Assembly: GCA_964484505.1 (NCBI GenBank) | Contig: CAZAFB010000006.1 | Span: 14,337-78,336, forward strand | DNA from: an uncultured Bdellovibrionales bacterium | GTDB taxonomy: Bacteria > Patescibacteriota > Minisyncoccia > Moranbacterales > GWC2-37-73 | Length of the DNA: 64,000 nucleotides | Direction: 5' to 3' | Part shown: positions 1 to 64,000 of the stretch, piece after piece | How the letters are laid out: each line of letters starts with the position of its first letter | Position numbering within the stretch: position 1 is the first letter of the stretch | Program-made: the position numbers and the translations under genes | Notes under the pieces: model-generated | What the model was told of the DNA's origin: nothing | The model's database searches: none | The model's input: the letters and a program-made list of their open reading frames with translations, nothing else

Positions 1-39
1 AAAATCAAGAAAAGTCGAAAAATATATAAAAACCCCTGG

Positions 40-543
40 ATGGAGGTTTTTGAAGATGAAGTCATCAGACCCGATGAGAAAGATGGGATTTGCGGTATTG
101 TCAAAATATCAGACGGTGTTTGCATTCTCCCGATTGACGACAACGGTTACGTTTATTTGGTAGATCAATTTCGTTATGCCCTAGGAAAAAATGTTATTGA
201 AGTTGCAGGCGGCTCGCTTGAAAAAGGTGAAGAAACATTAGAGGCTGCCAAAAGGGAACTTCAGGAAGAAGTTGGCATATTGGCTGATGAATTCATTTCT
301 TTGGGCACAGTACGTCCGCTAACAACAATCATTAAGTCTTCATCCACTCTCTGTTTGGCTCGGAAATTGCATTTCGTCGAAGCCACTCCCGAAACAACAG
401 AAAAAATCAAAGTCCTGAAGGTTAAATTTGAAGAAGCAGTCGAAATGGTCATGGATGGCAGAATCAATCACGGACCAAGCTGCGTATTGATTTTAAAAGC
501 AAAAGAACATCTTCAATCACTCCCCCAACACATGCAACTCTGA
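40..543 (+). CDS. Nudix hydrolase (ADP-ribose pyrophosphatase-like)
   Basis: Canonical Nudix box GGSLEKGEETLEAAKRELQEEVGI in the 167-aa ORF. Confidence 0.8.
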   Translation: MEVFEDEVIRPDEKDGICGIVKISDGVCILPIDDNGYVYLVDQFRYALGKNVIEVAGGSLEKGEETLEAAKRELQEEVGILADEFISLGTVRPLTTIIKSSSTLCLARKLHFVEATPETTEKIKVLKVKFEEAVEMVMDGRINHGPSCVLILKAKEHLQSLPQHMQL

Positions 544-2316
544 AATCGCGCGGGTGAGGGCGACGTAGAGAAGGTCGCGATCAATGCGGGATTTTTCGCG
601 TGTCAGCTCATCGGCGAAATCAATATTTTCTTTGGCGCGCATCGCCGCAAAATCCATGCCCACCAAACACACCGCGTCAAACTCCACGCCTTGCGCTTCA
701 TGCATCGTCATCACATGTACTTTGTCGTTTACTGCAAAAGCTTCGCGCAATTTCAAAAGCTTGATTTCTTCCCTGGCCAACACGCCCACGCTGCCACCAT
801 CCAGATTATCAATGATTTTATTGATATAGGATATTTCTTCATCCAATGATTCACAACTCATCTCGGCAACTTCCTTGCCTTCCTTGATACCTTCCGGAAT
901 TTCAATCGCGTATCCCAAAGATTTGATATATTCCAAAATATTCTTGGTATTGCGATATACTTTTTGCAAAACTACTTTTCTTTCCCCTTCTATATTCTCA
1001 CCTATTTGTTGCCAATCACGAATCGTCCCCAGTCGCACCTGCTGCGCCGTGTCCCCAACATAGAGCATTGAGCGCGCTTTGCTGCTGATGCATGATTTAA
1101 TCAAGGAAAGTTGTTCCGGCAAATAGTTTTGAAACTCATCCATTACTGCCAAGGAATATTCCAGCGGCACAAAACCTCTCTTCTTTCTGATCAGTCCGTT
1201 TTTCATTTCAATATATTGATCTTTGATCACGCCAAGCGACTCATTGGTATTCAGATATGCTTTAAGCAAAATCACCAGATCGATGCGATCAAGTTTCTTT
1301 TCTTTCTTTTGCCTGGAAAACAATCTTTTTTGCTCCGGGCTGAAATATGGAAAATATATGTTTTCCAAAACCGCATAGGCGCTTCGCTTGGAAAACTCCC
1401 CGATTTTGGCGTGGCGCATGGCTTTGATTTTTTGAAATTCATAGGCATCTTTCTCTTTTTCGTCCGTGCCATATCTTATTGCATATTGCAAATCAAGGCT
1501 CAGGATTTGCAGCGCCCATTCGGAAAATGTGGTAATCAAAACATCGTCAATGCCAAGCTCCGGAAGTAGCTGCGAAAAATATTCTTTTGTGCCATTATCT
1601 TGTACAAACACAATAATCGAATCGCTGGCATAGATATTTGCCAAATCCGGAGATTGCACCAAATAGGCGACGCGGTGCAACGCCAACGTTGTCTTGCCGC
1701 TTCCTGCCGGGCCGGAAATCAAAAATGATCCCACGTGATGCGCGCGAATCACCTGGTCTTGCGCCTTTTCCATCTGCGCCACGATTTCCGGCAGCACAAA
1801 ACCGGTCTTGCGATTGGAAAAATATTCTTGATAGATCAACTCGCGCGCCTTGCCAACTTCTTCCGTCGCCAAAAATTTCACTTTGCCATTAACAATCATA
1901 TATTGATCCTTGCGAAGCATTTGGGCTTTTTGCATTTTGCCGTCAGGTCTTTCATATTCCACTGCCCCGGGATTTTCAAAACGCATTTGAGAAGCAGGCG
2001 TTATCCAGGAATATATTTCCTCATCGCCGAAACCGAATTTACCAAAATAGATACTCTTGGTCTCCTTTTCACCATCCCACACCACATCGCAGCGCACGAA
2101 ATATGGCGACCCTTCCAAATGCGCCAACTCTCCCAAACGCTTTTCGTTATATTGCAAAATGCGATGTTCAACCACAACATCGGCGCTACGAACCGATTTT
2201 AAATCCTGTTTCGCTTTGGAAACAAGTTGAACCAGTTTCGTTTTTTCATTCATAATCCGCTCACACACTGAAGCGACGTGCTTTCTCGCACTCTCTAAGA
2301 TTTTTTCCTTTTCCAT
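517..2316 (-). CDS. UvrD/Rep/HelD-like SF1 DNA helicase
   Basis: Walker A ISGPAGSGKTTLALHRV. C-terminal UvrD-like motifs (VHVMTMHEAQGVEFD, LYVALTRA). An N-terminal ~200-aa extension resembles helicase IV/HelD. Start placed at MEKEK (2316) because a hairpin plus U-run terminator for the upstream gene lies at 2337-2375; the ORF track extends to 2424. Confidence 0.75.
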   Translation of the reverse strand: MEKEKILESARKHVASVCERIMNEKTKLVQLVSKAKQDLKSVRSADVVVEHRILQYNEKRLGELAHLEGSPYFVRCDVVWDGEKETKSIYFGKFGFGDEEIYSWITPASQMRFENPGAVEYERPDGKMQKAQMLRKDQYMIVNGKVKFLATEEVGKARELIYQEYFSNRKTGFVLPEIVAQMEKAQDQVIRAHHVGSFLISGPAGSGKTTLALHRVAYLVQSPDLANIYASDSIIVFVQDNGTKEYFSQLLPELGIDDVLITTFSEWALQILSLDLQYAIRYGTDEKEKDAYEFQKIKAMRHAKIGEFSKRSAYAVLENIYFPYFSPEQKRLFSRQKKEKKLDRIDLVILLKAYLNTNESLGVIKDQYIEMKNGLIRKKRGFVPLEYSLAVMDEFQNYLPEQLSLIKSCISSKARSMLYVGDTAQQVRLGTIRDWQQIGENIEGERKVVLQKVYRNTKNILEYIKSLGYAIEIPEGIKEGKEVAEMSCESLDEEISYINKIIDNLDGGSVGVLAREEIKLLKLREAFAVNDKVHVMTMHEAQGVEFDAVCLVGMDFAAMRAKENIDFADELTREKSRIDRDLLYVALTRAISELHVLGE

Positions 2317-2336
2317 ATATCTTATTTTCGGATTGC

Positions 2337-2375
2337 AAAAAATTAAAAATCGACCCGTTTCGGGTACAATCCGTC
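2337..2375 (-). terminator. intrinsic terminator (ACCCGAAACGGGU hairpin plus U-run) downstream of gene 2515-3264
   Basis: Minus-strand RNA ...ACCCGAAACGGGUCGAUUUUUAAUUUUUUG. Confidence 0.45.
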
Positions 2376-2483
2376 CCACCCGAAAAGAAGTCGATTTGAA
2401 GAAGAAAATGCGCCGAAGCGCCAAGATTTTATAACAAACCTATCATATCACATATTTTCACAATCTGTCAAGCACCCATTATT

Positions 2484-2510
2484 ACAACCCCAGTTTCTCC
2501 AAAAACCCTT
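2484..2510. repeat. 26-bp direct repeat copy 1 (aaccccagTttctccaaaaaccctt)
   Basis: Matches 4605-4631 at 24/25 positions plus 1 indel. Confidence 0.7.
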
Positions 2511-2514
2511 AATT

Positions 2515-3264
2515 TTACAATGCTTCAAATATAAGTGGCAGATATTCAGCACAAGGATTTGTTTTTTCAGCCAACCAAATTTCTTTGTCTTTCATATCTT
2601 TGGAAATATTTATAATCTTAGAAAGCTCCGGTTTTTCCCCTTTTTCCAAAAGACTTTTTTCGAAATCAACATAATGCTTCGTGAATTCGGAAATATTCAT
2701 AGGAATCTTTGCCCAATACACCACTCCTAAAAAGTCATGCGGGCCGCTTTCTACAATTACCCAAGGATAAAACTCGCTTATTTGATTGGAGCTGTTCACA
2801 GACAGTCCAACTTCTTCAGCCATCTCATTGGCCGCGTTCCTCTCAATATCTATAATTCGACCATCATCAAAAAGGTCTTCTCTGGTTATACCACCTCCAA
2901 TACATTGGATCCTGCCAGGCAACGCCGTACTTCCTCCCATCTCTCCAAATATTAATTCACCATCAGAAGTTTCTATCATTATTGAGGAATGCACAACTCT
3001 GCAGGCATGTTTTTCTTCAATAATTCCATTGATAGTCGCCAGATAATGAGCATAATCAGAAAGAGCTATTTCTATCAATATTTCACTTTCATTTTCCTCG
3101 ATTTTTGAAATCGTAAAAACATCGCCGCGCCTAAAGTTCTTCCCACTTTCAATCAACTCTTCCCAATATTTTTCAATTTTGAAAATCACCTCTTCCGGCA
3201 GATTAATCTTCTCACCGGAATATGATATTTTTGGTGTTTTTTTTAAGAGAGTGAGCTTGTTCAT
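2515..3264 (-). CDS. hypothetical protein with degenerate Nudix-like motif
   Basis: GGGITRED...ERNAANEMAEEVGL resembles Gx5E...REUxEExGU but has an insert and lacks the canonical R. Confidence 0.4.
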   Translation of the reverse strand: MNKLTLLKKTPKISYSGEKINLPEEVIFKIEKYWEELIESGKNFRRGDVFTISKIEENESEILIEIALSDYAHYLATINGIIEEKHACRVVHSSIMIETSDGELIFGEMGGSTALPGRIQCIGGGITREDLFDDGRIIDIERNAANEMAEEVGLSVNSSNQISEFYPWVIVESGPHDFLGVVYWAKIPMNISEFTKHYVDFEKSLLEKGEKPELSKIINISKDMKDKEIWLAEKTNPCAEYLPLIFEAL

Positions 3265-3278
3265 ATTTTTTCTATTTA

Positions 3279-4520
3279 TTATTTATTTAAAATTTTTTTA
3301 TATATCTCTTCAAATGCCTTCGTTGCAAATTCATTATAAACCAAATCGCATTTTTGGGGAGCCTCAAGAGGATACGCTTCAAATTTTCCTTTTTCATAAT
3401 AACCTTCCGGATCAATATAAACAACCACCAAACCTTTCTTGCGAGCTGCTTGATGAATTTTCCTCCTATCAGCATGCGAACCCACCACTATTAAAGACTT
3501 TGCGTTGTCGTGAAAATTAATTTTTGGAATAATATTTTCAGATTCATATTTTCTAACATAATACTCTTCAAGTCCCGCTTTTCTAATAAGACCGTCAAAA
3601 TTATTTGTTATAACAGGTCCAACTATCATTCCTTTTTTATGTAATTCTTTAATTATTTCGTGAAATTTAGTCGGTTCTGCCAGAAAACATTTCTTTTGCA
3701 TATTTGTCATTATTCTATAAGCCTCTTTCGGATTTTCAATTATATCAAATATCAAATGATCATCAGGATAACGAAAAATGGCTTTTTTCTTAATTTGATC
3801 TGTTACACAATACACTTCATGCAAATATTTCAAAGGTGGAACACCGGCCTCTATGGATGGTCCACATCCTAATTCTATTTGGGCGGGGAAAAGATCAATT
3901 ATTTTTTCTATAATATTTCCTGTAATCGGTTTTTGCTTTTTTAATTTCTGTCTAAAACCAGTTTTTAATATATACCAAGGTTTATTTTTAAAATCATCAT
4001 CAAGCGCAATCCACTCGGAGTAAACGGTTATATCCATTGAATTATATTCTTTAGGAAATAGTCTGCCTTCAGCCAAATCTGCTGGATGTTGTTTATAAAT
4101 TTTTACATCAATACGCAAATCTTCATTAACAAATTGAAGATGTTTTTTACAATTTATATTATCAACAAAATCAATCTTCCAACCATTTTGCGCACTTTCA
4201 AGCATGCAACTCTCGAGTTCATCTATCTCAGAAGAAAGTAGGCTTAAATTTATCCATAAATAACTCTCTTTAAGCACAAGATCGAATTTATGATGCTTAT
4301 TTTCTTGAATATCAAAGCAATGAAAATAATGTAACATTCTCCTCCTGCAGTCATTTGGATTTTTCCATCCGGATTCATCCTTGTTTTGTTTTTCTTGTGT
4401 TCTTCTCCAAATTCCCTCTTCCGTCCTAGGATTATGCGTTTCAGTTTCCGCATAAAAATTTTTCCACTTTTTCATTTGTTCTTCGGACAGATTCTCCAAC
4501 ACTACAAACGGAAATTTCAT
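3279..4520 (-). CDS. SIR2-like (DHS-like NAD-binding) domain protein with unknown ~200-aa N-terminal domain
   Basis: The C-terminal half carries LGCGPSIEAGVPPL (compare sirtuin GAGIS..GIPDFR), ITNNFDGLI (compare TQNIDxLH) and VVGSH...VVVYID (Rossmann end). There is no zinc-ribbon module, as in defensive prokaryotic SIR2 domains. Confidence 0.55.
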   Translation of the reverse strand: MKFPFVVLENLSEEQMKKWKNFYAETETHNPRTEEGIWRRTQEKQNKDESGWKNPNDCRRRMLHYFHCFDIQENKHHKFDLVLKESYLWINLSLLSSEIDELESCMLESAQNGWKIDFVDNINCKKHLQFVNEDLRIDVKIYKQHPADLAEGRLFPKEYNSMDITVYSEWIALDDDFKNKPWYILKTGFRQKLKKQKPITGNIIEKIIDLFPAQIELGCGPSIEAGVPPLKYLHEVYCVTDQIKKKAIFRYPDDHLIFDIIENPKEAYRIMTNMQKKCFLAEPTKFHEIIKELHKKGMIVGPVITNNFDGLIRKAGLEEYYVRKYESENIIPKINFHDNAKSLIVVGSHADRRKIHQAARKKGLVVVYIDPEGYYEKGKFEAYPLEAPQKCDLVYNEFATKAFEEIYKKILNK

Positions 4521-4598
4521 AGAAATAAACTCAAATTATAGAAAAATTATCCTTATAGCACATTACAAGCCATGTCAATATTGCTGTAAAAAAATTCG

Positions 4599-5402
4599 TT
4601 ATAATAACCCCAGCTTCTCCAAAAACCCCTTGAGTTCTCCGCCTTTGAGCGTGCGGTGTTGGCCGGGCTTGAGGCCGGCAAGTTTTATGTTCAAGATGCG
4701 TACGCGTTTGAGTGAAGTTACGCTGTAACCGAGCGCGTTACACATGCGGCGGATTTGGCGTTTTTTGCCTTCGTTCAAAATTATCGAAAAAGCGCTGGTG
4801 CGAATTTTGCGCGCTTCGCACGGACGTGTTTTATATCCGTCATCAAGCACCACACCTTTTTCCATTTTGTCGATAAATTTCTGCTCGACTTCCTTGTCGA
4901 CCGTGACCACATATTCCTTGTCATGATTGCGCTCCGGCTCCAGCAAACGACCAGTCACGCGTCCGTCATTGGTAAGCATAATCAGTCCTTCCGAATCTTT
5001 GTCTAGCCTCCCAACAGGAAACACTTTCGATTTATATTTCGAATTTGAATCTAAGTCTTTCCGCAAAGTTCCGCGTGAAGTCCGCGTAAGTCCGCGCGTA
5101 TGGGAATTTTTTAAATTCCCATACGACAATATGTCTTCAATGCTTTTTTCGTCGCCTTGCGGACTGTGCGTGATGATGCCGCGCGGCTTGTAATATGCCA
5201 AATATACAAGCTCGTTTTTTCTTTTTTGATCACCCACCACTTCCACCTTGTCATTTTCATTAACCATATCGCCCAACTTCGCTCTCTTGCCGTTAATCAA
5301 AACTTTGCCAGCCTCAAGAAGCCGGTCAGCCTCCCGCCGACTGCAAATCGCCTCATGCGCCAAATACTTATTGATTCTCGTCGGATATTTTTCTGAATTC
5401 AT
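4599..5402 (-). CDS. pseudouridine synthase, RluB/RsuA family (S4 domain plus catalytic domain)
   Basis: N-terminal S4 domain (INKYLAHEAICSRREADRLLEAGKVLING). Catalytic motif VFPVGRLDKDSEGLIMLTNDG. Confidence 0.8.
   Translation of the reverse strand: MNSEKYPTRINKYLAHEAICSRREADRLLEAGKVLINGKRAKLGDMVNENDKVEVVGDQKRKNELVYLAYYKPRGIITHSPQGDEKSIEDILSYGNLKNSHTRGLTRTSRGTLRKDLDSNSKYKSKVFPVGRLDKDSEGLIMLTNDGRVTGRLLEPERNHDKEYVVTVDKEVEQKFIDKMEKGVVLDDGYKTRPCEARKIRTSAFSIILNEGKKRQIRRMCNALGYSVTSLKRVRILNIKLAGLKPGQHRTLKGGELKGFLEKLGLL
4605..4631. repeat. 26-bp direct repeat copy 2 (overlaps the 3' end of the pseudouridine synthase gene)
   Basis: aaccccagCttctccaaaaacccctt. Confidence 0.7.
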
Positions 5403-5437
5403 AATGATATTTTTGTAAATTATCCACTAAGTGCAGC

Positions 5438-5917
5438 TTATTTTATGGAATTTAAAATAATTTCTGCCGTTTCTTTCGCAGCTTGGTTCGTATTGTCGAT
5501 GACAACCCCGAACGACGGGTTATTTATTCCGATCGAGTAGTGATATTCGATTCTCTGTTTCTCCCAATCATCCAGTTCGCGCTCTCCCCTGTTTTTTAGG
5601 ACTACTTCTTTTTCTGGATTCAACGTAAAGACAAATATATTATCATTTAGATCACCCAACTCGCCAATCATATAATCATAATTTTTCTGCGAAAACGGAT
5701 ATGGAACAATTACATTGAAACTTCTTTTAGAAAAGTTTCTGATCAACAAAATTGCATTTTCCAAATTGATCTGAATTTTCTCTTCAATAGAACTTCCTTT
5801 GATAAAATCCGAGAGGCTATCAATCTCAACGACCACCGGTCTTTCAATTTTTTCGGCCAATATTTTCGACACCGTACTCTTGCCTGAATTTATCGAACCA
5901 TTTATAAAAATTATCAT
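5438..5917 (-). CDS. P-loop NTPase/kinase (AAA_33-like)
   Basis: Walker A INGSINSGKST at the N-terminus; about 160 aa. Confidence 0.5.
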   Translation of the reverse strand: MIIFINGSINSGKSTVSKILAEKIERPVVVEIDSLSDFIKGSSIEEKIQINLENAILLIRNFSKRSFNVIVPYPFSQKNYDYMIGELGDLNDNIFVFTLNPEKEVVLKNRGERELDDWEKQRIEYHYSIGINNPSFGVVIDNTNQAAKETAEIILNSIK

Positions 5918-5940
5918 AACAACCCATGCTTATAAAAAAT

Positions 5941-6000
5941 TATTTCACTACTATATATGCTAGAATGGTAGTGGTCACAAAATCTAGTTAAACCTTTTCC
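5941..6000. repeat. ~55-bp intergenic repeat copy 1 containing CTACCAT-N10-ATGGTAG palindrome (promoter/operator-like)
   Basis: cactactatatatgctagaatggtagtggtcacaaaatctagttaaacc; near-identical copy at 6478-6535. Confidence 0.6.
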
Positions 6001-6389
6001 AGCATCAAAATTCTTTTTCGAAAACCACCTCTTTTGCTTGCTTTTTCTTTTTGAATCTTTCGAACAGTTTCAGCATCAAGGTTATTGAATTCCAGAATTG
6101 CATCAATCAATTCCAAAACATCTGCCACTTCCTCAGCTACATGTTCTTTTCCTTCTGCGGCTGCCAATTCGCGAGCTTCTTCCTCAACTTTTTTCATAAG
6201 GAACTTTGAATATTCGTTGTCATCCTCCAAAATTCTTGTTTTTACCTCCTTGCCAGTAAGCTTTCCCACAACTTCAGGAATATTATCCCTAACTAATTTA
6301 GGATACTCATTTTCCTTTTCCAAATTTGTTTCAAAATGTTGAAACCCTATTTCTTTTTCCATATACTTTTTATCAAAAAAATAAATCAA
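5988..6389 (-). CDS. MazG-like nucleotide pyrophosphohydrolase
   Basis: EExxE/EEVADVLELIDA motif typical of the MazG/HisE all-alpha NTP-PPase family. Confidence 0.6.
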   Translation of the reverse strand: MIYFFDKKYMEKEIGFQHFETNLEKENEYPKLVRDNIPEVVGKLTGKEVKTRILEDDNEYSKFLMKKVEEEARELAAAEGKEHVAEEVADVLELIDAILEFNNLDAETVRKIQKEKASKRGGFRKRILMLEKV

Positions 6390-6477
6390 TTTACGACTTC
6401 TAGCGGATAAATATCGAAAGCGACTTCTTCATATGGATGCACCGCTTTCATTTTTTCAACAACATTTTTCAAAATTG

Positions 6478-6535
6478 TCCACTACCATATATGCTAGAAT
6501 GGTAGTAGTCACAAAGCCTAGTTAAACTTTTTCCA
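6478..6535. repeat. ~55-bp intergenic repeat copy 2 (promoter/operator-like)
   Basis: cactaccatatatgctagaatggtagtagtcacaaagcctagttaaac. Confidence 0.6.
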
Positions 6536-6557
6536 CACACCTTCAGGAAGTCACTAC

Positions 6558-6593
6558 ACTTCCATATATTAAAATATTAATATATGGAAGTGA
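6558..6593. other. perfect 16-bp stem / 4-nt loop AT-rich hairpin downstream of fic
   Basis: cacttccatatattaa-aata-ttaatatatggaagtg. Confidence 0.5.
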
Positions 6594-6645
6594 GTCAAGA
6601 TAAAATATTTTATGAACAAAAAAAATATATACTGAGAACAATAAT

Positions 6646-7701
6646 TTATTTTAATATGTATGACGTGGCAGGACCTTTCCCAATTTGCTTTATCGTACCG
6701 ATTTTTTTCAATCTTTGCAGATGAAATTGAGCCGTTCGCTTAGGACAACCCAAAATATCGACGACATCCGAAACCGTTATCTTACCCATCTTATCCGCAA
6801 AATCCAGAATCTTCATTTGATCGGCTTCCATATATATTTGCGAATTGATATCATCATTAACCTTCACTGTAGATAAAGACATGACCTTGTTTTTAACGCT
6901 TTCAATTTCTTCCTTGAATCCCAAGATGAAATATTTGAGCCACGGAGTAAAATCTACTTTTCTCTGTTCATATGTTTTTCCAATATTTATAGCCTTATAA
7001 TAATTCGGGCGATTTTTATTGTAGTAATCCTCAAGCGCAAATAGTCTGCGAAAATCATACCCTCGCTTATAAAGAATAAGTGTAGCCATTGCTCTGGCAG
7101 TACGTCCATTACCATCAGCAAAAGGGTGGATTGCGGCTATTTCTTGATGAACAACACCGGCAACAATTACGGGGTTAATCTCTTCTTTTTCACTTTTTCC
7201 GATCCACTCAATAAGTTCCGCACATAGAGCGGGAACTTTTTTTGCATCCGGACCTGCATACATAACTTCACTTGGAAAACCAAGCCTGCGCCTGACGACG
7301 TAGACAGGACCCTTACGATATTTTCCCGACTGTTCCTTTGGTAGTGTGTTATCGGTAACCAAACTATGAATCTTCAGCAATATTTTTTCATTAATGGGCT
7401 TTTCTTTTCGAACAACTTCATCAATATATTTCAGTGCTTTTATGTAATTTTGCACTTCAAAAATATCGCGCTGCGGCGCATCTACCTTTCTGTGTCTAAG
7501 CAAAGCATCAACTTCAAAAGTATTAAGTTGATTTCCTTCTATTGCTGTCGAGCTGTGTGACATGCGTACCAATGCCTGACGACGCAGTTTCAGCTCATTT
7601 TTAGGAAACATTCGTGCACGCTCAATAACGACCTTTATTTCCGCTATTTCGGTCAACATCTTTACAATTTTGTCGGTTAACCTATATTTTGGCTTAAACA
7701 T
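6646..7701 (-). CDS. fic: Fic/Doc family protein (Fido domain)
   Basis: HPFADGNGRTARA motif. C-terminal winged-helix-like tail. Confidence 0.85.
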   Translation of the reverse strand: MFKPKYRLTDKIVKMLTEIAEIKVVIERARMFPKNELKLRRQALVRMSHSSTAIEGNQLNTFEVDALLRHRKVDAPQRDIFEVQNYIKALKYIDEVVRKEKPINEKILLKIHSLVTDNTLPKEQSGKYRKGPVYVVRRRLGFPSEVMYAGPDAKKVPALCAELIEWIGKSEKEEINPVIVAGVVHQEIAAIHPFADGNGRTARAMATLILYKRGYDFRRLFALEDYYNKNRPNYYKAINIGKTYEQRKVDFTPWLKYFILGFKEEIESVKNKVMSLSTVKVNDDINSQIYMEADQMKILDFADKMGKITVSDVVDILGCPKRTAQFHLQRLKKIGTIKQIGKGPATSYILK

Positions 7702-7750
7702 ATGCGTTTTTCATCTTATTACTACATTGGCAGTATAACATAAAAAAGAT

Positions 7751-7784
7751 AATCGCGCAATAATCGCGCAAGATATCGCGCAAG
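7751..7784. promoter_or_regulatory. three tandem ATCGCGCAA (TTGCGCGAT on the gene strand) repeats upstream of fic
   Basis: aatcgcgcaa taatcgcgcaa gatatcgcgcaa; followed by three tataagatt tandem units. Confidence 0.4.
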
Positions 7785-7870
7785 AGTTTTCGCTTGCCGA
7801 AAGCGCCATAACCATAATGATATTACATAACTATATAAGATTGTATAAGATTATATAAGAAAAGCCGACA

Positions 7871-9256
7871 CTACTTCAAATTCTCTTCGAAATATTTTTC
7901 AAGCTGATCGATGGCGATTCTTTCTTGTTTCATCGTGTCACGATCGCGGACAGTGACAGCGCCGTCTTCAAGCGATTCAAAATCTACCGTCACGCAATAT
8001 GGCGTGCCGATTTCATCTTGCCGGCGATAACGCTTGCCCACATTGCCATTGTCATCAAACTCGCACATATATTTCTGTTTGAGCGTGTCATATATTTCGC
8101 GAGCTTTGGCGACCAACTCCGGCTTGTTCTTGAGCAGCGGAAAAACCGCAACTTTAACAGGCGCTAATTTCTTAGGTAATTTAAGAACTGTGCGTACGTC
8201 GTTTTCTCCAACTTTTTCTTCGACATACGCTTCCGTGAGTACCGCCAAGAATGTACGATCCAAACCGACCGATGTTTCCACAATCCATGGCACATATTTC
8301 TCATTAGTCTGCGGATCGCGATATGACAAATCGACGCCGGAAAATTTGGAATGCTGAGTGAGATCATAGTCGCTGCGATTGTGAATGCCTTCCAGCTCTT
8401 TGAATCCGAATGGGAATTTATATTCAATATCCCAAGCGGCCTTGGCATAAAAAACCAAATTCTCATGCTCGTGCCATTTCAGATTTTCCTCTTTGATTCC
8501 GAGATCAAGATAATATTGCCAACGCTTCACCCGCCATTGTTCATAGGTCTCCGCGGCCTGATCGGGATGCACGAAATATTGCATTTCCATCTGTTCAAAT
8601 TCACGCTTTCTGAAAATGAATTGGCGCGCCGTGATTTCATTGCGAAATGCTTTGCCGATTTGTGCGATGCCAAACGGAATTTTCACCCGCGTCGAATCAA
8701 GTACATTTTTGTAATTCACATATATTCCTTGGCATGTTTCCCCGCGAAGATATGTCGGCTCTTTCGTCCAATCACTCGTAAAGTTCCCCAAATTGGATTG
8801 CACCAGCAAATTGAATTTTTTTGCTTCGGAAAAATTTCTCTTACCACATTTCGGACATGCTATTTTGTCCCTGTTTTCAATCATCAACTGGTTGATTTGT
8901 TCTTCCGTCATTTTTTCATCCGCAAAAACTCCGATTTCTTCAAGCAAGTGATCGACGCGCGCGCGAAAGTGACATTCTTTGCATTCAGCAAGTGGATCGG
9001 AAAATCCACTGACATGCCCTGATGCTTCCCAGACTTTCGGATGCATGAAAATCGCACTGTCCAACCCGACGATATTCTCATGGTCTTGCACCATCGCTTT
9101 CCACCAAGCATCGCGGATGTTTTTTGCAAGCTCCACGCCATATGGCCCGAAATCATATACCGCTGCAAACCCGCCATAAATCTCCGATGACGGGAACACA
9201 AACCCCCTGCGCTTTGCAAGTGATACCAATTTATCCATTGTAATTTGTTCTGCCAT
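7871..9256 (-). CDS. glyQS: glycyl-tRNA synthetase (dimeric class II, GlyQS type)
   Basis: N-terminus MAEQITMDKLVSLAKRRGFVFPSSEIYGG...; class II aaRS motifs; 461 aa. Confidence 0.9.
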   Translation of the reverse strand: MAEQITMDKLVSLAKRRGFVFPSSEIYGGFAAVYDFGPYGVELAKNIRDAWWKAMVQDHENIVGLDSAIFMHPKVWEASGHVSGFSDPLAECKECHFRARVDHLLEEIGVFADEKMTEEQINQLMIENRDKIACPKCGKRNFSEAKKFNLLVQSNLGNFTSDWTKEPTYLRGETCQGIYVNYKNVLDSTRVKIPFGIAQIGKAFRNEITARQFIFRKREFEQMEMQYFVHPDQAAETYEQWRVKRWQYYLDLGIKEENLKWHEHENLVFYAKAAWDIEYKFPFGFKELEGIHNRSDYDLTQHSKFSGVDLSYRDPQTNEKYVPWIVETSVGLDRTFLAVLTEAYVEEKVGENDVRTVLKLPKKLAPVKVAVFPLLKNKPELVAKAREIYDTLKQKYMCEFDDNGNVGKRYRRQDEIGTPYCVTVDFESLEDGAVTVRDRDTMKQERIAIDQLEKYFEENLK

Positions 9257-9406
9257 ATGTTTTTGCTTATTTTATGCCTTATTTACTCACTTAATGGTAT
9301 CTCATTGACAAGATAAGTCAAATGAATTTGCTTATACCCTGTACACATGCAAGGCAATAAAGATAAACGGATTTTGTAATAAATTATGACCTTTAGCTAA
9401 GCTAAT

Positions 9407-10327
9407 ATGGGCATCAAAAAGAACAAAAACAGTCCAATTAAACTCACCGCCAAAGAAAAGAGGAACATAGCCATAATCGGCAGTGGCGTAGTTGGCAAAG
9501 CCACAGGCAAAGGCTTTATGGACATGGGTCACGATGTTGTTTTTGCCGACATCAACACAATCCTAGTCAATCAGCTTTCCAAAGAAAAACTGACTGCCTA
9601 TGAAATGGGTAACAACCACTTATTCGATGAAGATATTTATATAGTAAGCGTCCTAACACCTTTCATGAACGACTCTATTGAACTTCGCTTTATTGAATCA
9701 GCTGCCGCAAGTCTGGGAAATATTTTGAAGCAAAATAAAAAATGGCCGGTAATAATAATCCGCAGTACCGTCCCCCCGGGAACGATTGAAGAAATAATAA
9801 TACCTTTGATTGAACATTTTTCCGGAAAAAAAGTTGACGAAGACTTCGGCGTAGTCATGAATCCCGAATTTCTCAGAGAAGTAAGCGCAGAAAAAGATTT
9901 TCTCAATCCCTGGGTAGTCGTAATCGGCAGCAACAACTATCGGGCAACCAAAGTTATTGAATCCCTTTACAAACCCTTCGGGGCGCCCATATTCGCCATG
10001 AGCCTCAAGGAAGCAGAAATGCTTAAATATGTACACAATTTGTATAACGCCAACAAAATTTCTTTTTTCAATGAAATGCGTATGGTTGCGGAGTCCATAG
10101 GGGTCGATGCTGACAAAATTTTCTCGGCCGTGACCAAGAGCGCTGAAGGAATATGGAATCCAACATATGGAACCAGAAATTTCGGTCCCTTTGGCGGCAC
10201 CTGTCTACCCAAAGACACCAAAGTATTTTTGAACTGGACCCATGACAAACTGAAAAAGAAACTGCCCTTACTTCACGCCACTATAAAAGTAAACGAGGAA
10301 CTTAAAGAAAAAGAATACCTGGAATAA
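9407..10327 (+). CDS. UDP-glucose/GDP-mannose dehydrogenase family protein, apparently lacking the C-terminal UDP-sugar-binding domain
   Basis: N-terminal Rossmann IAIIGSGVVGKATG. Catalytic GGTCLPKD motif. The ORF stops about 40 aa after it, 2 nt before the next gene. Confidence 0.7.
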   Translation: MGIKKNKNSPIKLTAKEKRNIAIIGSGVVGKATGKGFMDMGHDVVFADINTILVNQLSKEKLTAYEMGNNHLFDEDIYIVSVLTPFMNDSIELRFIESAAASLGNILKQNKKWPVIIIRSTVPPGTIEEIIIPLIEHFSGKKVDEDFGVVMNPEFLREVSAEKDFLNPWVVVIGSNNYRATKVIESLYKPFGAPIFAMSLKEAEMLKYVHNLYNANKISFFNEMRMVAESIGVDADKIFSAVTKSAEGIWNPTYGTRNFGPFGGTCLPKDTKVFLNWTHDKLKKKLPLLHATIKVNEELKEKEYLE

Positions 10328-10328
10328 T

Positions 10329-13148
10329 ATGGAAAACTTTTGGACAAATATTTATACTCAACTGTCAACATCAGCATCCTTGATCGCTTTTTATGTTCCT
10401 TTGGGAATAATCGGCATCTGGCGCTGGAGCGTTTGGCTGATCAGAAAAATCGTTTCCCTCTTCTATCAAACGCCTATTGGCAACTTTTCCGGCACGCTTG
10501 CAATAATCACACCGGTATACAACGAAGATCCTTTATTTTTTAAAAAAGCGCTTCAATCATGGGCTCAAAACAAGCCGGATGAAATAATTGCCATTATCGA
10601 CTATTCGGATGAAACTTCTCTGGAAATATTCAGCAATTTTTCGCAAAAACACCCTGAGGCAAAACTCATTGTAACAAAAAAACCAGGAAAAAGACCCGCC
10701 TTGGCAGACGGCATCAGAGCCGCAAAAAGTGAAATTGTTGCCTTGGTGGACAGCGATACGGTTTGGGATAAGAACATCAAAAATCATCTCCTTGGGCCTT
10801 TTTCGGAAAGTTTAGTTGGTGGAATAACTATGCGACAAGATGTCCTCGAAACCGACACCTTGAGCAGAAAAATATTCAAATTTCATCTGGATAACCGCTA
10901 TCTGATTGAATATCCCTTTCTGGCAACAGTCAGTGACGCCCTGGCCTGCCTTTCCGGCAGAACAGCCCTGTATCGAAAATCGGCAATTATTAACTCACTT
11001 GATGATCTTGTAAATGAAACTTTTTTGGGTAAAAAAGTTATCAGCGGCGATGACAAATCACTGACCCATTTGATGCAGAAAAATGGTTGGAAAAGTAAAT
11101 ATTTGAGAGATGCGATCGTTCGCACCCCTGGATCGCCAAACATGCTGTTACTTTTCAAACAACAGCTTCGCTGGGCCAGAAATGCTTCCCGATCGGATAC
11201 TAAATTGATTTTTCAAAAGTGGCTCTGGAAAGAACACAAGGCCCTGGCGCTCTATCTGCTAGATAAATTCATCCAACCGTTTACCCTTCTCATAAGCGTC
11301 GCCTATTTCTTTTCTTCACTATTTTATGGAATTTGGCAAGCAGCCCTGTTAATATTCGCTTGGTGGATGATAAGTCGCGCCATCAAGATGTACCCCCACC
11401 TCAAAGAGAAGCCGTCGGATATCCTAATTCTCCCCTTATACATACCAATAACCTTTCTTACCGCACTGATACGGATATATGCTTTCATTTCCATGGACGA
11501 ACAAGGATGGATTACCAGATGGGATAAGACCAGGCTTGCAAGATTGCAATTAAAACACATGCTCAGTTCCCTTGCAGCAACTGCGGCAATCATCACAGGA
11601 ATATTTTTTGCCGTTGGAGCCTATAGGGAAGTCAAACTTACCGAACCAATTAAAAGAAACTTACCGGGCTACGAAAAAGTAACCGGCAAAGAAAAATCAA
11701 ATATTTTCACACCGCAACTGGCTCGTGCCGACAATCAGGAACTTTCCCAAAAGAAAGAACTTCTCCTGGAAAAGGCGAACCCCGATCCTTTCGGTTATTA
11801 TGTCATAAAAAGCGGCGATACCTATGAGAGTTTGTCGAAAAAATTCAACCTGGATCAAACGGCCAATTTGCTTGATCCCAAAAATAAGAATCCTCTGCCC
11901 AAAAATATTTTTTTGCAACAAGGTCAAAAAATAGCCGTCAAAACATCGGATTTACGCACTCCGATAAACACCACCATATTGACAACTAACCGATTTGCCA
12001 AACCTCCTCGCATAACCTATGACAAAACAAGCAATACCATATTCGTCATGGAAGGCGGGAGCGTAGCTAATCTTACCATCATAAGTAATGGCCTGCGTTT
12101 TATTAATCCAAATCTGCTTACTCAATCAAAAAAAGGCGAGTGGATTTTACGTGCCAATCTTTATGTCGGAAAAAATGTGACACTCGTACTTTCTGCAAAT
12201 GAAATATCCCTGCTCAAAATGAAGAGTGACCCTTCCGGCTTTATTTGGCTACTCAGCGAATCAGGCAATGTTTTGATATCTGGAATCAAAATATCATCAT
12301 GGAATGAGGAAATAAAAGCTCCAGATGAAGACATAAATGATGGAAGGAGCTACATAACAGCCAAGGACAGTGGTCGAATGGATGTGGTTAGATCAGACAT
12401 TGGATATCTTGGATATCCTGGTGCACCAAACAGGGGAGGTCCTTTCGGTGGCTCCTATGGCATTTCTTGGAAAATAAATAGCGGCGGCTTTGGAGATAAT
12501 TTACTTACTGGCGTTGTCCGAGAAAGCAGCTTTCACAATAATTATTTCGGCCTGTACACATTTGGCGCCACAGGAATGCTTATTGATAGCAATAAATTTT
12601 TCAAAAACATCGAATATGGACTTGATCCCCACGACGATTCCAATAACCTCCTGATTGTAAACAACATATCATACAACAATGGTAATCACGGTATTATCCT
12701 TTCCAAGCGGTGCTTCAATAACGTGATTGCGGAAAATATTTCCCATGATAACAGACTGCATGGCATAATGTTGGATCGTTCTTCAAACAATAACCTGGTC
12801 AGTGATAACATAATATACAATAATACCGATGGCATAGTACTATATGATTCTCATAGCAATGTAGTGTACAACAACAAGATTTATAACAACACCAAAGGCA
12901 TAAGAGCTAACGCCGGATCTTCTGAAAATTTCTTTGAAAATAATGAGATTAGCACCAACAACGTTGGCATATATTTATACGAAGGCGCGAAAATAAATAC
13001 CTTTTTAAATAATGACGTACGCGAAAATGAAGTTGGGATTGTTTTGAAAGATGCGGACAATAATATCTTGTTTGATAATCTGAAACCACTTGATAACAAA
13101 AAAGACGGACAAGTTACCGAAGATTCTCAAGACAACAATATCCAATAA
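10329..13148 (+). CDS. multidomain glycosyltransferase family 2 (membrane) - LysM - right-handed parallel beta-helix (PbH1 repeats) protein
   Basis: GT2 signatures (ITPVYNED, DSDT, QQLRWARN). LysM motif YYVIKSGDTYESLSKKFNL. C-terminal repeats NNISYNNGNHGIILS / NIIYNNTDGIVLYDS / NKIYNNTKGIRAN typical of pectate-lyase / AlgG-type beta-helices. Confidence 0.7.
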   Translation: MENFWTNIYTQLSTSASLIAFYVPLGIIGIWRWSVWLIRKIVSLFYQTPIGNFSGTLAIITPVYNEDPLFFKKALQSWAQNKPDEIIAIIDYSDETSLEIFSNFSQKHPEAKLIVTKKPGKRPALADGIRAAKSEIVALVDSDTVWDKNIKNHLLGPFSESLVGGITMRQDVLETDTLSRKIFKFHLDNRYLIEYPFLATVSDALACLSGRTALYRKSAIINSLDDLVNETFLGKKVISGDDKSLTHLMQKNGWKSKYLRDAIVRTPGSPNMLLLFKQQLRWARNASRSDTKLIFQKWLWKEHKALALYLLDKFIQPFTLLISVAYFFSSLFYGIWQAALLIFAWWMISRAIKMYPHLKEKPSDILILPLYIPITFLTALIRIYAFISMDEQGWITRWDKTRLARLQLKHMLSSLAATAAIITGIFFAVGAYREVKLTEPIKRNLPGYEKVTGKEKSNIFTPQLARADNQELSQKKELLLEKANPDPFGYYVIKSGDTYESLSKKFNLDQTANLLDPKNKNPLPKNIFLQQGQKIAVKTSDLRTPINTTILTTNRFAKPPRITYDKTSNTIFVMEGGSVANLTIISNGLRFINPNLLTQSKKGEWILRANLYVGKNVTLVLSANEISLLKMKSDPSGFIWLLSESGNVLISGIKISSWNEEIKAPDEDINDGRSYITAKDSGRMDVVRSDIGYLGYPGAPNRGGPFGGSYGISWKINSGGFGDNLLTGVVRESSFHNNYFGLYTFGATGMLIDSNKFFKNIEYGLDPHDDSNNLLIVNNISYNNGNHGIILSKRCFNNVIAENISHDNRLHGIMLDRSSNNNLVSDNIIYNNTDGIVLYDSHSNVVYNNKIYNNTKGIRANAGSSENFFENNEISTNNVGIYLYEGAKINTFLNNDVRENEVGIVLKDADNNILFDNLKPLDNKKDGQVTEDSQDNNIQ

Positions 13149-13155
13149 AATATGT

Positions 13156-13995
13156 ATGAAAAGTAAGATAGTAAATCTGTTGTTCATTGGCACCTATTTG
13201 ACTGCCATAGTTGCAGTGATCTTTTTCGCGACGCGTTCCGTTATCCAAAAAGAATCTTCACCAAAAGAAAAAGCTGAGCAAATAACCATTCCTGAAATCG
13301 CCGAATCCCCGTCTCCCTCCCAAGTCATAGCCCTCAGTTGCTGGAGTCTGACATTGCCCATCGAAGACATAAAAGACAGCAATCTTCCACTGACCGTACG
13401 ACAACCGGAGCTTGGAAATTTTTCATTTAGCCCATGGTTTGAAACAAACAAGGAATCGGACGGCGTGATCTTCAGGGCTCCAGTCAATGCCCCGACCACC
13501 AAAAATTCAGATTATCCCCGTAGTGAGCTACGAGAGACTGAATGCGGAGAAAATAAAAATAAATTTTGGTCATCCACAAACGGCACTCACTCACTCTATC
13601 TCGATCAAGCCATAACTGCCACTCCTAAAAATAAACCGGATGTAGTCGCTGGGCAAATACACGGCGATGACGATGATATTGTAACTATCAGATTGGAAGA
13701 TAAAAAATTATATGTGGCAAGAAACAAAAGCGATCTATGCGTCCTCGATGATAATTATTCTTTGGGGAAAAGATTCGGCGTGAAATTCGTCATAAAGGAT
13801 GGGCTTATCAGCATATATTATAACGACAATCCGCAATTCTCCTGTTCTTTAGAAAAAAAAGTTTCCAAAGCATATTTTAAAGCTGGAGCATATACCCAAT
13901 CTAATTGCAAAACTGAAGGGAAGCCAGAACTTTGCACTTCCAAAAATTACGGTGAGGTTGTGATATACGAAATCTCAATAACTCATTCTCATTAG
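13156..13995 (+). CDS. polysaccharide lyase family 7 (alginate-lyase-like) protein with N-terminal membrane anchor
   Basis: PL7 signature blocks RSELRE, QIHGDDDD and YFKAGAYTQSN. N-terminal TM helix. An alternative upstream start at 13090 overlaps the previous gene. Confidence 0.6.
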   Translation: MKSKIVNLLFIGTYLTAIVAVIFFATRSVIQKESSPKEKAEQITIPEIAESPSPSQVIALSCWSLTLPIEDIKDSNLPLTVRQPELGNFSFSPWFETNKESDGVIFRAPVNAPTTKNSDYPRSELRETECGENKNKFWSSTNGTHSLYLDQAITATPKNKPDVVAGQIHGDDDDIVTIRLEDKKLYVARNKSDLCVLDDNYSLGKRFGVKFVIKDGLISIYYNDNPQFSCSLEKKVSKAYFKAGAYTQSNCKTEGKPELCTSKNYGEVVIYEISITHSH

Positions 13996-14102
13996 AAAAA
14001 ACAACAACTCAATTCATACAACAAAAAGGCAAGGAAAAACCATTAACCGCTTCATCGCGCTCATTTTTTTCATTTGATCAATCTCATGTTTGTGTTCATT
14101 TT

Positions 14103-14462
14103 TTAGCCCATCCTTGGATGGCCATGCCCCATTGTAGATGATGCCGTGCCCGCCCAAATGGCTGCTATTACCAAAATTGCACCGACAACAAAACTATTCA
14201 AAAGAACTTTCGAGGTCATTGCAGCAAACACAAACGGGGACACAATTAGCCATACGCCCAAAAGACCGCTAACCCAGTTAATCCACATTGACGATCTCAC
14301 CGAGGAAATTTCAATGATTGAAAACAGGGTTATCAATACCCCCACAAAAAACATGCTACTCATAAACCCCGCGCTCATAAAAAGTGCGGAAAGTATCAAC
14401 CAAACCCCGGCGAACAAGCCAATCCAGCCAACTGTCAAAATTTTGTCCGATTTGCTCATCAT
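14103..14462 (-). CDS. small integral membrane protein (4 TM), His-rich C-terminus
   Basis: Hydrophobic segments throughout. Strong SD GAAGGAGGUG 7 nt upstream of the AUG. Confidence 0.5.
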   Translation of the reverse strand: MMSKSDKILTVGWIGLFAGVWLILSALFMSAGFMSSMFFVGVLITLFSIIEISSVRSSMWINWVSGLLGVWLIVSPFVFAAMTSKVLLNSFVVGAILVIAAIWAGTASSTMGHGHPRMG

Positions 14463-14550
14463 AAGCTTTTCACCTCCTTCTAATTTTATATGCTTTCAAA
14501 GTGTAATACACTCTTATTTTGCTTATATTCGGGACAAAAAGAAGTCGCAT

Positions 14551-14592
14551 GAAAAAAGTGGGATTCGCTCTTGCGAAAACCCACTTGAAAAT
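14551..14592 (-). terminator. intrinsic terminator on minus strand (AAGUGGG...CCCACUU hairpin plus UUUUUU)
   Basis: Minus-strand RNA AAGUGGGUUUUCGCAAGAGCGAAUCCCACUUUUUUCAUG. Confidence 0.55.
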
Positions 14593-14603
14593 TAAGAGGG
14601 GTC

Positions 14604-14886
14604 TGAGATTGCTTTAGCCTTGGATGGAATTAACGCGACATCTTTGCTTTTCGACTGTCTAAGTCTTAACACAAGAATTCCGCGAAATCCACCCTGATTC
14701 TCGTCAAAGACGATACTTGGGAATTTCCCTAGGCTGTCACTCGGCATCAAATAGAACTTGGGTTGCCCTGATTTGCCATGACGGGAGTCCCACAACCCTC
14801 GGGCAAACTTCGCCCAAGTTTGGGCTTTTCCCCTTTTCAGGGAATCACGTTTGTTTTGTTGCGCCCCCAAACCCCTCTTTATTTAA
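14604..14886 (-). ncRNA. candidate GC-rich structured RNA / riboswitch-like leader (~280 nt) closed by an 8-bp terminal helix
   Basis: About 50% GC in a 37% GC genome. 5' AGAGGGGU pairs with 3' ACCCCUCU. Many internal helices. Followed by a terminator, then a 95-nt spacer and an SD, then the membrane-protein gene on the same strand. Confidence 0.45.
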
Positions 14887-14935
14887 ATATAGCAATCAAT
14901 AATTATTTATCAACAAAGTTATCCACAAGCAACAC

Positions 14936-15880
14936 TTATACCTGGAGAAAATATCCTGAAAAACCTTGTTTTTTTCCAGCTGTTATTTCACCAACACCAA
15001 ACCATAATTTTGAATGAGAAAGAACATCTTCTCCGCAAACCAAAAGATTGCTAGCATCTTTAAACAATTCATAGTCAAGCTTAGTTTCCATTGAATATAT
15101 TCTTGGGATACTATCTTTATGAGATCTTGCGATATCAAAAACAAGACACTTGTTTCCTTTTTCGCTCAAAATTAAAAAACTGTGATTGCTTGGAAATTCA
15201 TCCGGATCTTCAATGTCATTCAAAATAATACCACTCATGTAGCTTGCCTCAATTCCAATTTTTCTGAGCACGTATTGACCCATGGCGGCCCTTTCAGCAC
15301 ATGCCGTTTTTCCAACCAAATCCGAGAGCTTTGGAATATTTTCATTGCTAAACAATTTAGATCTTTCGAAAGATTTTTCACCAGAATATTCTTCCACTCC
15401 AAGAATAACTTCAACTTTTCTTTGCACCTCCAATAAAGCATAAAATAAATACGGATCAAGATCACATTTTAACTTTTGTAAATATTCAACTACTTTTTCT
15501 TCCCATATCTCCATAAACGCTTCTTTCAATCGTGTTTCATTGGCCAGTTCCAGTTCTTTTTCAAAAGCATCGAAATCCAATTCCAAATACAATTCAAGCT
15601 CCTTTCTAAAAATAGACCCTCCTATTGGCAGCTTGTCCCCTGTTTTTAGCTCATCAGCCCAAATTCCACGATAAATATTCTTGATCCGCGTGTCATTTTC
15701 TTTATTTTCTAAAGCAATCTCATCTTCTGTCCTCTCTTCAATTGCTATGGAACTTTTTTGCTCTTGTTTGGCCGTGATAGTTTTTATAATTTCAGTACCA
15801 TTTTTTTCTGACATAATTTTATACTCAGAGTTTCTTATACTTTTTATTATATCATTAATATTAACTTCGTTCTCCCCCAA
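14936..15880 (-). CDS. transglutaminase-like cysteine-protease superfamily protein
   Basis: C-terminal motif GKTACAERAAMGQYVLRKIGIEASYMSGI matches the TGase core G-x-C-x-(D/E)-x-A...R..GI.ARYVSG, followed by His (NHSFLIL) and Asp (FDIARS). Confidence 0.45.
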   Translation of the reverse strand: MGENEVNINDIIKSIRNSEYKIMSEKNGTEIIKTITAKQEQKSSIAIEERTEDEIALENKENDTRIKNIYRGIWADELKTGDKLPIGGSIFRKELELYLELDFDAFEKELELANETRLKEAFMEIWEEKVVEYLQKLKCDLDPYLFYALLEVQRKVEVILGVEEYSGEKSFERSKLFSNENIPKLSDLVGKTACAERAAMGQYVLRKIGIEASYMSGIILNDIEDPDEFPSNHSFLILSEKGNKCLVFDIARSHKDSIPRIYSMETKLDYELFKDASNLLVCGEDVLSHSKLWFGVGEITAGKKQGFSGYFLQV

Positions 15881-16022
15881 AATAAAAGGGAGATAAAGCC
15901 CCTTTTAGCCTAAATGAGTTAAGCAAATGACGTTAGAACTGTTTTTATGAAGAAAAATGAAATAATCTATATTTCAAGTATAACTATTACCGATCAGGTC
16001 TAGCCGATAAACCCACACAAAG

Positions 16023-16964
16023 TCAATATTTAATCAACTCATACTCTGGCTCTTCATTATTCTTCCATCCATTTATTATAAAAAAACCATCTGATTGCTT
16101 ATATAGAGACTGCTTACCATTTTCAACATTGATAATGTAAATATCTCCCTTCTCTGCATTGGGATCGCCGATGGCAGCGCCATAGACTAGTTTTTTTCCA
16201 TCTTCAGAAAGTTTTGCATCCCCAAACTGGTTATATTTTAATTTTACGTCAAATGTTTTTTTCACTTTTCCATCACGATTTAAAATTTTAATTTTTTTAT
16301 CATCATCCCCACTATTTGCAGTCATAACAAAGATAGCCTCGTCTTTAGACATATCTGTTATAAAGTTATTGACCAAAACAGCTCCATCATTAGTTTTAAT
16401 ATCAATTCCAATAATTTTTGCTATGCTATTTTCATTAAGTCTTAGTTTATAAAGAGCAACTGGACCTCCATATAAAATATATCCGCCTCTGCCAGCTATG
16501 GATATTCCAATATACAAATCGCATTCTGCTTGTTTAAATATTTCCGCATTAACCTCGTAATAGTTGCTAAAATTCTCATCCCCAACAACTTTATTATCTT
16601 TCTTGAAAACAATCCTTGTTCTTCCATTATAATAATCATATTCAAGATTGATTTTTTTGCCATTGCAAATTACTTCTTCAATTTTTGAATCATCAATCAT
16701 GGTTACGCCACCACCAGAACTATTGGCATTATCTGCTACTTGTTTATTTTCATCCTTTAATCCAATCTCGTCTTGATTTAAATAAAGTTGCTCCTCTGAT
16801 GGTTTTGGTGGCATATATTTGCTTGAAATTGTAGCCCTATCGACAGTATAAAGATAAATAAATCTAGCAGCAAAAATGGTGAGAATTAAAATAAATGTCA
16901 CAGAAAAAAATAATGTATATTTTTTAATTTTAGCCTTATCGTGATTTTCAAAAAAATCTATCAT
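16023..16964 (-). CDS. hypothetical membrane-anchored / secreted protein
   Basis: N-terminal TM helix, then a beta-rich sequence; no recognised motif. Confidence 0.4.
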   Translation of the reverse strand: MIDFFENHDKAKIKKYTLFFSVTFILILTIFAARFIYLYTVDRATISSKYMPPKPSEEQLYLNQDEIGLKDENKQVADNANSSGGGVTMIDDSKIEEVICNGKKINLEYDYYNGRTRIVFKKDNKVVGDENFSNYYEVNAEIFKQAECDLYIGISIAGRGGYILYGGPVALYKLRLNENSIAKIIGIDIKTNDGAVLVNNFITDMSKDEAIFVMTANSGDDDKKIKILNRDGKVKKTFDVKLKYNQFGDAKLSEDGKKLVYGAAIGDPNAEKGDIYIINVENGKQSLYKQSDGFFIINGWKNNEEPEYELIKY

Positions 16965-17027
16965 TTTTTAAATTTTATAAATTAATATCAATATTATAAC
17001 ATAGCCTAAACCCTCCACATTAATCAC

Positions 17028-17059
17028 AAAAAATAAGGCTACATAAAGCCTTATTTTAC
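17028..17059 (-). terminator. intrinsic terminator ending the tRNA/rpmG transcription unit
   Basis: Minus-strand RNA AAUAAGGCUUUAUGUAGCCUUAUUUUUUG. Confidence 0.55.
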
Positions 17060-17108
17060 TTGCACGGGGTGAGGGAATTTCCGCTTCCTTCGTCCGCCGT
17101 CGCGGACC
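17060..17108 (-). pseudogene. body-deleted pseudo-tRNA-Trp copy (3'-terminal 18 nt plus 5' flank only)
   Basis: tgcacggggtgagggaat is identical to 17274-17291 (tRNA-Trp 3' end), and is followed by ccttcgtccgccg..gcggac, which duplicates 17347-17368 upstream of the tRNA. The 49-nt tRNA body is missing. Confidence 0.5.
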
Positions 17109-17235
17109 CAGTTAATTGCCCTGGGCAGCGCCAAATGCTCGTCCGCATTTGTCGACGCTCACTGCGAAAATTCCCTGCTGAGAATTTTCTAGTTCGCTTC
17201 TGCCCATTCGATTCCCTTTTCACTTTCACACATAA
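17109..17235 (-). ncRNA. candidate GC-rich structured RNA 'segment 1' embedded in the tRNA operon
   Basis: Co-transcribed position. Paralogue of 17990-18176, with conserved hairpins (GAAAAUUC-UCAGCAGG-GAAUUUUC; CAAAUGC-N7-GCAUUUG) and partially compensatory changes between copies. Confidence 0.4.
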
Positions 17236-17271
17236 GCTAAAAACACACTCTGATTGGTGTGTTTTTAGCTT
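17236..17271. other. perfect 14-bp hairpin immediately 3' of tRNA-Trp
   Basis: agctaaaaacacac-tctgattg-gtgtgtttttagct. Confidence 0.5.
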
Positions 17272-17275
17272 AATG

Positions 17276-17346
17276 CACGGGGTGAGGGAATCGAACCCCC
17301 GCCAAAAGTTTTGGAGACTCTCGTTCTACCACTAAACTAACCCCGC
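17276..17346 (-). tRNA. tRNA-Trp (anticodon CCA), no encoded CCA end
   Basis: Folded by hand: acceptor GCGGGGU/ACCCCGU, anticodon loop CUCCAAA, T-loop GGUUCGAUUCC. Confidence 0.85.
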
Positions 17347-17417
17347 CTTCGTCCGCCGGAGCGGACTTCGGCGGGCAAGCCCGCATAGCCGCGAAGGCGG
17401 AATTTTCTATTTCAAAA

Positions 17418-17582
17418 TCACTTCATCTCCTTATGCAGCGTATGCTTTCTGCAGCGATTGCAGAATTTGTTCACTTCCAATTTTTCCTTGATTTTCTTCT
17501 TGTTGCGTGAAGTGTAATAATTAATTTCCTTGCATTCACTGCAACGAAGCTTCACCATATTTTCCTTAGTTTTAGTCGCCAT
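17418..17582 (-). CDS. rpmG: 50S ribosomal protein L33
   Basis: [29 protein letters not shown]...[14 protein letters not shown]; four-Cys zinc ribbon typical of L33. Confidence 0.8.
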
Positions 17583-17908
17583 GTTTGTCTGTGAGGTACG
17601 AGCAGCTACAAACATGAGCGTCCCGCACCAATTCTCTTATTAAAATCTAAATTATTTATTCACTAAGCCATAGGCGTTTCCGCGCGATAAAATGACAAAT
17701 ATCACTGACCAAATTCGGAATTTGGTGCGGGAGGCCATTCCTATTTTTTTTGTTGTCGGCTGGCAACTGCCAACAAACTTGGAGCCGCTTAGCGGGATTT
17801 CACGTCGTTATCACTCCTTGAAAACCCACGGTTTTCAAGACTTTCCTCCAACAGAAAACTCCCGTTTTCCGACCCTTTCCCTGTTCAATTCTTAACTCAA
17901 AAGAGTTG

Positions 17909-17981
17909 AGCCGTTGTGCGGGATTGAACCGCAGACCTCATCCTTACCATGGATGCGCTCTACCAACTGAGCTACAACGGC
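17909..17981 (-). tRNA. tRNA-Thr (anticodon GGU)
   Basis: GCCGUUGUAGCUCAGUUGGUAGAGCGCAUCCAUGGUAAGGAUGAGGUCUGCGGUUCAAUCCCGCACAACGGCU. Confidence 0.85.
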
Positions 17982-17989
17982 AACATATC

Positions 17990-18176
17990 AATTAACTTAT
18001 AAAAAACAGCCTCGATGGATTTCCGCGTCGCTCATTTGCCGTCGCAAACGCGCTCCTTGTCCTGGGTAGCGCCAAATCCTCGCTTGCTCGAATTTGTCGG
18101 CGTTCGCTGCGGAAATTTCCTGCTGAAAATTTTCTAGCTCACTGCCACCCGTTCGAATCCCCTTTCACTATTCATA
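17990..18176 (-). ncRNA. candidate GC-rich structured RNA 'segment 2' between tRNA-Tyr and tRNA-Thr
   Basis: About 75% identical to 17109-17235, with shared hairpins. It sits inside the polycistronic tRNA unit. Confidence 0.4.
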
Positions 18177-18221
18177 TCAATGTTTTAAATTAATGCCTTG
18201 AGAGGCATTAATTTAAAACAT
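18177..18221. other. perfect ~19-bp AT-rich hairpin immediately 3' of tRNA-Tyr
   Basis: atgttttaaattaatgcct-tgag-aggcattaatttaaaacat. Confidence 0.5.
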
Positions 18222-18225
18222 TATG

Positions 18226-18308
18226 TGGGCAGGGAGGGATTCGAACCCCCGAAGACCGAAGTCGGCTGATTTACAGTCAGCTGTAATAGACCACTCTACC
18301 ACCTACCC
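18226..18308 (-). tRNA. tRNA-Tyr (anticodon GUA), long variable arm
   Basis: GGGUAGGUGGUAGAGUGG...GCUGACUGUAAAUCAGC...GGGGGUUCGAAUCCCUCCCUGCCCA. Confidence 0.85.
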
Positions 18309-18319
18309 ATTTGGTTTAT

Positions 18320-18724
18320 TCATAAACAGCTTTCCAAGCTCTTGAAATCATCAGCTGAATGAATGTGCATTTTTTGCTTATTTTTACTAGGCTCTATTCT
18401 TAATTTAAATGTACTTCTATTAATTTCAGAAACAGGAATATAATAAATATCTCTCGTCTTCCCATTGTAAGCAGCAATAACATCTATCTCTTTATCGGAA
18501 TAGTGCAACACTGACCAATTATTACTGCTTCTGCAATTAACCTCCATCGCACCATTTTTTGGCGTGACATACTTAACTTGTATCCTGATAAATCTGCCAT
18601 CCACTTCTGCAACCAAATCATATCGATTGTTTTCCCCAATAGGCATCAACACCCTCCAACCATCCTCAATAAGACGTGCGACCACATACATTTCAGCAAT
18701 ATAGCCCTTTGTCTTTTTATTCAT
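18320..18724 (-). CDS. PD-(D/E)xK nuclease, Hjc/archaeal Holliday-junction-resolvase-like
   Basis: GYIAEMYVVARLIEDGW...YDLVAE...IRIQVKY follows the G..E(R)E...D..(E/Q)xK pattern of Hjc-like nucleases; 134 aa. Confidence 0.45.
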   Translation of the reverse strand: MNKKTKGYIAEMYVVARLIEDGWRVLMPIGENNRYDLVAEVDGRFIRIQVKYVTPKNGAMEVNCRSSNNWSVLHYSDKEIDVIAAYNGKTRDIYYIPVSEINRSTFKLRIEPSKNKQKMHIHSADDFKSLESCL

Positions 18725-18748
18725 TGTTTTATATTACCAATTTCCCTG

Positions 18749-18820
18749 AGCCGACGAAGGGATTTGAACCCATAACCTTCACTTTACAAAAGTGTTGCTC
18801 TACCGTTGAGCTACGTCGGC
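18749..18820 (-). tRNA. tRNA-Thr (anticodon UGU)
   Basis: GCCGACGUAGCUCAACGGUAGAGCAACACUUUUGUAAAGUGAAGGUUAUGGGUUCAAAUCCCUUCGUCGGCU. One U-U mismatch in the T-stem. Confidence 0.75.
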
Positions 18821-18835
18821 ACCTCCGTGACAAGC

Positions 18836-19507
18836 CTACCTCCTCGCCAACAACCTTTCCAGCTTGCGGATTTTCAATTTCACCTTGTGATGAGCCGGAC
18901 TCAGTTTCAAAACTTGCCTGTAACACTCCAAAGCATCTTTGGCATTTTCTCGATCAGAATAATAATCTCCCAATCTTTCGTACGCTTCGATATCGCGCGG
19001 ATTCATTGCAATCCTCTTTATTAAAACGTCTTCCAATTTTTCATCTACATCCACTGTTCGCTGCGGCATTGTTACTTCCTTGCGCACCATCGGCTCTATT
19101 TTGTTTTCCCGCGGCGTCCTGGAAAAAATTTCCCCTATTCTGTCTTCCTTCAGTGGTCTTGCTTGCATCACACCCTCAGCTTCCTCTTTTTCCGACATTT
19201 CAACTTCCTGACGCTCCGCCTTGGCCGCATCACGCTTAGCCCTAATAGAACGAACCCAGTCATTGCTCGTATTGTGAAAACGGAGTGACATCAGCTTAGC
19301 TCTGCGAATAATCCATTCGGCAATAGCCAGAAAAAAATGGCCAATAACCGAAAAAAACCTGCGGAATTTGCTTCCGTAAAAACTTTTCGCTTGGACGTTT
19401 TGTCCGATTGGCATTTCCCCGATCAAAGCCGCCTTGCGGAAAATGAACCAAATCAAGAGCGAAAGACTTACAACTATTATAATTGGTGGCACTATATAAT
19501 ATAACAT
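18836..19507 (-). CDS. membrane-anchored TPR-repeat protein
   Basis: N-terminal TM helices. C-terminal TPR-like AYERLGDYYSDRENAKDALECYRQVLKL. Confidence 0.45.
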   Translation of the reverse strand: MLYYIVPPIIIVVSLSLLIWFIFRKAALIGEMPIGQNVQAKSFYGSKFRRFFSVIGHFFLAIAEWIIRRAKLMSLRFHNTSNDWVRSIRAKRDAAKAERQEVEMSEKEEAEGVMQARPLKEDRIGEIFSRTPRENKIEPMVRKEVTMPQRTVDVDEKLEDVLIKRIAMNPRDIEAYERLGDYYSDRENAKDALECYRQVLKLSPAHHKVKLKIRKLERLLARR

Positions 19508-19526
19508 GTCGGCAAAAAAATTCTTT

Positions 19527-20303
19527 TCATTTCACATCCTGTTTCGAAAAAACAACATACTTTCCGTCTTCTAGCTTGACTTTGATTTCTTGAGTTATAG
19601 CATTCACTTCAATAACTTCGCCATTTCCTTCCGGCGTGCGCACAATAGAATGAGGTTCGGGCATTCCCTTGAGCATTTCCTTATATTGACATGACTCATA
19701 GGAAAGACAGCACATGAGCCTGCCGCAGAATCCGGAAATACGCTCACTGCCACGATGTGCCACTTGTTGGATACGAGCCATATCGATTGAAATACTTGGC
19801 AAATTACCAGCCAGACGCAAGCAACATAGATCTCTGCCACACACTCCGCAGCCACCGCATTTTCGCGCTTCATCGCGTGAACCGATTTGATGCATCCGCA
19901 CACTGCGATGAAAAATACGCGCTAAGTTTTTAACCAATTCTCGAAAATCAACACGTTCCTCGGCGGTAAACACGATGACCATGTTGCTACCATCCAAACT
20001 TACGCGCGCGTCGATCACTTTCATTTCCAAATTCAATCTTTTTGCTTCCATCCGTGAAAGCTGCAAAATCTCTTTTTTCTTTTCCTCATTCTTTTCAAAG
20101 TTCTCCTGCTCTTTTTCCGATGCCATGCGCAATATCTGCTGCACACATTCGTCGCCAGTATCAATCGAGCCACCCACGACTTCGCCTATTTCCAAAGAAG
20201 CATCATCCCTAATAATAACCTTATTACCTTTGAGATATTCTTCTTCTCCCTCACAGAGCCAAGGGCTTTCCCAATTATATACGCTCACCAAATATTTTGC
20301 CAT
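19527..20303 (-). CDS. PSP1 C-terminal domain protein (RicT/YaaT-like)
   Basis: Cys cluster CGGCGVCGRDLCCL...CGRLMCCLSY characteristic of the PSP1 domain. Confidence 0.7.
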   Translation of the reverse strand: MAKYLVSVYNWESPWLCEGEEEYLKGNKVIIRDDASLEIGEVVGGSIDTGDECVQQILRMASEKEQENFEKNEEKKKEILQLSRMEAKRLNLEMKVIDARVSLDGSNMVIVFTAEERVDFRELVKNLARIFHRSVRMHQIGSRDEARKCGGCGVCGRDLCCLRLAGNLPSISIDMARIQQVAHRGSERISGFCGRLMCCLSYESCQYKEMLKGMPEPHSIVRTPEGNGEVIEVNAITQEIKVKLEDGKYVVFSKQDVK

Positions 20304-20326
20304 AGCATTTCACGTAGCACGCATTA

Positions 20327-20905
20327 TTACAACTCAAAACGGACGAACTCACCTATCTGAATGTTTTCTCCAATTTTACTAATCTTTTCCGTAAGCAACT
20401 GTCCTATTGTCATTGAAGGATCTTTGACGAATGCCTGGGTTAGCAATGCGGCTTCCTCGCGAAATTTCTTTTCTTTTCCTTCCATGATTTTTGCAACCAT
20501 TTCCTTCGGCTTTCCTTCCTGCTCCAATTGCTTGGTCCAAATTTCCTTTTCCTTCTCCACCAGTTCAGCCAAAACATCTTCCGGCTTGACCACCAAAGGA
20601 CTCATCGCAGTTACATGCATTGCAACATCGCGGGCCAGCGCTTGGAATTCCTCATTGCGCGCAACGAAATCTGTCTCACAAAAAAGCTTCACCAATGCTC
20701 CGATCCTGTTATTTGAATGAATATAGGAAACCACAACGCCTTCTCTCGTTTCACGATCGGCACGCTTGAGAGCTTTGCCATGTCCTTGCTCGCGCAGAAT
20801 TTGGATAGCCTTTTCTTCATCACCTTTGGCTTCATCGAGAGCCTTTTTGATATTAACGACTCCCGCACCCGTTTTTTCACGTATTTTTTTGATAAGATCC
20901 AACAT
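20327..20905 (-). CDS. tsf: translation elongation factor Ts
   Basis: MLDLIKKIREKTGAGVVNIKKALDEAKGDEEKAIQILRE... (UBA-like N-terminus of EF-Ts). Start placed at MLDLIKK; the ORF track extends to 20947. Confidence 0.85.
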   Translation of the reverse strand: MLDLIKKIREKTGAGVVNIKKALDEAKGDEEKAIQILREQGHGKALKRADRETREGVVVSYIHSNNRIGALVKLFCETDFVARNEEFQALARDVAMHVTAMSPLVVKPEDVLAELVEKEKEIWTKQLEQEGKPKEMVAKIMEGKEKKFREEAALLTQAFVKDPSMTIGQLLTEKISKIGENIQIGEFVRFEL

Positions 20906-20991
20906 AATATAATTTACAGAAACACACAGAAGTTTACGGAACGACACAGAAAAAATTCCGTGTCTCTGTGTTATTCTGTTATATTTTGTGT

Positions 20992-21765
20992 TTATTCTTT
21001 TACTATAGCTTTACAAACATAACTCATGATGGTACGCAACGATGAAACAGCATCATCATTGGCAGGGATCACAAAATCAATTCCCGTCGGATCAACATTC
21101 GTATCCGCAATCGCTACAACAGGAACGCCAACTTTTTGAGCTTCTTTAATTGCTAAATTATCTTCTTTGATACTCATGGCAAATATCGCAGCCGGCAGTT
21201 CGATCATGTTTTTAATACCGCCCATGCGCTTTTCCATCTTTTCAAGCTCTTCAATTTTTTTCATCTGCTCAAACTTGGTATACTTCTTGAATTCACCCTT
21301 AGCAAACTTATCCTGCGAATCGACCAGATATCTGGCACGTTGGCGGATTATCTTGAAATTGGTAAATGTTCCTCCAAGCCATCTCTCACTAACAAAAAAC
21401 ATGTCCGAAAATTCAGCGGCATCGCGAGCCAACTCACGCGCCTGAGTCTTGGTTCCCACAAAAAGTACCTTTTTGCCAGAAGCCTTGATTTCAGCCAAAA
21501 AATCCATTGCTTCTTGAAGCTTTTCTGCAGTCTTTTGTAGATCAATTATATTAATTCCCTTGCGGGTGGTGAAGATGTATTTATCCATCTTCGGATTTCT
21601 GCGAGCCTTTTGGTGACCAAAATGCACGCCGTTTTTGAGCAAAGTTTCCAGAGTCAATTCCATTTTGCCCAAATCAACACTGGCGAAATAATTTTCCCCC
21701 TCTTCAGTCTTTTTTGAGACTTCCGCCTCCGACGCAGACACTACGCCATTCTTTTTCATTGTCAT
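20992..21765 (-). CDS. rpsB: 30S ribosomal protein S2
   Basis: LKNGVHFGHQKARRNPKM...; full-length S2 similarity. Confidence 0.9.
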   Translation of the reverse strand: MTMKKNGVVSASEAEVSKKTEEGENYFASVDLGKMELTLETLLKNGVHFGHQKARRNPKMDKYIFTTRKGINIIDLQKTAEKLQEAMDFLAEIKASGKKVLFVGTKTQARELARDAAEFSDMFFVSERWLGGTFTNFKIIRQRARYLVDSQDKFAKGEFKKYTKFEQMKKIEELEKMEKRMGGIKNMIELPAAIFAMSIKEDNLAIKEAQKVGVPVVAIADTNVDPTGIDFVIPANDDAVSSLRTIMSYVCKAIVKE

Positions 21766-22042
21766 TTGGATTATTCCTTAATGTGTTACATATCTGTCAA
21801 AGAGACAGACTGCTTGCCTACCAGGCAAGCGTAAAACCGCCTATCCAAGCCTTTTTTAACCAAAATCCCCACAAAAGGGACAGGATTGGCCAAGCTTTGG
21901 ATATATTGGATCGCGCCTAAAGAAAAGCCTTCTGGCACGTACATGGCTCAGTATAGCGAAAGACTCACCCCTTGTCAATTTCCCAACCCTATGTTACATT
22001 ATCCAAGCGCTATCAAATAATCATACAAATTTCAGAAATTCA

Positions 22043-22078
22043 ATTCGTACATTCGTACCGATTCGTATTTCGTAGAGG
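22043..22078 (+). promoter_or_regulatory. array of four TTCGTA hexamers upstream of rpmE
   Basis: aattcgtacattcgtaccgattcgtatttcgtag. Confidence 0.4.
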
Positions 22079-22083
22079 AATTC

Positions 22084-22353
22084 ATGAAGAAGAACATTCA
22101 CCCAGAATATCATGGAGATGCTAAGGTTATCTGCTCTTGCGGAGCAGTTTTGGAGACCGGTTCTACCGTGAAAGAAATGCATGTGGAAATTTGCTCCCAG
22201 TGTCATCCTTTCTATACTGGCAAGAAAAAAGTTATTGACACAACCGGACGCGTAGACCGCTTTAAGAAACTTGCCGAAAAAGCTGCCGCAGCGAAAAAAA
22301 CCGTTAAATCGAAAACTGAAAAAAAGGCCAAGAAGGCTGAGAAGAAAAAATAG
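22084..22353 (+). CDS. rpmE: 50S ribosomal protein L31
   Basis: [28 protein letters not shown]...[11 protein letters not shown]. Confidence 0.9.
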
Positions 22354-22369
22354 TTTTTTACAGAAATTG

Positions 22370-22402
22370 AAAACCCCGCGCCAAGCGGGGTTTTATTTTT
22401 GT
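22370..22402. terminator. bidirectional intrinsic terminator between rpmE and mscL
   Basis: aaaaccccgcgccaagcggggttttatttttg. Confidence 0.7.
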
Positions 22403-22410
22403 ACAAGAAA

Positions 22411-22794
22411 TTATTTCTTGATGTTATCCCTTATCTCGCGAAGCAACAAAACTTCCTCTGTCGGCTTTGCCGGTTCTTTTTCCTCCTGTTTCTTTATTTT
22501 TTCCAATTGTTTGATCACCAAAAAAATTGAAAAAGCAATGATCAGAAAATCAATCACGGTGTTTATAAACAGACCATAATTTATCGTAACAGCCGCAGCG
22601 CTTCCGGAAGCTTTTTTTAGCGTAAAAACCAAATTGGAAAAATCCACACCGCCTGTGAGCATCCCGATTGGCGGCATGATTATGTCGGAAACAAATGACG
22701 AAACGATTTTACCGAACGCGCCACCGATAACGACACCGACAGCCAAGTCCACCACATTGCCTTTCATGGCAAACTTTTTGAATTCTTGCAGCAT
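22411..22794 (-). CDS. mscL: large-conductance mechanosensitive channel
   Basis: [44 protein letters not shown]. Confidence 0.85.
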
Positions 22795-22823
22795 ACTCTT
22801 ATTACCCCCTGCTTTTAATAATT

Positions 22824-23222
22824 TTACTCCGTAGTTGTTCCCTCAAATTCCGCTTCATTCGCCGCAGCTTCTTCTTTGGTTGCACGCACAATTTGGTCTT
22901 TGTGATGCGCTGGTGAATAAATCGTATATAACTTCAATTCTTCCGAGTCGGATACATTGATAATATTGTGCTCAGCGCCCGCAGGAACCAAAATGGCCAC
23001 ACCATCCCCAACTTCATATTCATTTCCGTCAATAATGCATTTTCCCTCACCTTTTTCAAAGCGAAAAAACTGGTCATTGTCGAGATGGACTTCCATGCCA
23101 ATTTCTTCGCCCGGACGAAGACTCATCAAAACCAATTGGGAATGCTTGCCTGTGTAGAGTACTTTGCGAAAATTCCCATTTTCCAAAGTGTCTTTTTCGA
23201 TGTCTCCTCGATAACCTTTCAT
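22824..23222 (-). CDS. cupin domain protein
   Basis: Two-His/Glu cupin motifs ([12 protein letters not shown]...[12 protein letters not shown]). Confidence 0.6.
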
Positions 23223-23347
23223 ATGTTTTTGATTAAAAAATTATATTACTTATTTTTATACAGATTCCAAATGTGATTTATTCCAATTATACCACAAACG
23301 CCATACGCCTTTACAAAAACCCTAAAAATTCTTACAATAAACGAGCT

Positions 23348-24415
23348 ATGGAATCACGTTTAAACAATATTAAAACAGAATATCAGCAAATTACCGACCA
23401 ACTCAGCTCCCCTGAGATTCTTTCCGATTCCCGCAAAATGGCCGAGCTTGGCAAAAAACAATCCGAGCTTTCGGAAATCATCGGCAAAATCGACCGTCTC
23501 GACCAAGTTGAGCATGAAATGAAGGGTAATGCCCAAATCGTCAACACTGAAGAAGATGCTGAAATGAAGCAGATGGCTTTGGATGAAAACGTCAAACTAT
23601 CCCAAGAAAAAGAGGCGCTGGAAAAGGAAATTGAAATGATGCTGCTGCCCAAAGATCCCAATGACTCCAAAAATGTCATCGTTGAAATCCGTGCCGGTGC
23701 CGGCGGCGACGAATCGGCACTTTTTGCCGCTTCACTTTTTCGCATGTATATAAAATATGCCGAAAGCAACGGCTGGCAAACAGGGGTATTAAACTCAAAT
23801 CAAACGGAACTTGGGGGCTTCAAAGAAATAGTTTTTGAAATGAACGGACAAGGCGTATATGGCAAGATGAAATATGAGTCCGGGGTACACCGCGTGCAGC
23901 GCGTGCCGGAAACTGAAAAAATGGGTCGTGTGCACACTTCAACAGCCACAGTCGCCGTTTTGCCGGAAGCTGAAGAAGTGGAACTCGTCATTAATGAAAA
24001 AGATTTACGTATAGATACTTTTGCGTCATCAGGTCCAGGCGGACAATCCGTCAACACGACCATGAGCGCCGTACGCATCACTCACCTTCCGACCGGCACG
24101 GTAGTTTCCTGCCAGGATGAAAAATCCCAGCACAAGAACAAAGACAAAGCGATGAAAGTTTTGCGCTCACGTTTGGCACAACTGGAAGAAGAAGCGCGCG
24201 CCAAAGAATTAGGAGATGCCAGAAAGAGCCAAATCGGCACAGGGGATCGAAGCGAGAAAATCAGAACTTACAACTTTCCACAGGATCGCATCACTGACCA
24301 CCGCATCAAGCAAAACTGGAGCAACATTGAAGGCATCCTCGCCGGCAACCTTGAATCAATCATCACTGCCCTTCAAGAAGAAGACATCAAACTTAAGATG
24401 TCGAAAACGTCTTAA
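23348..24415 (+). CDS. prfA: peptide chain release factor 1
   Basis: GGQ motif [12 protein letters not shown]. PxT-type tripeptide VPETE. Start placed at MESRL. Confidence 0.9.
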
Positions 24416-24543
24416 GCGATTCAAAAGGTTCAACCTTTTGAGGAGTTTATGCTTAGCCAAAGGTTGAACCTTGGGCAATGCAAAGGTTTTCAAATTTGCT
24501 AATTGGATTTTGATTAGAAATTAGGGATTAGAAATTCTGGAAT

Positions 24544-25062
24544 TTATTTCACCACCCACTCCGGATAAGCTTTGATATAAGAAAGAATGTGACCAAAATC
24601 AAAATAAACCAAAAGTGCAATTAGAAGGCTATACCCACAGGCAATCAAAATATCCCATTTCAAGCTCAAAATGAGCTTTTTTTCATATTGCGGAAGCTTT
24701 TTCTCGTAATTAACTATGTTGCCCGCGCCAATGCGCAATAGTGCCATTCCTGCAACATTAGTCAACCAATATCCGATCAGAAACAACAACATAAAAAGCA
24801 AGACACTCACCTCTGTCATATATGAAATTATTCTTCCTACTGAATAAGCAAACATGTATGCCAAGGGAACGTTTATTACCAAATCATTCCACCATGAAAA
24901 AGGCGAGAGCGAAAACCCTGCCGTCGCAATCAGCCCGTGTTTGGTCCTGTGAAATATTTTTTGTAAATCCATATCCTTATGTACAAATATTACACATATG
25001 GATATGAGTATACCACAAAAGATTGGGGGTATCGAGACATTGTCTCGATACCCCCACATCAC
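24544..25062 (-). CDS. hypothetical integral membrane protein
   Basis: Multiple TM helices; no recognised motif. Confidence 0.4.
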   Translation of the reverse strand: MMWGYRDNVSIPPIFCGILISICVIFVHKDMDLQKIFHRTKHGLIATAGFSLSPFSWWNDLVINVPLAYMFAYSVGRIISYMTEVSVLLFMLLFLIGYWLTNVAGMALLRIGAGNIVNYEKKLPQYEKKLILSLKWDILIACGYSLLIALLVYFDFGHILSYIKAYPEWVVK

Positions 25063-25065
25063 CTA

Positions 25066-26196
25066 TCAGAAGGCACCAATTTTGCGGGCACAATCCAATA
25101 CATTTTCGCCTACCTTTAAGCCCATAAATGCCTTGGGATTATTGACCCAAGCATGTCTGTTTCTGCCGGAATTTTTAGCCGCATAGAGAGCAACATCCGC
25201 GGCATCGATCATATTTTTGACGCCGCCTTCCGCACTATACAGTTCCTTTTCAAAAGGGCATATCCCCGCAGAAAACGTCAGTTTTCTCTCTATGTTATCA
25301 ATCTGTACAACATTAAGCCTCAGCTGCCCGATCAACTTCTCAAGCGATTCTTTTGAACCAGGCATGCACAATGCGAATTCCTCACCTCCCATACGTGCAA
25401 AAAATGATCCGGGATATATTTCCTGCATCTTTCGCAGATTCTGAGCGAAAAACACCAACACGGCATCGCCGGCCGCATGCCCATATTCATCGTTTATTTT
25501 TTTGAAATAATCAATGTCTATCATCGCAAAAAAATAATCTTCCAGAGGCTCCGGAAGTTTCCGGGTTTTCTCCTCCCAAGCCCTCCTGTTGGGCAACTGA
25601 GTGAGATCATCGATATATGCTCGCTCATCAAGAGGCTCGGGCTTGCTGTGCAGAATCATCATTTTAAGCAGGATCGTTTCTCTCAGCAAGCTACAGATCA
25701 TTTTCAGCTCATCTTCTCGAAACAAATAATTTCTTGCACTTTCCGTATCGTCAATTCCAATGAGATAATGACACGGACTTTTGCCATAGGGCACCAGGAA
25801 AGTAAAGGTAACATCGTTGCCGACACCATCTCGCGCAACCATCTCCAAGAAACCGTCAACTGGATCGCCGTTTGGGATATCATCCAGCTCATACACACCA
25901 GTCATCTTGAAAACGCCGGTGGAAGCTATGGATATCCATTGCTTTTGGCTCTCATTGTACCTGAGAAGAGATATGCGATTCGCGTTCAGGAGATCCGCCA
26001 CATCTTCCAGTATCATGTCTAAGAAGGCCTCGAATTGATAAGTATGAATGGCATTAAGCCAACGCCAAAACTCCTCACCGACAATCCTGATTCCAAACTG
26101 CTCCAATGCTTTTCTGAACATCTTTTGGTTCCTCCTTTTTTGGTTTTTATTCTGTTGGAAAATAACTTGCAAATAATGCAACAAAAAGACTACCAC
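25066..26196 (-). CDS. diguanylate cyclase (GGDEF domain) with N-terminal sensor (GAF-like) domain
   Basis: GGEEF active-site motif (ARMGGEEFALC) and RxxD-type context. Confidence 0.8.
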   Translation of the reverse strand: MVVFLLHYLQVIFQQNKNQKRRNQKMFRKALEQFGIRIVGEEFWRWLNAIHTYQFEAFLDMILEDVADLLNANRISLLRYNESQKQWISIASTGVFKMTGVYELDDIPNGDPVDGFLEMVARDGVGNDVTFTFLVPYGKSPCHYLIGIDDTESARNYLFREDELKMICSLLRETILLKMMILHSKPEPLDERAYIDDLTQLPNRRAWEEKTRKLPEPLEDYFFAMIDIDYFKKINDEYGHAAGDAVLVFFAQNLRKMQEIYPGSFFARMGGEEFALCMPGSKESLEKLIGQLRLNVVQIDNIERKLTFSAGICPFEKELYSAEGGVKNMIDAADVALYAAKNSGRNRHAWVNNPKAFMGLKVGENVLDCARKIGAF

Positions 26197-26272
26197 ATGA
26201 AGTTATGCAAATCAAGTCTTTACATGGCATCTATACTTCCCTATAATTCTACACATCCATAATATCCCTCGG

Positions 26273-27190
26273 ATGAAGGAAATATTTCAAAAAAACATAG
26301 ATTCTATTATGAATAAAAATAAGGGCAAACTGGATACATTTGAAATTCAGCTGCTTTGCGCTGAAGCGATTGGAAAATCGCGCGAGTTCGTCATGGCACA
26401 CCCGGAATATACAATGAGCAGTAGACAATGCTCAATATTCAATAGATTTATCGAAAGAAGACTTAAAGGAGAGCCGCTTGCTTATATCTTAGGACAAAAG
26501 GAATTTTATGGTTTAGATTTTGTCGTCAACAAACATACGCTCGTGCCGCGACCGGAAACGGAACTGCTCGTCGATTTAACATTGGGAGAATTAAGCCACA
26601 TGTTACGTAACAAGCTACGCAGCACTACGATCATCGATATTGGAACGGGCAGCGGAAATATTATTATTTCAATCGCTAAAGTGATTGAAAGTTTCAAGTT
26701 TCAAGTTTCAAGTTTCAAATTCATTGGAATTGACGTATCAAAAGAAGCTCTGGCTGTCGCAAAGAAAAACGCGAAGATACACGGTATCAATAAAAAAATA
26801 AAATTCCTCCAAGGTGATTTGTTCTCTCCCGTTTTGGAGAAAAAATATTGTTCATTGTTCACTGATCATTGTTCTCTGATTATAACTGCCAATCTTCCAT
26901 ATCTTTCCAAAGAAATTTACGAAAGCGCTCCGCGTGATGTCAAGAACTTCGAACCCAAGTCCGCCCTCTATTCCCCCTCCGCCGGCCTTGGACATTACAA
27001 AAAACTTTTATCTCAAATTAATAATTCCTTGTTCATTGATCATTGTTCATTGATCATTTTTCTAGAAATCAGTCCCGAACAAAAACCCCTACTTTCACCA
27101 ATCATCAAAAAAATATTCCCCGAAGTAAAAATCAAATTTCATAAAGATCTGGCTGGCAAATGGAGGGCATGTGAAATAAAATCGCAATAG
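26273..27190 (+). CDS. prmC: release-factor glutamine N5-methyltransferase (PrmC/HemK) carrying in-frame repeat insertions
   Basis: PRPETELLVD. SAM motif DIGTGSGNIII. NPPY-variant ANLPY. The gene is about 25 aa longer than typical because of inserted repeat-derived segments. Confidence 0.75.
   Translation: MKEIFQKNIDSIMNKNKGKLDTFEIQLLCAEAIGKSREFVMAHPEYTMSSRQCSIFNRFIERRLKGEPLAYILGQKEFYGLDFVVNKHTLVPRPETELLVDLTLGELSHMLRNKLRSTTIIDIGTGSGNIIISIAKVIESFKFQVSSFKFIGIDVSKEALAVAKKNAKIHGINKKIKFLQGDLFSPVLEKKYCSLFTDHCSLIITANLPYLSKEIYESAPRDVKNFEPKSALYSPSAGLGHYKKLLSQINNSLFIDHCSLIIFLEISPEQKPLLSPIIKKIFPEVKIKFHKDLAGKWRACEIKSQ
26700..26727 (+). repeat. (AGTTTCA)x4 heptanucleotide tandem repeat inside prmC
   Basis: agtttcaagtttcaagtttcaagtttca; 28 bp. 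Confidence 0.8.
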
Positions 27191-27295
27191 CATCCTTGAT
27201 TTGCTGTGCCCGCTTCTGGAGAGTTTATGGATCTAGCTGCGCAAAACTAGCCACTGAAATAAATCAGCATGACATCATTACAATGTAATACGCAA

Positions 27296-27322
27296 AAACC
27301 CGCATTGAGCGGGTTTTTGCTA
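27296..27322. terminator. bidirectional intrinsic terminator
   Basis: aaaaacccgcattgagcgggtttttgc. Confidence 0.7.
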
Positions 27323-27379
27323 TGTTTTCTTTCTTTCGATGAAGAAAGGAAACACTAAAGAAGATATAATCAAATAAGA

Positions 27380-27538
27380 CTATTTCTTTTTCTTTTTAGC
27401 AACTTTCTTTTTCTTAGGAGCTGCTTTTTTGACTGCTTTCTTCACAGTCTTGGTAGCCTTCTTTACAGCCTTCTTAGCAACTTTCTTTTTCTTAGGAGCT
27501 GCTTTTTTGGTAGCCTTCTTAGCTTTTTTAACTGCCAT
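27380..27538 (-). CDS. small lysine/alanine-rich histone H1/Hc1-like basic protein (52 aa)
   Basis: Manual translation gives MAVKKAKKATKKAAPKKKKVAKKAVKKATKTVKKAVKKAAPKKKKVAKKKKK. Strong SD AAGGAGGUGAG 5 nt upstream. Not in the ORF track because it is under 60 aa. Confidence 0.5.
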   Translation of the reverse strand: MAVKKAKKATKKAAPKKKKVAKKAVKKATKTVKKAVKKAAPKKKKVAKKKKK

Positions 27539-27765
27539 GTGGACTCACCTCCTTCTATACATCTTGTCTATTTCATATTCGCGCTGGACATTCCAGTCCC
27601 GCGTCTTCTCCTCTAATGTCCTTGCATCATCAGGAAAGATACGAGACCGAAAACATCAAGCGAAAGATTTTTTTGACAAAGATATTTTTATTTTTTTATT
27701 TCTTGCGAGAAGTTTCTCTCACAACTTAATTATAGAATATAATTCCTAAAATGCAACAAGAAAAA

Positions 27766-27806
27766 GTTATCCACAGTGTAAAAATGTTCCACATCCACAC
27801 TGCAAG
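27766..27806. promoter_or_regulatory. DnaA-box-like cluster in a long AT-rich intergenic region
   Basis: Perfect TTATCCACA at 27766-27774, followed by tgTTCCACAtCCACA. Confidence 0.35.
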
Positions 27807-28376
27807 CAGTTTTAAAAATCAAAATACAAAAATCAAAATACAAAATGCGTCGATGAATGCTAGCTAAAAACTTACAACAAACAACTAGCAATTTATAACT
27901 TTTAAATTAACCGAGCCTTGCACATTTCCGCGTTCTTCCGCGTGGAGTCTGCGTTAGTCTGCGCGTATAGAAATTTTTAGAATTTCTATACGATAAAAAA
28001 TGATACAACATTATATGTTACATAAAAAATAAAAAATAATTTCAAGTTTAGCATTTTTATATTTTTCAACTTTTTTGTTTTGAATTTCATCCGCCAGCTG
28101 GCGAATCGTATTTCAGATTTGCATATCTCACATCTCAAATCTCCTATCACCATCCTCATCTTGCTTATTATTCACTGTTCTTTTCTCACTAATCATTGTT
28201 CATTGATTAGAAATTATGCCAAAAATGGCAGATTTGTCCAGTTGACGCTATAAAACCCCCTAGGTAAAATAGAAAGACGAAGGAGATGCGCTCTGACCCA
28301 ATCAGAGACTGCTTCAACGGAAGCGTCCTTTACCAAAAAAATAAATTTTAATCTAGAAAGGAAGGTGACATGAATT

Positions 28377-29042
28377 ATGATGGAAGAATACACACCAGGT
28401 TCCGAATCTGAAGAATCACAGCCAAGCCAACTCAAGCAATGGCTTCAAGACAATCTTCGAATCATCGTCAGTATCTTTATCGTAGTCGTGATCGCAGGAG
28501 GAATTTATTCTTATTCCAAACGCGGCAACACTCCGGTAAGCGAAGAAGAATCTGTTGCCACTGAAGAACAGGCGACTGAGGAAGGTGCTGTGCAAATAGC
28601 AGACAACTCACAGCAAGATCAGCAAAAAGAAGAGCCTACCAAACCGACTCAGAATGAGGAAGTTAAGCCAGCTCCAAAAGAGGAGGCTAAACCAGCAGTA
28701 GAAGCTCCAAAGGAAGAAGTTTCTTCTGCAGCAGCAAGCAAGGAAACCACAGGTTCGTTTGTGGAAACAGCCGTTAAGGGAAACGGAACAACCCATCTTG
28801 CCCGCAGAGCTCTCGCGGATTATCTCGAAAAGAATCCTGACAGCGCCCTTACCAAGGAGCACAAGATTTACATCGAGGATTACCTGCGCAAGAATATAGG
28901 GCGCCATGGAAATGTTGCAGTGGGAACACAGATCGAATTCAGCAAGGACCTTATTCAGAGAAGTATCGAGCAATCGAAGAAGCTGAGCGACAATCAACTC
29001 AAGAATCTTCAGAAATATTCCGCTCGCGTATCGACACTGTGA
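28377..29042 (+). CDS. hypothetical membrane-anchored protein with acidic low-complexity linker
   Basis: Single TM after an acidic N-terminus; no motif. Confidence 0.45.
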   Translation: MMEEYTPGSESEESQPSQLKQWLQDNLRIIVSIFIVVVIAGGIYSYSKRGNTPVSEEESVATEEQATEEGAVQIADNSQQDQQKEEPTKPTQNEEVKPAPKEEAKPAVEAPKEEVSSAAASKETTGSFVETAVKGNGTTHLARRALADYLEKNPDSALTKEHKIYIEDYLRKNIGRHGNVAVGTQIEFSKDLIQRSIEQSKKLSDNQLKNLQKYSARVSTL

Positions 29043-29093
29043 AAATAGAATGTGATGTAAATCGCTCTTTTGTGAAAATTATTTCTTTTTATA

Positions 29094-29125
29094 ACAAAAA
29101 CCCCGCAACTGCGGGGTTTTTGTTA
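29094..29125. terminator. bidirectional intrinsic terminator
   Basis: acaaaaaccccgcaactgcggggtttttgtta. Confidence 0.7.
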
Positions 29126-29593
29126 TTCAATATCAAGTTTATTCCCTTCTTTTAAGTCGTATTTTTTCGCCATGCCGGCATTAAGTTCAAGCACCATGTC
29201 CGCATCACTATTCGGCAAAAATGTTCTCTGATCATAAGCTGAAATATCGCGCTCCACTTGTATCACCTCCCTGTTTCTAAGCCAGATAACATCAAGCGGA
29301 AATTCCATACCTTTCATCCAGAAAGCATGCTTTCCAGGAGAAGTGAAGACGAAGAGCATACCACAATTTGCACACAGACTCCGACGTTCGGAAAGTCCCT
29401 TGCGCATCTTTTTGTCGCTTATAACAACTTCTGCGCGCAAAACTCCAACGCCCGTCCTTATTTTCTTGATCCAATTTCCTTCAACTGAAATCACATTTGT
29501 TTTCAAATACATCCACGCCACGCCGCCAAAAGCAGCAACAAGCATCACAACTAAAATAGTTTTTATGATCTTTCCTGCTTTTCCATTTTTCAT
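29123..29593 (-). CDS. DUF192 family protein
   Basis: FWMKGMEFPLDVIW motif typical of DUF192 (COG1430). Confidence 0.65.
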   Translation of the reverse strand: MKNGKAGKIIKTILVVMLVAAFGGVAWMYLKTNVISVEGNWIKKIRTGVGVLRAEVVISDKKMRKGLSERRSLCANCGMLFVFTSPGKHAFWMKGMEFPLDVIWLRNREVIQVERDISAYDQRTFLPNSDADMVLELNAGMAKKYDLKEGNKLDIE

Positions 29594-30633
29594 AATACTT
29601 GCTTTTTATCTTTCTTGAGAACAATGACTCTCAAATAAAAAAAGGCTGCGATTATTAACGCAAAAGACAGCAAGAGGGCCAACGCCTTACCCATGGCATG
29701 CGTGCCTAATGCTGCAATTCCAACAATCATCGTAGTGATGCAAAAGAAAATAGTTATCTTACGCTGACTCCAACCAAACTCCAAAAGTCGATGATGAATA
29801 TGCCTTCCGTCCGGATTGAAAATTGATTCCCTCGCTTTAATTCTCTCCAAAATCACCCATAGGGCATCAATAACCGGTATAGCAACGACTAATAAGGTGG
29901 TAGCTATTTTAGCACCCGCAATAATACTCAACATAGCCAAAATGAAACCAAAAAACATCGCTCCGCTGGTTCCGGCGAATATCTTTGCGGGATAAAAATT
30001 AAACAATAGAAAGCCCATAATAGCTCCCGCTAATACCACAGCAATAATAGCTATCGGAGGCTGGTTCACTTCTGGTTTAAGGGATAACAAAAAAATGGCC
30101 AGCACAGCAATTAATGTTATGTTACCGCTCAAGCCGTCTATGCCATCTATCCAATTCATCGCATTCGTCATCAAGAGTATCCAAATAACAACAAAAATTG
30201 CAGCAAACACCTTCAGAAAAACATTGCTATCAAGATAAATAATTCCACCGAAAGGATTGGAAATGTACGTGAGACCAAAACCGAAAAAAAACATCGAGCC
30301 CACCGTGATTACCTGCAAAAAAAGTTGGGTTTTCCAACCCAATTCGCGCAAATCATCCCAGACACCAATTGCCACTATGACCAAACTCGCAAATATCAGG
30401 CCCGCTATTTGCGATGTAATTATCAAATGCCTATCTAATAAAATAGCCAAAATAAAAGCCATGATCACGGCAACACCCCCAAAACGGGAAATGTTTTTAT
30501 TGTGAATATGCCTTGTTTGCTTGCGATTATCAGTAATGTTTTTTTTGCGAAAGAAATATATAAAAACAGCACAAGACATAGCTGAAACAACAAAAGCAAG
30601 AAAAAATGGAAGTATATATAAATCGTAACGCAT
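29590..30633 (-). CDS. polyprenyl-phosphate N-acetylhexosamine-1-phosphate transferase, MraY/WecA (GT4-superfamily)
   Basis: NAMNWIDGIDGLSG motif. About 10 TM helices. Confidence 0.75.
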   Translation of the reverse strand: MRYDLYILPFFLAFVVSAMSCAVFIYFFRKKNITDNRKQTRHIHNKNISRFGGVAVIMAFILAILLDRHLIITSQIAGLIFASLVIVAIGVWDDLRELGWKTQLFLQVITVGSMFFFGFGLTYISNPFGGIIYLDSNVFLKVFAAIFVVIWILLMTNAMNWIDGIDGLSGNITLIAVLAIFLLSLKPEVNQPPIAIIAVVLAGAIMGFLLFNFYPAKIFAGTSGAMFFGFILAMLSIIAGAKIATTLLVVAIPVIDALWVILERIKARESIFNPDGRHIHHRLLEFGWSQRKITIFFCITTMIVGIAALGTHAMGKALALLLSFALIIAAFFYLRVIVLKKDKKQVL

Positions 30634-30709
30634 TGATTTTATAATACATTCATAACGTTATAAAGTTATAACGTTAAAAACCAGCTGCTTTGCATCCGCA
30701 TTAAAATAA

Positions 30710-32401
30710 CTACTTTCTCATCTTTTCCGTAACCCAGAATTCCCCAAAATATTTTTTGATCAAAATACGCGTCTGAGAATCGATTGCCGGCAGCGCGCCC
30801 AAAGTCGGCGCAATTAGCGGCGTCAAAAACCACTGCAGAAACATATAGATGTAACGTTTGCGGGAATATTTGGCCGGACGTGGCGGAAGCAGCATAAAAC
30901 TCAAAAACATAGATGCCACAAGACCGCCCATAGCAAGCATCATGAGATAGCGAGTCACAAAAGGCAAATTATGGGCCAAAACGCTTTCATTGAAAGCAGG
31001 ACCCCCGATGAGCAACGGTAACCATCCAAGCAACGCCAGGATCAAGGCTGAAGTAGCCCAAGAATGATGTCCTTCCAGCATTTCAAAAGCGACTCCCAAT
31101 TTCTTACGCAGAGACACCTTTTTATCAGGCCAAATGGCACGCATAATTATCGGAAAATTTTCCACCCCATACGCCCAGCGCCTCTTTTGTTTATATTGAT
31201 TTTTGATAGTTTTCCAATAAGTCGGCGCCAATACCGCATCCAGAGAAATCGGCAAATAGATCGGCTTTACTTGGTAATCTCCATGATAATATGCAAAACA
31301 TTTCCAATAGATGATAGAATCTTCACTTATCATGTTCACCGGCCAGAAATTTACATTCACCAAGGTATCGAAAGGCTCGCTATGCGAAGAGAAAGTGACC
31401 ATTTCGCTGCGAGTACTTTGATACATGTGCCAAAAAGAAGAGCTGGTCACGATTACGCGCACAAAAGCGTTCGTGTCCCAAAGATTATTGTGATACATTG
31501 GCAGCGGCTGGTAGGAACGCTGCAGACGCTTTGGATCTGTTATATAAGCATAGGTAAGCGCCGCGAAATATTGGGAGTGGCAAACACTATCGCAATCAAA
31601 ATTAGAAAAAATAACCCTATCGTAAGCTATGTTCCTTTCATCCAAATATATCATCAATTTTTTGGCAGCATACGTAGCATTGGAGGCTTTACATTTCATT
31701 TCCCCTGTAGCCACCTCATGCGTAGTTACCAAAAAATCGCGAAACATGCCATGGAATTTATTTTTAAGATAATTCACTTTTTCCAAACGTTGATCTTCTG
31801 GTTCCCTTTCTTCAGTAGCGAGCAATATAATAATCTGTTGATTAGGAAAGTTGCAATCCGCAATAGCCTGAATTGCCGGCTCAATCACGTCAGCAGGTTC
31901 ATTGGCAGTTGGCAACATCACCACATGAACGATGCTACGCCAATCCCAAATTTGATCCTTTATCTTTTCCAATTTTTCAACCTCACGAGAATAGACACGC
32001 ATTTTGGAAAACTCCTTGTGAATTTTGCGCCGCTCCGAAATAGAAAGTCTCTCCGAAAGCATCTCCCTCATCGACACCATACGCTCACGCAAAATATTAC
32101 GATACACCGTCGGATTACTGATGTTCTGACAACGATCCCACCAATCGATTTTTTTTCCCTCCTGAAACTTGCGGTAAGCTGAAACTGAATAATAGGTAAT
32201 AAAAATTGTGCGACAAATCCAATAAACATCGAAAGCTATAATAAATACAGCTACCCAAATGGGCACTAAGAAGGAAAAAACAAACATGCCAATCAAAGTA
32301 CTCCAGGTCAAAATACCCGGAATCACCTCCAAGCGACGTTGGATAAGATACTGCCTAGGATCTTTGGTTTTCGGATTTGGAAAACTGAATGTCTTGTTCA
32401 T
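30710..32401 (-). CDS. membrane glycosyltransferase, GT2-like
   Basis: N- and C-terminal TM bundles. Central VMLPTANEP...DCDSV region resembles GT2 DxD/QxxRW-type synthases (low confidence). Confidence 0.45.
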   Translation of the reverse strand: MNKTFSFPNPKTKDPRQYLIQRRLEVIPGILTWSTLIGMFVFSFLVPIWVAVFIIAFDVYWICRTIFITYYSVSAYRKFQEGKKIDWWDRCQNISNPTVYRNILRERMVSMREMLSERLSISERRKIHKEFSKMRVYSREVEKLEKIKDQIWDWRSIVHVVMLPTANEPADVIEPAIQAIADCNFPNQQIIILLATEEREPEDQRLEKVNYLKNKFHGMFRDFLVTTHEVATGEMKCKASNATYAAKKLMIYLDERNIAYDRVIFSNFDCDSVCHSQYFAALTYAYITDPKRLQRSYQPLPMYHNNLWDTNAFVRVIVTSSSFWHMYQSTRSEMVTFSSHSEPFDTLVNVNFWPVNMISEDSIIYWKCFAYYHGDYQVKPIYLPISLDAVLAPTYWKTIKNQYKQKRRWAYGVENFPIIMRAIWPDKKVSLRKKLGVAFEMLEGHHSWATSALILALLGWLPLLIGGPAFNESVLAHNLPFVTRYLMMLAMGGLVASMFLSFMLLPPRPAKYSRKRYIYMFLQWFLTPLIAPTLGALPAIDSQTRILIKKYFGEFWVTEKMRK

Positions 32402-32477
32402 ATAATATGATTTCTCTACAAATCCACAAATGACTTCATTCGTACATTACGTATTAAATTCGTATTCGCAGAGAAAA

Positions 32478-32837
32478 TCAGTAGTTGATAAGTATCAATC
32501 CTGCCACAGCTATCGCCAACAACACTTGGGCCATGCAAGTCGCCAAAAGCAACAAATGGGATATTATCCTCTCCTTTTGACCATAAAAAACCATGCCTAA
32601 CAGGGTATTGGCCACCAAGATACAGACTCCTATTGCCGGCAGTGCTTGAACCTGCCACCAATCACCAATCATATCTACCCCGAAATAAGCATTATAATGC
32701 AAAACTATGGAAAAATCAACTGGCCTTATGAAATAGGCCAGCGCCCCCCACATTGCAGCGTTAATAATCATTGCGCCAATGAGCGCCCAATGAACCACGC
32801 TTGAACGAAAAAATTCTTGAGAGAAAAAACGTTGCAT
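32478..32837 (-). CDS. small hypothetical membrane protein
   Basis: Three to four TM helices. Confidence 0.4.
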   Translation of the reverse strand: MQRFFSQEFFRSSVVHWALIGAMIINAAMWGALAYFIRPVDFSIVLHYNAYFGVDMIGDWWQVQALPAIGVCILVANTLLGMVFYGQKERIISHLLLLATCMAQVLLAIAVAGLILINY

Positions 32838-32847
32838 GCTACCGCTA

Positions 32848-33453
32848 TCAATATTTCCTCAAATTACTTACGAGCCTCTTCAAACCGGGCACCTTGTTAA
32901 TCACCTCTTCATGTGGGGCTTCCAGAAATTCCAGCAAGAAGCGATCCAGCATGTCCATACGATATTTGAACTCCTCAGAATTCATAAGCACAAAACTTAT
33001 TTCCTTGCCTATTTCCGCTTCCAGACTATTCATCAGAGAACGCAATTTGCCACGACTGACATTATTGGCCACCAAAACCATATCCGCTTTACTCTTGGGA
33101 TAATTTAAGAAAAGTCCACTGACTAAAAGCAGCTTCACATCGCCAATGGCCCTGACTTTGCTCAAAGATTTACATTGTGGTGCCGCATTTGATTTAGCAA
33201 TCAAATTCTTCAGTTCAGGGTAATAGTGAAAATCAGCGTTAAGCGAATAGAAGCGCGCTTTTTTTCTGACCTTTACTGTAATGAATTTTATTTTTACCAG
33301 ATCGGCAAGCTCCTTTCGCACTTGTGCTAAAGCCAGCATGTTGCGCTTAGCTACCTCGGCAGTGGAAAATTCCCTTTCTTGGTTAAGCAAGAAAAAACGC
33401 AAAATTCTGGTGCGAGAGCGGGATCCAAAAAGAACTTCGAGTGAATCTGACAT
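32848..33453 (-). CDS. hypothetical protein with putative N-terminal winged-helix domain
   Basis: SRSRTRILRFFLLNQEREFSTAEVAK resembles a wHTH. Confidence 0.35.
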   Translation of the reverse strand: MSDSLEVLFGSRSRTRILRFFLLNQEREFSTAEVAKRNMLALAQVRKELADLVKIKFITVKVRKKARFYSLNADFHYYPELKNLIAKSNAAPQCKSLSKVRAIGDVKLLLVSGLFLNYPKSKADMVLVANNVSRGKLRSLMNSLEAEIGKEISFVLMNSEEFKYRMDMLDRFLLEFLEAPHEEVINKVPGLKRLVSNLRKY

Positions 33454-33595
33454 AACAGTAAATATTATTATCGTTTATAGCCGCGTCAAAAGCGCGTTTT
33501 TTAAACCCCCTTTAACCCAAGTATATATCACTATGAGTCCGTCGTAAACCCCGCCCGGAACAACGATGCCGAAAAGAGACAAGACATAGACAAAT

Positions 33596-36055
33596 GTGCT
33601 ATGCTATAATAAAGCAAAGAAATACTCTCAAAGGAACATGGAAAAAATCATTGGCACGCCGAGAGAATTAGAAAGGCAATATACGCCTATAATGGCTCTT
33701 GGCAACGCTTCTCGCAAACCATATATAGAACATTTCTACCATGAACCTGAAAACATTGTTCAGCAACCACTGGGCACGCTTTTCGGTTATTTTGAAGTAC
33801 GTGAATATAGCGAAGAATCGGCTTATGTCGTCAACTTCCTTAATTCCGTACTTAAAAAAGAGTACTTCATCAATCCCAAAAGAACACTCAGCGAAAGCTT
33901 GGATGCGGCACTGCATAAAGTAAACGTGGCACTTTCAGAAATAGCCAAACACGGAAATATCAATTGGCTGGGACACCTAGATGCTGCAATTTGCGTTCTA
34001 GAAAAGAACAATTTGCATTTTTCCGTATCCGGACAAGCCAACATAATTCTTTCACGAAAGGAAACTTTCAATATAATAAGTGACGGCCTCTCCGCGGAAA
34101 CACCCGATCCTCATCCGCTAAAAACATTCCTAAATGTCGCCAGTGGTCGCTTGGAAGCGGAGGATCGTTTGATTATTACTTCCCGGGAGGTTTTTTCCTT
34201 ATTTACCATTGAACAATTAAAGAAAAACAATAACCGTCTGGATAATGAAAAATTTGTGCAATTTCTAAAAACCGCCCTGATCAACCAAGCACAATTAGCC
34301 CATGTTGGAATTGTAATCATTTCAGAGAAGCCATTGCCAAAGAAAACTAAAAGAGCCAAAAACGGAATATCGGTAGAAAAAATGACCAACGTTTTCAGCC
34401 AACAAGCCTTTTCTCCCAAGAGTGGCCGAAAAGAAACCACTATCTCAGAAGAAGAAGTTTCCCTTTCAGAGGAATCTGAATATACCGACTCCAAAACAGG
34501 ACACATCTACGTGCAAGGTCAACAAGAATCTCTGGAGAAAGAAAGCCCGCTCAAAGAAAAAATCTCCATAATTTTGGAAGGTCTGTCTGACTATTTCAGT
34601 CATGCTAAAAACAAGCTCAGACGCAAATTTAAATCATCCTCCAAAAATTTTTACAAATCCACTGTTCCAAGTGAAATAACACCCACTGAAATGCCATCTA
34701 TGCCGACCACCGAAACACCTGACGTTATTTCGGAGAACCCTGCCGTCAAAACCGAAAAAAAACCCAGCCCAAGACAACAAAAAATCACAACGGATATCAA
34801 AGCGACGCAAGAACCAGCAATAGCATCGCCAAAAAAAGAGCTTCTTTCAATGAGCGGGGAGTCTTCCATGGAAAATAGCCAGGACAAGCTGGAGAGGTTC
34901 ATGACTAAGAAAAAACCAGTTTCCCAAGAAAATGCCGGACAAAAATTAGCCAGAACGGCTTTAGACAGAGCGAAAAACGCCCTTAGATTAAGTCTGCATT
35001 CTTCCAAAAAAGCTTTCGATTCGACTCTTGCTGCCAGCAAAAACACTCTTGAGAAAAGCAAAGCCCTAGGCATGAAACGGCCACGAATCAAAATATCCCT
35101 CCTGCCAAGCATATTGAAAATAAAAAATGCTTTCATGGGCCTGACTTCCAAGCAAAGAATGATCAGTCTGATAGCACTAGCAGCTATAATCATTATGCCT
35201 GCAATCTTTTTAAACATTTCCAAGAAAGAACCAGCCCCTCAACAAACACAAACTATTGAAAAGTCTGATCCGAAAGAAATTTTAGCAAATGAAAAAAACA
35301 TCTCTTTTTCACCTTCCCTTTCGGAAATAACCTCCCAACAAAACACCCTTGTTGTATTGCCGACTGAAAATGGAATAGTATTTGTCGCCAAAAACAATCT
35401 GGTCATCAATGGAGAACAACAAACACAACTGTCCATACCAACATCCACTGAAATAACCCATGCAGCTTACATGAAAGATTTGTCTTTGGTTTTTTTGCTT
35501 ACTTCTGACAACAAAATTTTATCTTTCAGCCCCATTACTAAGCAATTCAAGGAAAACAACATTGAATTTCCTTCCGGATTCAAATCAAAAGGTATTGCCA
35601 CCTATTTAACTTACCTATACGCAGCTGATGCCAATAGCAACCAGATATACCGCTATCCGCGCGCTGAAGGAGGCTTTGGCGCCAAAATTGATTGGCTCAA
35701 GGATTCAACCGATTTAAATTCAGTCACCAGTATGACCCTTGACGATAGCGTATTCCTTGCTTTCTCAGACAAACTGCTCAAATTTTTCAAAGGCAAAAAA
35801 GATAGCTTGAGTCTTGAACAATCCTCCACACCCATAGTATTTTCAACTATTTATACCGATACCAAACAATCCGGAATTTATGTTTTGGATAAACAAAATT
35901 CGCGCGTGATCGTTTTTGACAAGACTAGCGGCCAGATCCGCAAACAATATTACGATGAAAATTTTGCTTCCGCTACTTCCCTTGCCGCCAGTGAACAAAA
36001 CAAACAAATATACATTGCCTCTCCTTCAAAAGTTAACTCAATAGCTATTGAATAA
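33596..36055 (+). CDS. large hypothetical protein (819 aa) with central TM segment
   Basis: No confidently recognised motif. The C-terminal region is beta-rich. Confidence 0.4.
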   Translation: MLCYNKAKKYSQRNMEKIIGTPRELERQYTPIMALGNASRKPYIEHFYHEPENIVQQPLGTLFGYFEVREYSEESAYVVNFLNSVLKKEYFINPKRTLSESLDAALHKVNVALSEIAKHGNINWLGHLDAAICVLEKNNLHFSVSGQANIILSRKETFNIISDGLSAETPDPHPLKTFLNVASGRLEAEDRLIITSREVFSLFTIEQLKKNNNRLDNEKFVQFLKTALINQAQLAHVGIVIISEKPLPKKTKRAKNGISVEKMTNVFSQQAFSPKSGRKETTISEEEVSLSEESEYTDSKTGHIYVQGQQESLEKESPLKEKISIILEGLSDYFSHAKNKLRRKFKSSSKNFYKSTVPSEITPTEMPSMPTTETPDVISENPAVKTEKKPSPRQQKITTDIKATQEPAIASPKKELLSMSGESSMENSQDKLERFMTKKKPVSQENAGQKLARTALDRAKNALRLSLHSSKKAFDSTLAASKNTLEKSKALGMKRPRIKISLLPSILKIKNAFMGLTSKQRMISLIALAAIIIMPAIFLNISKKEPAPQQTQTIEKSDPKEILANEKNISFSPSLSEITSQQNTLVVLPTENGIVFVAKNNLVINGEQQTQLSIPTSTEITHAAYMKDLSLVFLLTSDNKILSFSPITKQFKENNIEFPSGFKSKGIATYLTYLYAADANSNQIYRYPRAEGGFGAKIDWLKDSTDLNSVTSMTLDDSVFLAFSDKLLKFFKGKKDSLSLEQSSTPIVFSTIYTDTKQSGIYVLDKQNSRVIVFDKTSGQIRKQYYDENFASATSLAASEQNKQIYIASPSKVNSIAIE

Positions 36056-36070
36056 AAAAGTTCTTTTCAT

Positions 36071-36103
36071 AAAAATACCGGCCTCAGGACCGGTATTTTT
36101 TAA
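36071..36103. terminator. bidirectional intrinsic terminator
   Basis: aaaaataccggcctcaggaccggtattttttaa. Confidence 0.65.
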
Positions 36104-36158
36104 ATTCATATAAAATTAACTTGATTGTTTTTTGGAGATCGAGCCTCCTTTGGACACG

Positions 36159-37880
36159 CTACCATCCTCCACCTCCACCTCCACCTCCACCTCCGCCAGC
36201 TCCCCCTCCACCTCCAGATCCTGAAGGAGCAGAAGTGTTGGCTGCAATCGCCGATGACAAACTTTCCATGGAGGAAGAAAAATTGTCCGCATCGAATGTC
36301 CCGGCACTGCTCACGTACCAAACAGGGGCATGCGTTGCTAAATATTCCTCACCATAAATTTCCCGCATCCGTTTAATCCAAATACCAGTAATACCGAAAA
36401 TAATTGCATAAGGCAGAAACTTTTCAAAGATATTTTCTTTTTCATAAAAAGGCGCTCTGTCTTTATCCACAGTTTCCATGAACAACTTGAACCCTTTGGC
36501 ATCAACATTGAGTTTGGCACCCCTATTTGTCCTCTTAGGCATAATGAAACTGAACACAAGCACAATCAAGGCGGATAATAGGAAACAAAAACCCCAAATA
36601 GGTTCCTTGCTGAATCCCAAAAAGGCAAGCCAAATACCAACAAAACCGACTATCCTCATCACATTTCCAATATGCATGCCTGATGGCACAATCAAATCTT
36701 TGTCCTTCAGAAGCTTTTCGCCCACCTTCTTTATTTGAGGCAATTTTTTGTAGAAAGAATTTTTTAGTTCCGACAACTTCTTTTTTGAGCTTCCTTCAAA
36801 GACCCCTTGCCAGATCTCTTGCTGCACCTTATTTAATTTGGTTTCTTCGTCCAGCTTGCCCATTTTTTCCAATTCATAATCTTTGGTGTCAAAAAAGAGA
36901 ATCTTTTCATGAGTTTCTCTTATTTTAATCAATCCTTTCGTTGCGAAATTTACTATTTCTGCCGTAACCAATTTGTTGTCAAAAGACCCGTTTTTCATAA
37001 GCATTCCCAACTCCGTAGGAGAAAGATTTTCCGGCGAGCCATATTCGGCAATTATCGTATCTCTAACTTCCGGATCTTTGCCAAAACGGTTCCAGAGATA
37101 AAAACAGGCCACAAAGACAGCTAGCGGCACAAATAAGGAAAAATATTTTCCGTAAGCTTCCCAGAATCCCGGTTTATATTCAATGAAAACACCCTTAGGA
37201 AAAGTTACAGAAACTGTTATGCCTTGTCCCTTAGCCAACATACCTTCAGATTCAATTTCCAACACATTTGATTTGCTCCAGTAATATTTTGCCAGCTCTT
37301 TTCCTTTGTTTCCCAAATCGCCGGCATAGTATTCCACCACACTGTTTTCTTTATTCATTTCCTCTGGAAATAAAATTCGAGCATGGAAATGATCCGTTTC
37401 CAATTCCCAAAAATTGCCGTTGAGATTCCAATACAACTCATCAAATTGCGCATCAGAAAAACGGATCGCGTTTTGCACGACGTAATTTATTTTATATACA
37501 TTTACCCCTTGCGCCATAATATCCGGATCACCTATTTTCCAAGTAACAGTACCGGCATTTTTCGTTTCGCTGAACTTTATCGGATTACCCTTGGCATCAC
37601 TGATACCTAGCAAGCTGACCGGCGTCGCCACTTTCTTGCCAGAAATATTCACCTTTTCCGGCAGAATGCGGAAAATACCATGTTTGCCGACCGCATTGCC
37701 GCAATCAGCAGTGATCGTTTCGGTAATGTTCAGGGAAGAATCTTTGTTTACAGTAATTACACTTTCAAAATCCTTAATATACCAATCGGTCACATTTTCC
37801 CTTGCTCGCACTTTGCCCAACGGCAAAAGCATATTGACCAAGATTACCGCAATGACAATTTTAGTTTTCATAAGATTCAA
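36159..37880 (-). CDS. DUF2207 family membrane protein with C-terminal poly-Gly tail
   Basis: Signal/TM N-terminus, then a beta-rich ectodomain, then TM helices and a tail GSGGGGGAGGGGGGGGGGGW encoded by a (CCACCT)n repeat. Confidence 0.6.
   Translation of the reverse strand: MNLMKTKIVIAVILVNMLLPLGKVRARENVTDWYIKDFESVITVNKDSSLNITETITADCGNAVGKHGIFRILPEKVNISGKKVATPVSLLGISDAKGNPIKFSETKNAGTVTWKIGDPDIMAQGVNVYKINYVVQNAIRFSDAQFDELYWNLNGNFWELETDHFHARILFPEEMNKENSVVEYYAGDLGNKGKELAKYYWSKSNVLEIESEGMLAKGQGITVSVTFPKGVFIEYKPGFWEAYGKYFSLFVPLAVFVACFYLWNRFGKDPEVRDTIIAEYGSPENLSPTELGMLMKNGSFDNKLVTAEIVNFATKGLIKIRETHEKILFFDTKDYELEKMGKLDEETKLNKVQQEIWQGVFEGSSKKKLSELKNSFYKKLPQIKKVGEKLLKDKDLIVPSGMHIGNVMRIVGFVGIWLAFLGFSKEPIWGFCFLLSALIVLVFSFIMPKRTNRGAKLNVDAKGFKLFMETVDKDRAPFYEKENIFEKFLPYAIIFGITGIWIKRMREIYGEEYLATHAPVWYVSSAGTFDADNFSSSMESLSSAIAANTSAPSGSGGGGGAGGGGGGGGGGGW
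36165..36222. repeat. (CCACCT/CCTCCA)n simple-sequence repeat encoding the poly-Gly tail
   Basis: ccacctccacctccacctccacctccgccagctccccctccacctcc. Confidence 0.8.
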
Positions 37881-37953
37881 AAGATATTTAAATTATTCAG
37901 GAATTATGGGCCTGGAATTTATGCAAATGTGCAACTCCTGTTACTATCAAAAA

Positions 37954-38712
37954 TCAATACCTTCCGTTGAAAATTATCTTGCTGCGGAATTTTTCTATTC
38001 CGGCAAATTCTTTTTCAAAAATTTTATTCATCTCCTCAATATCCTTGATAAGTCCGTTGATTTTCATTATCCACACTATTTCCCCGCTGCCGATAATCCC
38101 CTTGATATTTTCCAAGCTCCTCTTGACGGTAAGTGCGGAATAATAAGCGATAGAGGCGGAAACTATGGAGTCGGGGCGGCTAAATTTATATTTCTCCCTC
38201 CCCTCTTCAACAATGGAATGAAGCGCTCTCGTGGTCTTCACATAAATCATGGGGCTATAGAAAGAAATTTCTTCCACTTCCCTCTGCACGGAATTGATAA
38301 GGCAAGAAATTCCTGGAAGCATGACTGAAAAGTTTTGCAGTAAATCATGTAATCCTTCCGAAGTTTTGCATGCTTTTTTATATAAAGGGTGCTTTTTGGT
38401 AAATTTGTCTTTGATTTTTTCCTGCACATCATATTCCTCTGTGTCTTCGAAGTCTATCTCGATTCCTTTTTCTTTCAGGTTCTTTTCGATCATCTGCATC
38501 GTTTGCGCCATTATTTCTCCGACATGTTCAAAAACGATCTCCATATCATTGGAGTCCTTGCCTTCCATCATGCACCGCAATTTGAATTGCCTGTCGTCTT
38601 GATATATTTTGCAATCATCCCTCATCTGCTCGCATCTCTCACAGTTCCGATCGCAGAAATTGAAAGGTAACCACTTCATGAAGAATTTTCGATTCGCTTG
38701 GCTTATTTTCAT
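37954..38712 (-). CDS. hypothetical protein with N-terminal Cys cluster
   Basis: CDRNCERCEQ...C; no recognised family. Confidence 0.4.
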   Translation of the reverse strand: MKISQANRKFFMKWLPFNFCDRNCERCEQMRDDCKIYQDDRQFKLRCMMEGKDSNDMEIVFEHVGEIMAQTMQMIEKNLKEKGIEIDFEDTEEYDVQEKIKDKFTKKHPLYKKACKTSEGLHDLLQNFSVMLPGISCLINSVQREVEEISFYSPMIYVKTTRALHSIVEEGREKYKFSRPDSIVSASIAYYSALTVKRSLENIKGIIGSGEIVWIMKINGLIKDIEEMNKIFEKEFAGIEKFRSKIIFNGRY

Positions 38713-38867
38713 ATCCTGATTTTCCAGTTAAAACTTTAAATAAATGCCTTAAATAACCCTGATAGTATTTTCCCATTTTTTACACGCCCGCGCAAACATG
38801 AAAAATCGCCAGCTCATACGGCCAGCGATTCATTTCAATTCTTGTTTGAAATCCCTTGAGTTTTTTA

Positions 38868-41381
38868 CTAAAACTTCTCAGCTAGTTTGACTCGCTCCAT
38901 GATTTCCCGGTTTACAATACGCGCATCGCGACCATAGGTCAAGCGCGACAATTCCTTGAGATACACCGCCAGCTTTTCGTCTCCCGGTGTTGGCGGATAT
39001 GTCTTCATACTGAACGGCTTGGAAAGTTCATTGTTAAGTAGAACTCTGGCAAAACAATTATAATTATCCACATTGACGATATCTTGCGCGCTGAAAACCG
39101 GAGAAAATTGCTTTTCCAAAAATTCCGCATCTTCCGGACCAACCCGGAATGAACACATTGAGCCGACGTTTCCAAAAACCGCTTTGGAAATTTCCTCACT
39201 GAGTTGACCAATGAACTGATGCGCAATCGTGAGAGACAAGCGATATTTGCGCGCCTCGGAAAGAATTTGCGAAATGGAATCCGTGGTCACATTCTGGAAT
39301 TCGTCGATGTAAAGATAAAAATCTTTTCGCTCATCTTCAGACATATCCACCCTTGAAAGTGCCGCCATCAAAATTTTGCCTACGATCACTAAACCGAGCA
39401 AATGGCTGTTTATCTCACCAATTTTTCCTTTGGACAAATTTACAATCAGGATCTTACCTTCATCCATGATCTTACGAAAATCAAGCGTGCTCTTTTGCTG
39501 CGCGATAATCGGGCGCATCATGTCATTGGAAATGAAAGTGGTAAGCTTGGAGGTGATATATGGAACCATGTTGGCCAAAGCCGCTTCCCCCCCAGCTTTT
39601 TCCGCTTCTTTGATCCAAAAGTCGCGCACCACCGGATTTTGACATTTGGTCAGTTTCATGCGGCGGAAATCCTCGTCCGCCAATACCTTGGAAATTTCCA
39701 TCAGCGTCGAACCTGATTCTGGGTCTTCCATAATAAGAAGCATGGCGTTACGCACATACTGCTCAAACATCGGCCCACCGGTTGCCTTGAGATCATAAAG
39801 GCGGTCGAAGATGTTGATCATTTCATTAATCACGAAAGTTTTTTCTTCTGGCCGTGAATATTCCAACATGTTCAATCCAAAAGGACGCTCCATGTCTGAA
39901 GGATCAAAATAAATCACGTCTTCGGCGCGCTCTTTGGGCACTGCCGCTAAAACATCCGTGGCAAAATCACCATGCGGATCAATCACGCAAACACCCTTAC
40001 CATTTCGCACATCTTGCTTGGCCATTTCCTTGAGCAGCACAGACTTACCCACACCGGTCTGACCAATCACATACATGTGTCTTCTTCTATCGCCATCCGT
40101 AAGTTTAATGTCAGTCTTAGTACCTCGATAATCATTATGTCCCAGTAAGATACCTTGCTGTGGAATATTAAGTGGTGGCGGAGCGGCACCTGCCTTGAGC
40201 CATTTTATCTTAGGGGTTTCAGTGGTTGAAATAGGAAAATGATAGAGACTGGAAATTTCTTCTGCATTTAAAATCATTGCGTGCTCCTCGTCAAAAGTAC
40301 GGAATATATAATCAAAAGATATCTTTTTTTCCTTGATACGTTTGGCTACTTTGAAATGGTTGGATTGAGCATATTCGAACTGAGCAAACGCATTCTCCAG
40401 ATGGGCTAAAATCTCATCGGCACGATGTTGATTCGCCGCTGAAGCAAGCAACCTTATGTTGACTGAAAAACCGGCCTTGTTCGTCTTACCTTCAATCGCT
40501 TTCACCAATTCTTGCTCTTCGGGCGTAAGTTGGACAGTTTGCGGCGCAAGAGGCTGGTGTTGCTGTCCACCCGATGAGCTTGTCAGAACTTTGAAAGATT
40601 CCTTAGCAATTTCCTTGGTCAGAGAATTGGTGTGCGCATCTTTGAGGCGTTTTCCCTGCTGCATGCGATGCGCAATCATCCTGCCGGAATTGCGCCATTC
40701 CGTCCCTGCCGGACGCAAAATAAGTTGCACGGCAGCTCCCTCCTCCACGGTTTCCAGTTTACTCAAAGCGTTGGAGAGCTCATTGAGCGGATCAATATCC
40801 ATACGCTCGTACGTCTGAATCGGCAGAGCATATTTTTCCTTAAGTTCCAACATTGCCGCAGATGTATACCCTCCTGGGGTAAAGATCGTATAATCGGAAA
40901 CTTTTTCCACCACCGCATGAGGGAAATAGCTGTGCACTTGTTTTTCAACACTTTCACGAAATTTGCGCGGCACGATCAGATAAAAGGAAATTTCTTCACT
41001 ATTGGAAGGATTGGCGATTTCCAAAGCTACGTGCGGATTGTCATAGAGAAAATAGCTGAAAATCGATTTTTTTTCTTTAATATTCGCCAAAGTGGTTAGT
41101 AGTTGTTCCATCGCGCCGATTTCATCCTTCCATGCTTGCGCATTTTGGGTCTGCTGGGAATGATCGCGATTTATTTTTGTCACCTTGACCACTTCGATGT
41201 CCATGTTGAGCGAACGATTTATCTGCGCTCGATAATGGAAAAAACTTCTCAGCACCAAAAGCACACCACTGATTATGGTTATAAATATTGTAGCGCCAGT
41301 AACCGGAACAAGAAATAAATTTAAATCAAACGTTTCCATTTTTGTTTTTCTTAAAAAGCGACTCCAACTTACCAATAGCAC
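38868..41381 (-). CDS. VirB4/TraC-like type IV secretion-family ATPase (AAA_10) with N-terminal TM
   Basis: Walker A VIGQTGVGKS at about residue 450 of 837, followed by VCVIDPHGDF. Walker B LYIDEFQN. Motif RKYRLSLTIAHQ. Confidence 0.55.
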   Translation of the reverse strand: MLLVSWSRFLRKTKMETFDLNLFLVPVTGATIFITIISGVLLVLRSFFHYRAQINRSLNMDIEVVKVTKINRDHSQQTQNAQAWKDEIGAMEQLLTTLANIKEKKSIFSYFLYDNPHVALEIANPSNSEEISFYLIVPRKFRESVEKQVHSYFPHAVVEKVSDYTIFTPGGYTSAAMLELKEKYALPIQTYERMDIDPLNELSNALSKLETVEEGAAVQLILRPAGTEWRNSGRMIAHRMQQGKRLKDAHTNSLTKEIAKESFKVLTSSSGGQQHQPLAPQTVQLTPEEQELVKAIEGKTNKAGFSVNIRLLASAANQHRADEILAHLENAFAQFEYAQSNHFKVAKRIKEKKISFDYIFRTFDEEHAMILNAEEISSLYHFPISTTETPKIKWLKAGAAPPPLNIPQQGILLGHNDYRGTKTDIKLTDGDRRRHMYVIGQTGVGKSVLLKEMAKQDVRNGKGVCVIDPHGDFATDVLAAVPKERAEDVIYFDPSDMERPFGLNMLEYSRPEEKTFVINEMINIFDRLYDLKATGGPMFEQYVRNAMLLIMEDPESGSTLMEISKVLADEDFRRMKLTKCQNPVVRDFWIKEAEKAGGEAALANMVPYITSKLTTFISNDMMRPIIAQQKSTLDFRKIMDEGKILIVNLSKGKIGEINSHLLGLVIVGKILMAALSRVDMSEDERKDFYLYIDEFQNVTTDSISQILSEARKYRLSLTIAHQFIGQLSEEISKAVFGNVGSMCSFRVGPEDAEFLEKQFSPVFSAQDIVNVDNYNCFARVLLNNELSKPFSMKTYPPTPGDEKLAVYLKELSRLTYGRDARIVNREIMERVKLAEKF

Positions 41382-41436
41382 CCAAATGACCCGAATATAA
41401 AACGCCCGATAAGCGCACTAGCCCCTTTTTATTAAT

Positions 41437-41566
41437 CCAGGACTTATGCGTTTGAATTTTCAAAATTTCAGCAAATATTGTTTTTTGCGCACTGCCGGCC
41501 GACCCGAGAGGGAAAGGCAAGCAAAAAATATATATTTGCTTGAAATTTATGCAAACGCATAACTCC
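41437..41566. mobile_element. ~130-bp MITE-like element copy 1 with 11-bp terminal inverted repeats (TTATGCGTTTG...CAAACGCATAA)
   Basis: Over 90% identical to 42508-42637. GC-rich core gcgcactgccggccgacccgagagggaaaggcaagc. Confidence 0.5.
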
Positions 41567-41586
41567 CGTGATCATTGTTCGTTGTT

Positions 41587-42030
41587 TTAGATTTCTTTCA
41601 ACATGCCTTTTTTGACCAGGGCATCATGAAGCTCGTCCGCCATCATCTTGTCATGAAAAGCATCCAGCACATAATTGCTTTCCAAGTGTTTGGCCACATT
41701 TACCGCGTGTGTAATCCCTTTATTTATGGCTATATCCACCAAATGCTGCACTTGCGCCTCGGCGTCTGTTTTGTTCGCAACCTCGTCAGCATCTTGTTTT
41801 ACAGCGGCCACACCCAATGATTGCTGCTGAGTTTGAATTTTGGAAAGAATATTATTATAAGCACCGTCATGTTCAGCCGCCACAGTTTCTTGAGGCGCTT
41901 CTTTTTCCACTGCCACGGGCATTTGTTCAGTCTCATTGCCAGAACTTAAAACATTATCTTTTTTGAGATGCTTTTCCAAATTCAAATCATCTTCACTGAT
42001 CGGCTCTAGATTAGATTTAACTGGTTCCAT
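41587..42030 (-). CDS. hypothetical protein
   Basis: ORF only. Confidence 0.35.
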   Translation of the reverse strand: MEPVKSNLEPISEDDLNLEKHLKKDNVLSSGNETEQMPVAVEKEAPQETVAAEHDGAYNNILSKIQTQQQSLGVAAVKQDADEVANKTDAEAQVQHLVDIAINKGITHAVNVAKHLESNYVLDAFHDKMMADELHDALVKKGMLKEI

Positions 42031-42042
42031 AATATTTTCTAC

Positions 42043-42120
42043 GAATTACGAACAAATACGAATGTACGAAAAAATTCTAATATTGAACTTCGTACTTTCG
42101 CAAAATTCTTACTTCGTAGA
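42043..42120 (-). promoter_or_regulatory. TTCGTA hexamer array upstream of gene 41587-42030
   Basis: Plus strand tacgaattacgaacaaatacgaatgtacgaaaaa...cttcgtactttcg...cttcgtagag. Confidence 0.4.
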
Positions 42121-42154
42121 GATTAACGGTATTATTCGCGTATTAGTATAACAC

Positions 42155-42472
42155 TCATGCCTTAGCCTCCATCATTTCCTTCTTAAATTCATCGATTGTC
42201 TGTTGAATCATGTCTTCATAGTTGGGAATGCGCTGTTTGAAAAATTCCTGCGCTTCTTTCGGATCTATATTATCATTTTCCAGAAATTTTTCATACTCCG
42301 CGCGTCCTTCTTCGCCCAACTTCTCCATAGTTTCCACAAAAATACGTTTTAAGAGAACTTCGGTCATTTTGATGAGCAGCTCATTACGCTTGTCTTCCGG
42401 CAAAGTATCGATACCCATCTCCTTAACCAATTGATCCAAAGCTTGAGCTTGATCCGGCGTTATCTGATTCAT
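42155..42472 (-). CDS. hypothetical protein
   Basis: ORF only. Confidence 0.35.
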   Translation of the reverse strand: MNQITPDQAQALDQLVKEMGIDTLPEDKRNELLIKMTEVLLKRIFVETMEKLGEEGRAEYEKFLENDNIDPKEAQEFFKQRIPNYEDMIQQTIDEFKKEMMEAKA

Positions 42473-42507
42473 AAATTTGTTTTGACTATAAATTATTTTT
42501 TATAAAT

Positions 42508-42637
42508 TTAGGACTTACGCGTTTGAATTTTTTAAATTTCAGCAAATATTATTTTTTGCGCACTGCCGGCCGACCCGAGAGGGAAAGGCAAGCAAAAAAT
42601 ATATATTTGCTTGGAATTTAGGCAAACGTGTGACTCT
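42508..42637. mobile_element. ~130-bp MITE-like element copy 2
   Basis: See copy 1. Located upstream of gene 42155-42472. Confidence 0.5.
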
Positions 42638-42712
42638 TAATTTGTAAAAGATTCACCCACCTTGACTCGCAAGATGACTTATTCATCGATGCAAGGCGGG
42701 TAATTAGTTTAA

Positions 42713-45259
42713 TTATTTACCCCTCTCCGCTGCTATCTTGGAAAGGCGCGCTATATAGTGGCCCATTTTTTCGCTGCCGCCTCCCTGCGGCTTGATAGCC
42801 TCCTTACCCAAAAGATTCTCGAATTTGCCCAACAATTTAGTCATGCGCGTTTTCATACCATATTGATTGATAGTATCTTTATATGAAGCATCCTTGATGG
42901 CTTGCCATTTGCCAAAATCACCTTTAGCAAGTTCTTTTGCCGAGGATTTGGTAATGTCATGAAAGGTATTACTCTTGGCTCCAATTTGCTCCAAAAATCT
43001 GGCATGCATTTCACGATCCGCCGCCAACACTGCAACACGATCAGCATCAGGCCCATGCAAATCAATGACTTGCTTGGGACCGAAATTTTCATCATGCAAA
43101 AACGTACCCCCTGGCGGCGCCACATGTCTGGACGCAGCTTCTTCCACGGCTCTGCCGGCAGCAGCCAAATCGCTCTTTGCCACCTCCATTTCTCCCGCAT
43201 ATGGATTGGCAGCATTAACTTCGTTCTCAAAATAACTGTCGTTAATGGCTTCCAGATTAACTGATGATACGCCAGATTGCGCATGCTCCACGCCTCCCGC
43301 ATGCGCGTGATGCACAATGCCCTTGAAGTCCAATTTATCAATCCTATATAATCCTTTATCGTCAACTGAAATATCAAAATTAGCAGATTTGATATGATTT
43401 AATTTATCAAAATCAATCTTGTTTTCCTCAGCATATTTCAACACCATCTTGTGAGCTTCCGCACCTGGATTTTTTATACCCAATTCTTTTAACTTACCGA
43501 TCAACGACCCTTCGATACTTTTGCCACTTTCCGCCGCCACTTCCAAATGTGTTCCCGCAGCTTTTGCAGCTTCAATAGTCGGCCCACTAACGACCTGCTT
43601 GGCAATTTCTCCTTGATGGGCAAGTTCATTCAGGCCAGCGTTGGCAACTGTTGGTCCTTGAGTTGGCAAATGCTCTGCAAAAGGCGACGGTACCGATTGT
43701 GGTTTAATAAATGAATTCGTAAGCGGAGTTTCCAACTTCGACTCACCAGGACCGAATATTTTTCCAATAAGTTGTCCCTTGGGAATTGCCATCTTTTCGC
43801 CTAAACAATCTGCAGCTGCTGCAGTAGCAGAACATCCCAATATCATTCCGCTGACCATGGCTATGCATTTATTTATATTCGATCTTCTTGTGTGCCTTCT
43901 ATATTTTTCATCAATTTCATCAATCTTGTCGTTCAATTTATCTTGAAGTTTTTCAAAATCAACAGAATTATTTTCTTCCACAGCACCGAAGGCAAATTCG
44001 TTCTTTTCCTTGTAATTTTTCGCTTGATCAAACATATGCGCAATTTTATCTATATGCGCACCACCAACAGAGGCCATCATGAAGGCTCCCCAAATTCTTC
44101 TTGCAGCGATTAAGGCCGTAGCTCCTGTAGCAAATACCGTTCCGGCTATGCCCAACTTTACTTGCCAAGGAAGTTTATTATATTTCTCAGCAATCACTGC
44201 GGATCCGAGTTTGAAACTATCCCAAATATATTTTCCCTTACTTTTTCCTTCTTTCTCTGCAAGGTATGCCATTTTCGCTTCCGTGCGAGCATCATACAAA
44301 CTTAAAAACTCTTTACAATTTACTGTGGTATAAAGCTCCGCAATAGCATCTTTAAGCTCCAATCCATTTTTGCCGCTTTCTTCAAGTTTTTTAACCTCTG
44401 AATTTATATATTCTTTTAAAGAAGTCTTATACGCTGAACGAGCTTCTCCAACCTCCGGACTTTCTTTGTCGCTTCCTAGACTAAAGAACTTTTTTATAGG
44501 TCCCCAGCTTTGTCTGTTCCTAAATTCCAGATCGGCAAAGTCATTTCTGTTCTCTTCAACTTTCTCCAAAAGCGGATTCTTCTTTTTCTCTTCCTTATTA
44601 TCAGCCCCAACAATCTCAGCTTTTTCCTTATTTTTTTCAAATTCTTCGCGATCACGCTTGGTCTGTTCATCCACAGATACTTCTTCAGCATCTACGATGC
44701 CATTTTCCTCCTCCTTCTCCCTATCATCATATTTCTTATATTCCTTATTCCACTCACGCATTGCTGCCAAAATTGCGTCGTTGGATTTCTGCCTATATTC
44801 TTCAACTTGCTCTTTTTCCTCGACAGAAAGGCTATTTATAATTTCCCTCACTTTATCGTTACCAAGCCCCAAGGTTACATCAATGTCAATAAGCGGACCA
44901 CCAGCAGTAAAAGGGCGGGCATTTATTCCTTTAATTATCTCATCTGCAAGATTTGTAAATGGATTTTCCTTTTTCTCAGCTTTCTCTTCTTTAGCAGAAT
45001 CAACCAAACTAATCTCGGGTTCATCTTTTTGAGATAATTCAACTACAGCTTCGGGCGAATTTCCCAAACCGCTATTTCCACCAAAATTCTGCAACGATAA
45101 ACTATCTACCCCATCAACAGACGACGAAACAACCGCAGGTTCATCCGGTTTATTTTCAGAAGCCTTCAGCGCGGCCAATGCGGACTCTCTTCGCGCAGCC
45201 ATCTTTTTTTTAGTTTCCTCCCTTAAAGGAATTTCGCTTATATTGTCAGTCATTTTCAA
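42713..45259 (-). CDS. large hypothetical protein (848 aa) with acidic coiled-coil N-terminus and central TM segments
   Basis: ORF only. Confidence 0.4.
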   Translation of the reverse strand: MKMTDNISEIPLREETKKKMAARRESALAALKASENKPDEPAVVSSSVDGVDSLSLQNFGGNSGLGNSPEAVVELSQKDEPEISLVDSAKEEKAEKKENPFTNLADEIIKGINARPFTAGGPLIDIDVTLGLGNDKVREIINSLSVEEKEQVEEYRQKSNDAILAAMREWNKEYKKYDDREKEEENGIVDAEEVSVDEQTKRDREEFEKNKEKAEIVGADNKEEKKKNPLLEKVEENRNDFADLEFRNRQSWGPIKKFFSLGSDKESPEVGEARSAYKTSLKEYINSEVKKLEESGKNGLELKDAIAELYTTVNCKEFLSLYDARTEAKMAYLAEKEGKSKGKYIWDSFKLGSAVIAEKYNKLPWQVKLGIAGTVFATGATALIAARRIWGAFMMASVGGAHIDKIAHMFDQAKNYKEKNEFAFGAVEENNSVDFEKLQDKLNDKIDEIDEKYRRHTRRSNINKCIAMVSGMILGCSATAAAADCLGEKMAIPKGQLIGKIFGPGESKLETPLTNSFIKPQSVPSPFAEHLPTQGPTVANAGLNELAHQGEIAKQVVSGPTIEAAKAAGTHLEVAAESGKSIEGSLIGKLKELGIKNPGAEAHKMVLKYAEENKIDFDKLNHIKSANFDISVDDKGLYRIDKLDFKGIVHHAHAGGVEHAQSGVSSVNLEAINDSYFENEVNAANPYAGEMEVAKSDLAAAGRAVEEAASRHVAPPGGTFLHDENFGPKQVIDLHGPDADRVAVLAADREMHARFLEQIGAKSNTFHDITKSSAKELAKGDFGKWQAIKDASYKDTINQYGMKTRMTKLLGKFENLLGKEAIKPQGGGSEKMGHYIARLSKIAAERGK

Positions 45260-45287
45260 AATTTACATTTTTCATTTCAAAACATGC

Positions 45288-46577
45288 TCACTTAGCGCCA
45301 ACATTTTTTTCTGCTATAATCTTTTTCAATATTCTCTTAGTCCCTTTTTCAGCAAAAGCGTCGATTGAAACAGTTTGCTCACCCAAAGCAATCTCCTGCG
45401 CTTTATTTGCATAATATTCCCTAATCAGCATAAACGCCTCCGCCCTCATCAACCCGATAATCACTTGCTTTCGAGGAAATTCGAAAGGATATTTTTCCCT
45501 AAGTCCTTCATCATTTTCAAGATCCTCTCTGATTCCTTTGATATAATCCATAAGAAAATTCTCTTGTTCGGCACTCATTTCAAAAATATTTTCCAGGTCA
45601 TTTTCCTGATTTTTTGGCACTATATACGTTTCACCTTCTACGACGACCAATTTATCGAGATTTTTTTCATCATTAACGTTTTCAGCACTGGTAAAAACCT
45701 GATTGTAGTAATCTTCTTCTTCATTAGAAGATTTATCATCATGCTCTTGCTCCAAATATTTAATACAATATTCAAAAAGATCTCTGTAATCAAAAGCATA
45801 ATCAGACTTGCCCACTTCTCCTTTCTTATTAGTGTGTTCTCCTATAACTCCATATGCTTTTTCAAATTGTTCAACGGTCATCTCTTCAATTCCACTTATG
45901 GCCTTTTCTAAAACAAGTCTATTTCCTTCCAAAGCAACGTCTCCATTTGCAGCCGCCTTTTCAATATTGCTATTTTTGTATTCAGAAAATTTTTTATTCA
46001 CTATTCTTTGGATATTTTCCTTATCAGCTTCAGCAAGATCAACCTCGATTCCATCAATCGTGATTTTTTCGCATAAATTCTTCAATAAATTAACACCATA
46101 TTCACCTCCATATTGCTTGACTTCCTGAAGATAATTATCCGCCAAAATCTCTCTGCCGCTCTCGGGCCATTTATCATTTTCACCACTATCAGCAATAGCC
46201 TGGTCAATAGCGATCCTTATTTCCGCAAGAACCTTCCTTTCGGCAAGCTCAAATACTTCTTTCATGCCCATTCCTTCTTTGCCTCCATCAACTTCGACAC
46301 TGCTAGCATCTTCCAATTTTCCATCAACAATTTTACCTTTTTCAATAGATTCTCCAATCGCATCCAGAACTTTTCCTAATTTATTTTCCTCTTTTGGCAC
46401 ATCAAAATCAGCCCCAGCGGCACCCAAACTTTTTGACTTATCTATCTCATATTCTTCATCGGCGTTTTTTCTCATTCTGCTTTTGCCAGTATTTTTTTTA
46501 GTTTTTTCTTTTTTACCTCTCTTTCCTTCAACCGCCCATCTTCCCTCATTACTAAGTTGTGATTTTGCTTTTGCCAT
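45288..46577 (-). CDS. acidic hypothetical protein (429 aa)
   Basis: ORF only. Confidence 0.4.
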   Translation of the reverse strand: MAKAKSQLSNEGRWAVEGKRGKKEKTKKNTGKSRMRKNADEEYEIDKSKSLGAAGADFDVPKEENKLGKVLDAIGESIEKGKIVDGKLEDASSVEVDGGKEGMGMKEVFELAERKVLAEIRIAIDQAIADSGENDKWPESGREILADNYLQEVKQYGGEYGVNLLKNLCEKITIDGIEVDLAEADKENIQRIVNKKFSEYKNSNIEKAAANGDVALEGNRLVLEKAISGIEEMTVEQFEKAYGVIGEHTNKKGEVGKSDYAFDYRDLFEYCIKYLEQEHDDKSSNEEEDYYNQVFTSAENVNDEKNLDKLVVVEGETYIVPKNQENDLENIFEMSAEQENFLMDYIKGIREDLENDEGLREKYPFEFPRKQVIIGLMRAEAFMLIREYYANKAQEIALGEQTVSIDAFAEKGTKRILKKIIAEKNVGAK

Positions 46578-46604
46578 ATAAATTTATTATTCAAACACCA
46601 AATA

Positions 46605-46650
46605 AACCTACTTCGATTCAAAATTTCGTAGATTCATATCGCATTCGTAG
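46605..46650 (+). promoter_or_regulatory. TTCGTA hexamer array in the divergent promoter region
   Basis: tttcgtagattcatatcgcattcgtagtttcgtatcgg. A second array lies at 46793-46832 (attcgtatacttgtatatattcgtaatttgtag). Confidence 0.4.
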
Positions 46651-46843
46651 TTTCGTATCGGCTTGCAATAATTATACCATAAAAAAATTCCATCCGCACA
46701 AAATTTATCCTTGTGCATAACCCCGCCCTTGTGGAATATTGCACAAAAATATGGTAATATCAAAGTATAAAGAAATTACCTGGCATTACGATTTATATAT
46801 TCGTATACTTGTATATATTCGTAATTTGTAGGGAAAAACAAAA

Positions 46844-48460
46844 ATGGAAAACCTAAAAAAAATTGCGCCTTGGATCCTTGCCCTCCTGATCTTTGGTGCT
46901 GCGCTCTTTTTGAGAGCATATGACATCGACAATATCCCTGCCGGACTATATCCTGACGAAGCAGTCAACGGCATCGACGCCCTCAAAGCAAATGCCACCG
47001 AGGATTACAAACTTTTTTATGAAAACAATTACGGCCGTGAGGGATTATTCATAAACCTGCAAGCATTCACCATCAAGATTTTCGGTAACACCATCTTCGG
47101 ACTAAAATTCTGGTCGATTCTTTTCGGCGCTTTGACCGCTTTCGGCGTGTTTCTGCTTGCCAAAGAACTGTTCAAAAGCACCCGTGCCGGACTTATCGCT
47201 TCCTATTTCACTGCCTTCTCATATTGGGCGATCAATTTTTCCCGCATAGGCTTCCGCGCCAACATGGTTCCGTTAATTTTGACTTTCACTTTCTATTTTC
47301 TTTTTAGGGGTTTGCGTACCAAAAAATATAGCGATTTCATTTTCTCCGGTCTCATTTTCGGTCTGGGTGTGCATACCTACATCGCTTTCCGCGTTTCACC
47401 TTTGGTCATGGTAACGCTTTTAGCAGCATTGATCATATCATATGAAAATTTCTTGAAGACCTATTGGCGACACATCCTTGTCTTTACCATAGCAATGATG
47501 ATTACTGCGGCGCCTATGCTTTTAGACTTTTTCTATTTCCATCCGGAACACTATGCTTCCCGTACTGGCGGCATAAGCGTGCTTAATCCCGACGTAAACA
47601 AGGGAAACCTCTTGGGAACTTTGGTTAAAACTTTCGGACTTTCTCTAGCCAAATACAACTTCTGGGGAGACCAGAATTGGCGTCACAACTATCCACCCTA
47701 TCCAATTTTGAACCCACTGGTCGGCATCTCCTTCCTGATCGGACTTATTTATATTATCGTGAAGATTGTACGCCTATTCTGGCTCAGGTTTGTTGAAAAA
47801 ATCCGCGATGAAAAACTCGCCATCTACATTTTCTTGCTTGCCTGGCTAATCGTTTTGCTCATCCCGGAATTTCTAGCCTACGAAGGCAATCCGCACGCCC
47901 TGCGCGCCATCGGCACAATACCTGTTGTATTCATTATTGCCACTATCCCTGTGCTTTGGATTTTGGCCAGGACCAAGGAATACGGCATGGGCTTCAAATC
48001 TTTTGCTGTTGCAATTTTATTGGGATCCTTCATTTTTGTCGGCCTTTTTGATCCTATCAAATATTTTGTCTTTTTCGGCAATAATCCCAACCATTATGCA
48101 TCATTCGAATCAAAGTTCACTTACATGGCAAAGTATCTGATAGCTCTTCCGCCGGAAACGAAAAAATATGTCATTGCCAACGCGGGAGGTAAGGAAATGA
48201 ATGATGAATTACCAGTAACAGCAGAACCGATCAAATATCTTACTGCAGGAAAAGTTCAAAACATCTCTTTTTTGGTGAAAGGAATCGATTCCAGCTGCAA
48301 TTTCCTACCTGAACTAAAAAATCCTTCAGAAGTGATCCTGATGAAATATGACCAAGCAATTGTAAACCAACTGAAATTAAACTATCCGAATTCCTCTGTT
48401 GAAAGAATAGACTATGCGCCCGGCAAGCAATCCGATTTCATCGTAATCCATATTAAGTAA
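46844..48460 (+). CDS. GT-C fold glycosyltransferase, family 39/83-like (ArnT/PMT type)
   Basis: N-terminal TM helix, then YDIDNIPAGLYPDEA (the DE motif of GT-C enzymes), then 10-12 TM helices. Confidence 0.7.
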   Translation: MENLKKIAPWILALLIFGAALFLRAYDIDNIPAGLYPDEAVNGIDALKANATEDYKLFYENNYGREGLFINLQAFTIKIFGNTIFGLKFWSILFGALTAFGVFLLAKELFKSTRAGLIASYFTAFSYWAINFSRIGFRANMVPLILTFTFYFLFRGLRTKKYSDFIFSGLIFGLGVHTYIAFRVSPLVMVTLLAALIISYENFLKTYWRHILVFTIAMMITAAPMLLDFFYFHPEHYASRTGGISVLNPDVNKGNLLGTLVKTFGLSLAKYNFWGDQNWRHNYPPYPILNPLVGISFLIGLIYIIVKIVRLFWLRFVEKIRDEKLAIYIFLLAWLIVLLIPEFLAYEGNPHALRAIGTIPVVFIIATIPVLWILARTKEYGMGFKSFAVAILLGSFIFVGLFDPIKYFVFFGNNPNHYASFESKFTYMAKYLIALPPETKKYVIANAGGKEMNDELPVTAEPIKYLTAGKVQNISFLVKGIDSSCNFLPELKNPSEVILMKYDQAIVNQLKLNYPNSSVERIDYAPGKQSDFIVIHIK

Positions 48461-48482
48461 TAAAATAATTAACAATAAAAAA

Positions 48483-50312
48483 ATGCAAAGAATCAAGAAA
48501 TTCGCGCCGTATATTGTAGGTGCAATCCTGACGGCCTTTATTGCCATTTCCCTGGTTGTATCCCGTCAAGAATCGACGACCATGGATGAACAAGCACACA
48601 TCCCCTCGGGATATAGCTACGTCAAATATCACGACATGCGACTTAACCCAGAACACCCGCCATTGCTAAAAGACTTGGCAGGAATACCCTTGCAATTTCT
48701 CGACGTTAATTTCCCGACAGACGATCCTCAATGGACCGAAGGCGTGAATGCCCAATGGTATATGGGCAACACCTTCCTGCACACCAATGACGCAGATGCA
48801 ATCACTTTTTGGTCTCGTTTCCCAATAATCCTCGTCGGTGCACTGCTTGGTTTCTTTATGTTCCGCTGGACCCGCGAAATGGCCGGAACAGCAGCAGGTC
48901 TGATAGCTCTCACTCTTTATGCTTTCAATCCAAACATTCTGGGTCACAGTCATTATGTGACCACAGACATTGGAATCGCAGCCTTTATTTTCATTTCGTT
49001 CTATTATTTCGTCCACTTCGTCAAGCGCCCTTCTTGGAAAAACACCCTTCTTGCTGGAATCTTTTTGGGAATTGCCCAGTTGACAAAATTTTCGGCAGTC
49101 ATGCTATTTCCAATGTTCGGCTTGATAATCACTATCTATGCTTTCGCCCAGAAAAAACCGGACAATGACCCGACTCCGCAATGGAAATATTCCCTAAAGA
49201 AATTTTTTGAATATGTCTTGAAATATGCCGTAGCTGTCGTTATCTGTTTCATCTTAATTTGGGTGCTGTATGTATACAACACCATTTCCATGCCACCTGA
49301 GAAACTTCACGACATTTCCAATTACGTCTTCAGTGATAAGGGAGCTGGAAAATATGCCAAAGCTTTCGTGATCTATACCAGCAACATCCCCGTACTCAAA
49401 CCGCTTAGCGAATATTTCCTGGGAGTGTTCATGGTCTTCATCCGCGTCACCGGAGGAAACACCTTCTACTTCCTTGGGGAAGTTTCCAATCACGCCTCAA
49501 AGGCATATTTCCCTGTCGTTTATCTGATCAAGGAAACTTTGCCAATGCTTTTGCTTTTGCTTTCGGGACTACTCATCACAATTTGGCAATTCGCAAAACA
49601 CGTAGCTGCAGCTCAAGGAAATATCCTGAAAAAAGTATGGTCGGTAATTCTCAACTATCTGAGAACTGGCGTGGCTCAATATTCCATGATCGGTTTCGTC
49701 TTGCTATATGCCTACGTAAGCATTACCGGCAATCTGAATATCGGTTTCAGACATCTTTTCCCAATTTTGCCATTCTTATACCTCCTCTCTGCTAAAAAAA
49801 TATTTGAGTTCCTGCGTTCCCTTTCAACTCCAACCAAAAAAGTAGCCTACGCCGCTTTCGGCGTCATCATGGTATGGGTGATCCTTGAACCTATCATCTT
49901 CTTTCCAAGTTACATGTCTTATTTCAATGAACTTGTAGGTGGTCCCAAAAACGGCTACCAATACGTCACAGATTCAAATGCCGACTGGGGACAAGATCTT
50001 AAGAGACTGCGCAATTGGGTTGCCCAATACGATTCGGAACATCCGGATGCCCCTATTGATAAAATTCGTGTCGATTATTTTGGAGGCTCCAACCCCCAAT
50101 ACTATTTCGGAGACAGATATGTTTCCTGGCATGCCGACCTCGCGCCGGAAGCTGGCTGGTATGCAATCTCCGTCGGATTCCTGCAAGAAAGCACCCACAA
50201 GCAAAAGAATCCGGGTGACATGAGTTATGACTGGATCCTCAATTACACTCCGGTTACCAGAGTCGGTGATTCCATCTTCGTCTACTACATCCCTGAAACT
50301 CCGCAGTTGTAA
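48483..50312 (+). CDS. GT-C fold glycosyltransferase, ArnT/PMT-like (paralogue)
   Basis: TTMDEQAHIPSGYSY...NPEHPPL motif in the first loop. Multi-TM protein. Confidence 0.65.
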   Translation: MQRIKKFAPYIVGAILTAFIAISLVVSRQESTTMDEQAHIPSGYSYVKYHDMRLNPEHPPLLKDLAGIPLQFLDVNFPTDDPQWTEGVNAQWYMGNTFLHTNDADAITFWSRFPIILVGALLGFFMFRWTREMAGTAAGLIALTLYAFNPNILGHSHYVTTDIGIAAFIFISFYYFVHFVKRPSWKNTLLAGIFLGIAQLTKFSAVMLFPMFGLIITIYAFAQKKPDNDPTPQWKYSLKKFFEYVLKYAVAVVICFILIWVLYVYNTISMPPEKLHDISNYVFSDKGAGKYAKAFVIYTSNIPVLKPLSEYFLGVFMVFIRVTGGNTFYFLGEVSNHASKAYFPVVYLIKETLPMLLLLLSGLLITIWQFAKHVAAAQGNILKKVWSVILNYLRTGVAQYSMIGFVLLYAYVSITGNLNIGFRHLFPILPFLYLLSAKKIFEFLRSLSTPTKKVAYAAFGVIMVWVILEPIIFFPSYMSYFNELVGGPKNGYQYVTDSNADWGQDLKRLRNWVAQYDSEHPDAPIDKIRVDYFGGSNPQYYFGDRYVSWHADLAPEAGWYAISVGFLQESTHKQKNPGDMSYDWILNYTPVTRVGDSIFVYYIPETPQL

Positions 50313-50327
50313 CATTCTGCGAAATAA

Positions 50328-50362
50328 AAACAGGCTATCGCAAGATTGCCTGTTTTTTATTA
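50328..50362 (+). terminator. intrinsic terminator
   Basis: aaaaacaggctatcgcaagattgcctgttttttatt. Confidence 0.7.
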
Positions 50363-50425
50363 ATTATCAAACTTATGCTCAAATGACGACCATCATGAAA
50401 TCATAAGTTTTAAATTAGAGCTAGG

Positions 50426-50514
50426 CTATTTTCTTTTTAGGCCGTTTTAGCGAGAGCTAATCTGAGCACTTGTCCATAGTTTTTCGGACAAGTGTGTGCC
50501 TAAAAAGAAAATAG
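50426..50514. mobile_element. 89-bp element with perfect 17-bp terminal inverted repeats (MITE-like, or a large hairpin terminator)
   Basis: ctattttctttttaggc ... gcctaaaaagaaaatag, with a nested 9-bp palindrome cacttgtcc/ggacaagtg. Confidence 0.45.
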
Positions 50515-50529
50515 ATTCAGTTGAACTCA

Positions 50530-51513
50530 TTATTGTTTCTTCTTATTCGCTTTTTCCGTCTTCTGTTTATTTTCCTCTGTTTCTTGCTTTGACGTCTCCT
50601 CTCCTGCAACCATAGATTCACTATCTCCTTGCTCTTCCGGATTTTCACCCTTCAACTTATAGTAGACACGATTTTCAAAACGAAGATCCAAATATTCCAA
50701 TTGCGCTTTAGCGTCAGCACTAAGTTCTTTTTTCATGAATAAAGCCAATGTTTTCATGGTTTCTTCAAGTGGCAACGTCATGGACAATGAAATATTGACT
50801 CCGTCTTTCGTTTTGCAGGAAACTTCTTCTGCCAAAGCCGAAGGTGTGAAGCATTCTCCGGACATATCAAAGGATTGCTCGCCCAAGAGCTTGTGACGAG
50901 CGTTAATAATAAAATCAATGTATTCAGACTTGAGCACTTGCTCGCCCAAATCCACAGGCTTGGCACCAACATTTGTAACCACGATCAGATTGTTCTGAGC
51001 GATTTCCGGTGATTCAAAATCGGCTCCCGTATAAGCATAGCCGTTTTCATCTATGATATAGCAAGGACCTCCGCTGCACCAAACCAAAAGGGAATCCCTC
51101 TCTTTGAGTTTTATCCGCGCCCCGTTGGGAAAAATGCGCTCCACATTGATTTCACTTATTTTGCGGAAATTTTGTTTCAAGATAGTTTCCATTTTTCTTT
51201 CAGGAAAAAGCAATAAATTATTTTTCGGCAAAAAACCGAAATATTTCCCTTCATATATGCCCTTAGAGGAAGATAATATATCTTCACCGGACAAAGTTTC
51301 CACTCCTTCCAAGGAAATACTATTCACTTGCATGTAGGGAGAAAAAAACATCACCCATCCGCAGGCCACAAAAAAAATAGTCACAACAAAAATAAAAACG
51401 ACCCGTGACAAAAGACGAACAGGAATATCTTTTTTTCTGCTTTCCAACCGCACCACCTGACAACCTTCAGGCACTTTCCTTTTTTGTTTTTTCTTTTTTA
51501 TAAACATTTGCAT
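50530..51513 (-). CDS. ftsQ: cell division protein FtsQ/DivIB-like (POTRA domain)
   Basis: Single TM helix, then a POTRA-like segment VNSISLEGVETLSGEDI. Confidence 0.6.
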   Translation of the reverse strand: MQMFIKKKKQKRKVPEGCQVVRLESRKKDIPVRLLSRVVFIFVVTIFFVACGWVMFFSPYMQVNSISLEGVETLSGEDILSSSKGIYEGKYFGFLPKNNLLLFPERKMETILKQNFRKISEINVERIFPNGARIKLKERDSLLVWCSGGPCYIIDENGYAYTGADFESPEIAQNNLIVVTNVGAKPVDLGEQVLKSEYIDFIINARHKLLGEQSFDMSGECFTPSALAEEVSCKTKDGVNISLSMTLPLEETMKTLALFMKKELSADAKAQLEYLDLRFENRVYYKLKGENPEEQGDSESMVAGEETSKQETEENKQKTEKANKKKQ

Positions 51514-51611
51514 ATAAATGCGACTCTAATACGCTAATTTGTCACTCTAATGACCCCAATATTCAAGTCATTCGAGTGTTTATTGGTAAATTGGAGTCGC
51601 CATCGCAGGAT

Positions 51612-52487
51612 TTATAGCCCAAGTAAAAGATTTTCTATCGCCAACCTTGAATTGGCGTTGGTCTTTTCCAATATTTCAATGCAATTAGATATCGCTCCCA
51701 CCTTTTTATTAAATATAGCCACATAAGACCTATCCGCAGAATTGTTAATTTCCTTTTCTGCTATCCAAAGCCAAAGTTGCAAGACAGCTACTGCGCCCGC
51801 CGTGTCTTTAGCTATCTTTTCAGCATAAGCAAGCTTATCACTGATATTCATATTGCCAATCTTTCGGAAAAAAACTTCGCCTTCCTGCATTTTTTCGCAC
51901 AATTCAGTGTCTTCTCCCAATAATTTAGCCATTCCTGGTCTACCCATTGCCAGATTGGCCGTTTCGCTAACTATAATTTCATCATCTCCCGCCAACGAAA
52001 ACTTGACGCTACGCATACGCGAATGCAAAGTTGGCAATATTCTCCCCGGCTGATGTGTCACTAAAATCAATACTGAAGAAGAATTTGGCTCTTCCATAGT
52101 CTTAAGGAGAGCATTCTGCGCTCCGGTCGTCAAACGATGCGCATCTTCGATAATTAGTACTTTTTTCTTGCCCCCATAAGGGTATTGCGCCAAAAGTTCC
52201 TGGGCCTCACGAACTTTTTCCACTGAAATATCCCTTGTTTTTATTATTCCCTTCTTCTCTTCACGCTCTGGTTCAACCAAAACCAAATCCATCGCACATG
52301 TCCCACTGTTTTTCAAAGAGAAATCAAGATTATCTATCCCGCTTATCAAAGAAAGTGCGAAAACCTCAGCCAAAGTTTTTTTGCCCACATGCTCTGGTCC
52401 GGAAAAAAGATAAGCTTGTGCAACATTACCTTCTTGCAAACTCCGCCCCAGAAGATCAACTATTTTTTTATTACCGATAAAAATCAT
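51612..52487 (-). CDS. holB: DNA polymerase III delta' subunit
   Basis: AYLFSGPEHVGKKTLA, LIIEDAHRLT, SRMRSVKF. Confidence 0.8.
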   Translation of the reverse strand: MIFIGNKKIVDLLGRSLQEGNVAQAYLFSGPEHVGKKTLAEVFALSLISGIDNLDFSLKNSGTCAMDLVLVEPEREEKKGIIKTRDISVEKVREAQELLAQYPYGGKKKVLIIEDAHRLTTGAQNALLKTMEEPNSSSVLILVTHQPGRILPTLHSRMRSVKFSLAGDDEIIVSETANLAMGRPGMAKLLGEDTELCEKMQEGEVFFRKIGNMNISDKLAYAEKIAKDTAGAVAVLQLWLWIAEKEINNSADRSYVAIFNKKVGAISNCIEILEKTNANSRLAIENLLLGL

Positions 52488-52614
52488 AAATTCAGAACCA
52501 CTGATTAATACTGATTTTCCTGATTACACATGATTAAGGAATATCAGTGAAATCACTTTAATCATGCCTGCCCCGCTGAAAGTGAAGCTTTTTTGCGGGG
52601 TGATAATCAGTGGT

Positions 52615-53739
52615 TCATACTATTTTTTCAATATATTCACTGATCTCCTTCTCAAACCTTCCTCCCCCAAACTCCCCCGCTCTATTTTTGATAACCTCCC
52701 TATCGTATTTCGATTCTTTCTCCAAAAACCTCCGCACGCCATCTGCCAATACTTCAGGCGTTTGAGCATCGAAAAATTCTCCCGTAACTCCTTCAAGTAC
52801 AGTTTCACAAACACCACCGCCACGATAGGCAATTACCGGCACACCGTGCATCATCGCCTCCACGGGCGTAATGCCAAAATCATCTTCGGCGGGAAAAACA
52901 AACGCGCGAGCATTTGCATACAATTCAGACAGCTCATCATCCTTTTTCCAGCCAAGTATTTTAATATTCTGTTTGGCAATTTTTTGCAGATACTCAAATT
53001 GCTCCCCTTCTCCGACAACAACCAACGGCAATCCCAACTTATTAAACGCCTCCACTACAATATCGATGCGCTTATACGGCGATAACCTGGAAGCCACCAA
53101 AAAATAGTTACCGCCCGACGATTTAATATTTGTTACCTGTTGCATGTTGCCTGTTGTTTTTTGTATAACAGGTGGATAAATTACTCGACTGTCTCGCCTG
53201 TAATATTTTTCAATACGCCTTTGTGTGTATTCCGAATTGGCAATTAAGAAATCAGGACGATCAGCAGCCAAACGATCCCAAACCCGCACATAACTAAGTG
53301 CGATTCTTGCCAAAAAGGAAAGCCTCTTTTGCTTGATCTCCTTTGCATATTTGTCGTTATAGTCCCACACGAAGCGCATTGGGGAATGTAAATATGCAAC
53401 ATGGATCGTGTCCAGCTTGGTCACGATTCCCTTGGTCCAAGCTCCGGAAGAAGAAATAACCACATCAAAGTCACGAAGATCAAATGCCTCCGGCGCAACC
53501 ATAAAAAATGGCAAGAGCCATCTGTGGCGCCTTCGCAAGAAACCGGGAAATTTTTGCAAATAGGAAACCCTCACCCGCTTTGGATCAATCAGGCCACGCA
53601 TTTTTTCCTTGTCGTATAACAACGTATAAATCGGGGCTTCCGGATACATTTCTGAAAGCACCTTCAAAACCCTTTCCGCCCCACCATATTGGCTCAGAAA
53701 ATCATGCACCAAAGCAACTTTTAACTCCTTGTTTTTCAT
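52615..53739 (-). CDS. glycosyltransferase family 4 (GT-B, group 1)
   Basis: C-terminal EDDFGITPVEAMMHGVPVIA motif (the E-X7-E region). Confidence 0.8.
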   Translation of the reverse strand: MKNKELKVALVHDFLSQYGGAERVLKVLSEMYPEAPIYTLLYDKEKMRGLIDPKRVRVSYLQKFPGFLRRRHRWLLPFFMVAPEAFDLRDFDVVISSSGAWTKGIVTKLDTIHVAYLHSPMRFVWDYNDKYAKEIKQKRLSFLARIALSYVRVWDRLAADRPDFLIANSEYTQRRIEKYYRRDSRVIYPPVIQKTTGNMQQVTNIKSSGGNYFLVASRLSPYKRIDIVVEAFNKLGLPLVVVGEGEQFEYLQKIAKQNIKILGWKKDDELSELYANARAFVFPAEDDFGITPVEAMMHGVPVIAYRGGGVCETVLEGVTGEFFDAQTPEVLADGVRRFLEKESKYDREVIKNRAGEFGGGRFEKEISEYIEKIV

Positions 53740-53745
53740 ATATTA

Positions 53746-54606
53746 TTATTCCAACGGACTTTTGATATTTTTCAGATTATTACTTGTGACTTTCGTGTAT
53801 ATTTGGGTCGTTTCCAGCTTTGCATGCCCCAAAAGCTCCTGGATATATCGTATATTAGTACCAGCTTCCAGTAAATGGGTGGCAAAAGAATGACGAAGCG
53901 TATGGCAAGAAACCTTTTTCATTATTTCAGCTTCTTCGGCAGCTTTCTTCACAATCTTCTCGGCACTTTCAGAAGTCAGATGTCCATTGCCTTGCGCCCC
54001 GGTGAACAAATAGTCCGCAGGTTTCTTTAGCAGCATCTGTCTTTTCAAAATAGGTATTAATTTTTCAGATAAAAGCGTGCAGCGATCTTTCTGTCCTTTC
54101 CCGCATCGCACCAGAATAAGGCCTCTATCCAAATCAAAATCACGCATTCGTATCTTGATAACCTCACTCACACGAAGTCCGGCCGAATACATTAGCGAAA
54201 TCAAAAAATGATGCTTGGGATTTGTCGTCACCGCAAGCATTCTTTGGATTTCCTCCTTACTAAGAACGGTCGGTAAATAGTTGGTCTTTTTGGCACATTT
54301 TATGTCAAAAAAGAACTTCCTATTGAGCACTTCCCGATAATAGAATTTCAAGGCATTAAGCGCAACATTTAACGTGGAACTTGCGCAACCTCTGTCTATT
54401 ATCGATTCCAAATATTTTCGAATATCATCATTCGTTACCTCCTTTGGGCTCTTTTTTATAAACTCCAAAAAAAGCCTATTGTAAAGCAAATATGATTCAG
54501 TTGTTCTTCTGCTAAAACCGCGAATCTTTAATTCCCTCTCCAAATTATATACATATTCTCTTTCTTCTGTGGTTTTTCTGCTATTTTTATGATAATATGT
54601 ATTCAT
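53746..54606 (-). CDS. tyrosine site-specific recombinase, XerC/XerD-like
   Basis: R..KGxKDR..HTLRHSFATHLL..GHAKLETTQIYTKV (catalytic Y). There is no IntI-specific insertion. Confidence 0.85.
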   Translation of the reverse strand: MNTYYHKNSRKTTEEREYVYNLERELKIRGFSRRTTESYLLYNRLFLEFIKKSPKEVTNDDIRKYLESIIDRGCASSTLNVALNALKFYYREVLNRKFFFDIKCAKKTNYLPTVLSKEEIQRMLAVTTNPKHHFLISLMYSAGLRVSEVIKIRMRDFDLDRGLILVRCGKGQKDRCTLLSEKLIPILKRQMLLKKPADYLFTGAQGNGHLTSESAEKIVKKAAEEAEIMKKVSCHTLRHSFATHLLEAGTNIRYIQELLGHAKLETTQIYTKVTSNNLKNIKSPLE

Positions 54607-54717
54607 AAGGCGTTATGATTACATCAAAATTATACCATGACACCCAATCTAAGCCAACAATTTAACTAGTAAGCATAAAAGGAGTTATGTGAAATTAATT
54701 TTTCCGCCCAAAAATAC

Positions 54718-55323
54718 ATGAAAGAAGAATTTAAAAAAATTTGGGAAATAGCCCTCCCTTATCAAGACAAACGAGACGATAAAGGTCATGCCAGAATTGT
54801 AACTGAATATGCTATTAAACTATGCGAGACTGAGAGCGTTAACGACATGATTATTGTTCCGGCTGCCATTTTACATGATATAGGCTGGAGTCAGCTTCCC
54901 AAGGAAGATTGGCAAGTTATTTTTGACCCAAACAAAACGCCGGAAATGGAATATGCGGTACGTATAAAGCACCAAGACGAGGGTGTGAAGTTAGCAGAAA
55001 AAATACTTAACGAAGCAGGCTATTCCCCAAATTTTTTTAAACCCATATTGGAAATTATCTCTCAGCACGACACCAGAAAAAAATTTTTTTCAGATGAAGA
55101 CGGTGCTATGCGTGATGCAGACAAGTTGTGGCGTTACTCCAAGACAGGTTTTGAAGCCGACCTTAAGCGAAATAATTTCACGTTCGATTTTCTTTATGAC
55201 AAAATGATGAAGCGGATTGATGAAAAAAATTTTTTCTTCTTCGAGTCAGCCAAGGATATTGCCAAGAACGAGCTTAATGATAGAAAGGAAGAATTTTTGG
55301 GCGGAAAAATTAACATCACATAA
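54718..55323 (+). CDS. HD-domain phosphohydrolase
   Basis: H...HDIG...D motif (AAILHDIGWSQL). Confidence 0.7.
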   Translation: MKEEFKKIWEIALPYQDKRDDKGHARIVTEYAIKLCETESVNDMIIVPAAILHDIGWSQLPKEDWQVIFDPNKTPEMEYAVRIKHQDEGVKLAEKILNEAGYSPNFFKPILEIISQHDTRKKFFSDEDGAMRDADKLWRYSKTGFEADLKRNNFTFDFLYDKMMKRIDEKNFFFFESAKDIAKNELNDRKEEFLGGKINIT

Positions 55324-55383
55324 CGGCTCGTATCAGGTTCCAGAAATTTGCTCAATTATATTTCAAGGAGTACAAATTTCTTC

Positions 55384-55637
55384 CACCCAAATTTTTGCCT
55401 CTCTTTTTCTTTTATATTACACTAAGGAAGAGGGCCAAAAACTTCTGATACAAGCGAACGTTCAGCGCCATCGCTCGCTTCGCTCACTCTGGCACTGAAC
55501 GGGCGCAGCTTGACAGCCTCATTCGTCACTGCCGCATCGCTCCGCTCGCGACAGCGCCGAACTCGGCTTATGCGAAATAATTGTCACCACGCTAAGGCGT
55601 GGCTCCAATTACATCGCATACGCCGCGCCCGTTATGT
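55384..55637 (+). repeat. GC-rich structured intergenic repeat, copy A (~250 bp)
   Basis: The core cgttcagcgccatcgctcgcttcgctcactctggcactgaacgggcgcagc...gcgtggctccaattacatcgcatacgccgcgcccgttat is nearly identical to copies at 60862-61096 and 63213-63466. Confidence 0.85.
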
Positions 55638-55818
55638 GAAATAAAATTCTTTTTCTTTTTTAAATTTGCTTTTTTATAATAAGGAAAAATAAGTTTTTTT
55701 ATCTTTTATAGAGGGGTATAAGGTGTCTTTTTTGCTCCTGGAATCGCAAAAAAGACGATTTTATTTTTATTATAAAATACGCTATAATATATGCAGTTAA
55801 ATCTGCTATTATTAAATT

Positions 55819-57483
55819 ATGCCAAAGCTTAAAGATATCCCAAAATTTGATCGCCCCAGAGAGAAATTTCTGGAAAAAGGGCCTGATGCGCTAACTGATA
55901 GCGAGCTTTTGGCTATTTTGCTTGGTAGCGGAATCAAGGGGACGAATGTAAAGGTATTGTCACAAAAGATTTTAAGGAAATTTGGTGATAATTTGTTAAA
56001 TGTCTCGGTCGATGACTTAATGCAAGTTTCGGGAATCGGACAGGCGAAAGCATTGCAAATTTCATCGGCACTTGCTTTGACGAGAAGGATTTTTAACAAG
56101 CAAAACTCCCTGGATAATTTGATTTTATCTGCGCAAGACGCTGTCGCTCTTGTTTCGGATTTGAAGGATAAAAAGCAAGAACATCTGATTTGCCTTTATC
56201 TCAATGCTCGCAATGCCTTGATAAAAAAAGAGACAATTTCAATTGGCACCCTTGATAAAAGCATTATTCATCCAAGAGAAATTTTCGCCCCAGGACTGGA
56301 AATGCACGCCGCAGGAGTGATACTTGTCCATAATCATCCTTCCGGTGATTCAAGTCCAAGCGAGCAAGATAAACAAGTTGCAAAAAGAATTATTGAAGCA
56401 GGTCAATTGATGGGCGTAAATGTTGTTGATTTTCTGATTGTAGCAAAAAACGGAGTACATAGCATACTTGGTGATCTAAAAAATACCGAGCTGACGAACA
56501 CGGAATATGTCGCAGAAGGATCTCAAGCTTCTCTGTTCGATTTATTGGTAGATGCAAATCAATCATATTTTTATAACAAAAACTCAATGATACAAAAGAA
56601 AAACAATAAATTGAAATTCATAGATTTATTTGCGGGAATTGGCGGTTTTCATATAGCATTTCACAATGCTGGAGCAGAATGTGTCTTCGTGTCCGAGTGG
56701 GACGGACCTGCTCAAAAAACATACAGACACAATCTTTACAAGGTTTCTCCCGAAATGTTTGATTCCGGAAATTTTATCGGAGATATTACGAAAGTTAAAC
56801 CTAAAGATATCCCTGATTTTGATATTTTGACTGCGGGATTTCCTTGTCAGCCATTTTCTCAGGCCGGTTTTAAAAAAGGGTTTAGCGAAACTCGCGGAAC
56901 TTTGTTTTTTGATATTGTAAATATTATAAAAGAAAAAAAACCAAAGGCTTTTTTTCTGGAAAATGTACGTGGCTTATTGAGTCATGACGATGGAAAGACA
57001 TTTAAAACCATAGAAAGAATTATCAAGGAGGAGTTGGGATATTCTTTTTTCCCTCAAGTAGTTAAGGCTTCCGATTTTGGCTTGCCGCAACATCGCCCAC
57101 GTCTTTTTATGGTTGGATTCAAAGATAAAACGATACATTTCAAGTTTCCCGAGCCAGTGAAAGAACTAAAATACACCTTGTCGGATATATTCAACGGAAA
57201 ATGCGATAAAGACATTGGATTTACTTTGCGTGTTGGTGGGCGCGGAAGCAAAATAACCGATCGTAGAAATTGGGATGCTTATCGAGTTAATGGAAAAATT
57301 GTTCAGCTTGGACCGAAAGAAGGATTAAAAATGCAGGGCTTTCCCGATTGGTACGAATTTCCACCGAACTTCTCAAGAGTTCAAGCCATGAAACAACTTG
57401 GCAATTCTGTTGCCGTCCCTGCAATTCAAGCGGTGGCCGAGGAAATTGTTAAAACATTAAAAAAACATGGAAAAAGGAAATAA
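55819..57483 (+). CDS. RadC-like JAB/MPN domain fused to C5-cytosine DNA methyltransferase
   Basis: N-terminus: DSELLAILLGSG...HNHPSG (RadC/UPF0758). C-terminus: FAGIGGF (motif I), GFPCQPFSQAG (motif IV), ENVRGL (motif VI). Confidence 0.8.
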   Translation: MPKLKDIPKFDRPREKFLEKGPDALTDSELLAILLGSGIKGTNVKVLSQKILRKFGDNLLNVSVDDLMQVSGIGQAKALQISSALALTRRIFNKQNSLDNLILSAQDAVALVSDLKDKKQEHLICLYLNARNALIKKETISIGTLDKSIIHPREIFAPGLEMHAAGVILVHNHPSGDSSPSEQDKQVAKRIIEAGQLMGVNVVDFLIVAKNGVHSILGDLKNTELTNTEYVAEGSQASLFDLLVDANQSYFYNKNSMIQKKNNKLKFIDLFAGIGGFHIAFHNAGAECVFVSEWDGPAQKTYRHNLYKVSPEMFDSGNFIGDITKVKPKDIPDFDILTAGFPCQPFSQAGFKKGFSETRGTLFFDIVNIIKEKKPKAFFLENVRGLLSHDDGKTFKTIERIIKEELGYSFFPQVVKASDFGLPQHRPRLFMVGFKDKTIHFKFPEPVKELKYTLSDIFNGKCDKDIGFTLRVGGRGSKITDRRNWDAYRVNGKIVQLGPKEGLKMQGFPDWYEFPPNFSRVQAMKQLGNSVAVPAIQAVAEEIVKTLKKHGKRK

Positions 57484-58555
57484 TAAAGGAGAATGGTCGG
57501 AATTTTACGCTTTCCTAAAAATATTAGATGAAAGAAAAATTTTTGCCGCTGATAAAAATCTCGAAATAATTGACGGGAAATTTTTTGTTTTTCATAAAAT
57601 TATCAGGGAGGAAAAAGATGAATCGACTAAAATTTACGATATTTCCCAGTCGGCAACTCAAGTCTTGATAACCGATGAGGATGGTAGGCTATTGAAAGAG
57701 TTTAAAACCGATTCACTCAAGGAAAAAACTTTAAAAATATTTGAAAGAATAAAAAACGAAAAAAGTCGTTCTTTCAATATTCCCGAAGCGCAAGAGTTGA
57801 TGAAAGAATTGCTTTGCACAAAAGTCAAAGCCAGCAATGCAAAAAAAGCCGATTTAGTGGCGATTATTTACGATAGAATTTCAAAAACAATGCCAATGCT
57901 CGGTTTTTCCATAAAGTCCATGGTCGGTGGTGCCTCCACATTGTTGAATCCCGGGCAAACAACAAATTTCATTTATGAAATTAAAGGATTCAGTGGGAAT
58001 GTTTCAGAAGTTAATGCAATTCAAACAAAAGCTCAAATTCGCGACCGTGTAAGAAAAATTGCGGAGCAAGGCGGAACTTTTGAATACATGGGTGTTTCAA
58101 ATGAACAATTTGGATTCAATATGAAAATGATTGACACAGTGTTGCCTGAATTTATAGCCCAAATGCTTTTGGACTTTTTTTCAAACTCACACAGAACGGT
58201 TGCTGATTTGACAAAAGAGCTGTCCGAGAATGAGAATATCAATAAAAAATTTGGTTTATCGCTGACAAATTATGAATACAAAATTAAAAACTTTCTGGAT
58301 GCGGTTGCGCTCGGAATGGTGCCAAGTAAACCATGGGACGGATTTTCAAAGGCACACGGAGGTTATATTGTGGTAAAAGAAAACGGCGATGTTGTTTGCT
58401 ATCACTTGTATAACAGAGATGAGTTTCGTTCCTATTTATATGAAAATACCAGATTTGATGCACCAAGCACGACCAGGTATGGCTATGGTGAATTATATGA
58501 AGAAAATGGCAAACTGTTTTTTAAATTGAATTTGCAAATCAGGTTTTTGAAATAA
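57467..58555 (+). CDS. type II restriction endonuclease (HpaII-like family, tentative)
   Basis: Position between the m5C MTase and vsr. N-terminus NKGEWSEFYAFLKIL resembles the HpaII REase family. Confidence 0.5.
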   Translation: MEKGNNKGEWSEFYAFLKILDERKIFAADKNLEIIDGKFFVFHKIIREEKDESTKIYDISQSATQVLITDEDGRLLKEFKTDSLKEKTLKIFERIKNEKSRSFNIPEAQELMKELLCTKVKASNAKKADLVAIIYDRISKTMPMLGFSIKSMVGGASTLLNPGQTTNFIYEIKGFSGNVSEVNAIQTKAQIRDRVRKIAEQGGTFEYMGVSNEQFGFNMKMIDTVLPEFIAQMLLDFFSNSHRTVADLTKELSENENINKKFGLSLTNYEYKIKNFLDAVALGMVPSKPWDGFSKAHGGYIVVKENGDVVCYHLYNRDEFRSYLYENTRFDAPSTTRYGYGELYEENGKLFFKLNLQIRFLK

Positions 58556-58562
58556 AACGGGT

Positions 58563-58967
58563 ATGGCTGATATTTTTTCCAAAAAGAAGCGCAGTGAGAT
58601 AATGTCAAAAGTTAGAAGTAAAGACAGTAAGATAGAAGTTGAATTTCGGAAAAAATTGTGGAAAGCGGGATTCCGTTATCGTAAAAACTCAACAAAATAT
58701 TTCGGCAAGCCTGACATTGTTTTGCCGAAATACAAAACCGTAATTTTCATAGATTCTTGTTTTTGGCACGGATGCAAAAAACACAGCTCAATACCCAAAA
58801 CTCGAAAAAAATTTTGGGAAACAAAAATTGAACGCAATAGAGAAAGGGACCAGGAGGTTAGTAAATATTACAAAAAACAGGGTTGGAATATATTTAGAAT
58901 TTGGGAACATAATTTGAAAAATGATTCAGAAAAGGTTTTGAATATAATTTTAGAAAAAATTATTTAG
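58563..58967 (+). CDS. vsr: very-short-patch-repair endonuclease
   Basis: FIDSCFWHGC motif. Confidence 0.85.
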   Translation: MADIFSKKKRSEIMSKVRSKDSKIEVEFRKKLWKAGFRYRKNSTKYFGKPDIVLPKYKTVIFIDSCFWHGCKKHSSIPKTRKKFWETKIERNRERDQEVSKYYKKQGWNIFRIWEHNLKNDSEKVLNIILEKII

Positions 58968-58968
58968 C

Positions 58969-60666
58969 ATGAAGCTTAAAAAAATTGTTATACAAAATTT
59001 TAAATCGATTATAAATGATGAGGTTATTTTTAATGACTTCACTTTTTTTGTTGGAAAAAATAATTATGGGAAGTCTAATTATTTAAGAGCGGTTGACCAT
59101 TTGCTTAGTTTTTCAAAAACATACGGAAATGTCAAAGAAATTCAAAATAATAAGGAAAACCCAATTGTTATTGACGGATGGTTTGAGGGTGTAGAAAAAT
59201 ATACGCCACAGCTGAAAGACAGTAAACACAAAGAGGCTGTTGAAAAATTAATTAACAGTGACAATTTAATTCAGTTGCGTTTAACTATAAACTTAGACGG
59301 TCAAGGCGAAACATCTCTTATTGATCCTTCAAATAGTGAAACCGTAAATCCGACTGGTTGGTCAACAAACTGTAAAAAGTTATTTCCAGAAACTATTTTT
59401 ATTCCTGCTACTGCAGACACTGCTGACGAACTGCAAGAAAAAGCTTCAACAGCATTATCAAAAATAAAAAAAGAAGTAATGCAACAGTTTTTTACTTCCT
59501 TATCGTCAAAGATTGATACAGCATTTGAGCCAATCGATAAATTTTTACATGGCGAAGAAAAAGACAGATCGGAAGATTTAAAAAATCTAGAAAATGATTT
59601 TGCTGAAGAAATGATGGGTGAATTTTCTACAACAAAGCCATCAATAAAATTCACTTTGCCAGACTCAAGTTTTATCGGCAAAGGAATGAAAATTAACCTT
59701 CATGATGGGTTTCACGATTGCGATATTGAGCAAAAAGGACATGGACTCCAGAGAACGGCTCTCTTTGCTTTAATTCGTCTTTTATCCAAGCACAATTCTT
59801 CAAGCCAAACAAAACCAGCACCAATATTTTTAATTGAAGAACTGGAAGCGTTTTTGCATCCATCTGCTCAAAAAAGATTAGCTGAAAGCATGGAAAAAAT
59901 GGCTGGAAAATATCAAACAATTGCAACAACCCATTCACCATTCGTTTTGACCGAAAAGCTTTTGGGCGGTTATAGAAAAATATTTCGTAATGATAAAGAA
60001 GGATCCAAGTGTTGCGGACCACAGAAAAATCATGATGAATTTAAAAAGAAAGACTATGATGTCGTTAAAAATTCTTTATCGCACACTGGAAATTTAATAA
60101 GTCTGTTTTCAGACATTGTGGTAGTTGTTGAAGGAAGGGAGGATAGCGGTTTTTATCCAACCGTATTGGAATTATTGAAAAAAGAAGAAAACGGACTAGT
60201 TTCCTTTGTCGAAACTGTTGGGGGAGGAAATAGTAATTTTCATGTATCGTATAACTTTTTCAAACTTATGGGATTCAAGAAAATTTTTGTTATCTGTGAT
60301 TTGGATTGTCTCTTTGATACAAATTTTAAGGAGTTGTTAAAAACTGTTTCTGTTGACTCTGATTTTATTGATGATTTTAGGAAAGATATCGGCTTTTCTG
60401 GTGCTGGACAGCCAGGAACGGAGTTTGTTTTATCAAATATTGAAAAAATTGATAATAAAAAAATAACAGATAAAATTTCTGAGTTGGCAAAAATAAATAT
60501 TTTTGTATTAAAAAATGGAACACCGGAAAATTATTATTCAGATGATTTCAAAAAGGACAATAGCGCAAGAAATGTTAAAAAAATATGGGAATATTTAACA
60601 AGCAAAGAAGATTTGAAAAACATAGAAGAGCTAGGTAGTATCATGAATCCGATTTTAAATTCATAA
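58969..60666 (+). CDS. OLD-family ATP-dependent nuclease (ABC-type ATPase plus Toprim)
   Basis: N-terminal IQNFKSI...FVGKNNYGKSNYLRAV (AAA_15/21). Q-loop and signature regions. C-terminal Toprim VVVEGREDSGF...FVICDLD. Confidence 0.7.
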   Translation: MKLKKIVIQNFKSIINDEVIFNDFTFFVGKNNYGKSNYLRAVDHLLSFSKTYGNVKEIQNNKENPIVIDGWFEGVEKYTPQLKDSKHKEAVEKLINSDNLIQLRLTINLDGQGETSLIDPSNSETVNPTGWSTNCKKLFPETIFIPATADTADELQEKASTALSKIKKEVMQQFFTSLSSKIDTAFEPIDKFLHGEEKDRSEDLKNLENDFAEEMMGEFSTTKPSIKFTLPDSSFIGKGMKINLHDGFHDCDIEQKGHGLQRTALFALIRLLSKHNSSSQTKPAPIFLIEELEAFLHPSAQKRLAESMEKMAGKYQTIATTHSPFVLTEKLLGGYRKIFRNDKEGSKCCGPQKNHDEFKKKDYDVVKNSLSHTGNLISLFSDIVVVVEGREDSGFYPTVLELLKKEENGLVSFVETVGGGNSNFHVSYNFFKLMGFKKIFVICDLDCLFDTNFKELLKTVSVDSDFIDDFRKDIGFSGAGQPGTEFVLSNIEKIDNKKITDKISELAKINIFVLKNGTPENYYSDDFKKDNSARNVKKIWEYLTSKEDLKNIEELGSIMNPILNS

Positions 60667-60861
60667 TACAATACTACAATAAGGAGTTTTTGTTTTTGGG
60701 CATTCACCCCTTACCCCTCTGCCCAAAATCAAAAACAAAAAAACTTATTTATCATTTAGAATAAAAGCAAATTTAAAAAAGAAAAAGAATTTTACATCAC
60801 ATAACAAGGCATATCCGGTTCAAAAATTTTGCACTTTATAATAAAATCAAGGAAAGCAAAA

Positions 60862-61096
60862 TTTTCTCTCCCAAATTTTTCTTCCGCTAAGCTACAGAAA
60901 AACTTCGGATATGCCTAACGTTCAGCGCCATCGCTCGCTTCGCTCACTCTGGCACTGAACGGGCGCAGCTTGACAGCCTCATTCGTCACTGCCGCATCGC
61001 TCCGCTCGCGACAGCGCCGAACTCGGCTTATGCGAAATAATTGTCACCACGCTAAGGCGTGGCTCCAATTACATCGCATACGCCGCGCCCGTTATG
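60862..61096 (+). repeat. GC-rich structured intergenic repeat, copy B
   Basis: See copy A. Its 5' AT-rich part is shorter. Confidence 0.85.
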
Positions 61097-61208
61097 CGCA
61101 ATCGCAAAAAACCTCTCTTTATTAATTCATTTAATAATTTTGGCGAAATGCGGATGCAGGTCGAGAATAACTCAAATGTAATAGATAATTAATTTAAGTA
61201 AAAAATTT

Positions 61209-61685
61209 ATGAGTGAAAAAATGATGGGGCTAGAACAAGTTGGCCCAAATAAAGAGCACTTGCAAAGAGCCACGGATTTTAAAAATGTAAGAGAAAATGC
61301 ATTAGAAGATAGGCGCGAAGCAAAGATAGAAACCTCAATTGAATTAAAGAAATTTAATCCCTGGCAAAAAGATACTGAACAATGGCAGCAATTTGAAGAT
61401 TTCTGCCACGAAGAACTTCCAAAATATGAAGCCTTTGTTAATGAGAATGCAAAAAAGATAATTGCAGAACTTCTCCATGCTGGCACGCAAGTCACAGAAA
61501 ATCCAGATTATGATGGCTATAAAAGTTTTGACATACTTGATCAGAGTGGTCTTGTGGCTCATTTTGATGGGGGATGGGTTGATGCTGGTGATTGGGATAA
61601 GGGATATGCATTTCATTTATCAGGCTTTACGCCGACTCAACAAACAGCAGCAGTAAAATGGATAGTAAAATTTGAAGAAAAATAA
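61209..61685 (+). CDS. hypothetical protein
   Basis: ORF only. Confidence 0.35.
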   Translation: MSEKMMGLEQVGPNKEHLQRATDFKNVRENALEDRREAKIETSIELKKFNPWQKDTEQWQQFEDFCHEELPKYEAFVNENAKKIIAELLHAGTQVTENPDYDGYKSFDILDQSGLVAHFDGGWVDAGDWDKGYAFHLSGFTPTQQTAAVKWIVKFEEK

Positions 61686-61821
61686 ATCGCCAAAATTATA
61701 AATGCAGAAATACAATTAAGGAATGAGGCTTTTCGCGACAGCGTATAACAGCCCATATCTGGCTACAGGAAATTTCAAAATCTATTTTAATCCTCTTTTA
61801 TTAAAGCAATTTTTCATAAAA

Positions 61822-62475
61822 ATGAATAAGGAACAAATCGTAAATCAAACTGCTGACTATATCAAAACTAAACTCACCGGCGAAGGTTCTGGTCATGACT
61901 GGTGGCATGTTTATCGTGTGTGGAAAAATGCTGTTCACATTGGCAAACATGAAAACGCAGATTTGTTCGTCGTTGAACTTGCTGCGTTATTACACGATAT
62001 TGCTGATTGGAAATTCAACGATGGCAATGACGATGTCGGTCCGCAGTTGGCAAGAGAGTGGCTAGAAAAATTAGAGGTTGATGAGGCGGTGATTTCTCAT
62101 GTTTGCCAAATCATCAAAGACGCTTCGTTCAAGGGAGCGGGCGTCATGACCGAGATGAAAACAATCGAGGGTATGGTTGTTCAAGACGCTGATCGATTAG
62201 ACGCGATTGGTGCTATTGGAATTGCTAGAACCTTCGCCTACGGTGGTGCGAAAGGACGAGAAATGTATAATCCCGAAATTAAACCTGAAAAACACGAATC
62301 TTTTGAGCAGTACAAAAACAATCAAAGTCACACAGTGAATCATTTTTATGAAAAATTGCTACTCTTGAAAGAATTGATGAATACTGAAACTGCGAAAAAA
62401 ATTGCCGAGAAGCGACATAAAGTGATGGAAGAATTTTTAGACGAATTCTTTCAAGAGTGGGAAGGAAAGGATTAA
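61822..62475 (+). CDS. HD-domain phosphohydrolase
   Basis: GHDWWHVYRV...LLHDIADWKF...DADRLDA. Confidence 0.65.
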   Translation: MNKEQIVNQTADYIKTKLTGEGSGHDWWHVYRVWKNAVHIGKHENADLFVVELAALLHDIADWKFNDGNDDVGPQLAREWLEKLEVDEAVISHVCQIIKDASFKGAGVMTEMKTIEGMVVQDADRLDAIGAIGIARTFAYGGAKGREMYNPEIKPEKHESFEQYKNNQSHTVNHFYEKLLLLKELMNTETAKKIAEKRHKVMEEFLDEFFQEWEGKD

Positions 62476-62485
62476 AACAAATTTT

Positions 62486-62560
62486 GAAAATTTTCCTCCG
62501 CTCAAATTTTCCTTCACTACGTTTCGGAAAACTTCAGATATGTACAAACGTTAGACAAAA
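62486..62560 (+). repeat. partial copy (5' part only) of the GC-rich repeat family
   Basis: ctcaaattttccttcactacgtttcggaaaacttcagatatgtacaaacgtt, then diverges. Confidence 0.5.
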
Positions 62561-62797
62561 TTTTGCCGATAATTGTTTTGTAAAAAATGTTTGTGCTGGT
62601 AAAAAAGTATTTTGAAATAATAAAATTTGATATATAAAATCGGCAAAACATCGTCTAACACTGTGTACCTGGTTTCATGAAAAGGAATTCAACAAATAAT
62701 CTTTACAATTTCAAATGCCATTTTTTGGGATTTTTTGGGAAAAGAAAACGGCCTTCAGTTTTGGCTGAAGACCGTCGTGTGCAAATTCTCGCACATT

Positions 62798-63058
62798 TTA
62801 TTCCGCGGTATTTTTGTCGGTTTTGCAGAATAAATTTACAAAGAACAGCTTGATTTTACTTGGCGGTGGCGGTGGCGGAAATGTAGTGGTTGCATCATGC
62901 TTTGATCTTCCACAACCCCCACAATACTTCGTGAATTTCCACAGTTCCGTACCACACCAGTTGCATGTTGTCATTGGCACCATTTCGCCACCACAGTTAT
63001 CACAGAATTTTCTATAACCTTGTCTTCCACACTGTGAACACATCTTGTTGGCCATAAT
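62798..63058 (-). CDS. small zinc-ribbon protein with poly-Pro tail
   Basis: Four CxxC pairs (CSQCG...CDNCG...CNWCG...CGGCG). Confidence 0.4.
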   Translation of the reverse strand: MMANKMCSQCGRQGYRKFCDNCGGEMVPMTTCNWCGTELWKFTKYCGGCGRSKHDATTTFPPPPPPSKIKLFFVNLFCKTDKNTAE

Positions 63059-63212
63059 AATGAACCTCCCTCGTGTTTTTTTGAACAATTTTACACAAAA
63101 TTAACTTCAAGCAAGTATAGCAGAAAATAATGATTATGTCAACTATTTTTCCCAAAAAATCCCAAAAAATGGCTCAAATTAAGGAAATTATTTGTTAAAT
63201 TCCTTTTCATTT

Positions 63213-63466
63213 CACCCAAATTTTTGCTTCTTTTCTCTTTATTGATATAATATGGGAAGCGAAGCAAAAACTTCAGATACACAGAAACGTTCAGCGCCAT
63301 CGCTCGCTTCGCTCACTCTGGCACTGAACGGGCGCAGCTTGACAGCCTCATTCGTCACTGCCGCATCGCTCCGCTCGCGACAGCGCCGAACTCGGCTTAT
63401 GCGAAATAATTGTCACCACGCTAAGGCGTGGCTCCAATTACATCGCATACGCCGCGCCCGTTATAC
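63213..63466 (+). repeat. GC-rich structured intergenic repeat, copy C
   Basis: See copy A. Confidence 0.85.
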
Positions 63467-63595
63467 GAAATTTTGTTCAAAAATATTTTTTTATTTTATA
63501 TTTGAGCCCTTTTGAAATTTTTTTGGAAAAGGAAAACGCGCCAGAGGTCCGAAGACATGACGCGTTGCATGACGAGAAAGCACTGTTCTCGCTTA

Positions 63596-63988
63596 TTAGT
63601 TGGCCGGAAACTCCTCGAAACACAGGGCGACGGTCTGCTCGTGTGCATTATAGAGCGCACGCATATCGAGCCATTGTGTGTCGCGTCCATCATCCGGCTG
63701 AAGGCCAACCGCATTGCCCTCAAAGAACAGCGTACCTTCGCCGAGCGTGATCTTCTGACCCACCTTTGGGGTCTTCGGGAACACGCCGTGGAAGAGGTCG
63801 CCGATATGCCGTGACTGTCTGGTTTCTTTCACGATAGCGATGAGGCGACCGCGCTTGCCAGCCTTCACCTGAACAAGGTGTATCGGCTCCTCGTTTTCGA
63901 GAGAAACGTACAGCATGACACTTCCGTAGCGATCAGATCTGCGCTCGGCTCCGTTCCAATTCAGAATACCTGTTCCTAGTTCCTGCAT
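63596..63988 (-). CDS. hypothetical protein in a GC-rich (~55% GC) segment
   Basis: Good SD GGAGGAAUAAAC upstream. Composition is very different from the rest of the window. Confidence 0.35.
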   Translation of the reverse strand: MQELGTGILNWNGAERRSDRYGSVMLYVSLENEEPIHLVQVKAGKRGRLIAIVKETRQSRHIGDLFHGVFPKTPKVGQKITLGEGTLFFEGNAVGLQPDDGRDTQWLDMRALYNAHEQTVALCFEEFPAN

Positions 63989-64000
63989 GTTTATTCCTCC

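Follow-up and report, generated by a model that had tools for sequence, protein, structure and literature searches.

Introduction

Enzymes of the sirtuin fold are known to act as deacylases or ADP-ribosyltransferases on proteins and as NADases in immunity. With the immune members, i.e. the defence SIR2 NADases ThsA, DSR1/DSR2, SIR2-HerA, SIR2-APAZ/pAgo and Avs5, the locus described here shares the SIR2 fold, a sporadic, horizontally transferred distribution and a variable genomic position. It likewise resembles the SirTM-macrodomain operons, in which the gene of a sirtuin-fold transferase is linked to that of an ADP-ribose-processing enzyme (PMC4518038). The partner of the sirtuin-fold protein is, however, a Nudix pyrophosphatase instead of a macrodomain, and its gene neighbours suggest small-molecule or sugar chemistry instead of a protein target. 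Nudix enzymes turn ADP-ribosyl conjugates into phosphoribosyl conjugates (PMC4680915), and NUDT22 cleaves UDP-glucose into UMP and glucose-1-phosphate (PMC10101856). According to work cited in PMC9503650, the sirtuin CobB stands in for the phosphoribosyltransferase CobT in the formation of alpha-ribazole phosphate. A literature search for characterised SIR2+Nudix systems, or for SIR2 coupled to a UDP-glucose/GDP-mannose-dehydrogenase (Ugd), found none and yielded only predictions of phage sirtuin/Nudix RNA repair, which concern a different sirtuin clade.

Here we analyse two adjacent genes, termed B and A, in a stretch of 64 kb (the window) from a Patescibacteria (Moranbacteria-like) genome. 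B–A constitutes an uncharacterised family. We tentatively explain the locus as an inserted cassette with an NAD-using B–A pair serving a biosynthetic or metabolic accessory role and not as an NAD+-depleting immune effector, an explanation which, taken as a whole, appears quite plausible but somewhat short of probable.

Results

A two-gene cassette inserted between RluF and HelD

The cassette occupies positions 2511-4598 of the window (2.1 kb), is promoter-bearing and contains no recombinase gene. Its two genes are encoded on the minus strand, as a previous sequence-only reading had described them: gene B (3279..4520, 413 aa) for a protein composed of an N-terminal beta-rich domain and a C-terminal sirtuin-fold NAD-binding domain, and gene A (2515..3264, 249 aa) for a predicted two-domain NUDT22-like Nudix hydrolase. 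The non-coding gaps measure 78, 14 and 4 bp and a third ORF is absent; neither a recombinase nor an integrase was found among the ORFs of the cassette, and there is no space for one. The 78 bp upstream of gene B (4521..4598, minus strand) are cassette-borne, contain a TTGACA...TATAAG promoter-like stretch and have no counterpart in the alignment with the empty site (see below). The G+C contents of B (about 0.31) and A (about 0.39) lie below those of the flanks (0.42-0.49).

The target gene (4599..5402, minus strand) encodes a 23S rRNA pseudouridine synthase with S4 and PseudoU_synth_2 domains. It had previously been read as rluB-like; the assignment to the pseudouridine synthases stands, but the best NCBIfam score is that of RluF with 217 bits compared with 95 bits for RluB, so that the gene is RluF-like rather than RluB-like. 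Its present 3' end, i.e. the last 9-10 codons plus the stop codon, is provided by copy 2 of a direct repeat (4599..4630, minus strand) which forms the left insertion junction and encodes the C-terminus ...KGFLEKLGLL*, in agreement with the FLEKLGLL end noted before. Copy 1 (2479..2510, minus strand) at the right insertion junction represents the displaced original RluF 3' end and still reads GFLEKLGL* in frame. It is followed by the HelD promoter (2442..2471, minus strand; TTGACA-18-TATGAT, 11/12 match, extended -10) and by the gene of a HelD-like SF1 helicase of the RNA polymerase recycling factor family (517..2316, minus strand), a conserved flank outside the cassette. The helicase assignment is based on 149 bits to the NCBIfam model HelD_BACSU, which is under the model's 419-bit cut-off, and also on synteny. 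A canonical, NudE-like Nudix ORF (40-543) is truncated by the left edge of the window and is 187 aa long in strain variants. Both the helicase and the canonical Nudix gene are thus present beside the insertion, as had been reported, and were considered as candidate parts of the module. They were rejected, because RluF and HelD directly adjoin in the empty-site relative L173 and HelD is found in L084, L170 and L173 regardless of the cargo. No Rfam match was obtained for window 2250-2520, an interval which comprises the junction of the cassette and the leader of HelD but not the 78 bp upstream of gene B.

The origin of the cassette becomes apparent from the comparison with L173, a relative of the kind which the sequence-only reading had recommended to look for, namely with the target gene directly before the helicase. 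In L173 the junction is empty and the HelD promoter sits immediately past the RluF stop codon. Window positions 5043-4599 align with 548-992 of L173, and positions 2510-524 with 961-2946. Both window flanks thereby share 32 bp on L173, so that a segment of this length which the empty site has once is present in the window in two copies. The cassette has been inserted exactly where the RluF stop codon meets the HelD promoter, accompanied by a 32-bp target duplication. The repeat reported earlier as 26 bp is indeed a direct repeat flanking the module, albeit a longer one: a repeat search delineated 30 nt at 90% identity (2479-2508 and 4599-4628), and L173 extends it to 32 bp. The motif AACCCCAGYTTCTCCAAAAACCC, located at 2486-2508 and 4606-4628, occurs in exactly two copies in the 64 kb and in none of 100 dinucleotide-preserving shuffles with 3 mismatches tolerated; it is therefore neither a motif spread over the genome nor a consensus of terminators, the alternative raised in that reading.

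Gene B encodes a sirtuin-fold protein without deacylase machinery

The protein encoded by gene B has a sirtuin fold and retains the NAD+/nicotinamide-pocket motifs, but both the Zn ribbon and the general-base His have been lost, and a new domain has been acquired at its N-terminus. A Rossmann-type NAD+-binding domain with GAGxS- and TQNID-type motifs is recognisable from GCGPS (218-222) and TNNFD (305-309), complemented by an invariant HADRR (349-353). Profiles and structure agree on this SIR2-like C-terminal domain without a Zn ribbon and on the preceding domain of unknown type, both of which had been proposed beforehand. The alignments of B profiles to sirtuins end at residue 317-318 and cover about half of the PF02146 profile. 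Compared with classical sirtuins (PF02146; Sir2Tm, Af1 Sir2, PfSir2A and CobB), the Zn-ribbon module with its four Cys is absent, the sequence being devoid of CxxC pairs, and among 46 aligned family members no conserved His follows the strand after the TQNID-type motif, where the general base (Sir2Tm H116) would be expected. Instead, an invariant Arg is found near the position of the catalytic His; between D309 and G347 only R323 and P332 are invariant in these 46 sequences. In the structural model about 20 residues lie between the core strands 319-321 and 342-346, and the loop 321-340 is of low confidence. Further differences from classical sirtuins are the HADRR motif and the conserved, beta-rich N-terminal domain (residues ca. 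1-200), which carries an invariant WRR (residues 38-40) within a WRRTQ consensus. In total, 24 columns are invariant in the B family, including N307 and D309 of the nicotinamide pocket and HADRR beside the predicted dinucleotide site. In structure comparisons the B fold resembles housekeeping sirtuins more closely than it does ThsA, Avs5 or PsSIR2.

Gene A encodes a NUDT22-like Nudix protein

According to alignment and model, A is a predicted NUDT22-like Nudix pyrophosphatase with intact catalytic glutamates. Three glutamates, E147, E150 and E151, show no variation across the alignment, and G153 is almost as constant (>=90%); they belong to an expanded Nudix box. Compared with the consensus GX5EX7REUXEEXGU, this box has another residue in place of the Arg (N146 in the window) and a wider spacing between G and E. 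The Nudix-like character claimed for A on first inspection is corroborated by a profile match to PDB chain 3ees (E 6.5e-4) and by the AF2 model (pLDDT 93.6), which displays the Nudix alpha/beta/alpha fold. A Foldseek search with this model returned 137 PDB matches at E<=0.001, the best 50 of which are all Nudix proteins, among them NUDT22 (5lor_A; E 8.7e-13, query-normalised TM 0.69, 284 aligned columns). A and human NUDT22, a UDP-glucose/galactose pyrophosphatase, have in common the architecture of an N-terminal domain plus a Nudix domain over the full length, and both are missed by the standard Nudix profile: Pfam NUDIX gave no match for the window's A and barely passes in the fused relative P0352 (21.7 compared with 21.1 bits). 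However, A is a bacterial protein of 249 aa compared with about 300 aa, and the identity is only 13-15%, so that its substrate is not inferable from the likeness.

Coupling of B and A and their gene neighbourhoods

B and A are functionally linked by adjacency and gene fusions, as the sequence-only reading had supposed for the SIR2-like and Nudix genes. A lies directly downstream of B in 12 of the 85 B-family loci, which belong to CPR bacteria, Bacillaceae, Alphaproteobacteria and Actinomycetota, and both are fused to each other in the proteins P0077 (E 1e-20 to A) and P0352; in P0096, B is fused to a canonical Nudix domain. Since A also occurs without B (L084 and L094-L097) and B without A, they are not obligate partners. 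Iterated HMM searches detected no A-type partner in the Streptomyces B loci, where a Ugd-family gene is the partner instead. The B family comprises more than 400 sequence clusters but occurs only sporadically, in 197 of about 185,000 species genomes; some members are carried by plasmids of Streptomyces, in one case close to AbiV. The label given by the naming sources is "hypothetical protein" throughout, with two exceptions, one "SIR2 family protein" and one fusion named "NUDIX domain-containing protein". Close relatives of B were found neither in phage genomes (one weak partial tblastn match) nor in viral structure libraries (one weak Foldseek match).

A Ugd-family gene is adjacent to and co-directional with B in 58 of the 85 loci, an association which comes mostly from the single genus Streptomyces. 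The other neighbours in these loci are Nudix, aminotransferase, GNAT, glycosyltransferase, methyltransferase, HAD, ATP-grasp and MFS genes. The gene orders are B, class-III aminotransferase, Ugd, GNAT and RmlD-like in a recurrent Streptomyces plasmid operon; methyltransferase, B, A, NTP-transferase, GT4, aminotransferase IV and HAD in alphaproteobacterial and actinobacterial operons; and B, A, ATP-grasp, MFS and ATP-grasp in Bacillaceae. Elsewhere methyltransferase or GT2 genes are located upstream of B, and in P0399 an A-type Nudix domain is fused to an NDP-hexose C-methyltransferase. The pair in the window stands alone, without further biosynthetic genes.

Discussion

Function of the B–A pair

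The occurrence of the relatives in sugar-nucleotide and small-molecule operons makes B–A look like an NAD-using enzyme pair and not like a phage-defence NADase. Its most likely function would be an NAD+-dependent ADP-ribosyl transfer to a non-protein acceptor with subsequent Nudix trimming. B would take NAD+ as ADP-ribosyl donor, liberate nicotinamide and place the ADP-ribose on a small molecule or a sugar/glycan intermediate, or alternatively exchange the base. A might then split the pyrophosphate of the ADP-ribosyl product into AMP and a 5-phosphoribosylated product, which in the larger operons of relatives could be elaborated by HAD phosphatases, dehydrogenases, aminotransferases, acetyl- and methyltransferases and glycosyltransferases. 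Several observations speak against this interpretation: the lost catalytic His together with the low model confidence at 321-340, as B might merely bind NAD+ or another dinucleotide; the isolated position of the pair in the window; the remaining cargo of the hotspot in this lineage, which resembles conflict-system gene sets; the loci with A or B alone; and the predominance of Streptomyces in the Ugd association.

The sequence-only reading related the SIR2+Nudix pair to NAD+-depleting conflict systems. In such a two-gene anti-phage module infection would trigger NAD+ depletion by B, in the manner of ThsA, DSR and SIR2-HerA, and A would process ADP-ribose or a signal. The SIR2 fold with its intact NAD pocket, the mobility and low G+C content of the cassette in a variable hotspot near further nucleotide-centred accessory genes (Fic, MazG-like, Nudix, ASCH and PRTase-CE, among others), the sporadic family distribution and the plasmid-borne members, one of them close to AbiV, are what such a module might look like. 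The data obtained nevertheless render it unlikely and did not bear out the defence reading. PADLOC matched neither B nor A of the window at E<=0.001 and remained blank for 45 of 46 family members, the exception being a marginal pAgo match (E 9e-4). The catalytic His is missing, and no sensor or partner (SLOG, TIR, HerA, Argonaute or STAND NTPase) is fused or adjacent to B in the 85 loci, whose family-wide neighbours are sugar-nucleotide and biosynthetic enzymes. The affinity of the fold to housekeeping sirtuins and the lack of close viral relatives point in the same direction. "SIR2 + Nudix in a mobile island" should therefore not automatically be annotated as defence. A salvage function, in which B would act as a constitutive NAD+ glycohydrolase forming nicotinamide and ADP-ribose, and A as a pyrophosphatase on ADP-ribose or NDP-sugars releasing AMP and ribose-5-phosphate, would feed the nucleotide and pentose pools of a metabolically reduced Patescibacterium. 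The chemistry of the domains is compatible with it, CPR bacteria rely on salvage, and the window pair stands alone without acceptor-making genes. We nonetheless have little confidence in this proposal, since it leaves unexplained both the conserved 200-aa N-terminal domain of B and its tight association with genes for dehydrogenases, aminotransferases, acetyltransferases, glycosyltransferases and ATP-grasp proteins in Streptomyces, Bacillaceae and Proteobacteria, which are free-living, and since conventional ADP-ribose pyrophosphatases exist already, with a NudE-like gene located at the left edge of the window.

Rather improbable is the notion that B writes ADP-ribosylation marks on macromolecules which A erases or converts, in a toxin-antitoxin-like or regulatory manner comparable to SirTM-macrodomain or DarT-DarG: a macrodomain or ARH partner is absent, the B–A fusions as well as the B-only and A-only loci poorly suit an antagonistic pair, and the operon context is one of small-molecule enzymes. 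B could also be catalytically inactive and serve as a sirtuin-fold NAD(H)- or nucleotide-sugar-binding subunit, sensor or scaffold for partner enzymes, as the loss of general base and Zn module and the variation of the partners between Nudix, Ugd and methyltransferase might indicate. We consider this very unlikely in view of the 24 invariant columns, including N307, D309 and HADRR, over about 35-60% identity; such strong conservation at this divergence suggests catalysis.

Returning to ADP-ribosyl transfer with Nudix trimming, a more far-reaching version appears conceivable but doubtful. B–A might constitute an unrecognised NAD+-dependent (phospho)ribosylation route, in which a small-molecule or sugar acceptor, perhaps bound by the acquired N-terminal domain of B, would be ADP-ribosylated and the NUDT22-like Nudix would remove AMP, thereby seeding pathways which dehydrogenases, aminotransferases, acyltransferases and glycosyltransferases would build upon in Streptomyces, Bacillaceae and Proteobacteria; in Patescibacteria the pair would travel as a recombinase-less, promoter-bearing cassette with long, variable target duplications in an intergenic hotspot. 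In CobT/CobC-type routes, a ribose-phosphate group is transferred to an acceptor before a phosphatase acts. By analogy, the presumed logic of B–A would match such two-step ribosylation routes (PRPP-dependent phosphoribosyl transfer plus phosphatase, CobT/CobC; CobB/CobT with NAD+/NaMN) in transferring first and trimming thereafter; it would differ in using NAD+ as donor through a sirtuin fold and in a Nudix enzyme removing AMP. If true, the B family, which retains the NAD pocket, has dropped the deacylase machinery and is tied to sugar-nucleotide-type enzymes and, by gene fusion, to Nudix domains, would extend sirtuin chemistry to small-molecule or glycan biosynthesis.

Cargo turnover at the hotspot and mode of insertion

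The locus exemplifies gene-cassette turnover in a bacterium of ultra-small genome with no visible recombinase. Besides the empty site of L173, the RluF/HelD junction harbours A plus NUDIX151 between perfect direct repeats of 17 bp in L084, ASCH together with GNAT-ASCH in L170, and NUDIX150 in L174; the other hotspot cargo in this lineage consists of Nudix, ASCH, MazG-like, Fic and PRTase-CE genes. The hotspot, for which an unoccupied site, four or more alternative cargos and duplications ranging from 17 to 75 bp are on record, offers a handle on accessory-gene movement in Patescibacteria. A second B–A pair, in L009, is flanked by a direct repeat (17/18 matching) across the stop codon of an upstream histidine kinase gene, the only credible case when direct repeats were sought around B–A or B in 18 other loci. 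Additional states of the hotspot were sought in 68 metagenome loci retrieved with HelD, which are all <=68% identical and have lost the RluF synteny and were thus uninformative.

Like integrative islands at gene 3' ends and transposons generating target-site duplications, the cassette possesses flanking direct repeats, one of which restores the 3' end of the target, and an empty site in a relative. It differs from them by lacking integrase, transposase and terminal inverted repeats, none of the latter having been found to pair the two cassette ends, and by long duplications whose length varies with the event. The range of 17-75 bp likewise departs from the short, fixed-length duplications of classical IS elements and MITEs. 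The sequence-only reading had left the choice between target duplication and att site. The duplication is evident from the empty site in L173, while for an att element neither an integrase of its own nor an att core conserved across independent insertions was found. It is accordingly improbable that the repeats are the attL and attR sites of an element inserted by an integrase, or that they arose incidentally when strains exchanged DNA by homologous recombination, and not as a target duplication. The overlap of one repeat with a gene 3' end does occur in many integrative elements; however, the independent insertions are bordered by unrelated repeats of differing length (32 bp here, 17 and 75 bp in L084, 18 bp in L009, none in L170), which implies that there is no conserved att core. 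In favour of recombination, strain genomes are mosaic and the cassette is identical between strains with differing flanks, an identity which equally belongs to the evidence for insertion: the window and strain L171 are 100% identical over 2416-4607, spanning the cassette, whereas RluF is about 9% divergent and HelD about 7-8%, with 85 mismatches between 1336 and 2415.

Sequence and structural features of B and A

The cassette encodes two minus-strand genes, B (3279-4520, 413 aa) and A (2515-3264, 249 aa), with the reading frames that a sequence-only reading had proposed. The first half of the Pfam SIR2 profile matches residues 218-318 of B with E 8.2e-8, which passes the gathering threshold, and the match to the NCBIfam CobB-type models is limited to 257-318. 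A word-indexed search with B yielded 402 proteins, nearly all of about 400-420 aa and with full-length alignments, which indicates that both domains of B are conserved together. These relatives occur in 197 GTDB species genomes, mostly of Streptomyces, with further hosts among Patescibacteria, Bacillaceae, Alphaproteobacteria, Myxococcota and Bacteroidota. The enzyme family carried by the cassette is of considerable size and lacks annotation.

By hhalign, B 217-317 pairs with Sir2Tm 20-109 (95% probability). The paired motifs are GCGPS/GAGIS, GVPPL/GIPDF and TNNFD/TQNID (B/Sir2Tm), and the similarity stops past B 317. Between D309 and G347 only R323 and P332 are invariant among 46 B-family members, so that B has no counterpart of the general-base histidine (H116 in Sir2Tm, 15 residues past D101). 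The two core strands are ca. 20 residues apart, and this stretch contains no Cys pairs and thus forms no Zn ribbon, in agreement with the C-terminal, Zn-ribbon-free SIR2-like domain initially recognized. B has the sirtuin fold and an intact NAD/nicotinamide pocket, but neither the deacylase base nor the Zn module. It resembles sirtuins in NAD binding but lacks two of their defining features, the catalytic His and the Zn module, and also shows none of the features of defence SIR2 systems for which it was tested. Accordingly, B is filed as a new sirtuin-fold variant belonging neither to the sirtuins nor to the defence SIR2 group.

No Pfam, NCBIfam or PADLOC model matches A. The profile of the A family retrieved Nudix structures from the PDB (3ees, E 6.5e-4) and, weakly, NUDT22. 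The predicted structure of A is confident (pLDDT 93.6) and aligns in Foldseek over its whole length with human NUDT22 (E 8.7e-13, TM 0.69), the nearest protein in architecture, while the remaining Nudix enzymes align with the catalytic domain only. Its fold places A in the Nudix superfamily. In its Nudix box the Arg of 'REUXEE' is substituted and the internal loop is longer than usual; because E147, E150 and E151 are nonetheless invariant in the family (G153 nearly so), A is probably an active, divergent Nudix enzyme, and the earlier designation as Nudix-like holds while that as degenerate does not. In an exhaustive HMMER search, a limit of E<=1e-30 yielded 186 clusters (50% identity) and one of E<=1e-10 yielded 418. 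P0399, a 668-aa protein retrieved by the representative search, combines an NDP-hexose C-methyltransferase (Methyltransf_13 + Methyltransf_14) with an A-type Nudix domain at residues 414-651. This fusion is a link between the A family and sugar-nucleotide chemistry that does not depend on B.

Genomic context of the B family

An A-type gene directly follows B in 12 of 85 B-family loci, often with overlapping stop and start codons, the hosts being CPR bacteria, Bacillaceae, Alphaproteobacteria and Actinomycetota. The link is confirmed by gene fusions: in P0077 (646 aa) and P0352 (654 aa) an A-type domain comes after B (BLASTP E values of 1e-20 to A and of 1e-91 to B, respectively), and in P0096 (525 aa) the domain after B is a canonical Nudix. 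The suspected coupling of the two genes is thereby borne out, and B is genetically and, by fusion, physically coupled to a predicted NUDT22-type NDP-X pyrophosphatase. In a rough neighbour-joining tree the A-linked B proteins split into two clades, of which one is basal to the Ugd-linked clade of Streptomyces, so that the Nudix partnership is widespread and probably old.

A commoner partner than A is a gene of the UDP-glucose/GDP-mannose-dehydrogenase (Ugd) family, adjacent and co-directional to B in 58 of the 85 loci, including those of Moraniibacteriota, Larkinella and Nonomuraea. A recurrent Streptomyces plasmid operon contains B, a class-III aminotransferase, a Ugd-family dehydrogenase, a GNAT protein and an RmlD-like 'sugar nucleotide-binding protein', and at one such plasmid locus (H6) genes for XRE and ATP-binding regulators lie upstream. 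Alphaproteobacterial operons comprise a methyltransferase, B, A, an unknown gene, an NTP-transferase, GT4, a class-IV aminotransferase and HAD; the shorter actinobacterial loci B, A, class-IV aminotransferase, HAD and GT4; and those of Bacillaceae B, A, ATP-grasp, MFS and ATP-grasp. Elsewhere, an O-methyltransferase, or a methyltransferase and GT2, immediately precedes B. The operon partners act on sugar-nucleotide-like or small-molecule substrates. The five-gene Streptomyces operon resides on large linear plasmids (L098-L101, L176, L177), where the B homologues are all labelled 'hypothetical protein'.

Proposed function

The best explanation, to which we would give somewhat less than an even chance, is an NAD+-dependent ADP-ribosyl transfer by B followed by Nudix trimming by A. 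B would perform only the first half of sirtuin chemistry, in which nicotinamide is displaced and the ADP-ribosyl group moved to a nucleophile, the sirtuin step least dependent on the His. The nucleophile would be an acceptor held by the N-terminal domain of B. A might then split the pyrophosphate into AMP and a 5-phosphoribosyl product, which in the larger operons could be elaborated by HAD phosphatases, dehydrogenases, aminotransferases and acyl-, methyl- and glycosyltransferases. Precedents exist for such reactions: UDP-glucose is split by NUDT22 into UMP and glucose-1-phosphate (PMC10101856), Nudix enzymes turn ADP-ribosyl into phosphoribosyl conjugates (PMC4680915), and, according to work cited in PMC9503650, alpha-ribazole phosphate can be made with the sirtuin CobB in place of the phosphoribosyltransferase CobT. 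A literature search found no description of a B-A-type sirtuin/Nudix pairing; nearest are predicted phage sirtuin/Nudix RNA-repair neighbourhoods, which, however, involve a different sirtuin clade.

The sequence-only reading had linked the pair to defence and conflict systems. What chiefly speaks for a conflict role is local: the other cargos of the insertion hotspot in this lineage (Nudix, ASCH, MazG-like, Fic and PRTase-CE) resemble conflict-system gene sets. However, the B-family neighbours are biosynthetic and include neither a defence sensor nor a defence effector, the PADLOC models match neither B nor A nor 45 of 46 family members, and phage genomes and viral structure libraries contain no close relatives of B. 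The defence assignment is thus probably wrong, and we consider a defence NADase unlikely. Plain NAD+/ADP-ribose salvage by B and A is likewise an unlikely reading, and a writer/eraser pair for macromolecular ADP-ribosylation appears quite improbable. The idea that B is a non-catalytic NAD-binding subunit is the least credible of these.

Insertion of the cassette at the RluF gene end

Motif AACCCCAGYTTCTCCAAAAACCC occurs in the 64-kb window only at 2486-2508 and 4606-4628, and 100 dinucleotide-preserving shuffles gave 0 matches with up to three mismatches permitted. This rules out a dispersed motif and a terminator consensus, the sources of such a repeat against which the first reading had cautioned. 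Copy 2 codes for the C-terminal …KGFLEKLGLL* of gene 4599-5402(-), a pseudouridine synthase as originally noted, though RluF-like (217 bits vs 95 for RluB) rather than rluB-like, with S4 and PseudoU_synth_2 domains. Copy 1 reads GFLEKLGL* on the minus strand, the same peptide without a preceding gene.

Close relatives of the RluF protein were collected and their contigs examined. On contig L173 (RluF 83% identical) the RluF stop is followed a few bases later by TAATGGGTGCTTGACAGATT…, i.e. the promoter and leader of the HelD-like helicase gene, and then by HelD, without an insert; this is the arrangement with a single repeat copy that had been proposed for inspection. Copy 1 and the sequence beyond it match this junction nearly base for base. 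In BLASTN, window 5043-4599 corresponds to L173 548-992 and window 2510-524 to L173 961-2946, the overlap indicating that 32 bp of the empty site (961-992) are doubled in the window (4599-4630 and 2479-2510). The repeat pair is a 32-bp target duplication, so that the suspected insertion scar is real but its length of 26 bp was underestimated. Copy 1 is the displaced original end of RluF, which is now terminated by copy 2 with one residue gained. Within the inserted DNA (2511-4598, 2,088 bp), B is preceded by a 78-bp upstream region carrying a promoter-like TTGACA…TATAAG and separated from A by 14 bp, and another 4 bp follow A. The G+C content is ~0.31 in B and ~0.39 in A vs 0.42-0.49 in the flanks. 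The insert contains neither a recombinase nor space for one, and a search for terminal inverted repeats found none. The insertion is similar to integrative islands at gene 3' ends, from which it differs in having no recombinase and no conserved att core.

The RluF-like gene carries an 87-bp in-frame insertion (29 aa, 5044-5130) with a palindrome ATGGGAATTT…AAATTCCCAT and CGCGGA-type short repeats, absent in L171/L172 and L173. Within 2317-2471 (minus strand), HelD has a strong promoter (TTGACA-18-TATGAT, 2471-2442) and a 5' leader. The leader is nearly identical in L084, L170 and L173, contains a hairpin and T-run (2365-2353), has an RNA fold z-score of -2.95, matches no Rfam entry and may be an attenuator or regulatory leader.

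Cassette turnover at the RluF-HelD junction

The same cassette is present in the strain-level variants L088-L093, L171 and L172, and other relatives carry different cargo at the junction. In L084 (RluF 75% identical) the order is RluF, A (78% identical), a canonical 151-aa Nudix and HelD, without B; A and the 151-aa Nudix lie between perfect 17-bp direct repeats CTTGACATATTGTGAA (9966-9982 / 11425-11441), which represent the HelD -35 region. A 17/22 match to the RluF end past gene A may be its decayed relic and tentatively suggests nested events. L084 further contains a PRTase-CE gene between perfect 75-bp copies of the RluF 5' end (8108-8182 / 9243-9317). L174 has a 150-aa Nudix, and L170 an ASCH and a GNAT-ASCH gene without a surrounding direct repeat. 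In the window, a MazG-like gene (133 aa, 5988-6389(-)) between 65-nt direct repeats of 86% identity (5937-6001 / 6471-6535) has the appearance of another inserted cassette with a duplicated target, adjoining the first; its repeat, upstream of the kinase-like gene 5438-5917, contains a palindrome ACTACCAT…ATGGTAGT. On L009, an unrelated Patescibacteria contig, B-A follows a 938-aa histidine kinase gene, with repeats GGCGAT(T/A)TAGGGAGAGGG (17/18) across the kinase stop codon (9948-9965 / 12053-12070). L005 and the P0003 contig share the gene order HisKA, B, A.

The repeats differ between events in sequence and in length (17, 18, 32, 65 and 75 bp; none in L170), which argues against a site-specific att core. 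This variety fits the fill-in of widely staggered breaks as well as single-crossover integration of a circular intermediate via short homology. Window 2416-4607 is 100% identical to L171 (B 1242/1242, A 750/750), whereas RluF differs at ~9% of aligned positions plus the 87-bp indel, and HelD by ~7-8% (85 mismatches between 1336 and 2415). In L172, by contrast, HelD is almost the same as in the window, and such mosaic strains (window 1-5402 vs L171/L172) indicate frequent homologous recombination around the hotspot. The identical block fits a recent spread of the cassette; alternatively, it could result from flank replacement by recombination with cassette-free donors, because such tracts must stop at the cassette edge. 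The locus is a clean example of cassette turnover without a recombinase in Patescibacteria.

Three further features of the window were observed. A NudE-like Nudix ORF, 40-543 (+), is truncated by the window edge, its counterpart in strain variants being 187 aa long with an N-terminal NDPSase_N domain. A 140-nt direct repeat of 91% identity occurs at 41426-41565 / 42497-42636 (spacing 1,071 bp). A relatively G+C-rich 186-nt repeat, which reached the gathering score of no Rfam family, is present in three intergenic copies of 99% identity (55457-55642, 60917-61102, 63286-63471) and is a candidate MITE, ncRNA or regulatory element.

Follow-up and report, generated by a model that had tools for sequence, protein, structure and literature searches.

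A 23S rRNA domain I-like RNA in a strain-variable bacterial cassette: a putative free-standing transcript or an rRNA relic

Typical orphan rRNA fragments are contiguous, recent copies. Mimicry of rRNA is known from the leaders of ribosomal-protein operons, for example the E. coli S10 leader, which is bound by uL4, and the L1, L10, L20 and S15 leaders; such leaders are short, only locally rRNA-like and located in the 5' leader of the operon that they regulate. Domain I is the first part of the 23S rRNA to be transcribed, and we know of no bacterium in which an entire rRNA subdomain has become a small RNA of its own. In E. coli, uL24 and uL4, which are early assembly proteins, have their minimal binding site in helices H18-H20 of domain I (nt 281-359; PMC6426284). 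Separate pieces of LSU rRNA also occur in fragmented rRNAs, such as IVS-cleaved bacterial 23S rRNAs and the split mitochondrial rRNA genes of Plasmodium (PMC3382252), where the fragments add up to a complete functional rRNA. Interruptions are frequent in the 23S genes of CPR bacteria (PMC11270868), and the CPR 23S rRNAs that have been surveyed have lost only H9, H63, H78 and H98 (PMC9297842).

Here we describe a segment, RNA-A, in a 64-kb window (the whole stretch of DNA analysed) that resembles each of these systems in part. With domain I of bacterial 23S rRNA (Rfam RF02541) it shares the order of motifs and helices from H12 to H22, the AGCC/GGCU pairing, the H15 hairpin and the motifs GGGUUGUGGGAC, GUGACAGCC and CCAAGGCUAAA. 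With orphan rRNA fragments and pseudogenes it shares rRNA homology outside an operon, the loss of essential elements and presence in some strains only; unlike typical orphan fragments, it has truncations and an insertion that preserve the fold, an added closing helix and signals at its ends. The likeness to rRNA-mimicking leaders would lie in the proposed mode of action, an rRNA-like protein-binding site outside the ribosome. However, RNA-A is homologous to an entire subdomain over its 284 nt, lies next to no ribosomal-protein gene and would have to act in trans. Like the fragmented rRNAs it is a separate piece of LSU rRNA, yet it is without essential elements and dispensable between strains. 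Its identification as rRNA-derived was unexpected, and any function proposed for it is read from one sequence. If such a function is real, RNA-A would belong to an as yet undescribed kind of regulatory RNA derived from rRNA.

Fold and closing helix of RNA-A

RNA-A spans window positions 14878-14595 of the minus strand (284 nt). The original prediction had described a GC-rich structured domain of about 280 nt with a terminal helix, and such a domain is indeed present, folding far better than shuffled sequence with z-scores of about -5.6 to -5.9. Its GC content of 48.9% agrees with the 50% or so given then, while the background against which it was set has to be corrected from 37% to 40.0% for the window; the cassette and the intergenic DNA adjoining RNA-A have about 30-39% GC. 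Folded as a 346-nt stretch that includes the terminator, the sequence reaches a minimum free energy (MFE) of -125.5 kcal/mol (z = -5.55), and none of 100 shuffles was as good. When the strands were compared for the 284-nt core, the z-score was -5.9 on the minus strand versus -3.1 on the plus strand.

The ends of RNA-A are joined by a helix that is foreign to 23S rRNA:

14865..14878, minus strand: terminal closing helix, 5' strand AGAGGGGUUUGGGG (pair probabilities 0.72-1.0; no 23S rRNA counterpart)
14595..14608, minus strand: terminal closing helix, 3' strand UCUCAGACCCCUCU (pairing model and shuffle test)

In this helix AGAGGGGU pairs with ACCCCUCU over 14 contiguous positions (14878-14865 with 14608-14595), or 15 with the addition of one A-U pair, and thus the end pairing claimed earlier for the minus strand is real and longer than first described. 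When the two 61-nt flanks were shuffled, a terminal helix of such length arose in 2 of 5000 cases (P about 4e-4). Since three of its pairs are G.U, the helix is specific to the minus-strand RNA. A secondary structure of RNA-A guided by 23S rRNA contains 77 pairs, all canonical and nine of them G.U, a count that cannot serve as an independent test because one C.A position was omitted from the model and the structure of the inserted arm was taken from the MFE fold.

Resemblance to domain I of 23S rRNA

When the 301 nt around RNA-A were scanned alone, which loosens the filters, the minus strand matched positions 195-470 of the 2925 of RF02541 (LSU_rRNA_bacteria) with 25.4 bits and an E-value of 3.9e-6. 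The match is local and 5'-truncated, and its score is half of the curated gathering score (50 bits) and hence below threshold. The whole-window Rfam scan at gathering thresholds returned four tRNAs only, without the LSU match, and a scan of 801 nt at E-values up to 10 gave nothing except noise, again without it. In the match from the 301-nt scan, the alignment to RF02541 is collinear with RNA-A and retains the domain I helices H13 to H22, the parts of which are as follows:

14595..14878, minus strand: RNA-A, miniature 23S domain I-like RNA (RF02541 match, fold z-scores, pairing model)
14829..14843, minus strand: H13-like stem UCCCU/GGGGA with a GAAAA cap, without the universal loop AGUAGCGGCGAGCGAA (13-column deletion in the RF02541 alignment; LSU alignment)
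14798..14826, minus strand: AGCC (H14 5' strand), CAAA and an H15-like 7-bp hairpin CUUGGGC...GCCCGAG (the consensus has aGcCcAAAC, then a hairpin)
14719..14797, minus strand: GGGUUGUGGGAC (junction and H16) and a compact H18-H20-like junction with the GUGACAGCC motif (RF02541 alignment, pairing model)
14701..14713, minus strand: shortened H21-like hairpin UCGUC-UUU-GACGA (RF02541 alignment, pairing model)
14622..14694, minus strand: H22-like hairpin GGGUGGA/UCCAUCC with a 60-nt helical extension (pair probabilities 0.89-1.0)
14612..14621, minus strand: AAGGCUAAAG, corresponding to the conserved 23S motif CCAAGGCUAAA, H14 3' strand (RF02541 and LSU alignments)

Along RNA-A the landmarks of domain I occur in order: AACAAAACAAACGUGAUUCCC against AAaAGAAAgcAAaagcGAuuCC, the H13 stem, AGCCCAAAC, the 7-bp H15-type hairpin, GGGUUGUGGGAC, GUGACAGCC, CCCAAGUA, the short H21-type hairpin and finally GAAUCAGGGUGGA ... 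CCAUCCAAGGCUAAA, the series being opened by GAUUCCC...GGGGAA before AGCCCAAAC. AGCC (14826-14823) pairs with GGCU (14619-14616) exactly as in helix H14 of the LSU model. The same order of motifs is seen in an alignment with the E. coli 23S rRNA and a pair of LSU genes found in viral contigs. In semi-global alignment to one LSU domain I, RNA-A scored z = 6.0 against shuffles; with the E. coli 23S rRNA the value was only 1.7, and the alignment has a gap in E. coli where the H15-type hairpin falls. A blastn search against plasmids gave no match, nor did nhmmer with the LSU rRNAs of E. coli and of the two viral contigs (L025, L049) against the window, indicating that the homology is visible only to a profile or structure model. 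We nevertheless consider it highly probable that RNA-A is a segment derived from domain I of 23S rRNA. Judged by its sequence, it is a miniature orphan paralogue of the core of domain I (H12-H22, corresponding to about nt 215-455 in E. coli), of which the H14-H16/H18-H20/H22 junction, a compact region that corresponds to the uL4/uL24 site and includes the GUGACAGCC hairpin, is best kept. The original prediction had referred the question to Rfam, with RNase P, tmRNA and 6S as the families of concern; a family does match, below its gathering score, and it is none of these three.

RNA-A differs in many respects from a working 23S rRNA. It amounts to about 9% of a molecule that has six domains and a length of about 2.9 kb, and it lies outside an rRNA operon with promoter-like and terminator signals of its own. 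The H13 loop AGUAGCGGCGAGCGAA does not vary among the three LSU sequences aligned here and is not known to vary across life, yet RNA-A has GAAAA in its place. The GAGGAAAAGAAA stretch, normally invariant in 23S rRNA, carries several changes in RNA-A. With this loop missing and these positions altered, RNA-A should be unable to work in a ribosome. The consensus H21 has 9 bp and a 7-nt loop, whereas that of RNA-A has 5 bp and a triloop. Conversely, the H22-type hairpin contains an insert of about 60-61 nt where the LSU model has 4, and the insert folds as one irregular helical arm. Since the losses in surveyed CPR 23S rRNAs are restricted to H9, H63, H78 and H98, RNA-A is not simply a reduced 23S rRNA. 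Neither is it an exon of an interrupted 23S gene, because it covers no more than about 9% of the molecule and the whole-window Rfam scan found no other rRNA piece at gathering level in the 64 kb.

Flanking signals, the SPW gene and the cassette

RNA-A is followed on the same strand by a gene for an SPW membrane protein (14103-14462; Pfam PF03779) and preceded by two open reading frames. The features around it are:

14936..16964, minus strand: two ORFs of 313 aa and 314 aa, no Pfam match (with RNA-A they form a strain-variable cassette)
14886..14913, minus strand: promoter-like site TTGATA (14913-14908), 16-nt spacer with an extended -10 TG (14894-14893), TATATT (14891-14886) (10 of 12 matches)
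14552..14586, minus strand: intrinsic terminator, two-tier 12-bp hairpin and U6 (sequence and MFE fold)
14463..14551, minus strand: SPW leader with a TGTATTA -10-like box and a GGAGG Shine-Dalgarno sequence (14477-14473) (conserved in L003, L008 and L016 without RNA-A)

The end of the promoter-like site lies 7 nt ahead of the terminal helix, and the start predicted from it, at about 14879, would coincide with the first base of the helix. Because such sites are as frequent as chance in AT-rich DNA (three were found in 1.2 kb versus 2.5 expected), only the exact placement is suggestive. At the other end, the intrinsic terminator that had been predicted 3' of the RNA domain is present in both sequence and fold (14586-14552). 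It has the form AAGUGGG..UUCGC-AAGA-GCGAA.CCCACUU followed by U6, with the hairpin at 14586-14556 and the U-tract reaching 14552, and was missed by a simple terminator scanner owing to its internal loop. In the MFE fold it is a separate hairpin that begins 8 nt past the closing helix. Between the 314-aa ORF and RNA-A, by contrast, the sequence has no terminator. The 92-aa frame that overlaps RNA-A (14592-14870, minus strand) has no Pfam match, and its only relative among 5.8 billion proteins comes from the same locus in the same species; it had been deemed implausible as a gene, and we agree.

The SPW gene does not depend on RNA-A for its leader. Contigs L003 and L008 contain an identical SPW gene and identical upstream sequence to about window position 14552-14558, without RNA-A and without the two upstream ORFs. 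In L016, the one related species found by a genome-contig scan with a 939-aa neighbour protein, nucleotide identity is 72% over window positions 9456-14544, the alignment ends at 14544, and a small membrane-protein gene is found upstream of SPW instead of RNA-A. In all three the leader is kept over about 82-96 nt upstream of the start codon. Since it is conserved without RNA-A, the gene has its own leader, of which RNA-A is not a part. The proposal of a large riboswitch or attenuator in the leader is thereby contradicted, and of the three options offered originally only an independent structured sRNA survives. The strong Shine-Dalgarno sequence (GGAGG) assigned to the membrane-protein gene is there, and the spacer between terminator and gene measures 89 nt (14551-14463).

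The cassette that holds RNA-A is about 2.5 kb long (about 17052-14553) and comprises the 313-aa ORF, the 314-aa ORF, RNA-A and the terminator. The region is unchanged in same-species contigs from many samples (L001, L002, L004-L007, L010, L011, L058, L059 and L061-L063). A second strain type, without the cassette at this site, is represented by L060 and L003, which overlap perfectly over 1799 nt. L060 is 99.6% identical to the window up to 17273, where tRNA-Trp ends, and beyond this point carries an island of about 10.7 kb (a helicase/PLD protein, a 517-527-aa protein and HEPN_AbiU2), then a degenerate repeat of the end of the tRNA, a hairpin and a segment called 'RNA-B', and then directly the SPW gene. 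The comparison indicates that the 2.5-kb block is an insertion/deletion polymorphism within the species and, given its absence from a 99.8%-identical strain, that RNA-A can be dispensed with, at any rate at this locus. Nor is RNA-A linked to the 314-aa protein, which has six homologues; none of the three long contigs examined has a comparable RNA downstream. 'RNA-B' (L003 and window 17051-17279) was considered as a second rRNA-like piece and dropped, having no rRNA similarity.

Outside this species, no homologue of RNA-A was found in scans of proteins, viral contigs and metagenome contigs, and consequently there is no covariation evidence. The 92-aa ORF, used as a probe, retrieved no related locus in viral or metagenome contigs. 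Metagenome contigs yielded 0 matches to a gapped DNA pattern that describes an H22-like hairpin and allows an insert of 40-70 nt, and the pattern AGCCCAAAC...GGGTTGTGGGA had 0 in viral contigs. The universal H13 loop motif occurred at 40 loci in viral contigs, of which only L025 and L049 are real LSU genes, neither of them close to RNA-A. The one variant, in L009, differs at 17 positions, nine of which break pairs, with one compensatory pair. All 17 lie in the last 140 nt of a contig end with 2.8x coverage, most are changes from G/C to A/T, and the adjoining 3.6 kb is perfectly identical; confined in this way, the differences are probably errors or an artefact.

Functional transcript or relic

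The reading that we prefer, with a probability of roughly 45%, is that RNA-A is an independently transcribed small RNA, derived from 23S rRNA, which mimics the early-assembly core of domain I. That it is a separate functional transcript appears to us a slightly better than even bet. RNA-A would be transcribed from its own TTGATA-16-TGnTATATT site, perhaps with a contribution from read-through of the 314-aa gene, and transcription would end at the hairpin-U6 terminator, giving a stable RNA of about 290-330 nt that would not enter ribosomes. This RNA may take on the fold of the H14-H16/H18-H20/H22 junction, which is the early-assembly nucleus of domain I and in E. coli holds the primary sites for uL24 and uL4; the RNA could then bind or titrate a domain I-binding protein as a molecular mimic. 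It is a rather doubtful idea that RNA-A acts as a protein decoy or trans-acting mimic, with uL24 or uL4 as the most plausible partner. Still less likely is the scenario in which the cassette encodes a trans-acting decoy that sequesters uL24/uL4 or another domain I-binding factor so as to tune or protect ribosome assembly. If RNA-A is expressed and has a function, it would be a natural tool for studying the partitioning of early large-subunit assembly proteins, and strains that carry the cassette can already be compared with strains that lack it.

Nearly as likely as an independent RNA is an inert relic, that is, a decaying 23S fragment from a former or duplicated gene that lies within the 3' UTR of the gene for the 314-aa protein, with the helix and the promoter-like site being fortuitous. 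Such a fragment would be expected to have lost ribosomal function, and RNA-A, with no H13 loop and with changes at invariant GAGGAAAAGAAA positions, can have none. RNA-A has been found in a single species, both a sister strain and a sister species lack it, stable-RNA debris lies nearby in the form of a truncated tRNA-Trp duplicate and duplicated leader pieces, and no terminator separates the 314-aa ORF from RNA-A. The truncations do not call for selection, since partial deletion of a loop or tip leaves a shorter hairpin, and the nine pair-breaking substitutions of the L009 variant would also suit a relic if that contig end is real, although the 2.8x coverage suggests errors. However, decay does not readily account for a 15-bp end-to-end helix that is improbable by chance, strand-specific through its G.U pairs and placed so as to bracket the homologous segment. 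Nor does it account for the integrity of every retained helix while the conserved single-stranded sequence has diverged, for a 60-nt insert that forms one coherent helical extension, for 49% GC in AT-rich surroundings, or for a promoter-like site and a terminator at opposite ends. These same features are what we count in favour of a functional RNA. Against the preferred reading of an independent mimic we count the LSU score at half of the gathering value, seen in the 301-nt scan alone, the occurrence in a single species with no covariation in a cassette that is dispensable at the site, the chance-level frequency of promoter-like sites, the nearby debris and the lack of an adjacent ribosomal-protein gene, the neighbours being two family-less ORFs and the SPW membrane protein. 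If RNA-A is only a relic, it is a warning that a GC-rich island which folds well in an AT-rich genome can be debris of rRNA that standard Rfam scans miss.

Other explanations fare much worse. It is very unlikely that RNA-A is a true ribosomal piece, a domain I segment supplied in trans to a split 23S rRNA. Homology to a contiguous domain I block, a promoter-like site and a terminator of its own, an end-pairing helix that resembles a processing stem and the frequent interruption of CPR 23S genes would fit this idea, but RNA-A has lost the universal H13 loop and part of H21, the losses in surveyed CPR 23S rRNAs are limited to H9, H63, H78 and H98, the whole-window Rfam scan at gathering thresholds found no other 23S segment in the 64 kb, and the near-identical L060/L003 strain has no cassette at the locus, whereas a ribosomal piece should be present in every strain. 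In a split rRNA we would also expect each end of the piece to find its pairing partner in another fragment, not in the opposite end. A riboswitch or transcription attenuator that controls the SPW gene is more improbable again. RNA-A does share its strand with SPW and lies upstream of it, separated by a terminator, yet SPW and its leader are inherited without it in L003, L008 and L016, the segment is homologous to rRNA, no riboswitch family matched at E-values up to 10 in the 801-nt and 301-nt scans, and a non-systematic look revealed no alternative pairing that would disrupt the terminator. We attach just as little weight to a diverged housekeeping RNA (RNase P RNA, tmRNA, SRP or 6S RNA) or to the 92-aa ORF as a genuine protein gene. 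CPR RNase P RNAs are often missed at default thresholds, and hits as weak as about 5 bits were used to find them (PMC8172020). The AGCC/GGCU near the ends of RNA-A is superficially like the P4 helix, and a threading of RNase P P1-P4 by eye was abandoned when this pairing proved to be helix H14 of the LSU model. The RNase P motifs CR-I (GAGGAAAGUCC) and CR-V (ACAGAANCCGGCUUA) are absent from the RNA-A sequence, and neither RF00010 and RF00011 nor any other such family matched at E-values up to 10 in the 801-nt or 301-nt scan. ARAGORN found no tmRNA, the window having four tRNAs only, and a sister strain does without RNA-A. The protein gene is opposed by a 92-aa ORF without family or homologues.

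The genomic setting of RNA-A has some further features. A repeat family in the neighbourhood includes the truncated tRNA-Trp copy, and duplicated leader pieces occur in the same region. In other strains an island is linked to tRNA-Trp, and an integron-like array of defence cassettes is present at 53.7-63.5 kb of the window.

RNA-B and an apparent partial duplication of tRNA-Trp

Several features lie in or next to the tRNA cluster.

Window 17051-17279 (L003 2652-2880), minus strand: RNA-B, a GC-rich structured stretch of ~165-230 nt
Window 18019-18174, minus strand: RNA-B paralogue, 76% identical to RNA-B, located after tRNA-Tyr
Window 17640-17900, minus strand: non-coding stretch of ~260 nt between tRNA-Thr and rpmG
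Window 18320-18724, minus strand: PD-(D/E)XK endonuclease gene (PF11645), between tRNA-Thr and tRNA-Tyr
L065 3815-4096: additional ORF for a GIY-YIG endonuclease, present in this tRNA cluster on one strain contig
L060 9120-18974, continuing into L003 1-2650: ~10.7-kb island, with its insertion point precisely at the tRNA-Trp 3' end

RNA-B lies immediately after tRNA-Trp and a perfect 16-bp hairpin, folds with a z of about -5 and has no match in Rfam, rRNA families included. The last 18 nt of tRNA-Trp are copied exactly at its end (17061-17078 = 17274-17291), and the leader hairpin of tRNA-Trp is repeated within it as well (17087-17107 versus 17346-17366). Since it repeats both elements, RNA-B looks, from these sequence matches, like a duplicated leader followed by an internally deleted tRNA-Trp.

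The island at the 3' end of tRNA-Trp belongs to the strain represented by the overlapping contigs L060 and L003, which is the one without the RNA-A cassette, the block that carries the 23S rRNA domain I-like RNA-A. It encodes a helicase with AAA_11/AAA_12, PLD and zinc-ribbon parts, a 517-527-aa protein, HEPN_AbiU2 and small ORFs, and a degenerate copy of the end of the tRNA closes it. The PF11645 gene and the GIY-YIG ORF look like homing-endonuclease-type genes amid stable-RNA genes. The stretch between tRNA-Thr and rpmG contains GGAGGAAAGUC, which resembles RNase P CR-I, and UAUGGCUUAGUG; its fold z is only -3.1 and Rfam gave no match at E values up to 10. Possible readings are a diverged RNase P RNA, the leader of rpmG, or no feature at all.

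Long-range complementarity and a doubtful variant of RNA-A

Nucleotides 262-275 of RNA-A (CUAAAGCAAUCUCA; window 14604-14617), which overlap the 3' strand of the terminal helix, are a perfect 14-nt complement to positions 15709-15722 in the coding region of the 314-aa gene, located upstream on the same strand. By our own estimate, chance alone would give ~0.02 perfect 14-nt complements in this 3.1-kb region. It is possible that the match is a chance occurrence, or that it permits long-range pairing, which would then compete with the terminal helix.

The low-coverage contig L009 starts inside RNA-A, and 17 positions differ within its first 140 nt (1-140), whereas the next 3.6 kb agree perfectly. 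Most of these differences replace G/C by A/T in the interior of a G or C run. They probably reflect an error at the contig end; if they are real, this portion would represent a decayed allele. The locus without RNA-A in a related species, L016 (CAZCMV010000001.1), comes from the only syntenic species-representative genome.

An integron-like array

Elsewhere in the window, positions 53746-63462 have an integron-like arrangement.

53746-54606, minus strand: tyrosine recombinase gene (286 aa), oriented away from the plus-strand array
55448-55632, 60906-61092 and 63283-63462, in the plus-strand array: three identical GC-rich repeats of ~185 nt each
63596-63988, minus strand: 130-aa ORF outside this arrangement, after the third repeat

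The repeats, each starting with AACGTTCAGCGCC and ending with GCGCGCCCGTTAT, separate gene cassettes that include HD proteins, a RadC-Dcm methylase, an HpaII endonuclease, Vsr and an OLD-family ATPase. Rfam gave no match to the repeat, which has a z of -4.1 when folded as single-stranded DNA. The 130-aa ORF is without a Pfam match. Because positions 63530-64000, after the third repeat, have a GC content of ~59%, their base composition suggests foreign DNA.

Follow-up and report, generated by a model that had tools for sequence, protein, structure and literature searches.

Two GC-rich segments within a tRNA operon, found in the 64,000-nucleotide stretch of DNA that we analyzed (the window), are probably copies of a small structured RNA element of ~140 to 190 nt that lives at tRNA 3' ends in Candidatus Moraniibacteriota; we give this explanation a probability of roughly 60%. 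We read these units as repeat elements templated by tRNA ends, which would be transcribed and processed together with the tRNAs. A previous sequence-only reading had picked out the two segments and a copied tRNA end. Absent from it were the inverted tRNA copies, a third element behind tRNA-Thr(ggt), and the resemblance to the Escherichia coli RtT RNA.

Two related units in a tRNA operon

All features of the locus lie on the minus strand of the window. Moving down the operon, ARAGORN and Rfam place tRNA-Thr(tgt) at 18748-18820; tRNA-Tyr(gta) follows at 18225-18308 (ARAGORN; 57 bits with the Rfam tRNA model). Unit W2 (18007-18172) lies behind tRNA-Tyr, its host, and is followed by tRNA-Thr(ggt) at 17908-17981 (ARAGORN and Rfam). 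After rpmG (17418-17582) come tRNA-Trp(cca) at 17275-17346 (ARAGORN and Rfam) and behind it, as its guest, unit W1 (17061-17227). The intrinsic terminator of the operon, at 17030-17057, is the single terminator-like site on the minus strand. Thus, the placement of the segments inside a tRNA operon, one after tRNA-Trp and one between tRNA-Tyr and tRNA-Thr(ggt), is as had been described. A repeat search found a perfect 20-bp AT-rich hairpin in the gap between tRNA-Tyr and W2 (18179-18222) and a perfect 16-bp hairpin in the gap between tRNA-Trp and W1 (17233-17272). Neither has a U-tract or was flagged in the terminator scan, and we rejected both as terminators. The same operon contains homing-endonuclease-like ORFs, and an exact-protein look-up of the neighboring 313-amino-acid gene returned an identical sequence in the same population only; samples with this population, among them JGI 3300022663, 3300022664, and 3300022666 and SRR6476074-76, contain the identical locus.

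A covariance model built from the units (R1) scored W1 at 136 bits (E = 5e-33) and W2 at 151 bits (E = 6e-37), and in the rest of the 64 kb nothing besides them exceeded 13 bits. The two align collinearly with 74.4% identity over the model-defined intervals 17065-17227 and 18007-18172, and the local identity is 78% inside the segment limits of the sequence-only reading, so their paralogy holds. Model and fold also moved the boundaries: the true end of segment 1 is 17061, a cutoff at 17109 losing the P5 hairpin together with the closing helix's 3' strand, and the end of segment 2 is refined to ~18007. The insert is ~213 nt long and has no conserved ORF.

The model recovered a family (family A) of 20 units of ~140 to 190 nt each at E < 1e-5, drawn from the window and from Candidatus Moraniibacteriota contigs (L004, L009, L028, L054, L056, L065, L072, L081, L084, and L086). 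The sampling was bounded by the search pattern, and the confirmed copies all come from one candidate phylum: L004 and L009 are Moraniibacteriota metagenome-assembled genomes, and the L33 homologs and the protein neighboring the L028 units carry Moranbacteria or Moraniibacteriota names. Six tRNAs serve as hosts (Trp, Tyr, Pro, Gln, Lys, and Ser). The units occur alone or as arrays with at most five members, always co-oriented with the tRNAs, and arrays of two to five were observed behind tRNA-Gln, tRNA-Pro, and tRNA-Lys (L072, L028, L004, and L054). When neighboring genes were compared across loci, no protein gene was conserved beside the units; the genes downstream of arrays (ATPase, glyoxalase-like, methyltransferase, nitroreductase-like, and others) are unrelated among loci. 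We therefore rejected a cis-regulatory leader or a toxin-antitoxin-type array. Family A is not in Rfam, and literature searches turned up no report of elements of this kind from CPR bacteria.

The members share a fold in which helix P1 closes a three-way junction formed with a P2 domain, carrying P3 and P4, and with P5. In W1, counted on the sequence, the 5' segment X' is at 17207-17217, P2 pairs 17200-17205 with 17123-17128, P3 spans 17166-17189, P4 17132-17151, and P5 17092-17107, and the 3' strand of P1 is at 17073-17078. W2 has X', P2, P3, P4, P5, and a degenerate 3' tRNA copy; its P1 is weak, with five outer pairs noncanonical. Across the 20 members, 85.7% of helix cells are paired, versus 36 to 45% when the partners are slid. 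Double changes occur at 16 to 17 pairs, and the covariation score was reached by 0 of 500 shuffles. RNAalifold, also run on the family alignment, supports the fold. Over the whole family, pairing in the P1 columns is 73%, and P1 is present in the folds, as are the hairpins with partly compensatory changes that had been quoted from the letters, whose stems co-vary among all 20 members. That the segments are structured RNAs and not plain spacers is thus supported by a covarying fold common to 18 further copies in other genomes. The helices contain about 12 G-U versus 10 A-C oppositions, counts that are insufficient on their own to assign the functional strand; the minus strand is favored only by a U-G pair that W1 and W2 have in their P3 stems and by the operon context. 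Covariation and position in the operon are the only grounds from which we infer that the units are probably stable RNAs.

Several known RNAs were considered for these sequences and rejected. At the gathering threshold, Rfam found only tRNAs in the window, and at E <= 10 it added chance microRNA-type matches. The 5' GGAUUCGA(A)CGGG and 3' GACGCGG.. of the units resembled the ends of tmRNA; ARAGORN finds no tmRNA, Rfam is unsupportive, and the weak permuted-tmRNA matches (E = 0.4 to 0.65) cover only tRNA parts. No group I intron model matched at E <= 10, and the upstream tRNAs are complete, which speaks against an intron relic; Patescibacteria tRNA group I introns sit in the anticodon loop (PMC13011429). 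A small ORF was suggested by AAGGAG at the P2-P5 junction; no conserved start codon follows it, and the motif is missing in W1.

Unit ends copied from the host tRNA

We observed that both ends of the units come from the tRNA next to which they lie. Family-wide, the host tRNA 3' end is found inverted at the 5' end of the unit, a direct copy running from the T-loop (position ~58) to the end of the gene makes up the 3' end, and the two copies pair with each other to form P1. In each window unit, X' comprises 11 nt that are perfectly reverse complementary to the T-arm of the preceding tRNA. For W2, X' lies at 18151-18161 and matches the T-loop and T-stem of tRNA-Tyr at 18236-18246; the antisense match beyond X' is degenerate and runs to ~18178, and the direct copy is degenerate, with 10 matches. 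W1 ends in an exact 18-nt direct repeat (17061-17078 = 17274-17291) of tRNA-Trp positions 58 to ~75 (AUUCCCUCACCCCGUGCA), the very copy that had been noticed before. Direct copies read from the sequences match at 18/18 positions in L081, 17/17 in L056, and 15/15 in L084. The host tRNA genes encode no CCA, and the copies likewise lack it. The X' of L072 is perfectly antisense to the tRNA-Gln 3' end over 22 nt. It carries an A at the G50-U64 pair of tRNA-Gln; therefore, X' is an antisense copy and does not represent the 5' strands in sense orientation. Differing body subtypes within one array have the same tRNA-Gln-specific ends.

Every full unit has the same canonical 3' end, ...GCGGAAAU followed by the T-stem and acceptor 3' strand of the tRNA, and this end is found with six different tRNAs. 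The sequence-only reading had taken the junction in W1 for a body-deleted duplicate of tRNA-Trp. According to that explanation, a segmental duplication of the tRNA-Trp region was followed by deletion of the tRNA body, and segment 2 is a second local duplicate. It would account for the exact 18-nt copy and for the 13 nt that exactly match the 5' flank of tRNA-Trp. However, the same unit and 3' junction lie beside Pro, Gln, Lys, Ser, and Tyr tRNAs elsewhere, and the common flank piece is the P5 hairpin of the element itself, which makes a local event very improbable and the duplicate label untenable. A likeness to the 5' flank does exist, in weaker form (70% over 27 nt, of which a core of 13 nt is exact), and it does not mark a duplicated flank: a partial older copy of the element lies upstream of tRNA-Trp. 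There, the GC-rich spacer between rpmG and tRNA-Trp (17347-17416) holds family-A fragments, GAAAUAGAAAAUUC and a P5-type hairpin GUCCGC..GCGGACGAAGG.

The inverted segment could also be a functional guide that pairs with tRNA 3' halves or genes and thereby regulates maturation or directs a nuclease or recombinase to its target. Such a role would fit the 11 to 23 nt of perfect antisense to the neighboring tRNA, which within arrays are better conserved than the bodies, and the thermodynamic fold of the whole tRNA-Trp transcript, in which X of the tRNA pairs with X'; the homing-endonuclease-like ORFs of the operon would fit it too. However, the antisense has decayed to 11 nt in the older copies W1 and W2, the direct copy normally keeps X' paired within P1, and no conserved protein gene adjoins the units. 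We consider a guide distinctly unlikely.

A second body type has the same layout as family A. This element B (17782-17907) lies behind tRNA-Thr(ggt). In addition to a short hairpin and an antisense T-loop (GAAUUGAAC), it has a structured body and, at 17782-17801, a 3'-end copy of tRNA-Thr that matches at 15/20 positions. Its GGAGGAAAGUC resembled conserved region I of RNase P RNA; there was no Rfam match, and we rejected this assignment.

Empty and filled sites in relatives

Upstream of each copy is an intact tRNA gene, and downstream is the sequence that originally followed that tRNA. In the syntenic relatives L087, L083, and L091, tRNA-Trp is followed directly by the terminator, and in L087 tRNA-Tyr abuts tRNA-Thr. 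In filled sites, the second terminator is homologous to that of L083. The L083 terminator corresponds to the one at 17030-17057 in the window, which is also homologous to the second terminators of L081 and L084. Because syntenic relatives have these empty sites, with the tRNA abutting the terminator that comes after the direct copy where a site is filled, the units are insertions or are precisely deletable. In L081, tRNA-Thr is followed directly by the sequence found after the element B repeat in the window; because this site is empty, element B is an insertion as well. The same sites in related genomes are empty or hold another subtype or another body type. Thus, the suggestion that the copied tRNA 3' end is a footprint of insertion at a tRNA gene gains support from the empty sites. 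The pattern of presence and absence could come from loss alone.

Loss in some lineages is part of the explanation that the units are ordinary host small RNA genes for trans-acting or tRNA-related regulators that pass vertically with their tRNA operons and have tRNA-like ends that are only processing handles. The covarying structure and the constant co-orientation with tRNAs agree with this, as does the observation that terminal direct copies stay perfect while adjacent sequence decays. In addition, E. coli rtT is treated as a small RNA with a proposed role in stress (bioRxiv 10.1101/2024.07.17.603846). Such genes would not be expected to show patchy presence at orthologous sites of close relatives, different subtypes or body types at one site, up to five tandem units, or six host tRNAs, each with matching ends and with mutually unrelated genes downstream. 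Host small RNA genes are therefore a rather doubtful explanation, to which we leave a minor share of the probability.

Elements that use tRNA att sites of the T-loop class are recognized by a direct repeat that extends from the T-loop to the end of the tRNA gene and by an intact tRNA. The units have this repeat and a regenerated intact tRNA, and they might thus be attL/attR remnants, with decayed interiors, of integrase elements inserted in the tRNA T-loop; they would be mini-elements mobilizable in cis by an integrase encoded elsewhere. L088 has recombinase and transposase genes near the same operon. However, the interior is a conserved covarying fold and not decayed junk, no integrase lies in or beside any unit, and an inverted tRNA copy is unexpected from simple integration. 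Among the viral contigs scanned there was no family-A copy (a second pattern matched an unrelated hairpin repeat), and a phage origin was rejected on this result. Remnants of integrase elements are thus an unlikely source.

For tRNA-end-templated repeat elements, the data outline a possible life cycle. The units would be transcribed within the tRNA operon; W2 must be, because it lies between two tRNAs with no terminator intervening. Release could be achieved by the tRNA-processing nucleases, RNase P cutting at the next tRNA and 3' processing acting at the tRNA-like P1 and tail, and RNase III may cut at the long AT hairpin. Arrays could grow or contract, and units could be lost precisely, when tRNA-end repeats recombine. 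The element would then be a self-propagating, largely dispensable passenger, with a fold that may serve harmless processing or its own spread. We know of no enzyme or mechanism that copies a target tRNA end in both orientations. Such units inflate the "spacers" of CPR tRNA operons and can pass for tRNA pseudogenes.

Comparison with E. coli RtT and other known systems

We compared the units with several classes of known elements. Like T-loop integrative elements (tyrosine-integrase islands, prophages, and their remnants), they are inserted at tRNA 3' ends, have a T-loop-to-end direct repeat, and leave the tRNA intact; they differ in being ~200 nt long without an integrase and in having a conserved RNA fold and an extra inverted copy of the target. 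Like MITEs, REPINs, Correia elements, and bcr1-type repeats, they are small, noncoding, intergenic, and co-transcribed, with terminal inverted repeats and stable hairpin RNAs. However, the terminal repeats of family A are copies of the neighboring tRNA that vary by site and are not element specific, the flanking repeat is 15 to 19 nt of tRNA and not a short target duplication, and the copies are divergent (74%) with compensatory changes and not near-identical. Element-specific inverted repeats with a short target-site duplication, which define a MITE, were thus not what we found in family A. With RNAs from tRNA spacers or trailers, such as 3'ETS-leuZ of E. coli, and with the mascRNA type, the units share an origin in tRNA precursors and ends made by tRNA enzymes; those RNAs, in contrast, are not known to be repeated or insertion polymorphic or to have tRNA-end copies in two orientations.

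The closest architecture that we compared is that of RtT RNA (Rfam RF00391, gene rttR), the 178-bp repeats of the E. coli tyrT operon. To our knowledge, the tyrT repeats and their rtT RNA have so far been regarded as an isolated enterobacterial feature. Both kinds of unit follow a tRNA gene directly, share its operon and orientation, occur alone or as tandem copies, and vary in copy number (1 to 14 places per genome in E. coli). In both, the final ~19 nt of the tRNA, from the T-loop onward, are repeated directly at the end of the unit; the E. coli copy comprises 19 nt with the CCA counted in, and its CCA is also where the annotated rttR RNA ends. In both, an antisense T-stem and acceptor 3' strand at the start pairs with the direct copy, a helix that is in the RtT model consensus. 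They also share the junction motifs (U)GAGAAC, GAGCGAAAGCGAGA, and GGAGCGAAGCGACG..AAUCC, which are collinear in the alignment. Family A differs in being larger, with the extra hairpins P3 and P5; in its six host tRNAs, versus only tRNA-Tyr for RtT; in having no CCA in the copy and no tpr-like ORF; in often having a long perfect hairpin between tRNA and unit; and in its CPR hosts, versus Enterobacteria.

The analogy was drawn before we found an Rfam match of 30.1 bits over the full model length at L028:309-457, the best RtT match in the relatives, which is below the gathering cutoff of 45 bits; as a control, the E. coli units scored 133 to 138 bits with RF00391. In the window, positions 16900-18900 gave no RtT match at E <= 10. 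In the other direction, R1 gave weak minus-strand matches on all four E. coli units, at just 4 to 6 bits, and nhmmer comparisons of family A with RtT in both directions were not significant (E = 0.3 to 2). Homology of the units to RtT is therefore tentative, and the likeness may be due to convergence or to shared tRNA-derived ends and GCGA-rich motifs.

As a more speculative proposal, which we rate as possible and well short of an even chance, RtT and the Moraniibacteriota units (family A and perhaps element B) could be one widespread unrecognized class that colonizes tRNA 3' ends by copying the target end in both orientations, possibly through RNA or fold-back templating, yielding structured RNAs that mimic tRNA. 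If this were true, it would explain the 45-year-old tyrT repeats and would add a new mode of target-templated mobility. Elements of RtT-like build at tRNA tails may be much more widespread than known. An RtT-like architecture is now seen in a reduced-genome host from a candidate phylum, with six tRNAs, ends that track the tRNA, empty and filled sites, and at least two body types, and the E. coli case thereby becomes a possible class.

Two copies of a structured RNA element in the tRNA-rpmG operon

Every feature of the tRNA-rpmG region in the window lies on the minus strand. The order begins with tRNA-Thr(tgt) (18820-18748), a PD-(D/E)XK endonuclease ORF (18724-18320), tRNA-Tyr (18308-18225), a perfect 20-bp AT hairpin, and segment 2, here called unit W2 (18007-18172). 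It continues with tRNA-Thr(ggt) (17981-17908), a noncoding stretch of about 325 nt, rpmG (17582-17418), a 70-nt GC-rich spacer (17347-17416), and tRNA-Trp (17346-17275). Behind tRNA-Trp come a perfect 16-bp hairpin and segment 1, here unit W1 (17061-17227), which is followed by the only terminator-like site of the region (17057-17030). The sequence-only reading had described the segments as GC-rich paralogs. We confirmed this observation: they align collinearly, with 74.4% identity over the full units and 78% in a local alignment within the coordinates of that reading, and their GC content reaches 53 to 57%, against a window average of 40%. The segments are real, but the ends assigned to them were not correct, and the unit coordinates used here replace them. 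The exact 18-nt copy of the tRNA-Trp 3' end that had been reported behind segment 1 is present (17078-17061).

In the predicted fold of W1 and W2, the closing helix, P1, forms between X', an inverted copy of the host tRNA 3' end, and X, a direct copy at the 3' end of the unit. Inside P1 are P2, which surrounds hairpins P3 and P4, and a separate hairpin, P5. Among species-representative genomes, a pattern scan picked up two true relatives (L004 and L009), both in metagenome-assembled genomes labelled Candidatus Moraniibacteriota, and a metagenome scan added L028, L054, L056, L059, L065, and L072. The remaining metagenome matches were chance antisense-tRNA similarities. In an alignment of 15 sequences, 13 of the 19 predicted pairs of the consensus fold had compensatory changes. 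With P1 included, 85.6% of alignment cells were paired, compared with 37 to 47% when the partners were slid; 17 pairs had double changes, and none of 500 shuffles reached the covariation score. A 20-unit alignment gave the same figures. A covariance model built from this family (family A), R1, run with filters off, found exactly two copies in the 64-kb window and nothing else above 13 bits; in total it found 20 units at E<1e-5. No Rfam family matched the window copies, even at E<=10. Family A is a real family of structured RNA elements, and Rfam does not include it.

Units follow tRNA-Tyr and tRNA-Trp in the window, L081, and L084, tRNA-Pro in L004, tRNA-Gln in L028 and L072, tRNA-Lys in L054, and tRNA-Ser in L056. 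They stand alone or form arrays of at most five units, always in the orientation of the tRNA; three units (L009, L065, and L028 unit 3) have no adjacent tRNA. Fragments of family A also lie in the rpmG to tRNA-Trp spacer and account for what had been read as a copy of the 5' flank of the tRNA. The pieces in this spacer (17347-17416) are a P3 5' strand and a P5-type hairpin, which ends in GAAGG and runs into the tRNA-Trp 5' end. The truncated last units of some arrays run directly into the start of a downstream gene (L004, ~3480-3529; L028, ~470-520; L054, 4675-4720), and the L004 fragment provides an AAGGAG 8 nt ahead of the ATG. Several units carry a 20-nt palindrome, CCTGCCTACCGGCAGGCAGG, inserted in P4 or P3 (L004, ~3770-3790 and ~3596-3616; L054, ~4584-4605; L056, ~4115-4134). 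It also occurs within a duplicated tRNA-Tyr 3' fragment of L088 (2681-2700) and appears to be a separately spreading mini-hairpin.

Unit ends matched to the host tRNA

At its 5' end, each window unit has 11 nt that are perfectly antisense to the T-loop and T-stem of the tRNA immediately upstream, an inverted match that the sequence-only reading had missed. In W1, 17207-17217 is complementary to 17285-17295 of tRNA-Trp; in W2, 18151-18161 is complementary to 18236-18246 of tRNA-Tyr. The two copies track the T-loop difference between GAUU (Trp) and GAAU (Tyr). Past the 11 nt, the antisense match goes on in decayed form in both units: W2 compared with the relatives' version of tRNA-Tyr has 20 matches, 4 transitions, and 1 transversion, and the next 13 nt of W1, in an ungapped reading by eye, have 7 matches and 6 transitions. 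L072 has a longer match: 15 nt behind the tRNA-Gln 3' end (1994-2015) lies its perfect 22-nt reverse complement, which opens the first unit. Later units of the array open with the same sequence or one differing by 1 to 3 bases, and this tRNA-Gln-specific opening is common to the array despite bodies of different subtypes. X' is an antisense copy of the tRNA 3' strand and not a sense copy of the 5' strands: where tRNA-Gln has the G50-U64 wobble pair, X' carries an A. X' of L054 is without the second C of CCA, so the template was the tRNA gene or precursor, not the mature tRNA.

In terminal units the direct copy has stayed perfect, and a second hairpin terminator comes after it. This copy matches at 18/18 positions in the window and, by reading of the sequences, at 18/18 in L081, 17/17 in L056, and 15/15 in L084. 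The hairpin, X, and X' together make up one long palindrome. In a thermodynamic fold of the whole tRNA-Trp transcript, X:X' pairing was preferred; from this model we speculate that the direct copy may sequester X' and so protect folding of the tRNA.

Empty and filled sites among relatives

Syntenic loci were reached through homologs of L33 and have the order rpsB-tsf-PSP1-TPR-tRNAs-rpmG-tRNA-Trp. Both the Tyr and Trp sites of L081 are occupied by family-A units. In L084, family A fills the Tyr site, and the Trp site holds a different body. Both sites are empty in L087, where tRNA-Tyr and tRNA-Thr are 42 nt apart and a terminator lies directly behind tRNA-Trp; the Trp site is also empty in L083 and L091. 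Family-A units are therefore insertions, or else are precisely deletable. The L083 terminator behind tRNA-Trp (AAAACAAGGCU...AGCCUUGUUUUU) and the second terminator of filled sites, including 17057-17030 in the window, are homologous, so the insert is made up of the hairpin, X', the body, and a single X copy. Copies at the same site (W1 and L081-Trp, 70% identity; W2 and L081-Tyr, 63%) are no closer than the paralogs W1 and W2 (74%), and the UCAGCAG hairpin of the L081 Tyr unit is placed at P5 rather than P3. These sequence comparisons suggest conversion or re-invasion.

Behind tRNA-Thr(ggt), element B (17782-17907, minus strand) has the layout of family A with a different body: a short hairpin, an antisense T-loop, a structured body, and a 15/20 copy of the tRNA-Thr 3' end. 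Its body (GGAA(A)GGGUCGGAAA(A)CGGGAG...) resembles the Trp-site unit of L084 (~3436-3565), and R1 did not detect it in the search of the 64-kb window. In L081, tRNA-Thr is joined directly to the sequence that in the window comes after the tRNA copy of element B; given this empty site, element B is an insertion too.

Syntenic relatives differ in the free-standing endonuclease ORF (18320-18724, minus strand) that separates tRNA-Thr(tgt) from tRNA-Tyr: it is of either PD-(D/E)XK (PF11645) or GIY-YIG type in L081, L088, L090, L091, and L093 and is missing at the syntenic locus of L084, L087, L089, and L092. The ORF resembles a homing-endonuclease gene lodged in a tRNA cluster. Just upstream of rpmG, 17618-17735 (minus strand) holds a 14-nt long-range inverted repeat, 93% complementary, around ~90 nt; the Thr-rpmG spacers of L081, L084, and L087 are shorter and lack this stretch, which may be a further insert or a leader of L33. 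In L088, the 3' part of tRNA-Tyr, from the variable arm to the 3' end, is directly duplicated over 38 nt, and the duplicate lies 34 nt behind the tRNA (2642-2715), with genes for an IS1595-type transposase and a large serine recombinase nearby.

Proposed processing and comparison with E. coli RtT

With the fold, tRNA-matched ends, insertion polymorphism, and operon position established, a working scheme can be proposed. Because W2 has a tRNA on either side and the first hairpins have no U-tracts, the units would be transcribed together with the tRNAs of the operon. Their release would depend on RNase P acting at the tRNA that follows and on 3' processing of the tRNA-like P1 with its tail, as suggested by the annotated rttR RNA of E. 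coli, which stops at the CCA of its copy of the tRNA-Tyr end. Recombination between the tRNA-end repeats could let arrays grow, shrink, or lose units precisely.

The E. coli tyrT repeats (rtT RNA) are what we took to be an analogue of the units before any Rfam match appeared. An Rfam scan of the relatives by E value then placed RtT (RF00391) on L028:309-457; the match spans the whole model and scores 30.1 bits, where the threshold is 45 (E of 0.044 for 34 kb against 4227 families; 0.0005 for a 391-nt stretch). By the Rfam criterion, the units are not RtT members. Four RtT units lie in the K-12 tyrT locus. At the start of each is GGGGAAGGAU, which is antisense to tRNA-Tyr positions 59-68; at the end is GGAGCGAAGCGACGAAUA, or a sequence close to it, and then a copy of the final 19 nt of tRNA-Tyr. 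E. coli genomes carry rtT at 1 to 14 places, and ~13% have none; its function is still described as unknown (10.1101/2024.07.17.603846).

In viral contigs (L102-L159), the motif GAGCGAAGCGACG..AATCC is also part of an abundant unrelated hairpin repeat, GTCATTGCGAGGAGCGAAGCGACGNNGCAATCC, whose loop resembles the RtT 3' junction and which has 58 matches against ~3 expected by a rough chance estimate.

Counting against homology, the window copies had no RtT match in the Rfam scan at E<=10, and R1 picked out all four E. coli units at only 4 to 6 bits. Searches with nhmmer between the units and RtT gave no significant match in either direction. The short Moraniibacteriota units are collinear with the E. 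coli units. They have in common the motif (U)GAGAAC, or UUCGAAC in most units, as well as GAGCGAAAGCGAGA and GGAGCGAAGCGACG..AAUCC, and the P2 helix is in the same place with every pair changed (CUUCG/CGAAG versus GGCAG/CUGCC). Therefore, we call the architecture the same and common ancestry tentative. As far as literature searches show, family A is undescribed and represents an RtT-like architecture in a CPR bacterium.
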